NCBI GenBank assembly: GCA_043228905.1
Contig: JBHGNT010000004.1
Location: forward strand, 7,812,001-7,876,000
Origin: Azolla caroliniana
Lineage: Eukaryota > Plantae > Polypodiophyta
Length of the DNA: 64,000 nt
Reading direction: 5' to 3'
Shown here: in pieces, positions 1-64,000 of the stretch
Layout of the letters: each line of letters begins with the position of its first letter
Numbering within the stretch: the first letter of the stretch is position 1
Translations under genes and position numbers: made by a program
Notes under the pieces: generated by a model
What the model saw: only the letters and a program-made list of their open reading frames with translations
Told to the model about the DNA's origin: nothing
The model's database searches: none

Positions 1-393
1 TCAAAGTGGGTGTGGAACAACGAACAGGTGTTTAAGCGTAATGCGTAAGGGAAGAACCCCTGTAACCTATCAGCGTATAAGGGAAGACGGCTACAACCGA
101 ATCCCTATCAAGGGTTACACTTACGTACTACAACGCTTAAGTATTCAAGACACCCACACTGAATTAGCCGTAGCTATACACAAAAAATCAGAGAAGATAG
201 AATTCTATTATCAGGCGTTTCTTTACATTCCCCAAAATTACACGCACCTCCATCAGAGGTTTTCTGCCCTTTATATATGCAGGGTCTAATTAGCCGTTCA
301 CGCTTCCTGCGTGAACCGTTACATGCGTTATGCTCTTATATAATTTCTTATTCCTACGCTTTTGTTCGTCGATTACTATTCCGGCGGACAACA
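1..393 (-). mobile_element. Partial LTR of the same family as the 16893-18291 element, truncated by the window edge, inserted into the pol of the Tcn1-like element
   Basis: The minus strand begins TGTTGTCCGCCGGAATAGTAA at 393, matching the LTR start TGTTGTCCGCTGGAATAGTAA at 16893. Blocks shared throughout (ctaattagaccctgcatatataaagggcagaaaacc; gttcgttgttccacacccac). Confidence 0.85.
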
Positions 394-550
394 GACATAT
401 ACAAGCTTTTTAAAGAATAACAAACCATCATGATATTCAAATTGTCGGTAGTCCATACCTGGTTGCTGAGACTGGGAACAGGATGCCCGAGAGGTATCAA
501 TGTGCGCTAGAATGTCTTGAGCAAAACTGTCTGTCTTCAAGTTCGCACGT
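394..550 (-). mobile_element. Continuation of Tcn1-like pol (RNaseH-integrase linker), split off by the 551-7978 insertion
   Basis: Removing 551-7978 and one ACGT copy restores the frame ...DAIR/ANLKTDSFAQDILAHI...FEYHDGLLFFKKLVYV. Confidence 0.8.
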
Positions 551-1468
551 TGTCGTGAAGAATGTGCTTCACGATATAAAAATGAGCTTAAATGTTGTAT
601 TTAATAATATTTGAGAGACTTGAACCCACATCCTTATAAACGATATACAATGTACATACCACTAGGCTAGGCTATTTATTTGTAAAAGTGTGTAATAAAT
701 GTGCTTCATGATATAAGAATGAAGCTATATATTGTATTAAGTAATATTGAGGGACTTGAACCCTCAACCTTGTATACCAAGCACCAAGTATACACCACTA
801 AGCTAGGTTAGTTATTTTAGAATGCATTTTCATCATTATACTTATCCCATATCTATTTTCATACATAGCCATCATTCATCACATGCAATGCATGTGCGCC
901 AAATGGCGATCATGCATTACATGTAACTCATGCATTGCATGCATGCCATGCTCCCATACATTACCATATGCATGGTAACACTTTTATAAAGAGGGGAAAG
1001 GGAAAACAAAGGGAATCAAGAGAGAGTGAGAAAATAATACAATCAAGTAAAGAAGTCTAGCTCATTGGGTGGAGAACCTCTCGTTTCGAAGTTGATGTCG
1101 TGGGTTCAAATCAAGGGTCGGTAGAGAATGTGTTCAGTTTGCGATCAAGGATTGTAAAGTTGGTAAAATATTATATTTTTAATATACATCATGTTTATAT
1201 CATATACTCTTGTTCCTTGATTCATACTTTGTCTCAATCTTCCTTCTTAAATCATATTTTGTGTCTATCTTGCTTCTTGAATCATATATTGTCTCTATCT
1301 TCTATCTATTCTCGTCTCTCTCTCTCACACATTACTCATAACTCTTCTTCTTGCTACTCTTAACCTTTCTAACATCACCATACAAGCCTTATTAAAAGTT
1401 AAGTTTCTTCAACTCCCCTTAACCTTAGTCCCCGCGACTTCGCCGCACGAACCACAACTACCCCGACA
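551..1468 (+). repeat. 5' LTR
   Basis: Near-identical to 7061-7978; TG...CA ends; TATA-like TTTTATAAA at 982-990. Confidence 0.97.
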
Positions 1469-1472
1469 CATT

Positions 1473-1490
1473 TGGTGAACCCGACGTGAA
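1473..1490 (+). promoter_or_regulatory. Primer-binding site complementary to the 3' end of tRNA-Trp
   Basis: TGGTGAACCCGACGTGAA is the reverse complement of the plant tRNA-Trp 3' end (TTCACGTCGGGTTCACCA), 4 nt after the LTR. Confidence 0.85.
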
Positions 1491-1507
1491 AGCGGCGACA
1501 AGGAGAA

Positions 1508-3622
1508 ATGGAGGAGCAAATGAGGCTTATGTGTACGATGATGGAACGAGTGATGCGGGAACAAGGGATGATGGCAAGCATCGACAAAGCCGTCGACAAT
1601 ATTCTCGCACGAGTAGGAATCTTCGAAGGTATAAATTTAACAAGTTTTCTGAAGATTTATAATGAAGAAATGCTTAAACGCGGTGTCGACGAAGCTACAA
1701 AAATTAATAGCTTTAGTCGAGTCGCTGCGATTGGGCTACAAGAGAGGATCCAAGAGCTCCAAAGGGAGAATCAGACATGGACAACATTCGAAAGGGCATT
1801 ACTCAATGAATACAACCTCAACGATATGTCAAGGATGACAAGGCAAGCTTTCATGGATTGGGTAGAGTCTAATAAACATTTAAGTGTTTTGGAAGTATTA
1901 AAAGAGTTTTCTGAAAGATTTGAGCAACTAAATGTTAGAGATAGAAATATAATAGTGCCAGATAAAGTAATATTGTTTCTACAAGCTACTAATATTAAAG
2001 ACAGGAAGGACTTGGGAATGCTTTTAGAAGATCAGAATAGTCCAAGTGGACTTACCGAAGACTGGGAGGAGGTGAAAAGGACGTGCGCCCATTTCTGCAA
2101 AAGAAAGTTATGGTTTATGGAGTTGCCCGACAGAAATGATGAAGAAACGGGGAACGAGTCGGGAGAAAAGAAAGTAGAAGAATCACTCTTACACGAATTA
2201 GTGAAAGGCATGAAAGACTTGTCGATCAAAGTGACGAAGCTAGAATCGGGACAAAGCTCGACTTCATCAAGGCAGGGAGGTGGAATGGTCCGAAGGTGTA
2301 TGTGGTGTGATAGTATCGATCACCAGAAGAAAGATTGTCAAGAGCATAGGGATGCTCTTAATCATAATAAAATCTACTATCAAGATGGCAAGATTCACTC
2401 AACTGAGACTCGACAACCACTTCAACTCAACTTCGGGCGAGGAGGAATGAAAAGGCTAATGGAAGATGCCGAGAGAGAAACGACTCAAGCGATACAATCC
2501 GTGGCAACCTTAGGATTGCGCGTAGAAGACTCATATGGTGGATCTGGCTTTTGGCAAGATGTGATGGATTATGCAAGAAAAGGGAAGGTTCGAGTGGATG
2601 AATTAAAAAGAGCGGGAGATGAAATACGAAACTTCACTGGATGGAATGATCCAGTAGACGCGCTATCAGCATTCGCCCAAGTGAATGCACAAGATGTGCT
2701 AGTGGAAGAGAAGCGAAAGAGAGCTGAGGAAGCTGATCCGACAAAGAGACATGAGACACGAGAACAGAAGAGAAGGGACATGGAAAAGGGTGCTACTGAG
2801 CCAAAGGAAGCTGATAAAGTAAAAGGAAAGACAGGCCCATCTTTCAAGCTTGCCTCAGACATAGAAACTACGACAGATATAAAAAAGGTACTAGAAACAA
2901 GAATACTAAATAGTAAGGTAGAATTTACTTTACGAGAAGTGTTGGGTATAGCAAAGAAAGAATTTCATGAAGTTATCATAGATATTATTAGAAGGAAGAG
3001 ACAGGTGACGGAGGAAATTACGGGAGGGTGTGCAACAACACTCCAAGATTTGTATGGTGGCACCATCAATGCTGCAAGTGTAAAAAACCAGAATGATGTT
3101 GGCGTCCATGAAGGGGATAGGAGTCACTATACAAGGGACCATTGGGCTCGAGCAACAACGGAGGCACCTGCAAAAATTGGGGAGCAGCAAATTCCATGTA
3201 TTGCTTTGATCGATCATGGATCAGAGATTAACATGATGTCATCGGAATTTTACGCTCGAGGACGGTGGCCGATCGACAAGAATCATGGGTGGAAAATAAG
3301 AGCTGCCACAGAAACTACGGAGGATCTATTCGGAGCATGTCCTAGTGTGAAGGTAACAATTGGTGATGTCTCGGTGAATCAAAATTTCTTTGTGTAGGAT
3401 CGATCAACCTACCCCGTCATCCTTGGCCAGCCCTACATCACCGCAGTGAGGATGGAAACAAAGGTTATTGATGATGGTTCGGCTTTCGCGAGAATCAAGA
3501 GTCAAGATGGAAGAAAGACTGTCCAATTCTTAACCGTGAGGCCCAACCATGAAAGAAACAAAGAATGCTTGAGGGAACATCCAATTCAAGAGATGGATGA
3601 AGAGTTTTCCCAGGATTTTTAG
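1508..3622 (+). CDS. Gag-protease ORF with an internal TAG at 3395-3397
   Basis: Zinc knuckle CMWCDSIDHQKKDC; aspartic protease ALIDHGSE. The frame continues past the TAG (DRSTYPVILGQP...SQDF*) to the stop at 3620-3622. Confidence 0.88.
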
Positions 3623-6600
3623 ATAGGGCTTTTACAGGTAGGGGCTGTGATAGCCCGAGCATAAAAGAAAACCCCATAAATAATAATGTAAATAAAGATA
3701 TTCCTTGTACAATCTCATCTAATGGTGCTACTTTTATACTAAAAGTAAATAATAATAAAATACAAAATGCTTTCGAGTACTTTAAGTGTTTTGGATTAAT
3801 AGATGATGATGAAGAAATTCAGGATATGTTTGAAGAATTAAGTTTTGAAGATACAATAACTCATTTGGAAGCAATGGAAGAAGACAATGAAATCCAAGTT
3901 CCTGTCCATTCAATCAAGATGTATGAGGTCATTGAAGAAGTTGCTCGAAAGGATCATGAAGCACATGTACTAACAAAGTACAAGACAGTGGAGAAGAAGG
4001 TTCGTCCTATTGCTGCTCCACTTCCAAGGGATAGTGAAAAGGCAATCAAAGAAGCAGCCACAGAGCCAATGATCAGAGACCCACGAAAGGTAGGACATGT
4101 GTTTACTCCGGAAACAATACAAGGGATGAAAATAGGAGGGGGTGACTTCCTATTACCCGCTGAAGAAAAGCAGTTCAGGGAGATGTTAAAAAGGCATGGA
4201 AAGGCGTTTGCATTCCAACCGGAGGAAATAGGGTGTGTGGATCCAGAAATTGTGGAGCCCATGGTTATATTCACTATCCCTCATATTCCATGGAACTTTA
4301 AGCCAATACCCATGCCTAGGGCTAGAATCCCTCAACTATTAGAACTTTTGAAAGAAAAGATAAGGATGGGTATCTTGGAACCATCGAACGCTCCTTACTC
4401 GAGTCGATGGTTCACTGTGTTAAAGAAAGATGGGCGACTCCGATTTATCCAAGATATGCAACCCGTGAATAAGGTAACAATCCGAAACTCGGGAGTAGGG
4501 CCAATTGTGGATGAGTTTGCTGAGATGTTTGCAGGAAGAGCTATATATTCAATGGGAGACCTTTATTCCGGGTATGATCAATTTCAACTTGCTATCAAAA
4601 GTCGAGATATAACTTCTATCAAGACACCTATAGGGTTAGTACGGATGTGCACCTTGCCGCAAGGAGCGACCAACTCAATGGCGCATATGATGAATGGAAT
4701 GAACAAGGTACTTCGTGATTTTATTCCTCATATTACAATGCCTTTTCTAGATGATGTTCCAATTAAGGGATGCAAGGAGGAAGAGAAGAACGAGGAATTG
4801 GACGAAAGTGGTTGCCGTCAATTCGTTGCTGATCATATCAAGGATTGTGAGAAGGTGCTATCAAGGATGGAAGAAGTGCATTTGACCTTATCAGGGGCAA
4901 AGTCAATATTTGGGGCAAAAGAGATATTAATAGTTGGTCATATGTGTGGCCCGTATGGGAGAAAGCCATCCCCAACCAAGGTCAATGCAATTCAAAATAT
5001 GCAAGAGGAATGTACATCCATCTCAGAAGTACGAAGGTTTCTGGGGGTATGTGTTTTTTACTGTAAATGGATTCCGCATTATGCCCATTTATCTGAACCT
5101 TTATATAGACTCCTAAGAAAAGGAGAGACATTTGAATGGAGTGAAGAGCATTCAAAGGCAATGAAAAAATTGAAGTACTACTTGGCACAAGCTCCACCAT
5201 TAAAGCAACCAGACTACACCCGGCCCATATATCTCACAGTAGACTCTAGTCCCATTGGAATTGGATGGGTGATAAGCCAGCAAGATAGGGAAGAAAGGTA
5301 TCCAGTCCGATTCGGGGCAAAGGTTCTTAGTGGTCGACAAAGAAAATATGCACAGGTGAAAAGAGAGCTATGGGGGATAGTAACAGCTGTAAAGACAGAC
5401 AGAGATTACTTAATTGGTGCTGAAGTAATAATAGAAACAGATTGTTTGCCTATTCTGGGTATCATAGCTAATTGTGATATTCCAGATCAAGCCATGTTAA
5501 GATGGTGTATCTATATTAGATCAATCAACCCTGAAGTTCGACATATCTCTGGGAATAGAAATGCAGTAGCAGATATGTTATCAAGAGCAAGATATGAGGA
5601 AGAGGAGATTCCAGACTCGGACGATGAGGACAAAGAACAAATAGTCCTTACCACAAGCATTACTCGGGAAGGAGGAATGCAGTTTCTAGAAGAGGAGTAT
5701 GAAGAAGAATTCAAGGAAATAGGGAAATACCTACAAACCCCTGACAAGTACAAAGGTCGATCGTTCGCACAGTTTCGCAAGAAAGCCCATAAGTTCTTCC
5801 TGCATGAAGGATATCTATGGCGACATCCGAAAACCAAGACTGGAAACCCGCAAAGAGTAATAGGTTCTGAAGGGCAAAGAAAGGAGATAATCAGAGAGCT
5901 GCATGACAAAGAATGGGCTGGTCATCGAGGAGTGTGGGCCACTTTCAGTAAGATTAAAGAACGATTTTGGTGGCCTCGATACTATGAGCAAATAAAAAAG
6001 TATGTGGAAACTTGTCCCACTTGTCAATATTATTCAAATGTAAAATTTTGTGATGAATTACACCCAACATACTCACCGGGGGTGCATTACAAGTGGATGA
6101 TAGATTTGGTAACAATGCCACTTGGAATAGGACAAAAGAGATACTTGGTTCTTGCTAGAGAAGATCTAACAAATCAAGTGGAAGGCCGTTCATTGCGAAC
6201 AAAAGGGACATTAGGAGTATGTCAATTCATTTTGGAAGACATTGTTTGTAGATATGGATGTATCGGGAAGATAGTGGCAGATAGGGGAGAACTCAATTCT
6301 GCGGAAGCTCAAGATTTTTTCGACAAAATAGGAATTCGGCTTTCTTTGACAATGGCGTACAATCTAGAAGCTAATGGAAAGGTAGAAAGGGGACATGGGC
6401 CAATAGTCAAAGCTTTGGCAAAGGCATGTAGAGGAAGGGTCAGTGATTGGCCAAAAACCTTAGCCTATGCACTATGGGCTGATAGGACAACTCACAGCAC
6501 TGTTACTGGATATATGCCTGCAGAATTAATCACAGGACAGAAGCCAATAATGCCAATTGAAGAAAAGATAACTACATGGGCTGTGTTGCCTTGGGAATCG

Positions 6601-7068
6601 GAAATGAGTAGGGAAGATTTACTTGCGGTTCGAATACGACAACTTCAATCAAGGACAGAAGACATAGAAAAAGCAGCTACTAGATTGAAAGAGGCAAGAA
6701 TCAAGAATAAGGACAGATTTGACAAGATGAAAAGAATACGACCAAGAAAAGTGCAAGAAGGAGATTGGGTATTAGTATATGATAATAGTCTAGATAATCA
6801 ATATAGTACTATTCGGAAGTTTTCAAAAAGATGGTTTGGACCTTATGAAGTTAGGAAAATAACAGATAAAGCCACATATTTCCTCAATGAATTAGATGGG
6901 ACAAAAATTCGTATCCCAATTGCAGGAAAAAGGATTAAAATATTTAAAAGGAGGGAGTCATTAGAGCCCGAATTTTATGAAGAAGTAGAAGAACTAAAAG
7001 AATCGGAAGAAGTGTTGGATGAACTCTGCACAACCAATGTGCAAGTTCAGAGGGGGTGGGTGTCGTGA
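3601..7068 (+). CDS. Pol (RT-RNaseH-integrase), in the -1 frame relative to gag
   Basis: RT (LPQGATNS, FLDD), RNaseH (DSS...ELW...TDC), integrase HHCC and DDE, GPY motif, no chromodomain. Frame is open from 3601. Confidence 0.95.
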   Translation, partial: RVFPGFLDRAFTGRGCDSPSIKENPINNNVNKDIPCTISSNGATFILKVNNNKIQNAFEYFKCFGLIDDDEEIQDMFEELSFEDTITHLEAMEEDNEIQVPVHSIKMYEVIEEVARKDHEAHVLTKYKTVEKKVRPIAAPLPRDSEKAIKEAATEPMIRDPRKVGHVFTPETIQGMKIGGGDFLLPAEEKQFREMLKRHGKAFAFQPEEIGCVDPEIVEPMVIFTIPHIPWNFKPIPMPRARIPQLLELLKEKIRMGILEPSNAPYSSRWFTVLKKDGRLRFIQDMQPVNKVTIRNSGVGPIVDEFAEMFAGRAIYSMGDLYSGYDQFQLAIKSRDITSIKTPIGLVRMCTLPQGATNSMAHMMNGMNKVLRDFIPHITMPFLDDVPIKGCKEEEKNEELDESGCRQFVADHIKDCEKVLSRMEEVHLTLSGAKSIFGAKEILIVGHMCGPYGRKPSPTKVNAIQNMQEECTSISEVRRFLGVCVFYCKWIPHYAHLSEPLYRLLRKGETFEWSEEHSKAMKKLKYYLAQAPPLKQPDYTRPIYLTVDSSPIGIGWVISQQDREERYPVRFGAKVLSGRQRKYAQVKRELWGIVTAVKTDRDYLIGAEVIIETDCLPILGIIANCDIPDQAMLRWCIYIRSINPEVRHISGNRNAVADMLSRARYEEEEIPDSDDEDKEQIVLTTSITREGGMQFLEEEYEEEFKEIGKYLQTPDKYKGRSFAQFRKKAHKFFLHEGYLWRHPKTKTGNPQRVIGSEGQRKEIIRELHDKEWAGHRGVWATFSKIKERFWWPRYYEQIKKYVETCPTCQYYSNVKFCDELHPTYSPGVHYKWMIDLVTMPLGIGQKRYLVLAREDLTNQVEGRSLRTKGTLGVCQFILEDIVCRYGCIGKIVADRGELNSAEAQDFFDKIGIRLSLTMAYNLEANGKVERGHGPIVKALAKACRGRVSDWPKTLAYALWADRTTHSTVTGYMPAELITGQKPIMPIEEKITTWAVLPWESEMSREDLLAVRIRQLQSRTEDIEKAATRLKEARIKNKDRFDKMKRIRPRKVQEGDWVLVYDNSLDNQYSTIRKFSKRWFGPYEVRKITDKATYFLNELDGTKIRIPIAGKRIKIFKRRESLEPEFYEEVEELKESEEVLDELCTTNVQVQRGWVS

Positions 7069-7978
7069 AGAATGTGCTTCACGATATAAAAATGAGCTTA
7101 AATGTTGTATTTAATAATATTTGAGAGACTTGAACCCACATCCTTATAAACAATATACAATGTACATACCACTAGGCTAGGCTATTTATTTGTAAAAGTG
7201 TGTAATAAATGTGCTTCATGATATAAGAATGAAGCTATATATTGTATTAAGTAATATTGAGGGACTTGAACCCTCAACCTTGTATACCAAGCACCAAGTA
7301 TACACCACTAAGCTAGGTTAGTTATTTTAGAATGCATTTTCATCATTATACTTATCCCATATCTATTTTCATACATAGCCATCATTCATCACATGCAATG
7401 CATGTGCGCCAAATGGCGATCATGCATTACATGTAACTCATGCATTGCATGCATGCCATGCTCCCATACATTACCATATGCATGGTAACACTTTTATAAA
7501 GAGGGGAAAGGGAAAACAAAGGGAATCAAGAGAGAGTGAGAAAATAATACAATCAAGTAAAGAAGTCTAGCTCATTGGGTGGAGAACCTCTCGTTTCGAA
7601 GTTGATGTCGTGGGTTCAAATCAAGGGTCGGTAGAGAATGTGTTCAGTTTGCGATCAAGGATTGTAAAGTTGGTAAAATATTATATTTTTAATATACATC
7701 ATGTTTATATCATATACTCTTGTTCCTTGATTCATACTTTGTCTCAATCTTCCTTCTTAAATCATATTTTGTGTCTATCTTGCTTCTTGAATCATATATT
7801 GTCTCTATCTTCTATCTATTCTCGTCTCTCTCTCTCACACATTACTCGTAACTCTTCTTCTTGCTACTCTTAACCTTTCTAACATCACCATACAAGCCTT
7901 ATTAAAAGTTAAGTTTCTTCAACTCCCCTTAACCTTAGTCCCCGCGACTTCGCCGCACGAACCACAACTACCCCGACA
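7061..7978 (+). repeat. 3' LTR
   Basis: Copy of 551-1468, preceded by a PPT and followed by TSD ACGT. Confidence 0.97.
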
Positions 7979-10900
7979 ACGTATGGCATCGGTAATCCGG
8001 GAATCCATTGGGGTGTGAAAAATCCGCGTTGTGTGCAATCGTGTTGGTCCCAAGATTACTTGCTTTTGATTATCAAACGTTGGATCATCAGGACGATGTG
8101 CAAGATATGAACGCCGTGATAGCGCATCTGCTTTTCCTTGCTGCTTTCCCGGTCGATATGTGATTTTGAAGTCGAAACGCGTGAGGAATTGAGCCCACCG
8201 AGCTTGCCGTCGATTTAGCACCCGCGCGTTCTGGAAATAAGCAAGGTTTTTGTGATCACTAAAGACGATGACTTGATGTGGAGAGCCCTCTAAGAAATGC
8301 TTCCATTGCACAAAGGAATCCACGATGGCTAATAACTCCTTGTCATGTATTTCGCAATTGATTTCCGCGGCATCGAATTTGCGCGAATGGAAAGCCACAG
8401 GATGTAACTCTTCTTTATCTCCTTGTTGAGAAAGGATGCTACCGAGGGCGAAATCCGATGCGTCGGCCTCCATGATGAATGATTTCTTTGTATCCACATG
8501 TGCTAGAATAGGAGCTGACGTAAAGGCTTTCTTAAGATGCTGAAAAGCCATGTCCGCTTCATTGGACCAAAGAAATGCTTGTCCCTTCTTCATAAGTTGT
8601 GTGAGAGGTAAAATAATCTTCGAGTAATCCTGTATAAACTTGTGGTAGAAGTTCGCAAAACCTAGAAAACATTGTACATCTCATACCAACTGTGCAATTT
8701 GCCACTCTAGCACAATTTGGACTTTAGTTAGATCCGTGCTCTTCTTGGGACTTCGAATAAATCAAGAGATCATCCAGATAGATGATCAAATAGATATCCA
8801 AGAGGTCTCTGAATATATCATTTGCCATGTGTTGGAAGACTGCGGGTGCATTGGTTAGACCGAACGACATAACAATATATTCGAAATGCCCATACCGCGT
8901 GCGAAAGGCGGTCTTCCATTCATCTCCCGGCCGGATCCGCACGAGGTTATACGCTCCTCGTAGATCGATTTTTGTAAAGAACTTGGCACCATTAACTCGC
9001 TCTAAAAGACTTGATATAAGAGGAAGTGCATACCTATTCCGGATGGTGACTTTATTTAAGCCGCGGTAATCAACGACAAGACGAAGTGAGCCATCTTTCT
9101 TCTTGACAAAGAAGATGGGTGCACTGGCCGGAGATTTCAAATGACGAAGAAACCCACTTTCCAAGTTCTCCTCTATGTAGGCTTGAAGGACTTCTAACTC
9201 AGTGGGGGACAAGTTGTAAATTGGTCCCCATGGTGGCTCTGCTCCCGGTTGTAGATCGATGGGACAATCATAGGGACGATGATGAGGAAGAGTACCGGTT
9301 TTTACCTTGTCAAATACATCGGCATAAGGATGATATTTTGCCGGAAGTTGTACTAAGGATTCCTCCTTAATAGGGCTGGAAGGATGTACTAATATTGCAA
9401 GTAGGAACATTGCCTCCTTGTGTCCTTCTTCGCGTAATTGACGTAGTGAAATGGTCAAAACTTGATGAGTAGATTCTTGGGGTTGTCGATGTCGGACTTC
9501 TCTTGTTCTCCAATCTATGTCTGGATTATGTAATTCAAACCAAGGTAATCCCAGGACAATGGGATGCTCTGGACTACTAATTATATTAAATGCTACTACA
9601 CACACAAAACTACCTAGGACAACTCGAATGGGTTCTGACTCTTCTACAATATTCCCGGAAGCAATGGGACGACCATCAATGACTACTACAGATGCGGGGC
9701 AAGGAAGTTTTCTTAAGGATATCTGAGAAGCTTGGGCAAAATTTCGATCCATGAAACAGGAATTAGCTTCGGAATCTAGAAGTGCTAGGACATGTACTAG
9801 GGGAGTACTTTTAGTACTAACCATGACTTGGGGTAGGAACACATTGCTAACTTGCTTGGAGGGAATGGAACCACTAATGGGCTGTACAGATCTAGGGTTG
9901 TCCAACCAAACGACTCCTATTTTGGCTAGACTCAATCGTTTAACTCTTCATCTAATTGACTAAGGATTTCAAATTTGTTTGAGATACTTGGGCTATTAGT
10001 ACTATTAATACTATCAAACAATCTATTAGTACTATTAATACTATTAGACACTCCTAAGGGAAGAATTGACTCGGGTTTAGTACAGGCGACGATTTGATTT
10101 ACCTGTCTTCTTGGACTATGGGGACAATTGATTGCGATATGCCCTGGTCCACCGCAATAAAGACATAATCGATTTGCACGTCGTCGTTGCTTTTGTTCGT
10201 CCGATAACGAGCCACGTCGACGCATGGTATCGATATCCATCAGTATCGAAGTATTTGCTTGAGGTATGTCTCGTGCAAACGGTTTAGCTGCGATTGAGGC
10301 GTAAGTGGGCTCCGGCCTAGAGCGTGGTATCTATAATTGACATTCCGAACGCCGTTCGAAAAGGCGGTTGTCACATCTGACCGCTCGACTGATTGCCTCC
10401 GTAAGAGACTTTGGTTCTTCGGGGAATGTTAGAAGTAGATCTTTGACATCGTTTCGCTGGCCGTAGCGAAATTGCTCCATTAGTGCTTGATCATCCCAAG
10501 GGATATCTGAAGCGAGTAGACGGAAATCCGCTGCGTACATAGACGCTAGACGATCGCCTTGACACAATCGTTGGATCTTGTTGATCGTCGTCCTGATGAT
10601 GTCGGTGTCTCCAAAGCCGGCTTTAAACTCACTAATAAAATCTTCAAAGTTATTAAGCAAGGGCGATTGTTTTTCTAGAATTGGAGCGAACCATGCTAAG
10701 GCCGAGCCGCTAAGCAACGTGCCTATTAGGCTGACTCGGGATGCATTAGTGGGGTATCGGGAAGGATGCATTTGGATGACTAATCATACCGATCCTTGTT
10801 GTTGCAATGCTGCTTCGAGTTGTTGTACCCATAACGCTAACTCCCCATGATGTTGCTGCGTTTGTTGTTTTTCTAGGGCGATTTGTTGCAGATCCCCTAT

Positions 10901-11511
10901 CAACCGTTGGTTTTCTTGTTCCAAGGCAACAAATTTTTCTTTTAGGCATTGTAGCTCGGAGAAAACGGATTGATATTCTTGGGCGCTAACAGTAGCCATA
11001 GTATAGGTAAAAGGGTAGGAGGATGAGGGAGAACGACAAGTAGGGTTGAGGAAAAATTGGTTTGAACTGTCAGGAATAGTACTAAAGCAAAGAGAATTAG
11101 TACTAAAGAATGGAAGTACTATTAGTACTAAGAGGACGAGACTGCGTAAGATTCCCGAGAGAGAAAGAGAGAAGGGAAGAGAGAGATAGCGAGGATGAGA
11201 GAGAGAGAGAGACGATGATGATAACAACTAATGTATTATGTGAAGGATAAGTACAAAGTGGCTAAGAGGCTTAAGACTGGCATTGAACCAATTTGGTTCA
11301 ACATAATCCCTAGTGCCTTCTTTTATAGTATTCTCAGGAGTAATCCTGAAGCTTCTAGAATGTTCCAGAGAAATCTAGAATATACATTAACTTCCTATAA
11401 TAAAAGTTAAATGAAAATAATATTCTACGTATTACAATAGATGGTATAATGGTCAAGAGCTCGACCCATATAACATAAGGTCATGGGTTTGAGTCTTGCC
11501 ATATCATGACA
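7979..11511 (-). mobile_element. Degenerate Tcn1-like Ty3/gypsy element (gag, PR, RT, RNaseH) with a probable short 5' LTR at about 11239-11511
   Basis: Gag fragments (MATVSAQEYQ; LLSGSALAWF; CLYCGGPGHIAINC), PR ALLDSEAN, RT FTKIDLRGAYNL / YLDDLLIYS, RH DASDFALG. Frameshifts and stops present; LTR limits tentative (minus TGTCATG...TTCACA). Confidence 0.85.
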
Positions 11512-12288
11512 GATTGATCCCCCCCCATTACACAAGCCTTACAAGGGTTTTTATAGGTTTATCTATCCTTCTAACATGCACAAAACCATGTGGGCTTGAA
11601 CCTGTGGTTTTCGGGCACACGGTTTTCCTTGTGGCATGCACAAAACCATAGGCTAAAACCATGGTTTTGTGTACACGATTTTGTTTGTTTGTTTCCTATG
11701 GAATACTAAATATGAAAAGGAAATATACAAAATCTAAAGCACTTAGTAGTAGCTTTAGTGGTAAGATAATTGCTTCCTATCTTACAAATGCAAGGTTCAA
11801 ATCTTGCTTGCACCCTTCTATATGCACTTGAATGTCATCAGACCCTAGGCTAATTTTCATATTTATAATCATGTGTATAATGTGTGTGGAGCCACACTAT
11901 TTCACAATTTCTCCCATTGGACACAGAACATCACAACAACGTCACACAACCGCTCCCGTTCTGGCTGTTGCTGCTGCGGCGGTGATACCGGCAATTCAAT
12001 GATCGGTTCTTGATTCACCGGTACTGCCGTGTCCTAGACCGTTGGTTCCACGATGTCCTACCGCAGCCCTTGCTCCGTTCCCGATTCTTGTTGAGCCAGT
12101 TATGCTGCCTTCCTCGGCTACGGATCCTCAGGGGAGGGTTCCCGTAAATTGTCCTATGTTAGCCTTGATGTTCCCCCTTTGTGGCCCTTTTCTCTTCTCT
12201 GGTAACGCCTTTGAAGCGTCTCGGTCGGCTCGTCTTCCTATTGTTCTTCTTCCAGGGTCTCGTTGTTGATTAACGCCGCCAAGGGGTC

Positions 12289-12987
12289 CTACCCCTGTGT
12301 TTTCTCTGGTTGTTGGTCTGCTTGTTGTCCCGACAGGCGCAACTTGATTTTCAACGGTCTCCCCGAGGGGTCCACTGATGCCTCCTTCTCTGCCAACCGC
12401 TTCCGATTAGGCCATTCCTTCGCCTGGGTAGCCAGGAGTTGCTGCCATTTTGAAGCTGTTTTGGGGGTCGCTTTTGTCGATCTTCCCCTCTTCCTTTGTT
12501 TCATGGGCTCCACCGATGGTGCTAACAGAGTGAGCCATTGCGCCACTGTTGTCCACATCTTTTTGCCATCTTTTATCGAGACGATGGCAACACTCAGGTC
12601 GTCGGCAATCATTACCGGCCAATCCACCTGTACTCCCTCGTAGGTGGCTATGATTAGACCGGTTCTATTCCTGGGCATCGCCGGTGGTCGGGGGTACACA
12701 TGGCCATACTCGTGGAGTACCTGAGCGATTTCCCGAAACAAGAGATCTTCACCGCCTTGTGTGCGGTACGCCTTGCCGCCCAGGGAGTATTCCCCAAAAT
12801 ACCTCGTCAGCAGCTCCGGCGAGGGGTTGTCGATCGAGTAGATTCCCCCTTCCGGTAGGCCGGTCATGGCTCGGATGGCTTCCTCGGTGATGACCTTCGT
12901 GTTGATGTTTTTAACGACATTTTCTGCATCTCCATGTGGCGGTGCTTCGACTATCCGCAAGAATCCCTTCAGACCGTGTTGCTTCAT
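12289..12987 (-). CDS. Extra (env-position) ORF of the Athila-like element; degenerate, function unknown
   Basis: 232-aa sense ORF downstream of integrase (ITEEAIRAMTGLP...VDWPVMI), in the position where Athila-like elements carry an additional ORF. Confidence 0.55.
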   Translation of the reverse strand: MKQHGLKGFLRIVEAPPHGDAENVVKNINTKVITEEAIRAMTGLPEGGIYSIDNPSPELLTRYFGEYSLGGKAYRTQGGEDLLFREIAQVLHEYGHVYPRPPAMPRNRTGLIIATYEGVQVDWPVMIADDLSVAIVSIKDGKKMWTTVAQWLTLLAPSVEPMKQRKRGRSTKATPKTASKWQQLLATQAKEWPNRKRLAEKEASVDPSGRPLKIKLRLSGQQADQQPEKTQG

Positions 12988-15900
12988 CTATTTCTTAGCT
13001 GCTTTTGAGAGTACCATGCATTCCATGTCGTCTTAGGAGTCGGTAGGTTGTGGTAAGATGGGTGCGCCTGCGTGCTCTGCGTGCTCTCGCCTGATCACTC
13101 GTAATCGCCTGTGGACGCTGAGATCTCTGTGTTCGCGAAGTGAAAGGGACTCTACGTGGCGTGGGTTTTCTTTCTCCATTCGTGGTGCCTTTTCTTGATT
13201 CCCACGCATGCATGTCCTGTACTAATATAGCAGTCGGTTGACACGTGGTGCGCCTGTCTTTAAAAGCTTTAATTAGCCACCCACCACACCTTTTCAAAGT
13301 GCCAGTTCGCTCCTCGCCTCTGCATGATGACTTCCTTTTTCTTTTTCTTTTTTATTTATTTTTAATTTGAGTTGACTTAACCGGAAGCACCAGGTCCGTA
13401 TCCTGGTTTTTCCCCATATTCACTTTTGCCGGCCACCTGTCTGTTGTTATCCGGTAATTTTTTCTTGCTTCCTCCTATTGGATCAGCCTCCGTCTGCTCG
13501 AATGGGTTCTGTGGCATCAGTCCACAATACGGTTTGAGTTGAAACCCATTGACCCATTTGCCCATTATCTCACCGGCGAGCGTTCCGAGTTGGTATGAAC
13601 CGTTGAATTCCCACGTTATCCAATATGGTTCGGTCCACCAGAACCGTAGCTTTCCCGACATTGGACCCATCCGGGTCTGGAACACGAGTACCGGCTTGCC
13701 GATCCCGAACATCTTCTCATTGCCCTTTAGGTGCCGATCAACAAACACCTTCCTTCGTCACTGCTCTAGTTCCAACTACATGAGACTTGCTATCCAATGT
13801 TCCTCGAGTTCGCATAATGCGACTAACCGGATCTTTTCTGATTCCTTTTCACTTAGTCGTTCTCTAACCTATATCCGCAAACTCGGAACCTGAAATTCAA
13901 TCGACATTACTGCTTCAAGCCCAAATGTTAACCGGAATGGTGTTGACCGGATACTCGTTTTGTGTGCCGTCTGGTATGCCCATAGGGCACTATGTAGCTT
14001 GGTGTCCCGATCGGTTCGGTTTTCATTGACGATCTTTCGCAGGATGTTTTGGAGCGTTTTGTTCGTGGATTCGGCCAGGCCATTGGCTTGTGGATAGTAA
14101 GGGGTACTACGCTTGTGTACCACGGCATAAAATGTTGTTAAGCTCTCCACTACTTGACCGAGAAAATGTCTGCCTTGGTCACTAATTAATTCGATCGGGC
14201 ATCCATACTGGCACCAGATGCACTCATATAAGAACTTTATCGTCAAAGCCGCAGTGTTGTCCTGCAACGCCTTGGCTTCTACCCACTTGGTGCAATAATC
14301 GGTGGCGACTATGACATATCTGTTGCCAGTTCTCATTGCCGGAGGTTTAAAAGGCCCAACGAAATCCAACCCCCATTTCTGAAATGGTTCTAAGGGTAGC
14401 ACCGGCTAGTGAGGCATCCTTGCCTGTTCTGTTCGTTGGCCCATCCGTTGACATAAATCACAGACTTTCGCGTACCGAACCGAGTCCTTTAGTGTCGTCC
14501 GCCACCATAGCCCGCTGTGCCATATCTTTCTTGCCATAGCGTCTCCGGCATAGTGCCCTTCGGCCACGCCACAATGCGCTTCTCGTAATATTGTGTCCTT
14601 TTTGTCGCTTCGCACTACTCGCCGCCATATGCCATCCGCACCTTTGTGGTACAGAGTGTCCTATAGTAGACAAAAATGTCGACTTTGCACCGCTAACCGC
14701 TTCCGCTCATCCCGGTTCATCTCCTCTGGTGGAATTCCCGTGCTTAGGAATTGATGCATGTTGGTTAGCCACTTGTCTTCGTCGACTACCATGCTATCGG
14801 TTACCGTTTCGGCTGTTACTTTAAACAACTCAGCATCCGGAAACTCATTCGGGACTCCATTGCCGGTCTCATCGGAGTCTAACCAGCTCAGATAATCGGC
14901 AACCGCATGCTGTATCCCCGGCCGGTGATATATTTCGAACTCGAACTCTTGTAGCAACAAAGTCCATCGGGCCCGCTTGCCGATGAGTGATGCCTTTGAG
15001 ACCAAATATAACAGCGCTGAGTGGTGGACATGGAAAGAAAATTTCCTTCCCAATAAATAGTGCATGAACTTGGTAACACTGTAAATCATCCCTATGGCTT
15101 CTCTTTCTGTTGTTGAATAATTCCGTTCTGCCTGGGATAGTTTCCGGCTAGCATAATAGACCGGTCGGTACCATTTTGGTTCAGTTAGTTGCATTAGTGC
15201 GCTGTCGATTGCTATGTCGGACGCATCCACGAACACATGGAATTCTTTCGACCAGTTCGGTGGTTGCACCACCGGTGCTTGTGATAGCAGTACTTTTAGT
15301 GCCCGGTAAGCCTCATTCTCCGTATTCGTCCATTGGAATGGTGTCCGGTGAACCGCGGCATGCAATGGTGTAGCAAGATCGGCTAAATACCAGAGCATCC
15401 GGCTATGCCACCAGATTTTCCCTAGAAATCGACTCAAGGCTTTGGCCGTCGATGATGCCGGTGCTTCTAAGATTGCTTTCACCTTATCGGGGTCTACCGC
15501 GATCCCGTCCTTGCAGACAAGATAGCCCAACAATGCACCGCTTGTTACTCCGAATACACACTTTGCTGGATTCAAGCTTAACTGATAACTTCTGCATTTC
15601 TCAAGACATAGCCGGAGGTGTTGGAGATGTTCTCCTTCTCGGCTATACACGGCGAAGTCATCCAGGAATACCTGCATGAATGCCGGAATGAACTCGTCAA
15701 ATATTTCCATGATTATTCGTTGAAAGGTTGCCGGCGCGGTCTTGAGCCCGAACATCATTACCACTGCGACAAAGACTCCCCATTCGGTGATGAATGTTGT
15801 CTTGTCTTGGTCGTCGGGGTGCATCCTTATCTGATTGTAGCCGCTGAAACCATCTAGGAAGCTATACACTTCATGACCAGCTACCGCATCCAACACTCCA

Positions 15901-16892
15901 TCCGTAAACGACAGTGAAAAGGCATCGGTCACTGTCGCCGCATTGAGTTTTCGGTAATCAACGCACACCCGGATTTTACCGTTCTTTTTCGGCACGATGA
16001 CTATGGGACTTAACCATGTGGCTTTTTTCACTGGTCGGGTAAAACCGACCCGTAGCAACTTGTCAATTTCCTCTTTGACTTTTGCCTCATAGTTAGGGTT
16101 CATCCGGTAATGCCGTTGTGCTACCGGTTTGGCATCTTTACTGAGGTGTATTTGGTGTTGGTACAACTGAGGATCCAGTCCTCACATGTCTTCATAGGAC
16201 CAGGCGAATACGTCTCGGAATTCCTTTAATAAAGTGATCATCGCCATTCTGTTGTCTAGTGACATTTCCTTAGCAATATGAACCGGTCTAGCGTTGTCCC
16301 CGGTCCCTAAGTTCACTTCCTCTAACTTGGATGCTTTCACGCGTTGGGATATAGCCATCTCCCTCTCCAGAGATTCCTGTGCTTGCCGTAAATCTCTGAT
16401 AGCTTCCCAATCTGGTTCCTCGATGGCATCATCTGATTGCATTCTATATGGTGGCACTACTTCCGCCACATCGATTTCAAATAGGGGTACAATTTTTGGG
16501 TTTTCTTCTAAGTACCGGTCAACCTCTTCGTCCGCAAGCCCCTTGAGCATGTTTACCCCTTCCGCATATAGCAGTGTCAGCTCCTTGCCGGCACTTGCTC
16601 GGGGGTGGGTAGGTACCCTTTAGTCTTTCCTTGCCGGAAGGTAATCATGTTTTTCCGCCAATTTTGTTTGATATGCGCCGTTTTTAGCCATGGGCGGCCC
16701 AGCAATGGCGGGTAAGCCCCTTGCGCATTGAGCTAGAGAACCACCGCCGAAATGCGGAATGCATGACCTCTGATAGTTACAACTAGATCCCGTATCAACC
16801 CGGTAGGTCTTACTGAACTTGTATCCGCCATCCGGAGCCAAAACTGGCAAGGCTCCCATTCCTGGATTCCCAGGGTATTACAAGTCCGTAGA

Positions 16893-18291
16893 TGTTGTCC
16901 GCTGGAATAGTAACCGACGGCCAAAAGCGTAGGAATAAGAAACTATATAAAGCGTAACGTATGTAACGGTTCACACGGGTACGCGTGAACGGCTAATTAG
17001 ACCCTGCATATATAAAGGGCAGAAAACCTCGTAAGGAGGTGTGTGTAAATTCTGGGAATTGTAAAAAGAATGCCTGATAATAGAATACTATCTTCTCTGA
17101 GTTTCTGTGTATAGCTACGGCTAATTCAGTGTCTGTGTCTCGGATATGTAATCGTAAGAGTACGTAAGCGCAACCTGTGAGAAGGAGTCGGTTGTAGCCG
17201 TCTCCCCTTACACACAGCGGAGTCACAGAGATTCTCTCCTTACGTAGTACGATTAAGCTTTGTTCGTTGTTCCACACCCACCTTGGGGTCTAGGTCGAAG
17301 GACTGACCACGGACCGTGTTTCCTAAGAGGCAACACTTTTGGCACGCCCGGTGATCTGTGTTTCCTCATAGACGAGCAACAACGAATGGATGTTTAGCCG
17401 CAGATGACTCAGAGTTCCCCACAAGACCAGATAGCGAAACGATTAACCAACAAAAGGTCCAGCCCACGCCATCTTCAGAAAACGCGGAAAATAGTGCGGA
17501 CCAGGCGGAATCCCCGCCCCACGCCCAGGGACACACAAAAACGGCCAACACCGCGGAGGACGTAACAATAGCGGCGGAGCACCAGCCGACAGCAAGCACG
17601 CTACCGGCGGAGCCTAGTCCACGAACTCAAGAAGAGCCCACCGTACCCGGACCACCCGCACACGGCGAAGGCGACTCCGAGAGAAACCAGGCCGACCAAG
17701 CAGAGGAGCCGCACCACGATGCTCCTATGGGCCCTACATCAACTCCGGCTGAGGACACCACAACAGAGCCAAACATCCGGGCCATTTTGGAAGAAGATTA
17801 ACGGGATGGGTCCGACATGCAAATGCACTGTCCCACAAGCGTGCCAGGTGTTGTCCGCGGAAATAGTAACCGACGGCCAAAAGCGTAGGAATAAGAAACT
17901 ATATAAAGCGTAACGTATGTAACGGTTCACGCGGGTACGCGTGAACGGCTAATTAGACCCTGCATATATAAAGGGCAGAAAACCTCGTAAGGAGGTGTGT
18001 GTAAATTCTGGGAATTGTAAAAAGAACGCCTGATAATAGAATACTATCTTCTATGAGTTTTTATGTATAGCTACGGCTAATTCAGTGTCTGTGTCTCGGA
18101 TACATAATCGTAGGAGTACGTAAGCACAACTTGTGAGAAGGAGTCGGTTGAAGCAGTCTCCCCTTACACACAGCGGAGTCACAGAGATTCTCACCTTACG
18201 TAGTACGATTAAGCTCTGTTCGTTGTTCCACACCCACCTTGGGGTCTAGGTCGAAGGACTGACCACGGCCCGTGTTTCCTAAGAGGCAACA
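16893..18291 (+). mobile_element. Small non-autonomous (TRIM-like or internally deleted) LTR element inserted into the host protease region
   Basis: 443-bp LTRs at 16893-17335 and 17849-18291; TSD GTAGA/ATAGA; PBS TGGCACGCCCGGTG at 17340; 513-bp internal region with an acidic/Pro-rich ORF remnant; no PPT. Confidence 0.92.
17340..17353 (+). promoter_or_regulatory. PBS complementary to a tRNA-Arg(UCU)-type 3' end
   Basis: TGGCACGCCCGGTG, 4 nt after the 5' LTR end. Confidence 0.8.
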
Positions 18292-21200
18292 ATAGACTGA
18301 TCACGTTCATGCTTGATCCTCCATCCACCATCGTCCCTAGTAGTTCGCGTCCTTTGACGATGGCGGTGATTGCCGGACTGTTCGTGTCTACCACTGCTGG
18401 CCCTTCTTCTAGATTTGAGAAGAACGCAGGAGCCGGCAACGGAATTGATATGGTCACTCCTGATTTCAGCCCTTCCGTAAACCAGGGCACTAGCTGTAAT
18501 AACCGACCCAATGGCAACGTAATCTGACATTCTTGTAACGCTTGGCATGTTGGGTTTTCCAGCTGAATCGTGTCGGTGGCCTCTTCTGGTTTCTCCTTTT
18601 GTTGTTCAAGCTCAGCCACATTGTGCTCATTTGCCTTCTTCATCCACTCGGTGGCTTGCTTTCAGATTGCCTCTTGTGTTTCCCACTCCATTGTTTTGCC
18701 TTTGCCCTGGTGGTGACTTGTTGTATGTCGGCGATTTCTGTGACCACCATATTTACAGCTGGTCTTATCTCGTAGCTTTTAACCGGACATTGATTACTGT
18801 AATGTCCTTGCCGACAATAGTAGCAATACGCTTTGTGGTTATTGCTGGATTCGACGTTCGCTCCGGTACCCAGTTGAGGTCCTATTGGTGGTCGGTTGGG
18901 TGGTTGGGCTTGGTCCGGTTGGGTGCTTGGCATGCCCTTGTCCAGCTGCCACTAGCGGTCCTCCTTTCTAGTGTTCCATTTTTTGTTGTAGCGTTTCTTG
19001 TTCCGGTAACCCTGTCGGGGCCAATTTTCATAGTTGCCTTGATCCTCCCTTTGTTGGTTGTAGCCGGGGGAGTGATCCCGGTTGTATCGCTCGTATTGTT
19101 CACCGTTGTAATCTCGGTAGCTATCCCACCGGTCTCGGTCGTGAGCGTCCTTTCTGTCGTTGTTCCGAATATCTTGCGTCGGCCGGTAACGCTCATCTCG
19201 CCGCCAACGTTCTTCTTCCTCCTCCCGGTTGCTCCGAGGTTCGATTTGCCTTACCGGTGCCACTTGCCGGTTCAGCAAGTTATATTCGCATCGGTCCATT
19301 GTGTGCGTTCTGGAGTCACGACATTACATGCACTGTGTCCGCGTGGTACATTCTATTGCCGAGTGCCCGACATTGAGACACGTCGTACATTGTATAGCTT
19401 GCCGAAAACGTAGGTCATCTTCTGTTGGTAATGTACGTTGGACTGCCCCCATTGTTAGCCACGAGCTTGTTTTTTCCATCTCCCTATCCCGTTCTATGAC
19501 TTGGTCAATCGTACTAGTGTGGAAATCGATCACGGCGCACACTGTACGCAGGGGTTCCTTGAGTGCGGCTAAGAAGATTGCTTTCGCCTCTGCCTCCGGT
19601 GGTGCCCGATTGAGCTGACTGTGCATTCGCTGGAACCGGATTACAAATTGTTGAATGGTTTCCGTAGGTTCCTGTTGTATGGTGTAGAATAGGCCGACCA
19701 TCTCCCGTTGATCCACCTCCTTGTTGAAGAACTATAAAAATCTGGTTTTTAAGTCTTCAAATGTCGTGATGTTGCCGGGAGTGTGCGTCAAGCGCCATTG
19801 CGCGACTGGTCCTTCCAAGGTCATGCCGAACTTTGCAATCTTCGATCATTCTGCTTTGGCGGCGGTCAAGCGTTGCGACACATGGTTTGCTTCCCATGTT
19901 TGCAGAAATGCATAGACATGAGCTTCTACGTCCGGATCATCCCGGTACTTGGGATATTGGAACGACATGTCGTCGTCGGGTGTCAGAGGTCTCCCCTCTT
20001 CTTTCGGTAATAGAGGTCTTTCCTCCTCTTCTTTCGGTGTCTCACGTGGCGGTGTCGGGAGTTGATCCGCCACCTGCTGATCTGGGGCTTCCAGTACCGT
20101 TAACTTCGGTTCTGGTGTCGGCAAGGTATCCAACTACTGGTCCTCCGGTCCGTCTGGGGTGTCGTGGTTGCTACAATAATTCGAATGGGCGATGCATTCA
20201 TCATCTGAATCCGATTCGAAGACCAAGAATGGTTCCAAATCGCCTCCCCCTATCGCTAGTGCCTGCAGAATAGATTCCGAGTCCCGGAGGCTACTCACGC
20301 TACTTCCTTCGTCCGGTTGGGAATTCTGTTGTTCGCGGAGTGACTCTGCGGCCACTCATCGGATTACTTTGGAAAATGAGTGATCCACACGGATCTCTTC
20401 TACCACTTGTTGGAAAGCCTCTCACTTCCGCAATCATTCAGCAAGTCTTCTTGCTCACTCCGTAACCGGGTCATTTGTCGGTCTAGTCATCCATGCCCGC
20501 CGTTGTTCGCTACGTTTGTGCAGGAATCGTGGTCGCCAAAAACTGTGTAATCGCTAGGGCCAGACAATGGCCTAACAAAGGGTGTCCCTTTGAGACACTT
20601 CACCAAAGGGGTGTTGCGGTGAGATAGAGTTAGACCGACTATTAATGGAACCTTAATGGGTTACTTGCGGCAATATCAATAGTCACAATACACGCGTAGG
20701 ATAAATTACACTTAGCACAGAACGGTAATTAACAATGATTAAGATACAGAACAACAACACTCTATTAATTATCAGTTAATGATTACAATCTAACCGGCCC
20801 TTTTTATAGGTCTCCGGTTTTAGGTACAAACCGGTGCCAACCGGCAACCGGCTACGAACCGGTCAGGATCCGGATCGGCATACCGATTCTGTGTCTGTTC
20901 ATTCGCTTCTCAAATCATAATAATAAATATATAATTAGCTCCTAGTTATTAATTATCCCCTCGTTTCCCATTCTGGACTTTCCTTGCCGACTGGCTAACA
21001 AAAGGCACGTTATTACAGGTGACACGAGTCTCGAGTAAGCGTTGGTCATTCCCAAGAACTTTAACCGCAAATCTGACCACTAAGCGAGCAAATACTTATT
21101 ACATTCGACTTTGATGTAATCGCCAAATGTATTCAAAAGCCCTAACTAAGGCACCGTGGTGGCAATTACTTCATAGGTTGATTCCTCTTAAGTTTCAACA

Positions 21201-21337
21201 CGTGCACGAAATCTTAAGAATCCCTAAAACACTCCTCGAACGAAGCTCGGGCCATAACGTCTTGAATAATGACCCACGCAAGGAGGGAAAGAAGATTGTA
21301 GCGGTGGTTTTGACGTACAACTAATTCAACCACGTAG

Positions 21338-21409
21338 TATCAAAGCGAGGTTTCAATCCTCGAACCAGTGGGTTATGGGCCCACCACGCTTCCGCGGCGC
21401 CACTCTAAT
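21338..21409 (-). tRNA. Initiator tRNA-Met(CAT)-derived copy, probably a pseudogene
   Basis: Minus strand ATTAGAGTGGCGCCGCGGAAGCGTGGTGGGCCCATAACCCACTGGTTCGAGGATTGAAACCTCGCTTTGATA: 72 nt, intact anticodon arm, iMet-type T-loop with substitutions, no adjacent oligo-T terminator. Confidence 0.85.
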
Positions 21410-22809
21410 GCGGACGGCTTAAAAGTCAAAGAGAGGTAAATAATGCAAAGAGAACAACATGAGAGGTCTTGCTTATTTCTCCTTGTTAAAAAACTCAAGA
21501 AGGCATGGAAAAGTTATAAACAAGATCGATGTTAGCAAATGGAGTGTGAACAAGCCGAGCATGAGCACGACGGGTGGCGTCGTTAAGTAGTATAGATGTT
21601 CGTACGTACTCGACGCATGTCAATGAGTCTGCCTCATTCGTTCTCGCGTCGGAGTTGGTGTGGGAAAACACCCTCTTGTGGGCATCACAAGAGAGAGGGC
21701 GACCTAATTGTTCTCGAGTGTGCCAACATACCATATTAGCACACTAGGAAACCATCTTGCTCACCGTAGCACGTCGAGGTTTTGTGTCATCTATCGGACT
21801 CGGGTCACCACTTGTATGGTTGCACCAAATTGGGAAAATGATCGACACTAGTTTGACGCCAATTTTCGTTCCCTTGCCCTCAAACGTTATATGGTACATG
21901 CCACAAACCTCAAGAAGCGACCCCTCCTCGAAACTAGGTGAGACGGCCTCCAACCCGATGACATGCGGAGGTGGTAGGTTTGTCGACTAGAAAACAACTC
22001 CAGCTTTACAGCATTTCGAGAACGATGTCATTCATTACAGCAAGAACTTCTCGTTTCTTCTCCGTTGACGTTACATTGGCAAGGAAAGGAGAACAAGAGA
22101 ACTGATTTCAACCGTCTGTTTTGATGAGCGGTTGTTGGTGCACATGATTTGGCTCATGCAAAATCTCAAATGCTGCAGCTAGTGTCTTGAAATGATGTTA
22201 AAAGATGGTTACATATCCCACCGATCTATGGCTTTGTTCGGTAAAACTTGGAAGGCGAGATGATGTTGTGAGGATGTTTGGTCGGGAAGACAAGTCCGCA
22301 ACCTTGGATGGATTGGTAGATGAAGGGTAAATTGCACTAATATTGTCAATGGTAAGTTCTAACGTGTTGCAATGAACATCATGTTGTAATGACTCCCGTT
22401 AAAAGCAAAAGAAAGACCTAAGAGTAAGCATTAAGTCTGATGTGCAGTTGTGGGAAATGTTGTGCAGCGTGGTTGGAGTTCTCAATTGCGGTTTTCGTCC
22501 AAGGTGTTCATACGTACAACGATAATGTGTGGTCTTCCTCGGCGTTATTACAGGTGACACGAGTCTCGAGTATGCGTCAGTCATTCCCAAGAACTTTAAC
22601 TGAGGATTTGACCACTAAGCGAGCAAATACTTATTACATTCGACTTTGATGTAATCGCCAAATGTATTCAATACGTGCGCAAAATCTTAGCAATCCCGAA
22701 AAAACTCTCGAACGAAGCTCGGGCGGTAACGTCTTGAATAAGGACCCACACAAGGAGGGAAACAAGATCGTAGCGATGGTTTTGATGTACAACTCATTCA
22801 ACCGCGTAG

Positions 22810-22883
22810 TATTAGAGCGAGGTTTCGATCCTTGGACTTGTGGGTTATGGGGGCCCACCACGCTTCTGCTGCACCACTTTGAT
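22810..22883 (-). pseudogene. Second tRNA-iMet-derived copy, with a 2-nt insertion in the anticodon loop
   Basis: Minus strand ATCAAAGTGGTGCAGCAGAAGCGTGGTGGGCCCCCATAACCCACAAGTCCAAGGATCGAAACCTCGCTCTAATA. Confidence 0.85.
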
Positions 22884-23599
22884 GCGGACGGCTTAAAAGT
22901 CAAAGAGAGGTAAATAATTCAAAGAGAACAACACAAGAGTTCTTGCTTATTTCTCCTTGTTAAAAAACGAGCACGACGGGTGTCCTCGTTAAACAAGATC
23001 GATGTTAGCAAATGGAGTGTGAACAAGTTGAGCACGAGCACGACGGGTGTCCTCGTTAAGTAGTATGGATGTTCCTACGTACTCGACGCATGTCAATGAG
23101 TCTGCTTCGTTCGTTCTTGCGTCGAAGTTGGAGCGGGAAAACATCCTCTTGTGGGCAACACGAGAGAGAGGACGACCTGATTGTTCTTGAGTGTGCCGAC
23201 ATACCATATTAGCTCACTAGGAAACCATCTTGCTCACCTTAGCACGTCGAGGTTTTGTGTCATCCGTTGGACTCGGGTCACCGCTTGTATGGTTGCACCA
23301 AATTGGGAAAATGATCGATGGTAGTTTCACGCGAATTTTCGTTCCCTTTCTAGAACCCTGAAACGCTATATGGTACGTGCTGCAAACCTCGAGAAGCGAC
23401 CCCTCCTCGAAACTAGGTGAGACGACTTGTAGCCCGATGACTTGCGGAGGTGGAAGGTTTGTAGACTAGAAAACAACTCGAGCTTTGCAACATTTCGAGA
23501 ATGATGTCATTTGTTACAGCGAGAACTTCTCGTTTCTTCTTAGTTGACGTTACATTAGCAAGGAAAGGAGTCCTCTAGCACAGTCATCAAAGCCATTGT

Positions 23600-24617
23600 C
23601 CCGCTCATTTTGCAACTCTAGTCCCACCAGGAGGGAGGCCTTATCCTTTTACCTCATCACTTCACCACGACATCCAATTATACTTGGGTTGTCTTGGTTG
23701 AAAGCCAACAATCCTATTATAGATTGACACAACCACTCGCTTACTTTTAAACCGTGATCTCACATGGAGGTTGGAGCGGCTTCCCAGGTTGTTGTGTCTG
23801 AATGGTCCAAATCGTTTTCTGTCGATCACTCCTCCATTCAAGTAGGAAATGGTTCCAACTCGATTGCTCATGCCCCAGTCGCAACACGTTCCATCTCAAT
23901 GGGCAATGGCTCAAAATCGAGTATCCAAGCTTTGGTTCGAAAACCACTCTCAACTCGCTTCCATCCAAATATGGTGACTTTGTTGATGTGTTCAAGAAGA
24001 AGAATGCCCCAATAATGCAGATCACTTACTGGAGCATCGACCATATGATTGTCCAATCAATTTGCAAGAAGGCGCCTCTCCACCATTTGGGCCCATCTAT
24101 GGCCTCTCTAAACCAGAACTAGAGGCTCTTCAAACATATCTAGCTGAAAATTTGGAGAAGGACTTCATCCAATTGTCTAAGTCACCTGTTGGGGCCGTCA
24201 TCTTGTTTGTCAAGAAAAAGGACGGATCGTTGTGCCTATGTGTGGATTATCGTGGCCTACCTTTAATCCTAGAACTCCTCGATCGCCTTCGTAAAACATG
24301 TGTCTTCTCCAAGATTGACTTGCGGGGGGGCATACCACTTAGTTCAGATTAAACCTGGTGATGAATGGAACACAATATTTCATATGTGATACAGACACTT
24401 CGAGTACAAGGTAATGCTCCAACTATTTTTTAACATATGATGGATGACATATTTCGAGAATATCTCGATCACTTTGTCATTATCTACCTTGATGACATTC
24501 TTGTCTTTTCGTCGATCATTGAAGAGCATACTCACCACGTTCGATTGATTCTCTCCAAATTCAGGGAGCATGGCCTCTATGCCAAGAGTGAAAAATGCGA
24601 GTTTGATCGCAATTTTG
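23600..24617 (+). mobile_element. Degenerate Tcn1-like gypsy PR-RT fragment
   Basis: [10 protein letters not shown]...[17 protein letters not shown]...FSKIDLRG; YLDDILVFS; frameshifted. Confidence 0.85.
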
Positions 24618-25334
24618 TAGAATTGTGTGTTTTGCTTCCTGTCTTCTATTTGTTCGACACCAATACACACTACATTATAACCGGTTGGGGCCGTCTTCGA
24701 TCTCTTCATAAATGATGATGAGGATACTACCGGCCACAACCGGTTCATACATGTGTGTATGCGGATGCAAAGATCGAAATGACAAAAAAAAAATAGAAGA
24801 CAGGAAATAAAAGTACAGAAACACTGTTGTATGTATGGCTGGACTAGCCGCAACACAGGTGTCTATCCGACACTTCTCCAAAGGGGTGGTAGGGATAGGA
24901 TGTTAATACACGCGTATGATAATTACACTTAAGCACAGACGAAGACAAGATTAATAAGCATAAGCAAAACTGTATTAATTCTTCGCCACTTCATTACAAA
25001 CATCGGATCCTTTTATAGGCATCCGGCCAGATTACAATCGGTGCTCGGTAGGCAACCGTTAACCGAAACCGAATCGGTTCGGATCCGGATCGGTTACAAC
25101 TACCAGATCCGTCCCTCCTAATAATTCTATTCCTATTTCTATATTTATCCGATCCGACCTTGCTTCCCCATTTGCCTTCTCTGACCGGCCAACACATGGC
25201 ACGCCCGTGGGAAAGTGCATTGCACTTCGAACCCACAGCCGGCTTCAGTCTTCCTCCAAATTATCCCGCAAACTCCGCTCAGAGGTTTCAAGTGTTGTCT
25301 TGCCTGTGCCGTCTCCGACTTCTGATTGGATTGG

Positions 25335-26345
25335 CTACCTTTTCGCATCTTGCTGCTCCGACTCTGCTTGTACCGGTGGTACCGGTGTTTCTTCTGTATC
25401 CTGTCCGGGTCTGTCCTGCTCCACCTCCGTTCCGTTCCCGGTATCGCTCTCTCCGGTTTCCACTGGTTGTGTCCTTTCCTCCCCGGATTCGGTACTTCTC
25501 TGTCTCCACTCTGCATCATCCCCGGCATCAACCTGTTCTTGCTCCGAAAGTTCTTCCTCGGGTAATTCTTGTCGGGGTGCATTGTTGGTTGGGTCCTCTT
25601 CAGCCGGTCGCTCGCCCTCACTGATGGAGATCGGCGTTGTGTGTCCCTCGGCTTCCTGTCGCAGTCGGTCCTTCTCGTACCCTTCCAATTCTAGTTGGGT
25701 TTCGAGCTGCCCGTCATCCAACCTCTCTACTAACCCTCGGATTTCCTTGAGATGCTCTTCTGCTAGAGCATAGAAATCCTCCGACAATTCTTCCCGGATG
25801 TTGACGATACTTTCTTCGTCCATTTTATAGAACCCATCTCCGGTTTTCTTCCGATTTTCTGCATCAGCTCGGAGTGTCTGCAGTTCAGCTGCCTGTTGTG
25901 CCCATTCCCTCCAGAGTTTCTCCGTGCTTTCATTTATGCTGGCCTGAGCTCGGGTACTCCAACTTGACATGATGAACTTAATTCGGTCAACCCCTGCTTT
26001 AGCCTGTTCCGAAGCTGCTTGTTTTTCCTTCCTTATCCGTTTGATGATGTCGGCCATTAACTGAGCTTGAGCTTCAGAGTCGGCTTTTTGCTTGTCACAG
26101 GTACTCCGCCATTTGTTGATTTCGAAAGTCGACTTCACTTTTTCCTCGTTCCTGCTCTCTGTCAGCTCCCCTACTTTCTGTCGAAGTACTTCCATCTCCT
26201 TTCTTTGTTCCGACGTCAAGGTCTTCTCCGTCGATACTTCCTCCCTTGCTTTGGACAATTCCAAGCGGTTTTCCTTGAGCTGCTCTTTCAGCTTCTCTAT
26301 CTGTCGGTCGTACGTTGCTGCCTGATTCTTGATGTCCGACGATAG
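25335..26345 (-). CDS. Coiled-coil/acidic ORF remnant (3' part of an Athila-like extra ORF), copy 1
   Basis: Uninterrupted frame, K/E/Q-rich heptad-like N half and acidic disordered C half; native start missing (fused to the LTR). Confidence 0.6.
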   Translation of the reverse strand, partial: LSSDIKNQAATYDRQIEKLKEQLKENRLELSKAREEVSTEKTLTSEQRKEMEVLRQKVGELTESRNEEKVKSTFEINKWRSTCDKQKADSEAQAQLMADIIKRIRKEKQAASEQAKAGVDRIKFIMSSWSTRAQASINESTEKLWREWAQQAAELQTLRADAENRKKTGDGFYKMDEESIVNIREELSEDFYALAEEHLKEIRGLVERLDDGQLETQLELEGYEKDRLRQEAEGHTTPISISEGERPAEEDPTNNAPRQELPEEELSEQEQVDAGDDAEWRQRSTESGEERTQPVETGESDTGNGTEVEQDRPGQDTEETPVPPVQAESEQQDAKR

Positions 26346-26855
26346 TGTTGTATGTATGGCTGGACTAGCCGCAACACAGGTGTCTATCCGACACTTCTCC
26401 AAAGGGGTGGTAGGGATAGGATGTTAATACACGCGTATGATAATTACACTTAAGCACAGACGAAGACAAGATTAATAAGCATAAGCAAAACTGTATTAAT
26501 TCTTCGCCACTTCATTACAAACATCGGATCCTTTTATAGGCATCCAGCCAGATTACAATCGGTGCTCGGTAGGCAACCGTTAACCGAAACCGAATCGGTT
26601 CGGATCCGGATCGGTTACAACTACCGGATCCGTCCCTCCTAATAATTCTATTCCTATTTCTATATTTATCCGATCCGACCTTGCTTCCCCATTTGCCTTC
26701 TCTGACCGGCCAACACATGGCACGCCCGTGGGAAAGTGCATTGCACTTCGAACCCACAGCCGGCTTCAGTCTTCCTCCAAATTATCCCGCAAACTCCGCT
26801 CAGAGGTTTCAAGTGTTGTCTTGCCTGTTCCGTCTCCGACTTCCGATTGGATTGG

Positions 26856-27866
26856 CTACCTTTTCGCATCTTGCTGCTCCGACTCTGCTTGTACCGGTGG
26901 TACCGGTGTTTCTTCTGTATCCTGTCCGGGTCTGTCCTGCTCCACCTCCGTTCCGTTCCCGGTATCGCTCTCTCCGGTTTCCACTGGTTGTGTCCTTTCC
27001 TCCCCGGATTCGGTACTTCTCTGTCTCCACTCTGCATCATCCCCGGCATCAACCTGTTCTTGCTCCGAAAGTTCTTCCTCGGGTAATTCTTGTCGGGGTG
27101 CATTGTTGGTTGGGTCCTCTTCAGCCGGTCGCTCGCCCTCACTGATGGAGATCGGCGTTGTGTGTCCCTCGGCTTCCTGTCGCAGTCGGTCCTTCTCGTA
27201 CCCTTCCAATTCTAGTTGGGTTTCGAGCTGCCCGTCATCCAACCTCTCTACTAACCCTCGGATTTCCTTGAGATGCTCTTCTGCTAGAGCATAGAAATCC
27301 TCCGACAATTCTTCCCGGATGTTGACGATACTTTCTTCGTCCATTTTATAGAACCCATCTCCGGTTTTCTTCCGATTTTCTGCATCAGCTCGGAGTGTCT
27401 GCAGTTCAGCTGCCTGTTGTGCCCATTCCCTCCAGAGTTTCTCCGTGCTTTCATTTATGCTGGCCTGAGCTCGGGTACTCCAACTTGACATGATGAACTT
27501 AATTCGGTCAACCCCTGCTTTAGCCTGTTCCGAAGCTGCTTGTTTTTCCTTCCTTATCCGTTTGATGATGTCGGCCATTAACTGAGCTTGAGCTTCAGAG
27601 TCGGCTTTTTGCTTGTCACAGGTACTCCGCCATTTGTTGATTTCGAAAGTCGACTTCACTTTTTCCTCGTTCCTGCTCTCTGTCAGCTCCCCTACTTTCT
27701 GTCGAAGTACTTCCATCTCCTTTCTTTGTTCCGACGTCAAGGTCTTCTCCGTCGATACTTCCTCCCTTGCTTTGGACAATTCCAAGCGGTTTTCCTTGAG
27801 CTGCTCTTTCAGCTTCTCTATCTGTCGGTCGTACGTTGCTGCCTGATTCTTGATGTCCGACGATAG
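26856..27866 (-). CDS. Coiled-coil/acidic ORF remnant, copy 2
   Basis: Same translation as copy 1. Confidence 0.6.
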   Translation of the reverse strand, partial: LSSDIKNQAATYDRQIEKLKEQLKENRLELSKAREEVSTEKTLTSEQRKEMEVLRQKVGELTESRNEEKVKSTFEINKWRSTCDKQKADSEAQAQLMADIIKRIRKEKQAASEQAKAGVDRIKFIMSSWSTRAQASINESTEKLWREWAQQAAELQTLRADAENRKKTGDGFYKMDEESIVNIREELSEDFYALAEEHLKEIRGLVERLDDGQLETQLELEGYEKDRLRQEAEGHTTPISISEGERPAEEDPTNNAPRQELPEEELSEQEQVDAGDDAEWRQRSTESGEERTQPVETGESDTGNGTEVEQDRPGQDTEETPVPPVQAESEQQDAKR

Positions 27867-28236
27867 TGTTGTATGTATGGCTGGACTAGCCGCAACACAG
27901 GTGTCTATCCGACACTTCTCCAAAGGGGTGGTAGGGATAGGATGTTAATACACGCGTATGATAATTACACTTAAGCACAGACGAAGACAAGATTAATAAG
28001 CATAAGCAAAACTGTATTAATTCTTCGCCACTTCATTACAAACATCGGATCCTTTTATAGGCATCCAGCCAGATTACAATCGGTGCTCGGTAGGCAACCG
28101 TTAACCGAAACCGAATCGGTTCGGATCCGGATCGGTTACAACTACCGGATCCGTCCCTCCTAATAATTCTATTCCTATTTCTATATTTATCCGATCCGAC
28201 CTTGCTTCCCCATTTGCCTTCTCTGACCGGCCAACA

Positions 28237-28394
28237 AACACAAGTATTTTTAACGTGGAAACCTTGATAGGGAAAAACCATGGGAGTCCACAAACTCCAA
28301 GAACTATAACACAATGGGAGAAAGGAATACAACTGTAAGAAACTACAAGGCAACGACCTTTTACAGTTCTTCTTCGTGAAATCGACCCTCTCAC

Positions 28395-28430
<36 letters not shown>

Positions 28431-28640
28431 TCTCTCTCTCTTAGTTACACTAATGATTCATCCCCATATAATAATTTGCCCTAGGTGTATTTATACTCAT
28501 ACACAATGTGGGCTATTTACGAATATAGCCCCGAGTCGGCTTCGACTAATTTGGCTATTAGCCGAATCGATTATTAATCGATTTTCGGCCTCGACCGAAT
28601 TGGGAATCGGTTGATTTTTCCCATCTGATTTAACTTATTC
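28237..28640 (-). mobile_element. Copia-type LTR remnant that hosts the three-LTR array (left part about 24700-24824)
   Basis: Motif acgtggaaaccttgatagggaaaaaccatgggag resembles the Copia LTR at 46238 (ggaaaaccctaaatgggaaaaaccacgggag); limits approximate. Confidence 0.55.
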
Positions 28641-28839
28641 TTCTCTCCAACTTGTGCTCTCCTTCCCATCCGAAGAGACATGTTTCCTAGCAAATGATGT
28701 ATGATATACATGATTAATGTGTGTATTTGCCCTAGAAGCATGTTGTAGGCAGATGTGCAGAACAGTGATATTGAAAAGTGTGAGTGAAATGAGAGTGTGA
28801 AGAGCTTGCAAGCATGCAAATGCTTCGAGAGCCGACATG

Positions 28840-29215
28840 TTTGGATTGACGGCTTCTTCCTCTGCAAGTTTGGTTCCTGAGCTAGTATCAGGTGTTGTTA
28901 CTCCACGTTTTTCGTGCTCTTTGTATTTCCATCAATTGGTTACTAGACGAAGAAGGTTTCTCGTCAAGGTTGTGGCCTTGACAGGTTTGATATTCCACTA
29001 TCAAACTAGGGAAGTCGATATCATATGTATAACACGTCGTGACAATGGGGTCCCGTGGTTTTTCCCGATTCGGGTTTTCCACGTTAAAAATCAGTGTCTT
29101 GTTTTTTTTTCTGTTCTGTTGTTTATTTCATCCCTGCTTATTGATAGCCGAGTAGATCAGGAGTGGCAGAGAGATAGACCTAATAGTCGGCCGAATCTGA
29201 ACCCATATTCACAAC
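28840..29215 (+). mobile_element. Copia-type LTR remnant in the opposite orientation
   Basis: gggtcccgtggtttttcccgattcgggttttccacgttaaaaat is the reverse-strand equivalent of the same LTR motif; limits approximate. Confidence 0.45.
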
Positions 29216-29255
29216 ACAAATTTTGGGGGAACATGGGTCAAACCGTCAATCTATG

Positions 29256-29282
29256 CATATACATATACATACATACATACAT

Positions 29283-29330
<48 letters not shown>

Positions 29331-29472
29331 TGTATGTATGTATGTATGTATGTATGTATATACCATACATACATACATATATATATATATACTGTATACC
29401 TATTATATATACATATATGTATGTAAAACCTTGGTCTTCTTCTTCTTCTTCTTCTTCTTCTTCTTCTTCTTT
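29256..29472. repeat. Compound microsatellite (TA, TATG/TACA, CTT)
   Basis: Directly visible. Confidence 0.95.
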
Positions 29473-29550
29473 CATCACTCACTCTCTGTGTTCTTCTGGA
29501 CACCGCCATCGGCAGCAGGAAGTCCCGGAGAGGTCATCTAGCTAGCTAGC

Positions 29551-29964
29551 ATGAACGGCTTCTATTTCTTCTCCCCTTACCTCTTCCCTGCATCCCGCAG
29601 CACCTGCCATAAACAGCAGCAGGACGAAGAGGAGGACGGTGGCCTTCATAACCACAGCCACAGCCAGAGCCATGTCCATGAACTCTCTTCTGCCCAGGAT
29701 TTGCCCCCTCTTGATCATGACGACCAACTGAATATGAACAGTCGTAGCAACTGTCGAAGAAGAGGGTGGATCGGACAGCAGAAGAAGAGGACGGCTCCGT
29801 CCAGCCCACAGGCTTTCCCCATCTCTCAGCTTGGAAACCCTAACCTTCCGGATCATCACCAATACCCTGTTATGACCTCGTCCTCTATCTCCCACCGTCA
29901 TAGTAACCATGATGATCTTCATCTGCCTTTCTACCATCTCATCGATGCTCCTGAAGTGCTTTGA
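29551..29964 (+). CDS. Possible first exon or short ORF of an unidentified host gene (His/Gln/Ser-rich)
   Basis: Relatively GC-rich 137-aa ORF after a CTT-rich UTR-like tract, with a GTAAGT donor-like site at 29994; no recognisable domain. Confidence 0.3.
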   Translation: MNGFYFFSPYLFPASRSTCHKQQQDEEEDGGLHNHSHSQSHVHELSSAQDLPPLDHDDQLNMNSRSNCRRRGWIGQQKKRTAPSSPQAFPISQLGNPNLPDHHQYPVMTSSSISHRHSNHDDLHLPFYHLIDAPEVL

Positions 29965-30999
29965 TGGTGATCATCAGTTTTCCTTGTATATATGTAAGTA
30001 ATTCTGCATCATCAAAGCTATTACCTTGCGCAATGAGGGTGCCATTCCCCAGTGTGTATATATATGTATATACATCGAATGCACCTCAACTACAACATAT
30101 GTATACATGTACATGGATTTGCCACATCTTAGTATGTAATCAATGGATTGCAGCATGAATGCATCATATGCACGTGGATCAGAGCATATACGTGCCATAT
30201 GAACATGGGTCACAGCCTGTAGGTTTGCATGTTTAATATATTGCAGAGTTTTTGCACCACATATGCATCCTTTGCACATAGATGACATGTATACGCATGT
30301 GTATACAGATTCTGTAATAGACATGGATTTCATCCTGTATATATGTCTTAATCTCATGGGCATGGGTCCTATGCACATGAATCCCAAACAAGTATCCATA
30401 TGCCTCATAGTACATGAAAAGAATCCAACAGGTATACATGCATTTTATGTACATGGAGTGAATCAAACAATTATGTGTCTTGTATGCACATTGAGTGAAG
30501 TGAATCCAACAATGTATTCTCCATACATCTCAATGGACATGGAGAGTATAACCTTTATGTAAAAATCCTTTGCTGGTTTTCTAATCAATGTAAGTTGGTA
30601 CTTTTGCTGCTTTGAAGAAGCTCATACTTTTAACTGCGCAGACATTATCAGTTCTCCAACCTGTCTTTATTTCAAGCCATAGTTTGTTAAGAAGAAATAG
30701 GCAGCTCATTATGTATTGTCAGATAATGTGGATGAGAGTTTTGATTACTAGACGACTTGGTCTGTGGATGGTATAACTTGATGATTTTGTAAGCTAACAA
30801 ATCTTAACCTCAATGGAATTGTTGGTTTAATCCAGTTCTGCAAACATTCTGGTAAATGTCACCCTTGCCTTTATATCATCAAATCCCGTTATTATTCACT
30901 GTGGTTTCCCTATATACCCTTGGTCAATTTCTATTTGACCCCCAAATTACCTCTTTGGATTTTGTTGCCTTTCTAAATGCTATTGGTCAGGTGGGACAG

Positions 31000-32830
31000 A
31001 GCAATTTCATGTGTTAATTGAGTAAATTATGTGCATCCCTTAGTTCCCCTCTTTCGAGATAGGGGAAATAGCAATCAACCCAATCGGATTTGGGGCAATA
31101 AATAAACCCATGTGATATTTTCAGAGGTTTCCCTTCCAAATTGTTTTCCATGCTAATCAAATAGACTTAAAAATTTGTTCAATCAAACTTTGGCATCTCT
31201 TGTCGGAAATTTGATTTGTGCGAATGTAATGGTAGAAATTGTGATATGGCATCATTGCCATGGGGATATCATATGATGAAAAATGTTAGACGAGTAACGG
31301 TGGATAAAGTGATGAGAGTTGAGTTTCTAAAGATGCGTGTTGGACGAGAAATGTTGACGCAAAGCACATTGAATTTTGATAATAGTAACAAATTAAATTG
31401 GCTTCAGAGTTGGGAGGTGCATTATAGTTAACAAATGATGGAGAGATCATATGAGGATGGATTTGAACTTACATAACTAAGGTAAATTGAAACCAGGTAG
31501 ACCTATACCTAGTAAAACTGAAATTTGGATCCATTGAACCTATATTGAGTGCTTGTAAGGCATTTAACTTGTTATCTACAATTATTTAATGTTCATCAAT
31601 CTTGCAACATCATTGATATCAAGAATAAGCGCACCATACCCTAGAAACTCATGTCAAGTAAAACACTTTGTGTAACTATAACCCAATTTAGTACAATTCA
31701 GAATCATAAAATTACTTAGTGAATACTAATAGTTACCCATCATATTGCATTGGGATCACAAAAAGTCTTTTTTATGACGTGTTTGGTTGTGTCTATGCAC
31801 CTTTGTTTCCTTATTGCATACAATGGAGATGGGTATATTTCTTGAACATAATACATACATATAATGGAGATGGGTGTGAGATGAATTCATCATTGCGAGC
31901 CATAAAGATCACAATTTTGTTTATAGTAAAGGGAGGTATCAATTAGTAATAGAACTTGAGTAGATTGATTTAGTTATGGTGCTTCATGTAACTTCAACTT
32001 TACAATTTGGGGTGAACCCTTGATTCCAAGAATCATTTGCAAACTCAGCCAAAGAATAGGGTGGCAAAGTTGTGTAAAACTTTGTTAATGATAGAATATG
32101 ATCGTGTAGAATATATTTTTGGGAGTTGCAAAGTTGTGGAAAACTTGGCAATGATATAGGGTTGCAACGTTGTGGAGAACTTTGCCAATGATATAATAGG
32201 ATTGTGTTACAACGAAAAGTATGCATTAGGCCAACTTTATCAATGTATCTTTGGTCTGTATTGTGTGATCGATTGCATTCTGTCCTCGGGGTAATGAGCT
32301 ACTCTAGGATGCCAAATCAATACAACCTCAACTATTGGGAGAGAGTAACATAGCCCAAACAAAACAATTGTGAAAAGTGGAAGGATTTCATAAAACCTTA
32401 CCCAATGCTTTCAGACTTTTCTCTTTTTTCATCTAGGTCAAGTTCACATCTATATGCTTGATTAGTCCATAAAATCGCTCATACTTTGCTTTTGACACAA
32501 CTATGAATCTTGATTAATTGATTTACTCGGCATTGTTGTAAGGAACCAATTTTTCAATAGAGACATTTATGCCGATTAACCTTGACTGGATTCGGCTAAA
32601 GATGTATATGAAACAAATAATTTGGCAATAGTTTACAGCTTGGAACATTATTAATGTTAGGCATAGTGTCCAGGCCATAGCAATCCAGGGAGCGAATGGA
32701 TGAAACCATCTAAATGCAAATGGCCCATCTCCATCCTTATATAAGTTATCATTGACTCTAATTAAAGTTATTTTGTATATACCCTTCCCAAGGGTTTCCC
32801 TTATTATCTCACGGGGCATCAAACAATTAC
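31000..32830 (-). mobile_element. Highly decayed LINE-like sequence
   Basis: Fragmentary minus-strand coding-like stretches resembling LINE ORF2 (e.g. around 31630 YLDMSF*GMVR, around 31050 PYLERGELRDA); no intact ORF. Confidence 0.35.
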
Positions 32831-32867
32831 TTTATGATTGCTATAAGCTAGTTATGAATAGAATGGA

Positions 32868-35249
32868 CTAGATGGAGAGATCTACGTTGATGTCATTCCA
32901 CCAACAATGTCCTCGTGTGTCCCATGCTTCATTTTTCCATCTCAAGGTTTCAACCTTGTTTGCTTCCACATGCATGCCGGAAGCTGAATACATGTTTCTC
33001 ATACACACATATGCAACACCACACTTCTTATCTAAGTCTACCAACTGATCAAAGACCCATTTTCCAAGCTTCACATTCACCCATTTGGAACATGCACCCA
33101 ACAAAGCTAATAACAAGGGAAAACGATTCTTGTATTGCACCATCTCGAGCATACTTACAGCTTTGCTAAAGTGTCCCGCTCGACCAAAAAGATCGACCAT
33201 GGAGGTGTAGTGCTTTAATGTCGGAAAAATACCATAGAGAACGCCCATATCATCAAATATTCTGTGCCCCTCATCCATTAGGCCTGCATGGCTACATGCC
33301 ATGAGAAGAACAAGAAAGGTAACTATATCTGGCGCAATATTGTCATCTGATACCATTTCCTTGAACAAATAAAAAACGTTCTGGGCTTGACCTAGCTGTG
33401 CATATCCAGCCATCAATAAGCTCCAAGATACGATATCCCTGACTTGAATCTTGCGAAACACATCTTCTGCCTTTTCTAACATACTACATTTAGCATACAT
33501 GTCCACCAATGCAGATTCAAGCATAATGTTTCCTTGCAAGGATCCACTTTCATGGCTAACTTCTGCAGATATCTCTTCACCCACCTTGAGAGAGCCTATG
33601 CTTCCACAAGCTTTCAAACCACAACAATATGTGATAGCATCCGGTGAAATTCCCTCATCCTTCATCTTCCAGAGGCAATTCAGAGACTCCTCAAAGAAAC
33701 CATGTTGGGCATATCCAACCATGAGCGTATTCCAACCGACAATATCATGATGTGAAAGACCATTAAACACTTCTTGTGCTTTTTCCATAGATCCACATTT
33801 GGCATACAAATTCACTAACATATTTCCAAGCTCAATATTTTTCTCCAGTAACCCTTGCTTCTTGACATCTTTGTGTATCTTTTCTCCCATCTGAAGATCT
33901 CCAATGCTACAACAAGCTTTTAATACACAAATATATGTGATTTGATCGGGGTGAATGCCTTCACTTTGCATTTGCCTGAAACAAGTTAAAGCTTCATGGC
34001 CAAGGCCGTGCCTTGCATACCCCGAAATAAGTGCACTCCATGAGACAACATCATGTACCTGAAGCCGATCAAATACTTCTTGTGCTTTTCTCAGTTCACT
34101 GCAATTCACATACATGTCCACTAATGTCGGCCCAAGGGCTTTGCTCTTTTCTATCAAACCTCGCTTTTCGACCTCAGCATGTATCTTTTCTCCCTTTTCA
34201 AGAGACCCAATGGCACCGCAAGCTTTCAATATACTGACAAAAGTGAGAGCATTAGGGGAGACACACTTCTTCTCCAGTTTCATCTTCTTTAAGCAATCCA
34301 AAGCTTCATCGATAAGTCCATGCCGGGCATATCCAGCTATTAGTGCATTAAAAGATACCACATCTCGTCTTGGGAGAAGCTCATTGAAAACTTCTTGTGC
34401 TTTCTTGAGCACTCCACATTTCGCATACATATCCACCAATGCTGTGCCCAGTACCATATCCTTCTCTAGCAAAAAGCCATGATCCATTACTTGGCTATGG
34501 ATCTCTTCTCCTACCTCCAAAGACCCTTTCCCAGCACAAGCTTTTATAACACAAAGAAAAGTAACCAAATTCGGGGATATGCCCTCATTTTGCATCTTTC
34601 TAAAGCAAAACAAAGCCTCATCGAAAAGTTCGTGCCGAGAAAAGCCAGAAATCATTGCATTCCACGAGATAATATTGCGAATCAGGAACTCGTCAAAGAC
34701 CTTCTCCGCTGCTCGAACAACATTACACTTTGCATACATGTCCACTAAAGCAGTGCCAAGAATTATATTCCTCTTTAAGAGACCCCGTGAGATGACCATG
34801 GCATGTATTTCTTTACCAACAGAAAGATCTCCGCTGCAACTACAAGCTTTCAGAAGGCATGAAAAAGTGACTGCGTCTGGAAGGATAGCTTCCTCACACA
34901 TCAATCTATAACATTTTAAAGCTATATTGTGACCAGAGTCTTGCTTTGAGAAGCCAGTTATCAGGGTATTCCAAGCCACAAGATCTCTCACAGGAAGAAT
35001 ATCAAATAGTTTTTGGGCATCTCCCATTTCGCCACACTTTGCATAGAGGCTAAGCAGGGCGGTAGAGACATGTATGTCTTTACTATTATAGACCTCATTT
35101 TGGTTAACAATTCTTCGTGCTTTCTTCAGATCTTTGAGATTTTGGCAAGATTTGATCAATCCCACAAGGGATTTACGGCCTATCTGATTGCTAGGTAAGC
35201 CATTGGACAGAGAAATTCCAGAAGCAGCGGGTTCATGGACGCCCTGCAT
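32868..35249 (-). CDS. PLS-class pentatricopeptide repeat protein with C-terminal E domain and no DYW (organellar RNA-editing factor type), intronless
   Basis: 793 aa with repeated triplets (ALVDMYAKCG...A..VF / DVVSWNALI.GY / P..VTF..VLKAC), terminal LMACSHAGL, HYTSMVDLFGRAG, E-domain-like end RGHCWW. Confidence 0.95.
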   Translation of the reverse strand: MQGVHEPAASGISLSNGLPSNQIGRKSLVGLIKSCQNLKDLKKARRIVNQNEVYNSKDIHVSTALLSLYAKCGEMGDAQKLFDILPVRDLVAWNTLITGFSKQDSGHNIALKCYRLMCEEAILPDAVTFSCLLKACSCSGDLSVGKEIHAMVISRGLLKRNIILGTALVDMYAKCNVVRAAEKVFDEFLIRNIISWNAMISGFSRHELFDEALFCFRKMQNEGISPNLVTFLCVIKACAGKGSLEVGEEIHSQVMDHGFLLEKDMVLGTALVDMYAKCGVLKKAQEVFNELLPRRDVVSFNALIAGYARHGLIDEALDCLKKMKLEKKCVSPNALTFVSILKACGAIGSLEKGEKIHAEVEKRGLIEKSKALGPTLVDMYVNCSELRKAQEVFDRLQVHDVVSWSALISGYARHGLGHEALTCFRQMQSEGIHPDQITYICVLKACCSIGDLQMGEKIHKDVKKQGLLEKNIELGNMLVNLYAKCGSMEKAQEVFNGLSHHDIVGWNTLMVGYAQHGFFEESLNCLWKMKDEGISPDAITYCCGLKACGSIGSLKVGEEISAEVSHESGSLQGNIMLESALVDMYAKCSMLEKAEDVFRKIQVRDIVSWSLLMAGYAQLGQAQNVFYLFKEMVSDDNIAPDIVTFLVLLMACSHAGLMDEGHRIFDDMGVLYGIFPTLKHYTSMVDLFGRAGHFSKAVSMLEMVQYKNRFPLLLALLGACSKWVNVKLGKWVFDQLVDLDKKCGVAYVCMRNMYSASGMHVEANKVETLRWKNEAWDTRGHCWWNDINVDLSI

Positions 35250-37111
35250 ATCTCTCTTCTCCTGTATTTACTTTCATCCGTCCATGGAAGTGTCTCTCCT
35301 TCTTAGGTCCTTTCATGCATGCATGATCTTCTGCTTTTGTTAAAGCACAAGGAGATGCATAGATAGTGGCCATGAAGAGCTGTCATTGAATCATACTACC
35401 ATTACACGGGCTCTCATATTTAGGTTATGCCTATGGTGATTTCATCAAGATGCATAAGATTAACACTAATAACACAAGGATTTGGGGTTTAATTGGTGCA
35501 ATCATTTTTATTAATATTAATTAGAAGCACGAGTATGTACTATTGGAAAATTTAAAATGCTCAAAGGCCATCTCCTAATATTTAAAAAACATAGAGGGTA
35601 TCATGGTAATTTGATATAATTGGTGCTGCTCATTATAATATTAAGTCCATGGCATAATCCTAGTTTGTGGGAAGCATGAGGTAAGTTACCATTAGCGTTT
35701 TAGAATTACTAATATCCCACCAAAACTAGTGTGTCAAGACTCAAGAATTTATCTTCACAAGGCAACATTTAATGTTTTGAAGCATGTAAGGAAAGTGCAA
35801 GGATGATAGACACAACCAACCACTAAGTATGCATGGAAGATCGAATGGCATTGGGATGAATTTCCATGTCACATATAGACGCCAATTTAACCACCACCTA
35901 TTGCTCACCAATTATCTATGCAATGATGGCCATGTTTGTTACACTTCTCACATTTCTCCTAGTAAGCAAAACAATAAGAATGGGTTCATCTTCCACATGG
36001 GACCGTGACTCAAATGTTAATATGAGAACCCTTTGTAGAATAACTGTGCAAAATACTATAAACATGATTGGAATTCACCTCATGAGACATTTGGACATCA
36101 GCTTACACGGAACAATTGTATGGACAAAAAAGTAGAAATTGTATTTCTGAGAAAAGCCCCCAAGAAAATCATGTTTTAGAGACTTCTTGAAAGGAAGCCC
36201 CTCAACTCTAATAAAGCATACATAGAAAAGATTGATAAGAAGCATATTTTAGTAATTCTGGAATGAACAAGCATATTTTATTGATTTTGGTTTGGTTTCA
36301 CTTTATATTCCAAGCAATAAATTTCTAATTTGACTAACCAAGATAAATGCTACTCTTTAATTTCTGCAGCATTATACATTATACATTCTGCAACATGTTT
36401 GTCATATCTGATTTGCAATGATTATACACGAGACGTCATAAATCATTTTAATTGCACAAAAAAAGCGATAGTACTTAAAAGACCTTTTATAAAATTGGTC
36501 TTTAATGAGCAACAGTACTAAAATGCTAAGTTTGATAACAATTTCATGATATAGCAATAGCAGAATCTTTCTCCAAAAGATTGTTTGTGGAAAGGTGGCG
36601 AATGTGATGGATGCATGAAACGTGAAATAACCATCCAAAGTGAATAAATGATCTCTTCAATAACTTTCTTAACAAGACTCAAGAATAAGCTGTGATTCGT
36701 GTATATAGCTCACTACCAGGTATAATATGTGACGGTCAAGAAACAGCCAAAAATGCTTGTAATGACATGACCCAGGGAATGATGTCCTAGAAAAGGCTGA
36801 GCATGCTTCACTTCCATCGCATTCAAATGATCAGGTAAAAATGCTGAATTTGCTGTCTGAAGTACAAAAAACTTGGAACAAGTCTGAACCTTTGTTATTC
36901 AAAGCAATGAACCACTACTTGCTCCCAATAATAAAATCTTTTCACATCAATTTTCCACATGTAAATAAAACCTGAACACCTACAATCAGTCACAGTTTCA
37001 ATTTTAAAATGGCTTGAAGACATTTAATCCCCTTAAAATACCCTTTACAATTGCTTTTGCTTATATATGGATGAATAGCAAAGAAAAGCAGAGGACCTTA
37101 TCTCCTTTATA

Positions 37112-40100
37112 TCAAGGCATTTGAATCGCATCTTCAATAGCTTCTTGCAGAAATTGAAGAGAAATCAAAATTGCTTCCTGTAAGAAGATGGGAGGGCAAT
37201 TCATTACTGAAGAACGACTTCTGATCAAATTCAGAATTGCAGACAGAAAAGGTTGCTTGTAAGACCGCAGTACATAGGGAATGAATCATTTCTTAAATGT
37301 AATTTGCAGAAGATATTTCTACTATCTACAATCTACTGGAAGTACTAATCACACAATCCCAATAGGAAACATTTAGTTTTTTTGCCAGATAAAGTGAGAA
37401 TACAACAGAATATAAAGAAAAGTGCAAGTAGCATTGGAGAAATGATGTTTTAGATATTCTGGTAATTGTTAATGAGTTTAATGTACCTCTGTCCGTATGG
37501 TTCGGCTCCCTTGTTTTGGACAAGTATTAAGGTATAGATCAAAGAGGCTAGTGATACTCCGTGCCTGCATGGATTGATACATTCAGAATTAAGATCATGT
37601 CATGATTGATCATAAAATACACAAATATTGAAGAAAAGGCATGGAGTTATTCAAAAATTCAAATGCATCCAATTTAGTATTGAGTTCAATCCAGAATGCT
37701 TTTTACCATGCGACACTAATGCTTGGTTTTTACGTTGCAGTACCATCAAATGCTGTATGCAACACCTTGATTCAGTCGTATACTTCGCGGAGTTTACAAT
37801 TCTAGATGTTTTGGGTTTGTGTGTCTTCTTTCTACGTGGGCCAGTCGAAATTGTGTGCTCACGAGAATTAATAATGCCATATGTCATTCTCTTTTCATAT
37901 GATTTTGATGGTATGCAACATTTTCTTGGAGCGTTAGAAGCATTTTGCAACCAAAGTAGTGGACAAACCATAAATGTGGATAAAACAAAATAATGGTATT
38001 GCATAGCATCCAACCTCACCGATCAGCAGCAGAGTGATACCCTATACAAGACCTTCATTCAGTCACATACTTTGAGATGTTCATATTTCTCGATATTTTG
38101 GGTTTGTGAGTCTCTTCAATTATAAAATTTCACTCTCAGATCAATGATTCCCTCATCAAAGATGTAAAGCAGAATCTACTTGTTCAACAGATGGCTATCG
38201 TTTCTTATCTGGCTTTTTTTAATTTTATTGATATACCTTGATAACCATGTGAATTAAGAAAGTAAAATATCTCAACAATGCATAGAATGGGTTCTTGAAG
38301 AGAAAAACAACACAGAGCTTAAACAACCAAAATAAACATATACAAAACAGTAACTACAGCTGAAATGAATTCAAGCCTTGAAATTAGGAAAAAGGTTCAG
38401 ATGAGCATGATAAAGACAAAACGAAGACACAATTGGCACAGCCCATGCTCCTAAGGAGATGAGGATCTCGATTGAAAAATCTACTCTATACTGATGGTAA
38501 TGCGAACAGGCTACGACTGACAAGATAGAAGATGAGTGACTCGCCAGGTGTAATGATTGTCAGGCCACTGTAAAGTTTCAAGAGACCCAGCTTCGAGCCA
38601 ATCTCAAGGTCTTAGGGCACAGATAACACCAAAGTAAACCATAATATCTATTGGTCAGAAGTAGAAATAAAGATGAGAAAGAAAGAAAGATATATTAACA
38701 TCTTTTAAGATGCCAAAATGGCCAATAAGACCAAACAAGAGATTACATCTACATGCACATAGATAAAAACAAAGTACTTACCATTTACATGCATACATCT
38801 ATAAACAACGTACATGCAATCTACATACAAAGAAAGGTACTTGTGCATAAGAAAGGCACCCATTTTATTGATTCAAGGGAGAATTACTAGAATATGTTTA
38901 TGTGATATACCTGGAGTTTCTTGTCAAGCTCTAAGCTTTCTTCAAGACCACTAAGACCCCCAAATACAATCAGCAAGTGCCTATCAAATTAATACGTTCA
39001 TTCCTTGTTAATTCATGTGAATAAACAAATAAATAAATGATTTCTCCACGAGCACTTGCTTGTCAGCAGACAATTACTACATGCCTGCACTTTGGTATGG
39101 AAAGGTCAGAAGACCTAATTTGCTTGCCATGTTCAGATGTCCCAATGCAATAATCATATTTATTCTGCATCGAACTTGTAGTCAAATAAGAATGAAACAT
39201 CTTGAATAATAGGGAATTCAATAAAAAAGAAACAGACTCATCTGGTTTACCTCAAATGGGCATTCATCAAAGACTGCACTCAAACAACTTGCATATCGCA
39301 CTCTGTATCCCCAGTAATGACCTGCTTGTCGAACAGTTTCATGATCAACTACCTGCAACACATCTCCTACAATAGGCTCTTAGAGAACAGTACCAAATGA
39401 TGGATCAGTGACAAGATGAATCATGTGCCTTTACCGACACTAGTAAGGATCACCTCAGATATGTAAGGAAATCTTTTTATTCCAAACGAACTGTATTTGA
39501 GGAGAATAGTATAGCAGGGAATAGATCAAGATAGGGAGAGGGTTATATGATGTCACTAAACCATGTGTGAGACTAAAGTGATAAACTCATCTCAATTTAA
39601 TTTAAGATATTATAGATAGATTGTAAATGGATTGCTTAATTTTTGTTCTTCATGCTGGTCTTAACTGCCCTGCATTAACTCTTAGGGAAAAACAATATCG
39701 GCTTTACTACAAAAAGAAAAGATATGTGCACTTTCACTTGTGTGGTGCTTGGAAATTTTTGCTAGTTACTGTTCTTGCTGCGCAAACTTTTACAGAGTGG
39801 TCTAAAACATGTTCTATACATAAAATACACGTTTTTCAACTATGACTGAAACTTTCAATTTCTTTGGTGTTGATACACAATAGGGTGCAGAACATATGCA
39901 CTGAATTTTGCTTTGCAGCAAGTCTCTGCATATCATCAAATTATAAACAATGGAACAAATTATAACACCAATTGCTTGAGAAGGCAATGGTTTCTGCCAA
40001 ATGTGCTGTGCAACTCTTGCTTATGGAGTCAACTTGTGTAGTGGCAGCATGACATAAATGATAAGGAGACAAGTAAAAATTATGTGACCAATTGCGAAAA

Positions 40101-43100
40101 AATCATTCCCTTAGACATTAATGATAATCATGCTTTTTGGAGATATAAGAAAAGTTTGCTGAAGTCAGTACTAATTCCACCTTAGAACCAAAACTGGCAT
40201 GTAAAAGAGTATGAGACTACACTGCTGACTGCCTAAGCATATTTACAAACTTTAAAAGGATAAAAATCAAAACATAAGAGTTGGAGGTACCAGTGTTCAT
40301 TGACTTGCCCATGGATACAGTAACACGAGTTCCGGACTTCAATGATTGTGAAACTTGAACTTCCTGCAAATTGAAAGGTTTAATTTGTCACATAGAACAG
40401 AGTTTGAGAAAATGTAGTCCATTTGAACATTTATCATAGGACTGCAAAGCTCATCTCTCTACTAGCTTCTGCTAATTTCATCAATAGAAACCTTGCATAG
40501 CCAATACACCAACAAAACAACACACAGCATCAGTAATGTCTCTCACAAATGCATCAATGAGAAAAGCTGTAGCAATCAAAATAGCATAAAGTGGTCGGCT
40601 AAAACTCTTAAGCTTTACTTGGAACTGTACAAAACTAAAATCTACAATTGTTTAATTCAGAAACCAATTTCAGCACAACCCTACCATTTCATTTGGTAGC
40701 TATGGCATCAGTGAATGTAGATAGCCTCTAAAGTATGGCAATGACGAACAGCAAATCATTTTACCCCTATGTTTTGAATGACATCTTAGTTATGGTATGA
40801 AAGCTCTCATCAAGTGGCATAGGACATTGTTCTCCAACAAGTTTCACCCAGTTATCTTGATACAGTTTTCATTCCAAATGCTCAGACTCTAGCCTCAATT
40901 TTACTCATCAATTCAATTTGACAAATTCGCGAGATCACATCAGCAATTTCTAGAGAGTAAAATACAATATAATATTTATGGCCAGTAATAATACATAAAC
41001 AGAATACCCAAATGCAAGAGTATATGGATAACGTAAGCTTCAGTTCAAATAATGTTTTTATCAGCAGTAATACAAATCAAGGACGTAGGAAACCTTATTA
41101 TGCTTAAAAATAGCAATTATACAACCATCACCCACCAAGTCTTTTAACATTCTACACCCGCTGATAGTGAAATGATGAGATTGCCACTAATGATGGAGAA
41201 CTAACAATTTGCGCGGTTCAGGCTAAAAAATGTAATACATACTTGGTTATCTAAAGGAATGGAGATGATCCATAGACAAACCTTATCAAGACCAACATCA
41301 ACATACGATCCTGACCCAGGAGAAGGAACTTTATCCAGCACAACTCCTAAAAAGTTCAGAAGTTTACCCATTTATGTCAATACTATCAATAAACAATTCA
41401 GGGTAACCCACATGAGAGAGGATACTTTGATGACGGAAGCTTACCCTCACGAAAAGGTCCCCTCTCATGCTTTCGTAGATGATGAGGTGCATCAAGGGGA
41501 GGCAACTTTCCCTGTTGGATTATATAATAAATCTAAATATATTAAAAATCTGGTGTGCAATTGTTAAAAATGTTTGGAGTAGCAATAGTAATACTCACAA
41601 CACTGCTAAGGCTCCTATGCATAGGAATCAATGCCCGACGTAGGTACTGAGGAACCTCTAAATACTCTAGAATTTGAACCATAAAAAGTCCACCTTCTAG
41701 ATTGCCATTTTGCTCGGTGGCTTGCACGTTTACTCCATCATAATCATCAAAAACCACTATCTATACATGCACAGAAAGGATAAACTATTGATCAGAAATT
41801 CAAATTAAAGCACTGCCAAATGACAACTTTAAGTTCCAAAATCAAGCTAGAAATTCATGATGTCAGTGGACCCTCTTTTCTCAAAGATATGGATGTTGAA
41901 GAACCAAATATCTACCAACAGGAAATTTCAATGAGATAAAAACTGTTTTACAATATATTTGGCTCATCATCACGATTGTTGGTTTTAGTTTTACCACCTC
42001 CCAGGAAAAAAAGATTATGCATTTCTTTGAGAAAGTAGTTCACAACAAGATCTATCTCTTTCAATTTCACATCTAAAACCTATACCTAGACATTATCTGT
42101 GGGATAACTTAGGTACATAAAACAATAATACAGACCTCATCAATTCTGAAAATCGCAGCTGCCCTTGCAATTTGCCCTGCTAACTGCAAATCATGGCATT
42201 AAAACTATTGTTCAAAATAAATGCTCCATGAAAAAGAAAATTCTGAGAGAAACAATGCTTTCAAAACCTAAAATCTAGTATACCACGCCTTCCAAAAAGC
42301 CATGATACTACTTGTAGAATATGTAAATAACATGATGAATTTTCAATATAAAAAATGTACATAGATATTCAAGTTTCTACATGTACGTGACATGATGACT
42401 ATTTAAATATAAATGCAATGCTCTTACTTAGAAAATATTGTAACCAGTGTATTTCATGAGTAATCTTACTATAGTTGCCAACTCGAGCGACTGTGCATTG
42501 TCAACAATGGACCCCGCAACAGCTATGCTGATAGTAGGCTTACTCAAAGAATCTTTAGATGAATCCAGAAAATCATTGCCCTTCCTTAAAACGTTTTCTA
42601 GTTCTTGTATACACTGGAATTTCACTTCATTCTTTTCTTTCTTTGTTTTCTCTAGTTTTTCTGTGAACTGAGGTTTAATTTCTTTCTTCTCTTTCTTCTC
42701 TTTCTTCCCTTTCTTCTCTTTCTTCTCGTTCTTCTCTTTCTCTAGTTTCTGTACAAACTGCGGTTTACTTTCTTCCTTTTCTCGTTGTTCTTTCTTTACT
42801 TTTTTCCCTTCTCTAGATTGTTGAGTGATTGAAGTGCTATTTTGTAAATCTTCTTCACGTTGCGAAAATATATTTAAATGTTGATCAAAATCTTGCTCTT
42901 TACAAGTATAAGTCTCAGACAATTTTTGTTTCTTAATAGGTTGCACGCTATTCATCACCGTATCAACTCCTTCAATCTTATTGATTGATTGTATTTCCTT
43001 CTTCTTGATAGGCTCCACAATATTAATAACCATATCATCTTCGTCAGCTTCAATTTCACCACTTGATCGGTTTTCATGATTGCTAACTAGTGTTCCATTC

Positions 43101-43735
43101 TTCTTGATAGGCTGCACAATATTAATCACCATATCATCCTCCTCAATTTCATCATTTGATTGGTTTTCATTGTTATTACATAGTATACTCTCATCCTCAG
43201 CATATTTCTGGGCAGAAGTACTATTCTTCACAATTATTTCTTCTTTTTTAGGCGACACTATCTTTGGCATGACCTCGTCCTCATTATTCTGATGCAACCA
43301 TAAATCGCGATGATCAAAGGGAAGGGCACCTTCGTCTTCTTCATCTTTTTTCCTCTTCTTCTCTTTCTTCATCTCTTTCTTCTTGACAAGTTCATTGTTC
43401 TTTACTGCTTCATAACTCTCTCCTTCACTTCGTCGTTTTTTCATCTTATTTACTTCCTTTCGATAAATCTCTTTACTTCGGTTCAATTCATCACTCTCTA
43501 CTCCACCATAGCTATAATCACGAAAGGGAGAAAGATCAGAGGATTTCAGCAGCATTTCCTTACCGTTCTTTCCAAGCTCATGATGGTCTTCAAAGAAGTC
43601 GTCGCCGTCGTGGTCGACAATGGGATGTGGTTCGTCATGGCTCTTCATGAAACCTTGGACACTGGAAATGCCTTGAGGAGGAGTGCCTCTGCTTCTCTTC
43701 TCTCTCTGCCTCTCCTTCTTCATCTTCATCTTCAA
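37112..43735 (-). CDS. SPOUT1: SPOUT-domain RNA methyltransferase, C9orf114/SPOUT1 (CENP-32) family, multi-exon
   Basis: Exons (approximate): 43735-42470 (..TISIAVAGSIVDNAQSLELATI), 42183-42136 (LAGQIARAAAIFRIDE), 41760-41599 (..LEYLEVPQYLRRAL..), 41511-41445 (LPPLDAPHH), 41347-41282, 40363-40291, a possible micro-exon near 39435-39453, 39352-39251 (YWGYRVR), 39164-39085 (IGTSEHG), 38980-38911 (HLLIVFGG), 37564-37487 (LNTCPKQGSRTIRTE), 37177-37112 (EAILISL..*). Confidence 0.92.
37860..38010 (+). mobile_element. Intronic LINE RT fragment
   Basis: VILFSYDFDGMQHFLGALEAFCNQSSGQTINVDKTK resembles the LINE RT segment after YADD. Confidence 0.55.
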
Positions 43736-43844
43736 AGTTCACCTTCACCTTCACCTTCTGCTGTCTGGTGCCTGCTTCCTTCCTCCGTTCCACCGAAAAC
43801 CTCGACAGTTAGATACGTATAGCTCTATCAAAAACCTCCATATC

Positions 43845-44032
43845 CTTCTTCTTCTTCTTCTTCTTCTTCTTCTTCTTCTTCTCTCATTCCAAATCACATG
43901 CATACATACATGCTACATACATACATACATACATACATACATACATACATACATACATACATACATACATACATAGCCTTCCCTTCACGACGCTCGTGTC
44001 TAACTATGTATGTATGTATGTATGTATGTATA
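43845..44032. repeat. Microsatellites (CTT)n and (TACA)n/(TATG)n upstream of the SPOUT1 start
   Basis: Directly visible. Confidence 0.95.
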
Positions 44033-46237
44033 TGTACAACAACTAAATCATAAAGAGGCCTGGCCAAGGAATCGCGGCCACGGACGGTGCAGAGAGCGCG
44101 TAGGCGAGGGCACGTGCGATCTGCACCGTCCTATGTGGACAAAAAAAAAGCAACGCACCATCAAAAATTCACTTTATGGGGAGCCCGAGGAGCCCGACCA
44201 TTGAAATTGCAGGAGCCCAAGGAGCTCAACTCAGCTGAAGGCAGGAGACCGACCCTGACCCATATATATATGTTGTGGTATGGGAAGAGAATTTTGAAAT
44301 ATTATTTCTGTGGTGGCGAGGGCGGGGAAAATGGAGAAGACGATTCTGCAAATTGAAACCCTAGTAGACCGTTTAGGGTTTTAGGCTGTTATTAACGCTT
44401 CTTTTTGTTAGGTATTGCTCTGTTCTTTCATTTTCCTCCCTCCCTTCATTCATTTTGGTGCTATATGTAACTGGTATGTTTATCTCTAGTAAAAATAAAA
44501 GCCTTAAACTCCAGCTAAAATCAATCATTATCATGAGAGGTTTAGGCTCCGTTGAACAAGCCTTGGTCATGAGGATAAAGTGAGAAAGGAAGTATTGGTT
44601 TCTATCATTTATTGATTTGCTTCTCCCCCCTCTCCCCTATAATCATTAATGTTATATGTTATTATATTTTGGGAGATTTATCCCTCACATGATTCGTGGT
44701 GTTAGAGTTATGTTCTAAAGTAAGCATGAGATAAGCATATCAAGGAGAGAGAGAAAGAAAGGTGTTGATCCACCCGACCACCCCCGAGCGAAGGGATCGA
44801 GATGGACTCGAGCCTCGATCGGAGTTCCATACCATTGTCGTGGCGTCGAGTCGTACCTGGTGTTGGTGTGCTCGCTACAAGAGTTGACCCACCACAAGGA
44901 CGGAATCTCGACGTAGTCAAGAGATGATGAAATGAGGGTAGTTAGGCCTCATATTTATAGCCAAACCCAAGGCCCCCAGGCAAGTTCACACTTGGCCTAA
45001 TGGGTTGTCTCAATCCCGAGGATTAAAAGTAATCCTCCCCTTCTTTACACTCTCGTTTAACCCTCACACTTTATCCATGTGTATAGAATACTACGGTACA
45101 CTCTCACCACGGGATATTATGTGGTCATGCCCGTAACGTACTCCCCCTCTTTAAAACATTGCACTCTTGCCATGGAAAGTTAGGGAAGTTAGTTGTAAGT
45201 GTATTTTCTCGTTCCCATATGACATCTTTGATAGACTTATCCATCCATTTTATTTTAAATTCTCGGATTATTTTAGAACGCAAATTTTTTGTTTTAACAT
45301 CGAGAATTCTTTCTGGTACATGTGGTTTGGAAGATAGTTCTTCAAAAGTAACCAGAGTTTCAGTTGTAACTGTATTGTCACCAAAACCTAGACGTTCTTT
45401 TAGACGACTTACATGAAAAACTAGATTGATTTCAATGCCATCAGGAAGAGTGAGACAATAGGCTAATGAACCAATTCGTTTTAGGACTATAAAAGGTCCA
45501 CAAAACCATGGGGCTAACTTAGCGCACTTACCCATAGACAATGTCTTAGAATTGTGAGGTACACGTAAAAATACCTTGTGTCCAGGGTTGAATACACGAG
45601 GTTGCCTATTATGATCGGCATAAAAACGTGCTCTATCTTGAGCAGTTTTTATATTATCTCTTGCAATATGTAGCATATCTTGCATATCCCGAAGAAAGTT
45701 TTGCGTACGTCGCAACTCATCATGATGTATATTAACATCAATCCGAGCTCGTGGTTGAAAACCATACATCAACATAAAAGGACTATATCCCATCGATGTA
45801 TGTTTGGAGCTGTTATGAGCAAAATCCAAAATTGGGAGATAACGTTCCCATTTTGTTGGTTTTGTACCAACATATGCATGGAGCATATCCTCAATAATTT
45901 GATTTACTCATTTTGTTTGTCCATCGGATTGAGGATGATTCGTGGAGCTCATGCTCAATGTAGTTTCTAACTTCTTAAAGACTTGCATCCAAAAGTCGCT
46001 AGTAAACTTTGGATCTCGATCACTCACGATATCCATTGGTAACCCATAAAAACGAAATAACTCGTCAACAAATTGGCAAGCCAATTCAGGAGTTGTTACC
46101 ATGGCTTTAGTAGCAATAAATCTGGCCATTTTAGTAAGTCGATCAACCACAACCTAGATGGCATCATGGCCTTTTTGGGTGCGAGGAAGGCTAACAATAA
46201 AATCCATGGATATACTTTCCCACTTAGTATTGGGAAT

Positions 46238-49200
46238 TGAAGGGAATAACGCGGAATATTGCTTGACCACAACTGAGTCTTGAACATTTCTCTGCGAATG
46301 AAACATAGAAATGGGAAGTGGAGAGTACACAAAGGAAATACACAGGATGTTTACATGGAAAACCCTAAATGGGAAAAACCACGGGAGCCCACGGACTCCA
46401 ACTATCACTATAGGAGAAATGTACAATCAGAGCCTTGGAGGCAATGACCTCAAGCTCTGTATCGTTGCCAACCGGCAGTTACAACAGAGTATCGCTCTAT
46501 ATCTCACTCACTCTCTCTGTGTCGCTCTCTCTATACAACAATATGACAATAACAACTACCTTAAAGTGATTGCCCTAAGTCATATTTATACTTATATGAA
46601 CTTAGGGCTATTTACAAATATAGCCTCAATAGGCTTGCTCAAGACATATTTACGAATATGTCTCTCTTCCGGTTCTTACCAGCTCTCCTCCGATTTCCAG
46701 ATCTCTTCCGGTTCTCACCGGGTCCCCTTTATTCATCACCGGATCCCATCCGGAGAGACCGATTTCCCAACAATCTCCCCCTTCACTCCGGCATGGGATA
46801 TCTTGTTAGCCCGATCTGCTTTCGGCACGCATCTAGCTTGTCGGTTGTCAGGACTTTGGTCAGCATGTCCGACTCGTTCTCCTCCGTGTGGATCTTCATC
46901 AACACGAACTCTTGATCTTCTACTCTCTCCCGGATCAAGTTATTAGAGATATGATCTAATGTAAGCGTATGATAAGGAGAAAAGAATGATAGATAGAAAG
47001 GAGAGAGAGAAAGAAGGGTGTCGATCCACCCGACCACCCCCGAGTGAAGGGATCAAGACGGACTCAAGCCTCGATCGGCGTCCCATACCACCGTCGTGGC
47101 GTTGAGTCGTACCTGGTGATGGCGCGCTCGCTACAAGAGTTGACCCACCACAAGAGTAGAGTCTTGATGTAGTCAAAAGATGATGAAATGAGGGTAGCTA
47201 GGCCTCTTATTTATAGCGATACCCAAGGTCCCCAAGCAAGTTCACACTTTGCCTAATGAGTTGTCTCAATCCTGAGGATTAAAAGTAATCCTCCCCTTCT
47301 TTACATTCTCGTTTAACCCTCACACTTATCCACGTGTATAGAATACTACAATAAATTCTCACCACGGGATATTATATGGTCATGCACGTAACACCAATGG
47401 TACTTCCGCTGGATATGTTTCGTCCGGGAATGGTAGGCAACGTTCTTTGCAAGGTGGATGGCACTTTGACTGTCGTAGTAGAGCCGATATTCCTCCTATT
47501 GGATCCCTAGCTCTCCGATGACGTCCTTCATCCAAATTATCTCCTTGCCGGCTTCCATAGTTGCCATGTACTCTACCTCCATGGTTGACAACGCAACCGT
47601 CTTTTGCAATCTCGATTGCCACGAGACAACTCCCCTAGCATAAGTCATGACATATCCAGATGTCGACCGACTAGTATCCACATCAGCCGACATATCCGAA
47701 TCCGTGAATCCGTCAAGTTGGGGATTATCGGAGCCGAACCGGAGGCACATACTCGGGGTGCCTTTCAGATACTGGAGTATCCACTTGACCGTGTTCCAAT
47801 GCTCTCTTCCGGGATTGCTCATGAACCGGCTCACCACTCCGACTGCATATCCGATATCTGGCTGGGTACATACCATTGCGTACATCAGGATCCCGACGGC
47901 AGAGGCATATGGTATCTTCATCATATCCGTCTTCTCTGCCTTTGTCCTCGGGCTTTGCTTTCCGAACATCATGCAATTTTCCGGAAGTGTCAATTCGACC
48001 AGTTTTGTCTCCGACATGTTGAACCGTTGAAGCACCTTTGTCACGTACTTCTCCTGTGACAACCACACCAGCTTCTTCGACTGGTCCCGGATGATGTGCA
48101 TTCCCAATATCTGTCTTACCGGACCCAAGTCTTTCATTGAGAAGGTTCGGTTCGGAGCCTTCTTTAGCATCTGAATCTTGCCTTGGTCTCTCCAACGATC
48201 AACATATCATCCACATATAGGAGGAGTATCAGGAAATCTCCTCCATCCAATTTCTTCACAAACACGTAGTGATCGGCATGCATCTTGTGGTACCCTTGGT
48301 CGGTCATGAAGGAGTCGAACTTCTGGTACCATTACCGGGGAGCTTGCTTCAGTTCGTATAGGCTCTTCTTCAGCCGGCACACCAAGTGCTCCTTTCCTTT
48401 CTTCTCAAATCCTTCTAGTTGATGCAAGTAGATCTCTTCTTCGAGGTCACCATGAAGGAATGCCGCCTTCACATCCAATTGCTCTACCTCGAGGTTCATG
48501 CTTGCCGCTATGCCCAATACCGTCTAGATGGATGTCACCTTTACTACCGGGGCAAAGATCTCATCATAGTTCACTCCTTTCTTCTACTGGAAGCCCTTCA
48601 CTACGATTCGGGCCTTATACCTTGGTGGATTTCTGACATCTCTCGGTTTCAGCTTGTACACCCACTTATTCCGGAGTGCTCTCTTCCCTTTTGACAACTC
48701 CGTCAGTTCATATGTGTGGTTCTCATGAAGGGAATCCATCTCGTCCTGCATGGCACTCAACCACTTGCGGCTGTGGGTGTCTCTCTTTGCTTCTTCGAAG
48801 CTTTCCGACTCCCACTCATCGGTTAGCAACACATGCTCTGCATCCAAAAATCTCCGGGGGGCTCTTCTCTCTCGGAGAGGATATCTCCCTCCTTGGTTTC
48901 TTACTATCGGTTCCTCCGTTTGTTCCTCATTTGAATCTGATTCGGGATCTTGTCCAGTTCCGGTGTCTTCTTCTTCTTCTTCTTCTTCTTCGGTCGGTTC
49001 GGTTTCTTGTCCGAATCTGGCCGGTTCATCGAGTGTCATCCGGTTCCCGGCTAACATTCGGTTTTCAACCGGATAGGTCCTTGTGTCCTCAGGCTGGTTT
49101 TCATTGGATGATCCGGAGTTGATCATCTTCTTCTCTGACTCCTAGTTGGCAATGGTCTTGTCTTCCATGAAGACCGTGTCCCGACTTCGGAACACCTTCT

Positions 49201-51539
49201 TGTCAACTAGATCCCACACCCAGTAACCGAACTCATCATCGTCGTATCCAAGGAATATGCATAGCCTGGACTTCGGATCTAGCTTTTCTCTCTTGTCCTT
49301 TGCAACATGCACATATGCGAGACACCTGAGTCTCCTTCCAAGGGTGCTGAGGGTGATCTATTTATCACATAGGTCGTCGTCGTCAGCGCCCCAACCCAAA
49401 ACGTCTTGGCTAACTTGGCATGTGTGAGCATGCTCCAGACTCTCTCCATTATGGTCCGGTTCATCCTTTCGGCCAGACCGTTCAATTCCAGCGTCTTCAG
49501 CATGGTAAATTCGAGCCGGATTCCCTTCGACTGGTAGTACTCCTCGAACTACCCCCGATATTCTCCTCCGTTATTTTCTTGAACCGCCTTCAGCTTCCGA
49601 CCGGTTTCTCTTTCCAGTCTCTCGTGGAGCTCCTTGAAGACGGATAGCACATGATCCTTTGTCTTTAATGGTGAGACCCACAACTTCTGGTTGTGGTCAT
49701 CTATGAACGTCACGAAGTACTGCGATCCGGCATGTGACTTTGTGTCCACTTGACACACATCGGCATGCACCAGCTCTAGTGGTGCATTCCATCTCATCGG
49801 TGGTCTTGACCGGAAGGAGGTTTGGTTTTGCTTGCTAGCCAAGCAATCGACGCACTTCTCAAGTTGCACATCCTTCACCGGAATGAGGTTGTCTTCGGCA
49901 AGCCTCTTCATGCCCTTCTCACTCATGTGACACAATCTTTTGTGCCATAGCTCACCGGTAGTGTCGGATGCTACGTTCACTTCTTCCTGGCATATCCGAT
50001 CATGCATTAGGTACAATGTGTTGACCTTTCAGGTTCGGGCCACGATCAAGCTTCCCTTGCTGAACTTCATGACTCCGTTTCGAATGCTACCCATGTAGAC
50101 TTCATCATCTAGCCAATCGGCTGATATCAAGTTCAGTCGAACGTCCGGAATGTGTCAGACATCCTTCAGCAGCAACTTGCATCCGATTGATGTCGTCAAC
50201 AACACGTCTCCTATGCGGATAATTCGGCATGTACCTTCATTCCCCATCCGGACACAACCATGATCATTGGTTGTGTAGGATGAGAAACATCTCCGGTCCA
50301 GTGTCAAGTGGAACGACGCTTCGGAATCGACAACCCACGTTGTCTCGTCGTCGACAAGGTTTAACTCATTCTCTTTAGTAACGAGCATAAGTTTTTCTTC
50401 ACTTGTCGCGATTGCTGATGTTCCCTTCTGATCCGGGCCTCTTCGGTCCGAACCGTTTCGGTTCGAACTCTTCTTCGAATCGGTGGTGCCGGTTTCTTTC
50501 TCTTTCCGGAAATGCCGACAGTTCTTCTGGAAGTGTCCTCGCTTCCCACAGTAGAAGTAAATATGCCTCCCCCTTGACTTCGACCTCGTCCTTGACTTGT
50601 CCCAGTTTTGGGGACTCCGATACCGGCCTCTTCCCCGATTGTGGTCATCTTCCGTGAGCAAGGCTTTCGGATCGGTTCCGGACTCCCGGTCCTTCCGATG
50701 AGCTTCTTCATCTAGCAGGCTTGATTTTACCCTTGCTAGGGACAACTGCTTTCCTTCCGGTCCAGCGTTGGCCAACGTGACAATCTCCCAACTATCCGGG
50801 AGGGAACCGAGCATGAGTAATGCGAGTACCTCATCGGCAAGAGGTACTTTCAACAAGGTTGCCTAGTGGATCAGTCCTTGGAAGGCATTCATGTGCTCCG
50901 CCATATTGGAGTTGTCCTGGTACCGGAGCCTCACTAGCTTCTAGAGTACCGAAACCCGATTAACAACATTCTTGTTCTGGAACATGATGCCGATTTTCTC
51001 CCAGAGTTCATGAGCCTTGCTCTCTTCATTGAAGTTGTTGTACAGGCTCATGTCGATGAAGCACCGGATGTAGGCCGTCGTCTTCATGTGCATCACCTCC
51101 CACATTGTGGCATTGATCTTATCCGGTCTTTTGTCCTCGAACTGAACCGGCAACCAAAGATCTTTAACCACTAGCATGTCCCTCATCTTCGACTTCCACG
51201 TTGAGTAGTCGGAGCCGGTGAGCTTGAACATGCCGCTGAACGATTCTTCCATTTCTTGTGTTGTTCGCTCTGATACCAGATTGAAGGGAATAACATAGAA
51301 TATTGCTCGGCCACAACCGAGTCTTGAACACTTCTCTGAGAATGAAACACAGAAATGGGAAGTGGAGAGTAAAGGAAATACACATGATGTTTACGTGGAA
51401 AACCCTAAATGGGAAAAACCACGGGAGCCCACGGACTCCAACTATCACTATAGGAGAAATGTACAATCAGAGCCTCGAAGACAACGACCTCAAGCTCTGT
51501 ATCTTCACCAACCGGTGGTTACAACAGAGTATCGCTCTG

Positions 51540-51580
<41 letters not shown>

Positions 51581-51845
51581 CTCTATACAACAATATGACA
51601 ATAACAACTACCTTAAAGTGATTGCCCTAAGTCATATTTATACTTATATGAAATCAGGGCTATTTACAAATATAGCCTCAATAGGCTTGCTCAAGACATA
51701 TTTATGAATATGTCTATGTTCCGGTTCTCACCAACTCTCTTCTAGTTCTCACCAAGTCTCCTCCAGTTTCCGGATCTCTTCCGGTTCTCACCGGGTCCTC
51801 TTTATTCATCACCGGATCCCATCCGGAGAGACCGATTTCCCAACA
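46238..51845 (-). mobile_element. Ty1/copia element, degenerate, nested in the chromovirus integrase
   Basis: LTRs 46238-46772 and 51282-51845; perfect TSD GGAAT; PBS TGGTATCAGAGCGA (51265-51278); PPT GAAGGGGGAGAT; domain order gag-PR-INT-RT-RH (WVVDSEAS, LWHKRLCH, QLDVKAAFLHGDL, YVDD). Confidence 0.96.
46941..47393 (-). mobile_element. Solo LTR of the 44700-58047 chromovirus family, inserted in the copia RNaseH
   Basis: Colinear with 44700-45138; interrupts YHW|IRERV; TSD degenerate (CAAGT/CCAAT). Confidence 0.9.
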
Positions 51846-53427
51846 GGAATGTCCAAGGGATGTAAAAGTTCAGCGGCTTTAAGTCGCTCGGCTTTGTTAA
51901 TCTAACACTGGTGACATTTAGTCACATAACTATGTATGTAAGGACGCATCTTAGGCCAATCGAATTGAGTGGATATGAGAATGAGTGTACGATGTATTCC
52001 ATGGTGCCTTGCTCATTGTGCATCATGACATTAAAAAATAATTCTCTTTTTGACCTCAAGCAAATTTGGAACACAAACCTTCCCATTACGGTAGAGCAGA
52101 CCATTAGCAATGTAGAAGGATTCCTTTGAGGATGTGGTGGCATCTGTTCCAAACTCAACTCTTGCCCAATATTTCGCAAAATAACTATCATCAGGATACT
52201 TTCCTCGAAGGTGATCATAAAGATTTGATGTTATTTTAGTGAAGCTAAGCATGTTAACTTCACGGATGCGACTTAGTGCATTAGCAATAGTGTTCATGGA
52301 ACCTTTACGATATCGTATGGAAAAATAAAAGTCCAGGATGAGATTTACCCATCGTGCCTTACGACCTTTAAGGTCTTGTTGGTTACAAAAATATTTCAAG
52401 GATTCGTGGTCCGTAGTTACCACAAAACAATTTCCATGAAGATAATGACGCCATGTCGTGAGCACATGAATAACGGCAAATAATTCCTTTTCTTGCACCG
52501 TATACCGACACTGAGTAGAATCAAGTTTCTTACTCTCAAATGCTATTGGTTTACCACCTTGATATAGGACAACACCTATAGCATAATCACTTGCGTCAGT
52601 TTCAACCTTAAAAGGTTTTGAAGGATCTGGTAAAAGAAGCGAAGGAGCCTTGCAGACCAAGCCCATGAGTTCCTTAAAGGCGAGGTCTAATGTAGCATTC
52701 CACACAATAGGTTTTGTAGACTTACGCGTTTGACCTTTGAGAAGATCAATAAATGGTGTCGTCAATTGGGAGTAATTACGAAGAGATTTTTGCAAAACCC
52801 AACAAAACCAAGGAATGATCGAACTTCTCGAATATTCCGAAGAGTAGGCCAAAGTTTGACTTTCTTGATGCGAGAAGGATCAATTTCAACTCCTCGTTCG
52901 GTTATGAGATGTCCAAGATAACTAATTGATTTCTTGAAGAACTCGCATTTTGAGATCTTCATGTAAAACATTTTGTCGCGCAATGTTTGTAAAACAAAGT
53001 GGACATGTTTAACATGTCCTTCTAATGTACGAATATAAACTAGAATATCATCCAAGAAAATAACGATAAATTTTCCAAATTGTTCTTGGAAAATGTCATT
53101 CATTTCTTGTTGAAATGTGGCCAGAGCATTGGTCAAACCGAAATGCATGACCAAAAACTCATAATGGCCATAACGCGTATGAAAAGCTACTTTAGGAACA
53201 TCTTCCTCACTTATATAAATTTGACGGTAGCCCGTACAAAGATCAAGTTTCATAAAATATCAAGCTCACTAGAGATGGTAAATTAGATTCAGCCTGAGGC
53301 AATGGATATGAATTCTTAACCGTCATTGTATTCAAGCGTTGGTAATTAATACACATACATGTGCCCTCTTTCTTTCTCACCAAGAGAATAGTGCACCCCA
53401 TGGAGATTTACTATAACATATATAACC

Positions 53428-53953
53428 TGTTGAGCGGGCAAGCTCAATCGGATCTGGATCATTTGAATAAGCCAGAGCCGGATCGATATCCGGAACGGAG
53501 AACTGGATAAGTATCCGGATCGATGTCCGGAACCTAGAGCCGATTGATATCTGGAATGAAGAACTGGATAAGTACCCAAATCGGTGTCCGAAAATATTGG
53601 TATCTGGAACCTAGAGCCAGATCGTAATCTGGATAAGGATGAACCAGTAGGCTATTAGAGGCCTACAAATCTAGCCTAGTACGTAGGCATATTTTTGGGA
53701 GTTAGTGTCGGTCGCTCGTATGAGCATTGAAGTACATGTCATTACTTCTTTCAGTCCTTTTAAGGACTTGTATAAAAAGTGTTCAATAAGACATTGTATG
53801 TACATAGTGTTATTATTTTGAATTGAGTTTTTTTGTTCTGCTCTCTCTCTAACTCTCTTGCGTACTCAAGCTTTCCATTAAACCTCCATTCTGTGTTCTG
53901 TTGTTATCCAGACTAGCCGGTTTTGTCTTAGCTTCCGCACATTATCTTTCACA
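53428..53953 (+). mobile_element. Solo LTR of another family, inserted in the chromovirus RT
   Basis: TGTTGAG...TTTCACA with perfect TSD TAACC; TATAAAA at about 53771 on the plus strand. Confidence 0.9.
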
Positions 53954-56900
53954 TAACCCATTCGTAAATAGTCCTTGAGTTGCTTAGATACCTCATCCTC
54001 TTCGGATCGACTCAAATGATAAGGATGTATACTTATTGGTGCAACACCAGGTACAATATCTATATGATGGTCTACATTACATTTAAGAGGTAACCCCTGT
54101 GGTAGTTCACTTGGAAAACCATCACAAAAATCATTTAAGATTTCATTGAGTTGTTGTTGTTCAAAATATGATAATTGACCTGAGACATTATCGATATTAT
54201 AAATGTGAATGTTCAAATCAAATACACAATAAAATAAAGAAGAACAAGACAACTCAAATATTGATGGAGAGGAAACAATCGAAAGAGATTATTTGTTTAC
54301 ACATTGAATAAAATGGGTACAATCGTTCAGTACAAAGGAAATGGAAAGACAACCCAATCAATAGACAAAGAAGATTTTTTATTATAAAACTAGGGATAAC
54401 CCAATATTACATCAGTGGTACAAAGTGTCACAGACACCCCAAGCGCGGACTAGGACGGAGCAGAGATGATGGGGCTATGAGCGACAGATGAACTTGGAGC
54501 TAGATGTGACAAGGCTAGGAACTCTAGATGTTGTGAGCGATATGAGGGCATGAAGATAGAAATAAAGATCAAGGAGGGAAAGATGAGGTCAAGAGTTCAA
54601 ATCTTGACATAATTGTTGTCATGTCTATGACACAAAGATTCATTACATGGAAGTCTACTTCCTCTATATAAGTATCAATAGAAATTCCTAATGAATGAAT
54701 CGTCCCATTGATGTATTGTACTCTTCCATCAGCCAAGTGCACCTTATAGATGTGATCACGTACAGTGGGTTGGATTCCCCATATTTGAACCAAACGATCA
54801 TTCACAAAGTTGTGTGAGCTTCCCAAATCAAATAAAAATTGTATGGGAGATCCATTGATAAACCCGTTTGCACAACGTAAATTATTGGGTCCCAATACGT
54901 AGTGAGGGAAAGAACATTTACAATTACTTAAATGATGTGTATAGACCTGAAGGACATTAGGTATTTGACCTTTATGGTTTGCAACTTTTGTTTTGTTGTC
55001 GTGCTCTTTCCGTTGGAGCTTTCGACATTGCTCTTTTGTATGATCCTTCTTTTTGCATAATACACAAAAAGGATGTTGTCGCTTACAATCGAGATCCATA
55101 AATTCGTTGGGTGTCTTGCGTTTCCCAACGAATTGCAACTCCTAAGTCTTGAGCGCTTCGTTGGGTTTGTTATGGTCCTTCTTCGAAGTGTGTTGATAGC
55201 AAAGAACTATTTCAACAGTCTTTTCAAAGGATTTGGGATCCTTATCGTGCATTATCCAGTGATAGTCCGAATTGGGGATGCCATTGACAAAACAAGCTAT
55301 CAACCAATTGTCCCTTCTAGACCCGATTTTTGGATTTGGGTTCTAGCATGGTGAACATAGTCTTCTAGCGAGGAAAATTTCTGGCTAGAGAGGTTCATTA
55401 ATGCTTGTGCTGCCTCGGTTCGAGATGGAGGTTGAAGAAATTGACCCTTGAAAACTGTGACAAAGTTTATCCAGGTATCACGCAAATTCCCTGTAGTGCG
55501 GAGCCCACGCCACTAGGCGGCGGCCTTACCTCCTAGTTCTCGACCAACATATGCAATCTTTGTACTATCTGGCTTGGGATAGAGCTCAAAATGAGACTCC
55601 CATTGGCCCAAACATGTGCAGATTGCTTCTTCGGTTCTTTCCTTTTTTTCTCCCATAAATGGCTTTATGACAAATAATGGTTCACCTTGACGCTCATCGG
55701 GTCTATTAGTATCACATTGTAAACTAATGACACGTGCCTCGAGGGCACTATGAGATTCCCGAAGTTTGGTCATCTAATGCAAGGTTGAATTAAGGAAATT
55801 TTGTATTTGTAAAAAATACGACTCAATGGGGATTGGCCCAGGAGGATTTCCTTGAATTCCTTCCACTTGTGGGGATGTCATCGGGTCGTTATTATGAGCC
55901 ATTTAATGATAATTTCTAGCACAAAAATAGGATAAGGTTAGACAAATAGTCATAACATCATGTCGTGATGTAAACATATCATGGGCAAACATTAATCGAT
56001 ATCATGATCTCACGTCAATACTCCTCTAGACGTATGAGATGAGATTCAAGATCAGGTTACTATGGTAACACAAAAGTGTTTTAAAAACCATGGGGATGAC
56101 AAATGCATGTCTTTCCCTGATCTCTATATCGATTTTTTCATGGCGGCTCCCCAAGGCTCAACCATGTATGTTTGCGTCATGAATAGTTTAAACACGAAAA
56201 AATGTTAACAATAAACTATGTCTTTGTGCCCACCCATGTGGTTTCGGCTCCTTAGGTCCTATTACGAGGACCCCGAAGTGCACTTAGACCTAAAGTCTAA
56301 ACATGTTTTATAGTTATATGTATCAACAATATTGTATGATCTTGGTCATATTTGAACTCAAGACCTCGAGAACAAAAGCATTAAACACTTGAGCTAATCA
56401 ATTGGTTTGCTCCTTTTGAATGGTTAATGTTTTATGCGTATAAGAGATATGTAAAGGCATTTGCCCATATATGTTTTTTAAAAGAAAACATATATGTCGA
56501 GAGTCCTTATTTCCCCCTCATTTACTACAAAACTATGTTGGTACGTTACCAACCTCAAGTCTCATAATTACGATGGCATACGCCAAAGTGCAACCTAATG
56601 GCCAAGCCAAATGAGCCGTCTTTTCGTAGTAGGCCCACGTGGCCCATCACATGGTTACATCATTACGAATGCCTTCCGTAATGATGATCTCGTGGTGGCA
56701 TCGTATCCATGTAACGAGGGAGGGATGTTGGAAGCGTGTGTCCTAGGAGCGACCTCATATGAAGTGGGTCAAGCCCTACGCTCTCAACATCATTGTGGCT
56801 ATGATCGTTTTGTTATAACGCGTAGAGAAATCGAAGTGATCAACGGGGATGACAACAAAAAAAATGTTGAAAAAAGGATGGTGACAACGCCATTCTCACA

Positions 56901-57097
56901 AAAATGTGACGATGGCCACCAAGATCCTTTCCCCGAAAAGGACAACATTCGATATACAAAATCACGTAATAACGAATATACACATACCTATATTTATCAC
57001 ATGTATACAATCAAATATGTATACCCATGACCACACATGCGTATACTAAAAAAAATCGTAACATAAAATGGCCAACAAATGATGAAATCGAGACACG

Positions 57098-57345
57098 TAA
57101 TCGAGGCATATAGCCTCTACGCACATGAAATATCCAAAAATAAGGGTGAACATAATATGCAATTGAGGTATTGACCTCTTATGCATACGACACCAATTGC
57201 ATATCATTTACATAGAAATCGAGGTATTCACCTCATACGCATACATAACATATGTATTTGAACGTAATACGCAATTGAGGCATTAACCTCGTACACATAT
57301 GTTACGAATATATGTCAAATGAGGTATTGATCTCATACACATATA
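57098..57345. repeat. Array of five short hairpin repeats with non-identical spacers in the chromovirus 5' leader
   Basis: GAGG-N6/7-CCTC cores at 57103, 57165, 57221, 57277 and 57321 (last copy TCTC). Confidence 0.75.
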
Positions 57346-59553
57346 TATACGTTTTATACAACCAATCCATTACCACTGTACAACATCATTGAATCATTAA
57401 AAAAAATACATATTGACTATACATTATTAGATTGGGAGAAGAAAGAATAGATTTATTTTTTAGAAAGAGTTACTGAAGCTCGCTTGTTAATGCCTTTCTG
57501 AATCAAGGTCGATCACACACCGATCGATCATGATTCATCAAAAGAAAACAATCAACAAATGAAACATTAGAAACATGGCTCGGATATCAATTGTTAGAGT
57601 TATGTTCTAAAGTAAGCATGAGATAAGCATATAAAAAATAGATAGATAGAAAGGAGAGAGAGAGAAAGAAGGGTGTCGATCCACCCAACCACCCTCGAGT
57701 GAAGGGATTGAGACGGACTTGAGCCTCGATTGGCGTCCCATACCACCGTCGTGGCGTCGAGTCGTACCTGGTGCTGGCGCGCTCGCTACAAGGGTTGACC
57801 CACCACAAGGACGGAGTTTCGACTTAGTCAAGAGATGATGAAATGAGGGTAGCTAGGCCTCATATTTATAGCCAGACCCAAGGCTCCCAGGCAAGTTCAC
57901 ACTTGGCCTAATGGGTTGTCTCAATCCTGAGGATTAAAAGTAATCCTCCCCTTCTTTACACTCTCATTTAACCCACACTTTATCCACGTGTATAGAATAC
58001 TATGGTACATTCTCACCACGGGATATTATATGGTCATGCTTGTAACAGGTGGGGCTTGAGGGAAATCGGTGGTGGTTGTCGAGGTACTTAAATTCGATGT
58101 TGCAAAACAAATAGTGCATACAATGTTGTGGGGGGTGTACTCCTAGTGGACCCATGGTGTTCAAGCATCACTCACTAATGTTGTCCACTACGATTGTAAT
58201 AGCAACTCATCGTGATCGTGAAAAATGTTGTCAATTGGCCAATGTCAAAAGGGGTCACACGTAGGGTAGACTATGTTTGTGTGGATAGAACATCGATTCA
58301 TAATGATGGTTTCTAGTTAAAAGAGGATGAAAGTGGGTAGTTGGTAGAGAATGCAACTATGGCAAGTGTAGCAATTGGACTTTGTTAGGTACAAGTCACC
58401 TAATTACTTAATAGAGCATGGTTAAGAATGCTTAACACACAAATATAAGTGGCAAAAATAGATGCAAACACCTTGATAAACCATATGCAATAGCTGGCTT
58501 AACCTACAAACCCTTGAAGATTCTAGTCATTTGTTGGGTAGGGCATTCGTAGAATTAGACAACACTTTGCTGATATACCATCTTTTATGGGCAAAACTTC
58601 ATTTGTGAATATGCCACTTTTGGAAACTACATGCCACCAATATTTGCCCATAACCCAAAACTAGCATGTCAATGGTTTTTAGGTAGAGCTGATATTTCCA
58701 GATTTTTTCAAATACTTCTTTTTTTCAGAAATTAGCAATATCTATTTCCTAAATCTACAACAGCAATAGGTGGGGTAATACGTAGTAATACACTATATGG
58801 TATATAGCATACGAACATACACATTCTACAGGCAGTGAACCTCTATATAGCTAGTTACTCACAAAAACTTTGATGCACCTTTGGTCCTTTCTATGATTAC
58901 TAAATGATTATCATCTCTTTTATTAACTTGCCTTGTAGATGCTAAACATCCCCTTGTAAGTATATTAATCACAAGAGAAGTAAATTCTAATTGCTAAGAA
59001 TCTCTATTTGTATGTCACATTTATCATCATATATGCTTGAATCAAAGTATGGAATGATGTCATGCTATATGCATCATCCATGGTTAACGGCAACTCTCGA
59101 TTTTGCAATAGCATACCAACTAAATCATAAGACCAAAACAGATGTAGTTATGATAGAACCTAGAATCAAAAAATGGTGCCTTTATTATAAAATTAATAAC
59201 AAACTTTTTGCTGCAGTTTCTTTGTAACTCATATACTAATTGTCCAATTGAGACATAATTCACCACAAGACCACCAAATTCTTCCATGATTTCCACTCAT
59301 CCAAAAAATCAGATACACGGCCAATTGAATCATTTTTACCAAAACCTATGGCTAAAACCAGACAACATGCTTTCCTGAACACATCTCTTCAACCTCGCCT
59401 TGACTTGGAATGCATGACCATCCAGAGTTGGGGTCCTAGTGCCCTCTTTAGTACAAAACCATAACATCAAGGAAGCATGGAAGTAAAAGATACATACAAG
59501 AGTAAAACGCAGCAGGTATACGCACCCCACCGTTCACTTGACTAGAAATGCAA

Positions 59554-62500
59554 TTATTCTTGCCGTTCTAGCTCAGTCATTCTTTCAATAATTGCCTGCA
59601 AGAGAATTATAGCTAGTGAACTCAAGAACCTTGTTGAAGGGCAAACCTTTTCACTTGCATTAAAAAACTTTTAATAGATAATGGTAACACATAATTAAAG
59701 TTCATTTCATATCCTTAATTTCTCACAATTGATGCCACAGAGAGGAAAATAAATCTTTTGCAGATTTGCTGTCTTGGATCTTCATTTATATTTGTCTATA
59801 AAATTATATTTCGCAGCACTCAAATAAACAAGAAATAGTCCAGGTGTAACATTGATACCTTTTTGCTAGTTTCTTGCAGTTCGCCAGCAAGAATGAACTC
59901 ATCAATGATCAAATAAACCTGTAAACACAAAACACAACTAAGAGATCCAAGATGTTTACACAAATTCGGAAAATTTTGAAACCTTGCAAATTCACATTAT
60001 CATTATTACTTGCCTTGTGAAAATTGAAAACCAAGTCAAGTTCACAAACGTTGCTGAAGAAATGATCCAGGATTTCCACAAATAAATGAATGCTCTCCAA
60101 ATAAACTAGCTCATTATCAGTGATGTCAACACACATAGAGAAAAAAAGACCAGCATATCTCCTGTATATGACCTTGTGTGTTCGAAACTGCAAATGAAAA
60201 GACCAGAGAAAATGTGTGTGTATGTGTGTGTCCATCTCACTTAGTGCATGGAATGAAATAGAGAAAATCCAAAAATTGTTCTTACATAGAAAACTGGGGG
60301 TAAAATCCTTAACATTGCTATTAGAAACAGGTGCTCAGCCCATAGAGGTACTAGCCATGCAAAGAGTATACAAGTATTTTACAAATCTCAAGAATATGCC
60401 CAATATTAGACAGCCAAAACAAGCTTGGAACATGACTGGTGCTTGACATTATGGAATGGTTTAAGAGATAGGAAGTAAAATATCTATTGGAGCGGAGGTC
60501 ATGCTATGAAGTATGTGATCAACGAGGATAGATTACTGGAGGCACTAAGGATGAAGTGGCAAGATACTAAAATGTTAAAATTGGAAGGCACTAAGGATGA
60601 AGTGGCAAGATGCTAAAATGTCAACATTCGGAGCCACTAAGGATGACATGGCAAGATGCTAAAATATCAAAGTTGCAAATATTAACCCCCAATGTTGGCC
60701 TCAATACAAGGTAAAAATGCCAGAACTTATTCAATTGCATCTCACTACCCCATCAGCCTTGACTCTCGGCAAGCCTTAAAATTTCTTTGAACTTGCTCAC
60801 AAAAGTTAGGTATTGAGATAGCAGCATGGCATCATGGCATCATCACCCAAATATGAACATGTCTCCATCCATGTTTTTTGAGTCACCCAGGAAGAATCGG
60901 ACCACACATCCCCGTGGGCCGTGATCTAGGGAGCAATCCAAAGAGATGCCAGAAGTCTCCTGCGATAAATAATCCCAACACATCTCATAATGTGTTGCCA
61001 ATATATCTTTCCAAGGATCTAGTAAAATACTGATGACCATAAGAAACATATGGTTCTGCATCCCAATCTTATAATGCATCACTAAAATATCTATGTCAAA
61101 GGACATGGCAAGATGCTAATGAACATGAGAAAAAAGGGGGCCTGGATTCCAAGAGGCTCAATCCATGTACCCTCTCTCCTCAGAACTTCATACAAGTTGA
61201 TGATTATGCATTAAGATTTCTTTTGCACATACTTTGTCTTCTTCTCATCAAGAAGCAGGTAAACTGTAATTAAAATTATTTACATATCTGATTGCCTCCT
61301 AAATCCTTGCTATAAATACACGACACCTAGGGTGTCTGTGTACTAACTTAATCCAATACATATTCAAAGATTGTAAATCAAATGAAAGGTTTTATATAGT
61401 GTTCCAACATTCGCTGATTTGGGAACTCATCTCATGCAAAATCTCTAAATGTTAATTGTCTCCACATACTCTACTCTTGGCTTCTTTCCTCTTTAAACAC
61501 AGAAATACTTTTAAAAGATTTGATCTGCAAAATAGAAAATAAATATGGAAATAAGATTAACCTCGACAAAGTTGGTAAACTTTGGGTCTCTGTTAACAAC
61601 CAACCTATGAACCTGTGTGCACCAGAGAGAAGAAAAAAACATGTAAAGGGAATCAACATTTAATGGAAATCAAAGCAATTGCTATGGAAATAATGATCGT
61701 TTCAGGGTTACTTTAATGATATTGTACATTCATTGGGAGGAAAATATGCAAAGCTTCTAATGTGTACTCTTGTTCAGGCAGATCAATTTTTTCTTTGCGG
61801 ATAAACTTTTGTTTCAAAAGACAAGTTCATATTGATTAACTTTTATTTTTACAAAGATCTTTGCTTGGCAATAAAAGCTCGCCAAATTCACAACTTTCCG
61901 ATTGAAATCTGGATTATCTAGAGAGATTTATGCCATACTCTCTCTACAGTGTATCCTCAGAATCTAGATGATGTAATGAGCATAACTTTCTACCTCGCAC
62001 TCTAGCTTATGGTTCTTAGAATCTTAGGAAAATATGTAAAGCTTTGGCTTTGCTAGAATCTTCATCTGGTGAGAAAACCATATGAAATTCTTCGTTTTTC
62101 TGAAAGAATCTAGATTATATAAGTAGAAAGGAGGAGATAATTTACCTCATATTCTAATTTATGCTTCTCTGAATCTTCAAGAGGTATGTAGTATTTGGCA
62201 AGCCTCGTTTTCCCTTGCCTATTTTGAAGCAATATGAAGCGAATCTGCAACATTACATTTTCGCACAGTAAATCAAACTTCATATCGTCAGTTTCTTTGC
62301 TTTTCCTTTCTTTTTCCAAACAAACTATGAAAATGTAAGCTTTTTTTCTGTTTCGGATGACATGAGCTTTCAGATGATAAGCGTTTCTTGTGTGTTTCAG
62401 ACGGAGAGCGGATTTCTGATGATAAGCTTTTGAATTTGTTTTCCAGAAGAAATCAAATTCCTGATGACAAGCTTTTGCTTCTTTCTTTTCAGGGAATGAA

Positions 62501-62636
62501 AACAAAATCTCGCACTAAATTACGAACAGGACGTCAATTACATACACACTAAATGTATCCGAACATAAGTCGTCCAATATCTAGATAACAGTGAAATGGA
62601 AACAAAGAAGGCATATACAGGAATAATTATTACCAT
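59554..62636 (-). CDS. AP2S: AP-2 adaptor complex sigma subunit, 6 exons
   Basis: Exons (approximate): 62636-62634 (ATG), 62244-62146 ([21 protein letters not shown]), 61612-61562 ([17 protein letters not shown]), 60187-60014 ([28 protein letters not shown]), 59918-59859 ([20 protein letters not shown]), 59595-59554 ([13 protein letters not shown]). Confidence 0.96.
60230..61110 (+). mobile_element. Intronic LINE 3' remnant with an internal 3 x ~45-bp tandem repeat (60538-60670)
   Basis: [12 protein letters not shown]...[11 protein letters not shown]...[12 protein letters not shown] resembles a post-RT LINE region; repeat core cactaaggatga..tggcaagat.ctaaaat. Confidence 0.55.
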
Positions 62637-62859
62637 GGCTTAGACGAGGGAAGCGAATGGCTGGCGGGGGATCCCTTCTTCGCTCAGATCCGCGACGAAA
62701 AACAGTGTTTCTCTCGACTCTAACCTTCTCGATGTCTCTAACTCTGTCTCTGTCTCTCTCCTACATACGTACGTACATACAGGGTTGTACGCATACGATA
62801 CAGTCTGTATTCATTCATGTACGTATATTTATACGATGTACATATTATACTATAACACT

Positions 62860-62970
62860 ATGTGTATGTGTATGTGTATGTGTATGCATGCATGTATGTA
62901 TGTATGTATGTATGTATGTATGTATGTATGTATGTATGTGCGTATGTCACATGTGTGTATGTATGTACGT
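62860..62970. repeat. (TATG)n/(TGTATG)n microsatellite upstream of AP2S
   Basis: Directly visible. Confidence 0.95.
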
Positions 62971-64000
62971 ATCACAAAGAGATCATCTACTTCATCATTT
63001 TTCTATGTGTTGAATAAAAGTTACTCATCCGAGTTTATTATGCTTGTCATTGTCATGTGGGTTGGGACGTTTCGATTTGCATGTGCTCATCATCATCATG
63101 TGCTAGCTGAAGCCAAGCCTCCTGTTCGCACGGAACTTAAAGCTCAAACACGTTACTCCGCAAAATAACAAGCCTCGGTCCAAAGGCCAGAAAGACGGGC
63201 TCAAAGTTTACGTTAGCTTTGTTGCCTTCCGTTCAGATTCATTTGGTATGCATAATTCGGCGGTGCGTATATATCAACCTTGGCCCACAAGGACATTTGC
63301 CAATTTTGAAGAAGGGAGCAATTACTGATTATATATAACCATTAACAGAACAACAATTCTTTTAATTATGGTAAATTGATCCTAAACATATTCTTTTAGC
63401 ATACTTATGTCCTTAACCTTAATTTAACGTGATCAAGTTTTGCAACCTTAATTTAATTATTGTACATTAATATCACATGTACATATTCTTTTTATATGTT
63501 TATGTTCTTAACCTTAATTTAATGTGATTAGGACCTACTTTTGAAATAGCATATATAGGTCATCTTAAAAACAAGTTAGCATTACTATGAAACTTATAGT
63601 ATAAATAAATGTATTTAAGTAAACTTCCCTATATTTTACCTCTTAGGTAGCAATGGGCCCGATTTCAGGTCAAACTGAATTGAACCATTAAACCATGGCT
63701 TAACGATTTATAGGTTCGAAGATAAATAAACAGTTTGGTTTGGTTTAAAATGTTACTAATCAGTTTGGTTTTGAATTTCATGGTTTAGCGGTTTAGCAAT
63801 TTCGGTTTATAGGTTAAAAAATTCACCTACATTTTCTTTATAGGCTTTAACTTTCAACTTTTAATTTTAAATCCTAGTTTTAACTTATTAAATTTTATAT
63901 GCATTACATATAGAGTCTCCCTTTTCATTTATGATGATCAAATATAATAAGCATAATAACCAAATTTATGATAAGAATGATTACCAAATTTATAATAAGT

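Follow-up and report, generated by a model that had tools for sequence, protein, structure and literature searches.

tRNA-like A/B-box cassettes in the long terminal repeats of a fern Ty3/gypsy retrotransposon and its relatives

The LTRs of a coding Ty3/gypsy element in a 64-kb stretch of fern DNA (the whole of which is called the window below) were found to carry tRNA-like cassettes, each consisting of a Pol III A box and B box at tRNA spacing. Such cassettes occur non-randomly and are spread over many related families; their box cores are conserved and the tRNA cloverleaf has been lost. They are real and likely to be under selection. The explanation that we prefer, with roughly even confidence, is that they are worn copies of tRNA genes whose boxes have been kept as docking sites for TFIIIC and Pol III, and that these sites would keep the chromatin of the LTR Pol II promoter open against silencing.

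Structure of the carrier element and its cassettes

The carrier is a Ty3/gypsy element of 7,428 bp (~7.4 kb) at 551-7978 of the window, with the following features:

547..550 (left copy) and 7979-7982 (right copy), no strand: 4-bp target site duplication (TSD) of the NCGN type
551..1468, plus: 5' LTR of 918 bp with TGTCG...CGACA ends and 2 mismatches to the 3' LTR
561..817, plus: two-copy tandem unit (561-681 against 698-817, offset 137 bp, 78.5% identical)
616..669, minus: cassette 1, with the A box at 669-659, the B box at 626-616 and, further downstream, a T5 run at 582-578
749..805, minus: cassette 2, with the A box at 805-795, the B box at 762-752 and, further downstream, a T4 run at 687-684
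882..974, no strand: partly palindromic cluster of eight CATGCA/TGCATG motifs, flanked by cassette 2 and the TATA box
985..990, plus: TATAAA, the likely Pol II TATA box, judged from the motif and the alignment with relatives
1058..1113, plus: cassette 3 (A box 1058-1068, B box 1103-1113; first T5 run 1176-1180)
1473..1490, plus: primer binding site (PBS) of the tRNA-Trp type, near-identical to the PBS stretch of the RSV_PBS model
1508..3397, plus: gag-protease ORF with a DUF4100 match, closing at an in-frame stop within the protease region
3601..7068, plus: pol ORF (RT, RNase H, integrase) of 1155 codons, stop-free
7049..7060, plus: polypurine tract
7061..7978, plus: 3' LTR, in which the three cassettes recur (A boxes starting at 7179 minus, 7315 minus and 7568 plus)

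The interior is filled by gag-protease-RT-RH-integrase, with no chromodomain and no extra domain. The gag-protease and pol frames overlap briefly (3601-3622), which suggests a frameshift between them. The LTR pair differs at 2 of 918 positions, one of them in the middle of cassette 1, and since these are the only differences the insertion is very young. The initial annotation had called the element recently active; the window copy was inserted recently but carries a private in-frame stop in the protease region (3395-3397) that was found in none of the 38 relatives spanning the site. The match of the PBS to the Rous sarcoma virus PBS model was weak (E 0.75), and the site, whose isotype we take to be tRNA-Trp, is of the same type in many relatives. 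The named integrase relatives were from Riccia and Ceratopteris, at 46-66% identity.

By its TSD, PBS and domain content the element appears to match the Phygy lineage, in which 100% of the 4-bp TSDs are NCGN and 81% of the primers are Trp (PMC6317226). The likeness covers the 4-bp NCGN TSD, the tRNA-Trp PBS, the lack of an extra ORF and of a chromodomain and a similar size; on the other hand, Phygy was defined from Physcomitrella at 7.7-10.0 kb, whereas the present element is 7.4 kb long and comes from a fern (PMC6317226). No tRNA-like LTR boxes are mentioned in the available part of the Phygy description (PMC6317226).

The initial annotation had placed two antisense cassettes and one sense cassette in the LTR, and all three were recovered in place by a motif scan based on what we take to be the general A/B-box consensus and tRNA position numbering. 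The A-to-B offsets of cassettes 1, 2 and 3 are 43, 43 and 45. The antisense cassette was duplicated with the tandem unit, the offset of which bears out the units of about 137 bp described before. The B box of cassette 2 does sit in a perfect 5-bp T arm (749-765), as had been proposed, and its A box begins 180 bp upstream of the TATA box. Cassette 3 is located 73 bp downstream of the TATA box and would thereby fall in the R region. Further TATAAA sequences are present in the 5' LTR at 575 and 635. All three cassettes recur in the 3' LTR at +6510, again in line with the earlier claim. The three cassettes compare with a mean of 0.007 in 1000 dinucleotide shuffles of the LTR, in which at most one was obtained per shuffle.

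The claim that the tRNA arms and acceptor stems have decayed agrees with the results of the tRNA searches. ARAGORN called no tRNA in the window or in the 60 of 80 relative loci scanned, and Rfam gave no tRNA match in the window (E up to 10) or in 12 loci. No 5S rRNA match was obtained with Rfam in the window at E up to 10. Relaxed ARAGORN settings produced 230 calls across the window and were discarded as noise. An origin from the element's own primer tRNA was not supported, as cassette positions 60-73 matched the primer 3' end at 5.0 of 14 positions on average, and at 3 to 5 in the window family.

Two other features of the U3 were observed. A hairpin lies at the U3 end right after TGTCG, at 553-574 of the window and at the LTR starts of L008, L019, L024, L048, L065, L077 and others. 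Its stem sequence varies among families with the pairing kept, and in a raw count 14 of 25 families had a predicted DNA energy of at most -4 kcal/mol. The window element has the U3 block with the CATGCA/TGCATG cluster in common with families 12 and 14, at 70-82%. This cluster is presumably an RY-type motif; such motifs are bound by B3-domain factors.

Distribution among relatives and conserved positions

Relatives were found with an integrase alignment of 28 proteins, and the best 80 of 258 stretches in metagenome contigs were used. These loci are repeats in contigs assembled from short reads and may include chimeras; together with the window element they formed 33 families at 85% DNA identity. 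An LTR segment of at least 250 bases was available in 25 families, and L044 makes 26. Among viral contigs, six matches to the PBS pattern were obtained, none of them encoding a pol relative, and the integrase search gave none.

A fixed-rule scan of the LTR segments, 64,003 bp in total, yielded 31 strong cassettes, as against none in the coding DNA (246,890 bp) and 0.07 in shuffles. When a profile built without the family under test was used, 37 were found in the same LTR segments, and none in the coding DNA or in five shuffles; both LTR counts (31 and 37) include the two LTRs of the window element and near-identical copies. Offsets from 25 to 70 were scanned, and the A-B offset was 43-45 in 28 of 33 pairs. 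Cassettes were present in 10 of 25 families (11 of 26 with L044), and in 7 of the 13 families with a complete LTR. The remaining 15 of 26 families, including 6 of the 13 with a complete LTR, had none, so the cassettes are dispensable. The sister family (L008/L009), whose LTR segments are incomplete, is one of these cassette-free families.

By their non-core sequence the cassettes fall into 11-14 types. Positive families are scattered on both sides of the midpoint of an integrase tree of 56 rows. On this tree nine cassette changes were counted, an approximate number, since L027, L052, L016 and L029 had been mislabelled as cassette-free by the duplicate filter or the strict cut-off; their cassettes were found in the profile scan. 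Family 12 is not an independent positive case, because its positive LTRs (L033 and L052) have a family-0-type U3. The LTR at L033:6758-7010 and the 5' LTR of L052 are recombinant: 127 bases of a family-12 start are followed by a family-0-type LTR start and U3, with the same junction in both contigs. Two tRNA-like cassettes were seen outside Phygy LTRs, one with possible remains of an acceptor stem in microsatellite-rich DNA (L050:3070-3150), the other directly after a Copia-like RNase H remnant (L060:12010-12075).

The window itself contains a second cassette-bearing LTR, in an unrelated element:

11239..11906, minus: 5' LTR of the Ty3/gypsy host element, with two cassettes (11442-11496 and 11750-11804) in U3, antisense to the host

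The carrier is inserted into the pol region of this minus-strand host, ~3.5 kb from the host's cassettes. The host RT shows 30% identity over 149 residues and its capsid is of the Ty3 type; no tRNA primer site was seen in the host, which is likely to be a chromovirus. The nearest cassette of the host LTR begins ~115 bp upstream of the likely TATA box. A 70-nt cassette is common to family 14 and the host LTR at 76-79% (E 1e-8), with no other similarity between them, and this isolated match points to a mobile donor or to an exchange of LTR pieces. The remaining LTR-like repeats and the rest of the 64-kb window gave no cassette above score 18, with one weak match at 22876.

The rest of the window holds several further features. 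Two 446-bp repeats, 96% identical and ~510 bp apart, form a TRIM-like structure (16890-18291), and an inverted copy of the repeat with 84% identity lies at 2-393. A tandem array with a period of 1521 bp and more than 99% identity occupies 24825-28236. A chromodomain-bearing Ty3/gypsy element (44700-58047) contains a nested Copia element (46236-51845), which in turn contains another LTR copy (46934-47393). On the minus strand, an intronless PPR reading frame of 799 codons was found at 32868-35267; its best named matches are mostly from Adiantum and Ceratopteris, none above 50% identity, which fits a fern as the source.

For the analysis of conservation, 28 distinct cassettes were used (35 minus six near-duplicates and one L044 match at an LTR edge). 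The conserved columns were those of the A and B boxes and, at positions 44-47 (86-96%), those of a four-base motif that had played no part in the cassette search. Between families the core was 90% identical, a value inflated by the fact that cassettes were found by their boxes, whereas the rest was 32% identical (26% when shuffled). A single decayed B box was observed, in L039. The initial annotation had proposed a comparison of box positions with spacers, and the boxes proved the more conserved in two tests that avoid the bias of box-based finding. Between the window and L007, orthologous by position, all 31 aligned core sites were identical, compared with 465 of 582 other LTR sites (80%, p 0.001). 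The result held for G/C sites only (16/16 core sites against 139/191 others, p 0.008) and against four-fold integrase sites (115/132, p 0.02). Among variants in contigs of four runs with four coded organism labels, counted at 8% or more, 1 of 26 core sites and 36 of 174 other sites were variable (p 0.026; 40 of 43 variant rows listed); with G/C sites only, the figures were 1/12 and 18/54, a difference that was not significant (p 0.08).

No stem covariation was detected in the 28 cassettes (T stem p 0.73, anticodon 0.85, acceptor 0.18). A conserved cloverleaf or T-arm structure across families was rejected, there being no excess of stem pairing, and the perfect T arm of cassette 2 is accordingly not borne out as a conserved structure. 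In a single case, pair 52:62, the bases changed in step in three of four runs. Because the box cores are kept and the tRNA stems are not, selection is likely to act on a DNA site and not on an RNA fold.

Promoter layout and possible roles

TATA boxes were called from the motif, the choice among several candidates being made by eye. With these calls, the distance from the start of the nearest U3 cassette to the likely TATA box downstream of it is ~150-260 bp in families 0, 4, 5, 6, 7, 8, 14, 17 and 23. In families 5 and 8 the U3 cassette has the sense orientation, whereas in families 0, 4, 6, 7, 12, 14, 17, 19 and 23 it is antisense. A sense cassette follows the TATA box in families 0 and 14 (at +73, alike) and in family 7 (at +128, of another type). 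What the cassette-bearing LTRs share is the presence in U3 of a cassette, sense or antisense, that precedes the TATA box by ~150-260 bp. A divergent layout with the TATA box at its centre, to which attention had been drawn before, is present in the window LTR but does not hold as a general rule, as it occurs in 3 of 11 cassette-bearing families; it is recurrent but optional.

Plant type-2 Pol III promoters have two upstream signals, TATA at about -35 and CAA at about -7 to -3 (PMC3082873). The A and B boxes of the cassettes are at tRNA spacing, as in such promoters, and the flank upstream of the cassettes has an AT content of 74-75%. An upstream TATA was present in 14 of 28 cassettes (6.6 expected), spread over -40 to -1 with no sharp peak. 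The upstream CAA signal was found in 5 of 28 and was not enriched (p 0.48). The sense strand of the carrier contains 34 runs of T4 or more, the first at 1176-1180, 63 bases past cassette 3. Because of these runs Pol III should be unable to make the genomic RNA, which on this sequence must come from Pol II.

The boxes at fixed spacing, the lost stems, the free orientation and the restricted position fit a DNA site for TFIIIC with TFIIIB and perhaps Pol III. According to the docking-site explanation, tRNA genes or tRNA-derived SINEs would have been captured in LTRs on several occasions. Purifying selection during LTR copying may then have kept the A and B boxes at tRNA spacing, the rest being left to drift. 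TFIIIC would bind the predicted box sites and TFIIIB would load on the AT-rich flank, perhaps with Pol III. The docked complex could finally act as a barrier that keeps the chromatin beside the LTR Pol II promoter open, which is the least certain step. The barrier formed by a tDNA in fission yeast is effective in both orientations and depends on TFIIIC and Pol III as well as on the A box and TATA (PMC2040200). Since Pol III cannot make the genomic RNA and the fission yeast barrier is independent of orientation, a role in barrier formation or open chromatin is favoured. Against it, the clustered tRNA genes of Arabidopsis, some of which lie in transposons, are silent and methylated even though their boxes are intact (PMC7544208); the presence of boxes is thus not protective in itself. 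The weak plant upstream signals and the fact that over half of the families are cassette-free also count against the docking-site reading.

It is also conceivable, but unlikely, that the boxes are kept for short Pol III RNAs (~105-140 nt, to the nearest T run), or for a Pol III occupancy that dampens the LTR, and so limit or tune the element. The A box and the spacing are kept as well as the B box, the U3 cassettes are mostly antisense, and Pol II promoters near tRNA genes are repressed in yeast. A T4 run occurs within 60 nt downstream of 14 of 20 antisense cassettes, compared with 31% of 384 cassette-free U3 windows (p 0.0006). However, T4 runs were also present upstream of the same antisense cassettes in 9 of 17 windows (p 0.23) and may reflect base composition, they follow only 3 of 8 sense cassettes, the RNA fold is unconserved and the orientation varies. 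Integration offers another role, which we consider very improbable: Pol III factors brought in by the cassettes would guide the integrase or draw other elements into LTRs. Yeast Ty3 provides a parallel for integration guided by Pol III factors, and Dictyostelium TRE5-A reportedly another, and the family-0-type LTR start inside the family-12 LTR of L033 and L052 would fit. However, the carrier itself lies in the pol region of its host, far from the host's cassettes, no insertion upstream of any cassette was found within the window, and Phygy prefers NCGN (PMC6317226).

The cassettes might instead be passengers, that is, heads of tRNA-derived SINEs or tRNA pseudogenes in AT-rich LTRs that are copied along without benefit. 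A SINE insertion has been proposed as the origin of Helenus (Kojima 2024, PMC10886601). The many families without cassettes, the 70-nt cassette in family 14 and the host LTR, which suggests a mobile source, and the free tRNA-like copy in the microsatellite-rich flank of L050 are all consistent with this origin. As an explanation by itself it is nevertheless rather improbable, given that core sites exceed both the LTR and the four-fold background in two independent tests and that the position relative to the TATA box is narrow. A search for SINE traces, which had been suggested as a check, revealed no SINE body, A tail or TSD around the three window cassettes, although old insertions can lose these, and elsewhere in the 64-kb window no clear free cassette occurs. 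The docking-site explanation leaves room for a SINE origin; it is neutrality alone that conflicts with it.

Known systems and significance

The closest system is Helenus/TRIMp3, which also has tRNA-like sequence in both LTRs, conserved around boxes A and B, and no working tRNA (Kojima 2024, PMC10886601). These elements are non-coding, 311-1263 bp long and thought to use Pol III for their own RNA (PMC10886601), whereas the carrier has 7,428 bp with gag and pol. Unlike Helenus, it has as many as three cassettes in an LTR, most of them in U3 in antisense orientation, beside the TATA box, and its sense T4+ runs make a Pol III origin of its element RNA improbable. The initial annotation had drawn a parallel with Cassandra TRIMs. 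It stands in that a Pol III promoter from a small RNA gene lies inside a plant LTR, but Cassandra is 5S-derived, non-coding and transcribed from its 5S promoter (per PMC10886601), whereas the carrier has tRNA-type boxes, is coding and is too long for Pol III; Helenus, with tRNA-derived LTRs, is closer. A tRNA dimer at the primer site is a different case (PMC3286476).

A functional tRNA gene has a paired cloverleaf, which ARAGORN, Rfam and the covariation analysis did not find in the cassettes. The fission yeast barrier (PMC2040200) is an intact host tRNA gene at a centromere, demonstrated by experiment, whereas the sites considered here are decayed copies on a mobile element, with a proposed role. 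The view that TFIIIC sites act as chromatin barriers, also put forward in the initial annotation, holds for yeasts and animals, but the available part of a plant review gives no plant case (PMC9540200).

According to Kojima (2024), parts of tRNAs are contained in 'not a few LTRs' of Repbase, and short elements alone were analysed there; autonomous partners must use Pol II, and little shared LTR sequence is expected (PMC10886601, as far as available). In view of the first remark, the bare observation of tRNA parts in the LTRs of longer elements is probably not unseen. The literature covered, which did not extend to subscription journals and Repbase reports, contained no description of plant elements with coding capacity whose LTRs carry A/B cassettes that are conserved and positioned. 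The known small-RNA promoters in LTRs belong to short non-coding elements whose RNA is thought to be made by Pol III. In the present case the boxes are conserved in elements too long for Pol III, and they must therefore serve a role other than the production of element RNA.

A wider proposition is offered tentatively, as possible rather than probable. In at least two lineages, full-length plant LTR elements may have captured tRNA-gene promoters repeatedly and retained them, at a set distance from the Pol II promoter, to serve as portable barriers of TFIIIC/Pol III. Anti-silencing of this kind would require no protein encoded by the element, and fern genomes would thereby have a mobile source of Pol III docking sites that number in the thousands. 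Around 7,500 tRNA genes have been predicted in one fern (PMC13578239, PMC13437025, both as far as available), and cassettes of this kind may confuse fern tRNA annotation, though ARAGORN calls none of those seen here. If the cassettes are barriers, they would represent a cis-acting route by which retrotransposons resist silencing, and the families with and without cassettes, in both orientations, would form a natural test set for tRNA-gene insulators in plants.

What the first reader, a model, noticed from the sequence alone, without database searches (positions are those of the whole stretch)
17336..17848. A second family shows the same PPT-less, tRNA-like end; its internal domain is bracketed by a PBS and an inverted PBS
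Seen: after the 5' LTR is PBS TGGCACGCCCGGTG. Before the 3' LTR is ATGGG-TCCGA-CATGCAAATGCACTG-T-CCCAC-AAGCGTG-CCA-GG|TGTTG (17806-17848). The LTR is not visibly alignable with the 24825 family, yet the TGGG/CCCA stem, the inner TGCA..TGCA hairpin, GCGTGCCA and the 2-nt spacer are all kept. Because both ends are present in one element, the downstream motif cannot be a mis-oriented PBS. Its last 8 nt are complementary to the element's own PBS. Inference: conservation across diverged families suggests function (dual tRNA priming, self-priming, or a 5'-3' panhandle aiding strand transfer).
Basis: partly seen in the sequence, partly recalled or inferred. Interest (0 to 1): 0.8.

Follow-up and report, generated by a model that had tools for sequence, protein, structure and literature searches.

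The report
Split tRNA site replaces polypurine tract
A lineage of plant jumping genes, probably from ferns, lacks the purine tract that normally starts the second DNA strand and carries at that exact spot a copy of an arginine tRNA's last 28 bases split by a small hairpin, which likely lets a second host tRNA start that strand.

Summary
16893-18291 is a 1.4-kb non-autonomous Ty3/gypsy element (LTRs 96% alike) with a tRNA-Arg PBS and no PPT. Two bases before its 3' LTR sits tRNA-Arg nt 49-76 in sense, with a 13-14-nt hairpin inserted exactly between A58 and N59. A search for the upstream part alone gave 32 matches; all 32 run into an LTR start, 31 after a 2-nt spacer, 29 with CCA intact, in at least four LTR groups. 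Two further organisms carry it. Best reading (0.55, inferred, no experiment): a second host tRNA-Arg anneals to minus-strand DNA as a three-way junction and primes the plus strand. Main rival (0.25): the element's own RNA piece is the primer. A substitution test could not separate them. The host's tRNA was not seen; prokaryotic tRNA-Arg genes stood in. No description found in nine literature searches. This scan has noted the same thing many times on other pieces of this genome.

The parts
16888..16892 (+). left target-site duplication GTAGA
   Evidence: right copy differs at one base
16893..17335 (+). 5' LTR of element A, 443 nt, TG...CA
17340..17353 (+). minus-strand primer binding site, 4 nt after the LTR; 14 contiguous bases complementary to the 3' end of a tRNA-Arg(UCU) stand-in (L041)
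17355..17801 (+). 148-aa open frame without Pfam match; its end (ILEED-stop) resembles the end of the lineage's long 3' ORF, so likely a deletion remnant
17806..17815 (+). sense copy of tRNA-Arg nt 49-58 (5' side of T stem and T loop), two changes (G49A, T55C)
17816..17829 (+). 14-nt inserted hairpin, placed between tRNA positions 58 and 59
17830..17846 (+). sense copy of tRNA-Arg nt 59-76 less one base at 65/66, ending CCA; two changes (G67A, G68A)
17847..17848 (+). 2-nt spacer GG (2 nt in 33 of 34 motif copies)
17849..18291 (+). 3' LTR of element A
18292..18296 (+). right target-site duplication ATAGA
25197..25236 (-). same motif in the 24825 family, 2 nt before its 3' LTR
26718..26757 (-). 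second copy of the motif in the 24825-family tandem
11930..21000 (-). decayed gag-PR-RT-RH-INT element of the same lineage into which element A inserted; 5' LTR about 20545-21000, PBS TGGCGACCAC at 20538-20529, sense 3' ORF 12987-12292; its own 3' LTR and 3' end are not in the window (left limit approximate)

Best explanation
This is a non-autonomous Ty3/gypsy LTR element whose polypurine tract is replaced by a conserved, hairpin-split copy of tRNA-Arg nt 49-76, which likely serves, once copied into minus-strand DNA, as a second primer binding site so that a host tRNA-Arg would start the plus strand. Shown: no PPT; fixed place 2 nt before the 3' LTR; identity with tRNA-Arg 49-76; insertion at 58/59; independence from the 5' PBS type. 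Inferred steps: (1) a tRNA at the 5' PBS primes the minus strand as usual; (2) after strand transfer RT copies U3 and the motif, RNase H removes the RNA, and the DNA folds a weak hairpin that leaves the 10 bases TGGCACGCCC free; (3) tRNA-Arg docks there by its acceptor end and opens its T arm onto the DNA, giving 17 + 10 base pairs around a looped-out hairpin placed at A58, the base that is usually methylated and cannot pair normally; (4) RT extends from CCA through the 2-nt spacer into U3; (5) RNase H removes this tRNA as it does the first, leaving a short overhang outside TG for integrase.
For: Position: 32 of 32 matches to a pattern without tail, CCA or LTR are followed by the tail and TGTT; 2-nt spacer in 31 of 32, CCA intact in 29 of 32. 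Across 12 picked copies of different families mean pairwise identity is 0.80 for the 10-nt tail (not in the pattern) against 0.34 for upstream DNA and 0.34 for LTR bases 5-31. Identity: the motif without its insert matches 23 records, 21 of them tRNA-Arg genes by ARAGORN, 17 followed by an encoded CCA that was not asked for. Geometry: cofolding gives a three-way junction with the hairpin looped out at A58/N59 in 3 of 3 copies tried; the window copy keeps its pairs through wobbles despite 4 changes, while its own RNA fold is weak. The tail stays tRNA-Arg GGGCGTGCCA where the 5' PBS is another tRNA's. GTGGGTTC, which includes unpaired loop bases, is kept in organism C although the hairpin loop and the next bases change (loose ends). 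Split tRNA binding that uses the T arm has precedent on the minus side: Ty1/Ty3 bipartite PBS (PMC5371799, passages), HIV-1 PAS and the m1A58 stop (PMC11251516, passages).
Against: No cDNA intermediate, primer or RNA end was observed. The substitution test is inconclusive: among 19 of 22 motif types with intact CCA, 9 changes fit wobble pairing with a tRNA on minus DNA, 3 (C70T) and 1 transversion do not, and most of the G>A changes sit in CpG or CHG contexts where methylation decay gives the same result. The cofold energies (-30 to -36 kcal/mol net against -6 to -8 for shuffles) use RNA parameters and a tRNA that was found with the motif, so they hold largely by construction. The host's own tRNA-Arg was not retrieved; the stand-ins are bacterial and phage genes. 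The search pattern fixed the T stem and most of the hairpin, so their invariance in the 32 matches is no evidence. In family A the majority PBS and majority tail both shift at position 67, which also fits pairing between the two ends. The tRNA would have one bulged base (65/66). No full-length element with pol and the motif on one piece was seen, and PPT-bearing relatives could not be looked for.
Confidence: 0.55

Rival explanations
1. The element's own RNA is the plus-strand primer: the tRNA-end sequence in the RNA:DNA hybrid is a substrate that RNase H already cuts precisely during tRNA removal, so it is cut at or just after CCA and the upstream piece survives and primes, as a PPT substitute.
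For: It lies exactly where a PPT lies and in the same sense. The RNA can fold a long stem with a UUC bulge; the inner helix shows changes on both sides at 2 of 6 pairs, 5 cells (16 motif rows plus 2 tRNA rows), and a further A-T to C-G change in the family A majority. C70T, which would mismatch a tRNA, occurs in 3 intact types. RNase H catalytic residues are present in close relatives. No second tRNA is needed.
Against: A hybrid primer is perfectly paired whatever its sequence, so it does not explain why tRNA nt 49-58 are kept on the far side of the insert, nor why the insert sits at 58/59. The fold is not better than shuffles in 2 of 3 copies (z +0.91, +0.26, -2.33). Hairpin covariation fits DNA folding as well as RNA folding. 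No change on both sides was seen in the T stem (0 of 5 pairs), though the pattern fixed most of it.
Confidence: 0.25
2. The tail pairs with the element's own PBS, as a 5'-3' panhandle that helps strand transfer or as a cut-out self-primer of the minus strand.
For: 10 of 10 complementary in the L003 group, 8 of 10 in this copy. In family A the depth-weighted majority letters of PBS (17349 T, 92-96%) and tail (A kept at 17837, 17838 G in 83-84%) both agree with an A at position 67.
Against: L017 and L030 carry PBS TGGCGACCAC with the unchanged tail: 4 contiguous complementary bases, -7.6 against -20.9 kcal/mol. It leaves the plus strand without a primer. It does not need the T arm or the 2-nt spacer. 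Caveat: L030 joins motif, LTR and PBS in one contig that may be a collapsed repeat, and the L017 LTR overlap is only 46 nt.
Confidence: 0.07
3. The motif has another role (tRNA capture for packaging or dimerisation, a Pol III B box, a target for tRNA fragments) or is a relic of one capture event, and the plus strand starts by some unseen route.
For: Captured tRNA sequence works as a promoter in Helenus TRIMs (PMC10886601, abstract and passages). Three of 32 copies have a decayed CCA.
Against: The B box GTTCRANNC (recalled consensus) is intact in 0 of 34 copies, and the motif lies outside the LTR. A relic would decay like its flanks (0.34), not stay at 0.80. The 2-nt spacer is fixed in 33 of 34 copies while the U5-side spacer runs from 2 to about 6 nt, as expected of a priming site.
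Confidence: 0.1

Closest known systems
Canonical Ty3/gypsy reverse transcription (yeast Ty3; PMC5371799, passages read)
   Same: TG...CA LTRs, tRNA PBS after the 5' LTR, 5-bp TSD, RT-RH-INT order in the related coding element; a plus-strand start signal directly before U3; tRNA binding split between acceptor stem and T arm is known for the minus strand (Ty1, Ty3 bipartite PBS).
   Different: No PPT. The 3' site is a sense copy of the tRNA, so only its DNA complement can bind a tRNA; Ty3's 3' PBS half is complementary in the RNA and serves minus-strand priming.
Plant non-chromovirus Ty3/gypsy: Athila, Tat, Phygy, Selgy (Neumann et al. 2019, PMC6317226, passages read)
   Same: No chromodomain, tRNA-Arg PBS (a type the paper lists for non-chromoviruses), 5-bp TSD, sense extra ORF 3' of pol as in many OTA elements.
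   Different: No aRH domain, so not Tat. RT is 50-58% identical to most named fern and liverwort RTs and 40-44% to the five angiosperm RTs. The passages read list three primer types, all for the minus strand, and none for a PPT replacement.
HIV-1 PBS plus primer activation signal, and the m1A58 stop (PMC11251516, passages read)
   Same: An 18-nt site for tRNA nt 59-76 plus a separate short site for the 5' side of the T arm; A58 marks the boundary.
   Different: In HIV-1 both lie in the RNA near the 5' end and prime the minus strand; here both would lie in minus-strand DNA, 13-14 nt apart, and prime the plus strand.
Helenus / TRIMp3, tRNA-derived sequence in LTR elements (Kojima 2024, PMC10886601, abstract and passages read)
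   Same: Non-autonomous LTR element with captured tRNA sequence.
   Different: Helenus has the tRNA part inside the LTR with Pol III boxes and keeps PBS and PPT. Here it is outside the LTR, the B box is broken, only the 3' third with CCA is present, and the PPT is gone.
Self-priming elements (Tf1/Sushi, Tcn1, TAR; PMC6317226 passages)
   Same: An element-derived RNA can act as a primer (relevant to the first rival).
   Different: Those prime the minus strand from the transcript's 5' end and lack a tRNA PBS; this lineage has a tRNA PBS.

Membership tests
Ty3/gypsy LTR retrotransposon (non-autonomous, TRIM-like) | two direct LTRs with TG...CA ends and a TSD | tested here: met
   443-nt LTRs at 96.2%, 5-bp TSD with one mismatch
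Ty3/gypsy LTR retrotransposon (non-autonomous, TRIM-like) | tRNA PBS after the 5' LTR | tested here: met
   14 contiguous bases complementary to a tRNA-Arg(UCU) stand-in; host tRNA not seen
Ty3/gypsy LTR retrotransposon (non-autonomous, TRIM-like) | PPT before the 3' LTR | tested here: not met
   longest purine run at most 4 of the last 15 nt in 34 of 34 copies; 8, 11, 12 in three control elements
Ty3/gypsy LTR retrotransposon (non-autonomous, TRIM-like) | RT-RH-INT domain order in the autonomous partner | tested here: met
   related element 11930-21000 and relatives P0003, P0005; the link to the motif is through LTR, PBS and 3' ORF likeness, not one intact element
Chromovirus | chromodomain after integrase; RT in the chromovirus branch | tested here: not met
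   no chromodomain hit in P0003, P0005, P0050; RT far from the window's Tcn1-like RT (label recalled)
Tat (TatI-III, Ogre, Retand) | extra aRH domain | tested here: not met
   no RVT_3 or second RNase H hit in three near full-length relatives or in the window's pieces
Athila | RT within the Athila clade | tested here: inconclusive
   five angiosperm RTs that look Athila-like (label recalled from motifs, no reference set) form their own branch at 99; the 70 rows with the window RT and fern and liverwort RTs group at only 80 in a quick tree of 78 rows
Athila | extra 3' ORF | tested here: inconclusive
   a sense 3' ORF is present but has no Pfam match, Athila ORF-1 included
Phygy / Selgy | RT placement with the moss and lycophyte reference elements; short, no extra ORF | not testable with these tools
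   no REXdb reference sequences were on hand; the extra 3' ORF differs from the description in PMC6317226
Helenus / TRIMp3 | tRNA-derived Pol III promoter inside the LTR, PPT kept | tested here: not met
   outside the LTR, B box intact in 0 of 34, no PPT
tRNA gene or full tRNA mimic | cloverleaf with 7-nt T loop | tested here: not met
   ARAGORN finds none in the window or in L001-L031; Rfam gives no tRNA match at E 10

The most novel reading that the evidence does not exclude
A whole clade of fern-type Ty3/gypsy elements primes both DNA strands with host tRNAs, the plus strand by a tRNA-Arg that anneals to minus-strand DNA through a split site built around m1A58, with two different tRNAs used in some families. 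This would be an LTR retroelement replication cycle with no element-derived primer at all.
Probability: 0.5. Interest if true: 0.92.

Novelty: new variant of a known kind. Interest (0 to 1): 0.8.

Why it matters
PPT priming of the plus strand is taught as common to LTR retrotransposons and retroviruses. A high-copy lineage in several plant species that has swapped it for a tRNA-derived site shows that this step can be replaced, whichever primer proves right. It gives a short, precise site for a bench test of tRNA priming on a DNA template, bears on how RNase H and integrase recognise ends, and adds a second possible contact for tRNA fragments. LTR finders that require a PPT, or orient elements by the best PBS, would likely miss or reverse these elements.

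Tried and rejected
No whole genome is held, so copy number, full-length elements and host tRNA genes could not be examined. Viral contigs hold neither the motif nor RT relatives. Rfam gave only a chance-level nuoG hit. No RNA holder listed; the one guessed-RNA run gave a single contig across motif and LTR, not used as evidence. The ESM Atlas does not hold the 3' ORF. A full-text search for four 10-base motifs returned 176 papers; none of the 40 listed titles concerned this motif. The supplements of PMC6317226 held as text (5 files, 17,418 characters) had no PBS hit; the paper's large element table may not be among them and could bear on which lineages use this PBS. The wobble-direction test of substitutions was inconclusive. 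Folding z-scores do not single the motif out. The careful RT tree did not finish; only the quick tree was read, built from 78 rows: the window RT, two other window RTs and 75 of the 120 listed proteins. Rejected: chance; mis-oriented element; Pol III B box; lineage-wide panhandle; full tRNA mimic. Novelty searches with no description found; the library lacks most subscription journals, and Repbase entries were not searched.

Full report
OBSERVATION. The quoted sequence is present at the quoted place. Element A spans 16893-18291: two 443-nt LTRs with 17 mismatches, a 5-bp TSD with one mismatch, a 513-nt interior. The PBS is at 17340-17353. The motif is 17806-17846, followed by GG and the 3' LTR. 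The same motif occurs twice in the 24825 family; the window holds 3 pattern matches against none in 100 shuffles. The two families' LTRs do not align. There is no PPT: the longest purine run in the last 15 nt is at most 4 in 34 of 34 motif copies, while three other LTR elements of the window show runs of 8, 11 and 12. Three 8-9-nt purine runs lie further inside element A, in the acidic ORF, the nearest 51 nt from the LTR.

SETTING AND ORIENTATION. Element A sits inside a decayed minus-strand gag-PR-RT-RH-INT element. That element's LTR is 70% alike to the 24825-family LTR over 201 nt in the same orientation, its PBS equals that of L030, a 24825-family contig, and its 3' ORF has 44-48% identical homologues upstream of the motif in L013 and L030. 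Element A's 148-aa frame ends ILEED-stop 4 nt before the motif, as the long 3' ORF of L013 and L030 does 8 nt before it. So the motif is at the 3' end in the sense of pol, and A is likely a deletion derivative of the same lineage. Most named RT relatives are from Adiantum, Riccia, Marchantia and Calypogeia at about 50-58% (range 46-58%), angiosperm ones at 40-44%. Near full-length relatives have neither aRH nor chromodomain. A quick tree keeps the window RT among fern and liverwort RTs and apart from five angiosperm RTs, with weak support at the base. I file it as a non-chromovirus, non-Tat Ty3/gypsy of a non-seed plant, likely a fern; no reference set was on hand to name the clade.

POSITION IS FIXED. 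I scanned metagenome contigs with the T-stem and hairpin part only. It gave 32 matches in 31 loci. All 32 continue with the tail and then TGTT; the spacer is 2 nt in 31, and CCA is intact in 29. The LTRs fall into two large groups plus L015 and element A at 70% over 40 nt; five other singletons are just short. The 31 records share one accession series and may be one study and few species. Over 12 picked copies, mean pairwise identity is 0.80 for the tail, which was not in the pattern, and 0.34 for both flanks. In sequencing runs, organisms A and B hold family A, and organisms C and D, which share next to no words with element A, still gave 26 and 265 contigs on the 60-nt motif stretch. Where 5' LTRs could be seen (element A, L029, the copy at window 1-393) no motif precedes them.

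WHAT THE MOTIF IS. With the insert left out, the pattern matched 1 viral and 22 prokaryotic records. ARAGORN of the 23 tRNA-Arg (2 UCU, 19 UCG), one Asp, one nothing; 17 are followed by an encoded CCA that was not in the pattern. The commonest motif equals nt 49-76 of the tRNA-Arg(UCU) in L041 at 27 of 28 positions, one base being absent at 65/66, and the 13-14-nt insert falls between A58 and N59. These tRNAs are stand-ins; that plant cytosolic tRNA-Arg(UCU) ends the same way is recalled, not shown. A58 is the methylated base at which RT stops when copying a primer, and the 5' side of the T arm is what the HIV-1 primer activation signal binds (PMC11251516, passages). The insert is a hairpin: two of six inner pairs change on both sides (16 motif rows chosen from 34, plus 2 tRNA rows), the family A majority changes the innermost pair from A-T to C-G (17821 A>C 69-78%, 17824 T>G 96-99%, depth-weighted contig shares, 78 rows not shown), and organism C changes the loop but keeps the stem (loose ends). 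The T stem shows no double change, but the pattern fixed most of it.

TESTING THE THREE IDEAS. Panhandle or self-priming needs the tail to match the element's own PBS. Of 11 loci with a PBS beside a motif-family LTR, 9 (one LTR group) have TGGCACGCCC and 2 (L017, L030) have TGGCGACCAC; the latter keep the tail GGGCGTGCCA, with 4 contiguous complementary bases. That refutes it as a general rule, with the caveat that L030 may be a collapsed repeat and the L017 LTR overlap is 46 nt. Against my reading, family A's majority PBS and tail both shift at position 67; this fits either end-pairing or shared use of one isodecoder. For tRNA priming, cofolding the minus-strand site with tRNA nt 49-76 gives a three-way junction with the hairpin looped out at 58/59 in all three copies tried, and the window copy's four changes all become wobble pairs. 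The energies are largely by construction and use RNA parameters. The wider substitution count is 9 wobble-compatible, 3 C70T and 1 transversion among 19 intact types (position 59 left out as variable), and methylation decay explains most of both classes, so it does not decide. What favours the tRNA model over an element-derived primer is the retention of nt 49-58 beyond the insert, loop bases included, the placing of the insert at A58, and a weak self-fold in 2 of 3 copies.

MECHANISM. Most likely (0.55): the minus strand is primed at the PBS as usual; once RT has copied the motif and RNase H has cleared the RNA, the DNA presents a 10-base free end beside a weak hairpin (-5 to -7 kcal/mol); tRNA-Arg docks and opens onto the split site, and RT extends from CCA across two bases into U3. 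All of these steps are inferred. Main rival (0.25): RNase H cuts the element's own RNA at the tRNA-like end and the piece left primes. Panhandle 0.07, other or relic 0.10.

KNOWN AND NEW. Ty3 primes the plus strand from a PPT and has a bipartite PBS for the minus strand only (PMC5371799, passages). The plant survey lists three primer types, all for the minus strand (PMC6317226, 12 of 16 passages). Helenus has tRNA sequence inside the LTR as a promoter and keeps its PPT (PMC10886601, abstract and passages). Searches found no description of a PPT replaced by a tRNA-derived site; other papers in those lists were seen as listings only. I class it as a new variant of a known kind whose mechanism, if shown, would be new. 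Earlier notes of this scan report the same feature on other pieces of this genome (14 distinct notes seen); they are unchecked and are not counted as support. My reading was recorded before I saw them.

Noticed in passing
window 17816-17829 and runs X1, X4, X5: In most family A copies the insert reads GTGCC-A(A/T)-GGCAC; one form is GTGCCA followed by TGGCAC, that is the tRNA's last bases followed by their own complement. The hairpin may have arisen by fold-back copying of a tRNA end or from a duplicated PBS, and it offers a second, shorter tRNA register on the minus strand.
   Followed up: partly
window 24825-28236: LTR-ORF-LTR-ORF-LTR tandem at over 99% identity. The PBS is deleted: the four bases after the LTR match the family's spacer in L030, then the sequence jumps into the 3' ORF.
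   Followed up: partly
L004, L012, L021: Motif-LTR-PBS junctions and repeated units suggest that tandem arrays are common in this lineage, though collapsed assembly can give the same picture.
   Followed up: no
L003 group, L017, L030: 5' PBSs match a tRNA-Arg end for only about 10 bases, the same length as the free tail of the 3' site; the U5-side spacer varies from 2 to about 6 nt while the U3-side spacer is 2 nt.
   Followed up: partly
window 551-7978: Young gypsy element with 918-nt LTRs at 99.8%, long open gag and pol frames, an ordinary PPT and a PBS starting TTTGGTGAACCCGACG; its RT is very distant from the others in the tree. Its LTR holds short tRNA-like pieces such as GGTTCAAATC.
   Followed up: no
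window 7922-11227: Second gypsy element on the minus strand with Ty3-capsid gag and RT-RH, Tcn1-like by recalled motifs.
   Followed up: no
window 1-393: A third, older LTR of family A (84%) on the minus strand with no motif before it; a 5' or solo LTR cut by the window edge.
   Followed up: partly
L010 1550-1639: The 3' half of the motif and the LTR start are duplicated head to tail over 37 nt.
   Followed up: no
window 12292-12987 and 25338-26423; L013, L030: The lineage's two 3' ORFs (one about 230 aa or more, one at least 400 aa, coiled-coil-like and acidic) have no Pfam match and are conserved across families; function not examined.
   Followed up: no
window 21008-23570: Two copies, 88-94% alike, of an unclassified repeat of about 1 kb.
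   Followed up: no

What the first reader, a model, noticed from the sequence alone, without database searches (positions are those of the whole stretch)
25195..25240. tRNA-Arg 3'-half mimic replaces the polypurine tract before the 3' LTR (three-LTR element)
Seen: on the element's sense (minus) strand the sequence abutting the downstream LTR is GTGGG-TTCGA-AGTGCAATGCACT-TT-CCCAC-GGGCGTG-CCA-TG|TGTTGG, repeated at 26716-26761. It is not purine-rich. It reads as a tRNA T-arm (GTGGG/CCCAC stem, TTCGA), acceptor 3' strand and encoded CCA, with a hairpin inserted in the T-loop, and ends 2 nt before the LTR, mirroring normal PBS spacing. Established: LTR elements normally prime plus-strand DNA from an RNaseH-resistant PPT, and the other elements in this window have one. 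Inference: this lineage may prime the plus strand with a second host tRNA annealed to minus-strand DNA, or with its own structured tRNA mimic, or may supply its own primer. I know of no description of this arrangement.
Basis: partly seen in the sequence, partly recalled or inferred. Interest (0 to 1): 0.85.

Follow-up and report, generated by a model that had tools for sequence, protein, structure and literature searches.

The report
tRNA tail replaces retrotransposon polypurine tract
A group of plant jumping genes lacks the purine-rich signal that normally starts their second DNA strand and carries at that spot a conserved, split copy of an arginine tRNA's tail, so a tRNA likely starts the second strand as well as the first, a route our literature searches did not find.

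Summary
Real, and a lineage feature. The 40-nt motif (25197-25236, again 26718-26757, minus strand) matches the 3' arm of a tRNA-Arg(UCU), split by a 13-nt hairpin, and ends in CCA 2 nt before the 3' LTR; there is no purine tract. This copy has no 5' PBS, so the reversed reading had to be tested. It fails: relatives in four runs carry an ordinary, different PBS after the other LTR, and a second family in the window (16893-18291) has both a PBS and the motif. The motif also precedes LTR starts in 69 of 84 metagenome loci (11 clusters). The three-LTR copy is a deletion derivative, probably duplicated after insertion. Best reading: host tRNA-Arg anneals to minus-strand DNA and primes the plus strand (0.5); rival: the element's own RNA acts as a tRNA-like primer (0.3). 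Priming is untested, the host tRNA gene was not seen, and no intact autonomous copy with its 3' end was examined. The scan noted the same motif on other pieces of this genome before (at least 14 notes).

The parts
25197..25236 (-). tRNA-Arg(UCU) 3'-arm copy (tRNA positions about 49-76, CCA included), split between positions 58 and 59, one base short at 65/66; stands at the PPT position
25214..25226 (-). 13-nt inserted hairpin inside the tRNA-like arm
25195..25196 (-). 2-nt spacer (TG) between CCA and the 3' LTR
26718..26757 (-). second, identical copy of the motif before the middle LTR
24825..25194 (-). 3' LTR (370 nt, TG...CA), 2 differences from the other two
26346..26715 (-). middle LTR, identical to the 5' LTR
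27867..28236 (-). 5' LTR; TATA-like box on the minus strand at LTR position 178
27863..27866 (-). 4-nt remnant of the LTR-PBS spacer at the deletion joint (same at 26342-26345); PBS, gag, pol and two thirds of the extra ORF are missing
25335..26341 (-). 3' third of an extra ORF downstream of pol (97% DNA identity to the 1053-codon ORF of L042), ending at an early stop; same piece at 26856-27862
24820..24824 (+). target site duplication AACAC (partner at 28237-28241)
17340..17353 (+). second family: ordinary tRNA-Arg PBS, 4 nt after its 5' LTR (16893-17335)
17806..17846 (+). second family: same split tRNA-Arg motif, ending in CCA 2 nt before its 3' LTR (17849-18291)
20529..21000 (-). related decayed gag-pol element: 5' LTR (20544-21000, 70% like the finding's LTR over 200 nt) and PBS identical over 14 nt to the PBS of the finding's family
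12000..20520 (-). gag, RT-RNase H, integrase and extra ORF of that related element (extra ORF 44% like the start of the L042 ORF); its 3' end is not in the window

Best explanation
This is a non-autonomous copy of a plant Ty3/gypsy lineage that has no polypurine tract and carries a split copy of the tRNA-Arg 3' arm 2 nt before the 3' LTR, where a second host tRNA-Arg likely anneals to the new minus-strand DNA and likely primes the plus strand. Shown: position, orientation, conservation, tRNA likeness, lack of purines. Inferred steps: (1) a tRNA at the ordinary PBS starts the minus strand; (2) after RT copies the motif and RNase H clears the RNA, the minus DNA shows a PBS-like site whose last 10 nt are left open by the hairpin; (3) tRNA-Arg(UCU) binds there, probably in two parts, with the insert looped out at position 58; (4) RT extends the CCA end through the 2-nt spacer and the LTR; (5) RNase H removes this primer as it would a PPT, leaving the usual 2-nt left end for integrase. 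The three-LTR form is a local accident: an inserted copy lost PBS-gag-pol by deletion and was then likely duplicated by unequal recombination between LTRs.
For: Motif equals the 3' arm of a tRNA-Arg(UCU) gene apart from the insert and one base (the gene is from a prokaryotic virus contig, a stand-in for the host gene). Orientation: contigs in 4 of 4 runs and 3 of 4 runs as listed continue from the other LTR end into a PBS; the second family has PBS and motif at opposite ends; L068 has RNase H pieces in the motif's sense. Conservation: 69 of 84 loci, 28 LTR starts, 11 clusters; the upstream arm, which the search did not fix, is there in 62 of 69 copies; 4 of 4 further copies found without spacer or LTR in the model also end 2 nt before TGTT. 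Summed depth at the motif is 8-29 times the next internal bin in four organism labels. A purine run of 8 or more within 60 nt of the LTR in only 3 of 67 copies. The insert falls at position 58, the methylated A where RT stops on tRNA (PMC3185662). At positions 67-68, 35 of 39 changed copies show only G>A, which keeps G-T pairing with a tRNA. The motif stays Arg(UCU)-like where the PBS is for another tRNA. Close pol relatives keep the RNase H acidic motifs.
Against: No priming was observed. The host tRNA gene and an intact autonomous copy with its 3' end were not seen (no genome). The lineage's PBS keeps only about 10 nt, so a tRNA site does not obviously need both stem strands; that favours a folded structure. 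The conserved one-base deletion forces a bulge in a tRNA duplex. G>A is also the commonest decay change; in the T-loop part, wobble-compatible changes lead by copies (36 to 15) but not by clusters (7 to 11, some from mis-anchored rows). A tRNA on DNA is an RNase H substrate and could be cut before it primes. The search pattern fixed 20 bases, so tail invariance was not measured without bias, and 3 of the 4 extra copies carry a change in the tail. The plant-like loci named come from one series of assemblies and are not independent.
Confidence: 0.5

Rival explanations
1. The element's own RNA is the primer: RNase H cuts after CCA, the last 10 nt stay on the minus DNA and the upstream part folds as a T-arm-like hairpin, imitating a tRNA bound to a 10-nt PBS.
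For: Both stem strands are kept (5-7 changes at positions 49-53 in about 70 copies) although the lineage's PBS needs only about 10 nt. The window copy folds into one long hairpin with a free tail (z -2.58). A few changes on both sides of the inner stem. Changes at 67-68 would be harmless.
Against: An own-RNA primer always matches its DNA, so the tRNA-identical tail and the T-loop remnant need an extra reason to persist. Fold z-scores are mixed (-2.58 to +1.17 in six RNA folds). Pairs changed on both sides are not above shuffles (3 pairs, 172 of 500). The hairpin must form out of a perfect RNA-DNA hybrid.
Confidence: 0.3
2. The motif works at the RNA level (pairs with the PBS or with the opened primer tRNA to join the RNA ends, aid strand transfer or packaging), and the plus strand starts from some other RNA fragment.
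For: PBS and motif pair over 10-11 nt in 15 of 23 PBS cases and vary together at one position in two large families. Ty3 and Drosophila gypsy use 3' tRNA sites to bridge RNA ends (PMC5371799; PMC1635307).
Against: In the finding's family and L062 the PBS is for another tRNA and pairs over only 4 nt. The joint variation is about one evolutionary event. It does not explain the fixed 2-nt gap, the exact CCA end or the missing PPT.
Confidence: 0.12
3. The motif is a relic of an old tRNA capture, kept by descent only, or the element is read backwards and the motif is just its PBS.
For: This copy has no PBS at the other end, and on the plus strand the motif reads as LTR, CA, then a tRNA-Arg PBS.
Against: Relatives have a PBS at the other LTR; the second family has both; extra ORF, TATA-like box and pol pieces all read on the motif's strand; the reversed reading has no PPT either (9 of 18 purines); the motif outlasts LTRs and flanks that no longer align.
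Confidence: 0.08

Closest known systems
PPT-primed Ty3/gypsy and retroviral reverse transcription (Ty3, PMC5371799 passages; retroviruses, PMC3185662 passages)
   Same: LTRs with TG...CA ends, 5-bp target duplication, tRNA PBS after the 5' LTR, a fixed signal right before the 3' LTR, gag-RT-RNase H-integrase order in the related element.
   Different: The signal before the 3' LTR is not a purine tract but a sense copy of a tRNA 3' arm ending in CCA.
Athila and Tat (OTA non-chromoviruses; PMC6317226 section 13, passages and Additional file 5; ATHILAfinder preprint 10.64898/2026.03.20.713144 passages)
   Same: No chromodomain found after integrase, extra ORF after pol, 5-bp target duplication, T-rich 4-6 nt spacer before the PBS in some families; tRNA-Arg PBS as in TatIII, Ogre and Retand.
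   Different: No extra RNase H (so not Tat); PBS is not Asp/Asn/Ala and no Athila ORF-1 hit; Brassicaceae Athila keep a PPT junction in 97%.
Bipartite or second PBS of Ty3, Ty1 and Drosophila gypsy (PMC5371799 passages; PMC1635307 abstract, sections 19 and 22)
   Same: A tRNA-related site near the 3' end of the element, involving the T arm; a split site with a loop (Ty1).
   Different: Those sites are complementary to the tRNA on the RNA, bind inner tRNA parts and serve the minus strand or end-bridging; gypsy's 3' site is dispensable for cDNA. Here the site is identical to the tRNA's very 3' end on the RNA, so the 3' end could bind only the minus DNA.
Self-priming of Tf1/Tcn1 and TAR (PMC6317226 section 13)
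   Same: Element RNA cut to give a primer, as in the main rival here.
   Different: That replaces the tRNA for the minus strand, from the 5' LTR; it does not replace the PPT.
tRNA-like sequence in HIV-1 U3-R (Piekna-Przybylska 2010; title only, seen in the reference list of PMC11241228; paper not held)
   Same: A tRNA-related sequence at the 3' end of a retroelement genome.
   Different: By its title it promotes minus-strand transfer; HIV-1 keeps its PPT (PMC11241228 passages).

Membership tests
LTR retrotransposon (non-autonomous copy) | Direct LTRs with TG...CA ends and a target site duplication | tested here: met
   370-nt LTRs, AACAC duplication
LTR retrotransposon (non-autonomous copy) | tRNA PBS after the 5' LTR | tested here: met
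   Met for the family and the second family; deleted in this copy
LTR retrotransposon (non-autonomous copy) | Polypurine tract before the 3' LTR | tested here: not met
   8 of 18 purines, longest run 3; longest run at most 4 in the last 25 nt of 73 copies, part of which the search pattern fixed
Ty3/gypsy | RT-RNase H-integrase order in the autonomous partner | tested here: met
   Met in the related element 21000-12000; the link to the finding's family rests on LTR, PBS and extra-ORF likeness
Tat (TatI-III, Ogre, Retand) | Additional RNase H (aRH) before RT, after RNase H or after integrase | tested here: not met
   No such Pfam hit in three frames of 12000-14699, 16100-16888 and 18295-20520 read with X at stops; the element is decayed
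Athila | PBS for tRNA-Asp, Asn or Ala | tested here: not met
   PBS are Arg-type against Additional file 5; the Arg(UCG) label for one PBS type is recalled
Athila | Athila ORF-1 domain (in 16% of members only) | tested here: not met
   No hit in the L042 ORF or four relatives
Athila / OTA | RT-RH-INT tree places it in the clade | not testable with these tools
   Reference sequence file too large to read
Chromovirus | Chromodomain after integrase | tested here: not met
   No hit after integrase, while the window's chromovirus gives one
Ty3/gypsy-type bipartite PBS | 3' site complementary to the tRNA on the genomic RNA | tested here: not met
   The site is identical to the tRNA on the sense strand
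tRNA-primed plus strand (proposed) | [quoted passage not shown] | not testable with these tools
   Needs replication intermediates

The most novel reading that the evidence does not exclude
A whole Ty3/gypsy lineage has abandoned the polypurine tract and starts both DNA strands from tRNA 3' ends, in some families from two different arginine tRNAs, using mirror-image primer sites at the two LTRs.
Probability: 0.5. Interest if true: 0.9.

Novelty: new variant of a known kind. Interest (0 to 1): 0.78.

Why it matters
PPT priming of the plus strand is treated as a general step of LTR retrotransposons and retroviruses (PMC5371799, PMC3185662). A successful, multi-family lineage without it would show that RT and RNase H can use a tRNA end or a tRNA-like RNA at that step. 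It gives a short, defined substrate to test how plus-strand primers are chosen, and it predicts that annotation tools that require a PPT miss or reverse these elements. Either of the two leading mechanisms would be new as far as our searches reached.

Tried and rejected
No genome is held, so no genome-wide census. ARAGORN finds no tRNA in the window and Rfam no tRNA in 16800-28300: the motif is not a tRNA gene. The split motif was not found in prokaryotic genomes or viral contigs. 15 of 84 loci were set aside by eye as chance-like (other contig series, no upstream arm). Folding against shuffles is mixed for RNA and null for DNA (z -0.64 to +0.01). The pair count is weak because the search fixed the 3' halves and some rows are out of register. 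Duplex energies used RNA parameters and a stand-in tRNA, and only restate complementarity. The idea that the PBS-less form spreads as its own family was not supported: no contig across the deletion joint was laid in 4 of 4 runs, though contigs drop rare forms. No RNA holder was listed. No look-alike window in other genomes. None of the 69 loci holds a whole pol together with the motif. The extra ORF has no confident Pfam family and its 98 relatives are unnamed. Nine paper searches found no description; only listings and abstract starts were seen for most hits, subscription papers are largely missing, and the large supplements of PMC6317226 and the preprint's supplements could not be read and may bear on lineage placement.

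Full report
Observation. They abut LTRs of a 3.4-kb element with three 370-nt LTRs and a 5-bp target duplication. The last 18 nt hold 8 purines with a longest run of 3; the Phygy-like, copia and chromovirus elements of the window have 13-15 with runs of 8-12. A pattern for the split arm matches 3 times in the window and never in 100 shuffles. The host looks like a seed-free land plant by inference: a PPR gene with an E motif and pol relatives named from Riccia, Calypogeia, Adiantum, Cryptomeria and conifer gene models. No genome is held.

tRNA likeness. A search for the two halves joined found one stretch in viral contigs, and ARAGORN calls it tRNA-Arg(UCU) with encoded CCA. Aligned to it, the motif of L012 is the tRNA 3' arm with a 13-nt insert after position 58 and one base missing at 65/66; the window copy differs from that at one more base. 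This gene is a prokaryotic stand-in. The only host-side evidence is the PBS at 17340, which differs from the stand-in's complement at one of its first 14 positions. The host gene itself was not seen.

Orientation. This copy has no PBS after its upstream LTR, and read on the plus strand the motif looks like an ordinary PBS, so reversal had to be tested. Contigs of related copies leave the window sequence at 26342 and run into a PBS of another type in 4 of 4 runs (also listed for 3 of 4 runs). That PBS is identical over 14 nt to the one after the LTR at 20544-21000, which heads gag, RT-RNase H, integrase and an extra ORF on the same strand. Calling it Arg(UCG)-type is recalled. A second family at 16893-18291 has a tRNA-Arg PBS after its 5' LTR and the split motif before its 3' LTR. 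L068 has RNase H pieces upstream of the motif in the same sense. Reversal is refuted.

What this copy is. The internal part is the last third of an extra ORF that is 1053 codons long in L042 (97% DNA identity). It is joined to the LTR plus 4 spacer bases, so PBS, gag and pol are deleted. No contig across this joint was laid in four runs, while each side continues separately at summed depth near 3,700 in X1, so the PBS-less form is probably local; contigs can drop rare forms. The 5' and middle LTRs are identical and share a base at LTR position 170 where the 3' LTR and L078 agree on another, and both units share an early stop absent from L042. This fits insertion, then deletion, then unequal recombination. 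The three-LTR form therefore says nothing special about priming.

Conservation. A metagenome scan gave 87 stretches and 84 loci; 15 were set aside as chance-like and 69 kept. They show 28 LTR starts in 11 clusters, one holding 55 of 74 copies. The pattern fixed 20 bases and the spacer length, so only the rest is a fair test: the upstream arm is there in 62 of 69 copies and exact in 24. Four more copies, found by a profile without spacer or LTR, all end 2 nt before TGTT; three have one change in the tail. Summed contig depth at the motif is 154,621, 50,138, 34,100 and 27,830 in runs of four organism labels, against 11,399, 1,728, 4,124 and 3,457 in the next bin; an LTR block at 26369-26415 peaks as high, and depth is no copy number. 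The kept loci named come from one series of assemblies, so they are not independent. A purine run of 8 or more lies within 60 nt of the LTR in 3 of 67 copies. No locus holds a whole pol with the motif, so the claim for autonomous copies rests on homology here and on unchecked earlier notes.

Mechanism. On the RNA the motif is identical to the tRNA end, so a tRNA 3' end could bind only the minus-strand DNA, pointing into the LTR from 2 nt away, where a PPT primer would end. For host tRNA: the tail is tRNA-like across unrelated LTRs; it stays Arg(UCU)-like where the PBS is for another tRNA; the insert sits at position 58, the methylated A where RT stops (PMC3185662 passages); 35 of 39 changed copies at 67-68 show G>A only; in 4 of 6 DNA folds the first 11-12 nt with the PBS-like site stay unpaired. 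Against: G>A is also common decay; T-loop changes favour wobble by copies (36 to 15) but not by clusters (7 to 11); the missing base forces a bulge; and the PBS keeps only about 10 nt while the motif keeps 40, which suits a folded own-RNA primer. Fold z-scores run from -2.58 to +1.17 and pairs changed on both sides are not above shuffles (172 of 500), so structure is not established either. PBS and motif pair over 10-11 nt in 15 of 23 cases and vary together in two large families, a hint for end-pairing that fails in the finding's own family. I give host tRNA 0.5, own RNA 0.3, RNA-level role 0.12, relic or reversal 0.08. All priming steps are inferred.

Comparison. The partner element is a Ty3/gypsy without chromodomain or additional RNase H, with an extra ORF after pol. 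It resembles the Athila/Tat side but fails the Tat and Athila tests that could be run; no tree against references was possible. Brassicaceae Athila keep a PPT junction (preprint passages). Ty3, Ty1 and Drosophila gypsy have split or second tRNA sites, but these are complementary to the tRNA on the RNA and serve the minus strand or end-bridging. Self-priming lineages replace the minus-strand primer. Nine searches found no PPT-less, tRNA-tail arrangement, within a library that lacks most subscription papers. Seen per paper: PMC6317226 passages, section 13, Additional file 5 and a search of five small supplements; PMC5371799, PMC3185662, PMC11241228 and the ATHILAfinder preprint passages; PMC1635307 abstract, sections 19 and 22; Piekna-Przybylska 2010 title only.

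Earlier notes. The scan recorded the same motif on other pieces of this genome (14 distinct notes shown) and a weaker case in a fungal element. They agree but are not independent support. My reading before the look-up already had the two-family evidence; the notes gave two paper leads.

Verdict. Real lineage feature, new variant of a known kind, interest 0.78. The sequence case is strong; the mechanism is untested and has two live forms that one junction-sequencing experiment would separate.

Noticed in passing
window 551-7978 (+): Young Phygy-like gypsy element: 918-nt LTRs 99.8% alike, DUF4100 gag, RT-RNase H-integrase, PBS and PPT present.
   Followed up: partly
window 16893-18291 (+): 1.4-kb non-autonomous element of a second motif-bearing family, nested in reverse in the pol region of the related gag-pol element; target duplication differs at one base; a related LTR at 2-393 runs off the window.
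   Followed up: yes
window 21008-23570: Tandem duplication of about 1.47 kb (88% alike) holding a tRNA-initiator-Met-like stretch near 21340-21405 on the minus strand; the label is recalled, ARAGORN and Rfam do not call it.
   Followed up: partly
L012, L037, L049, L008, L022, L043, L063: Motif-LTR-PBS order or two motifs per contig show that head-to-tail arrays sharing an LTR are common among non-autonomous families of this lineage.
   Followed up: partly
L042 175-3330 (-): Open 1053-codon extra ORF with a conserved N-terminal part (98 unnamed relatives, no Pfam family) and a long charged, coiled-coil-like tail.
   Followed up: partly
window 26369-26415 (LTR 3' part): A short LTR block shared by far more copies than the rest of the LTR (depth peak as high as the motif's); may be a second conserved cis signal.
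   Followed up: no
window 44700-58046 and 46236-51845: Chromovirus (three related LTR copies) with a nested copia element; both have PPTs.
   Followed up: no
window 32868-35267 (-): 799-codon PPR reading frame with an E motif.
   Followed up: no
L034 1062-1137 and 2756-2828: Two tRNA-Lys genes called downstream of a motif-bearing LTR.
   Followed up: no
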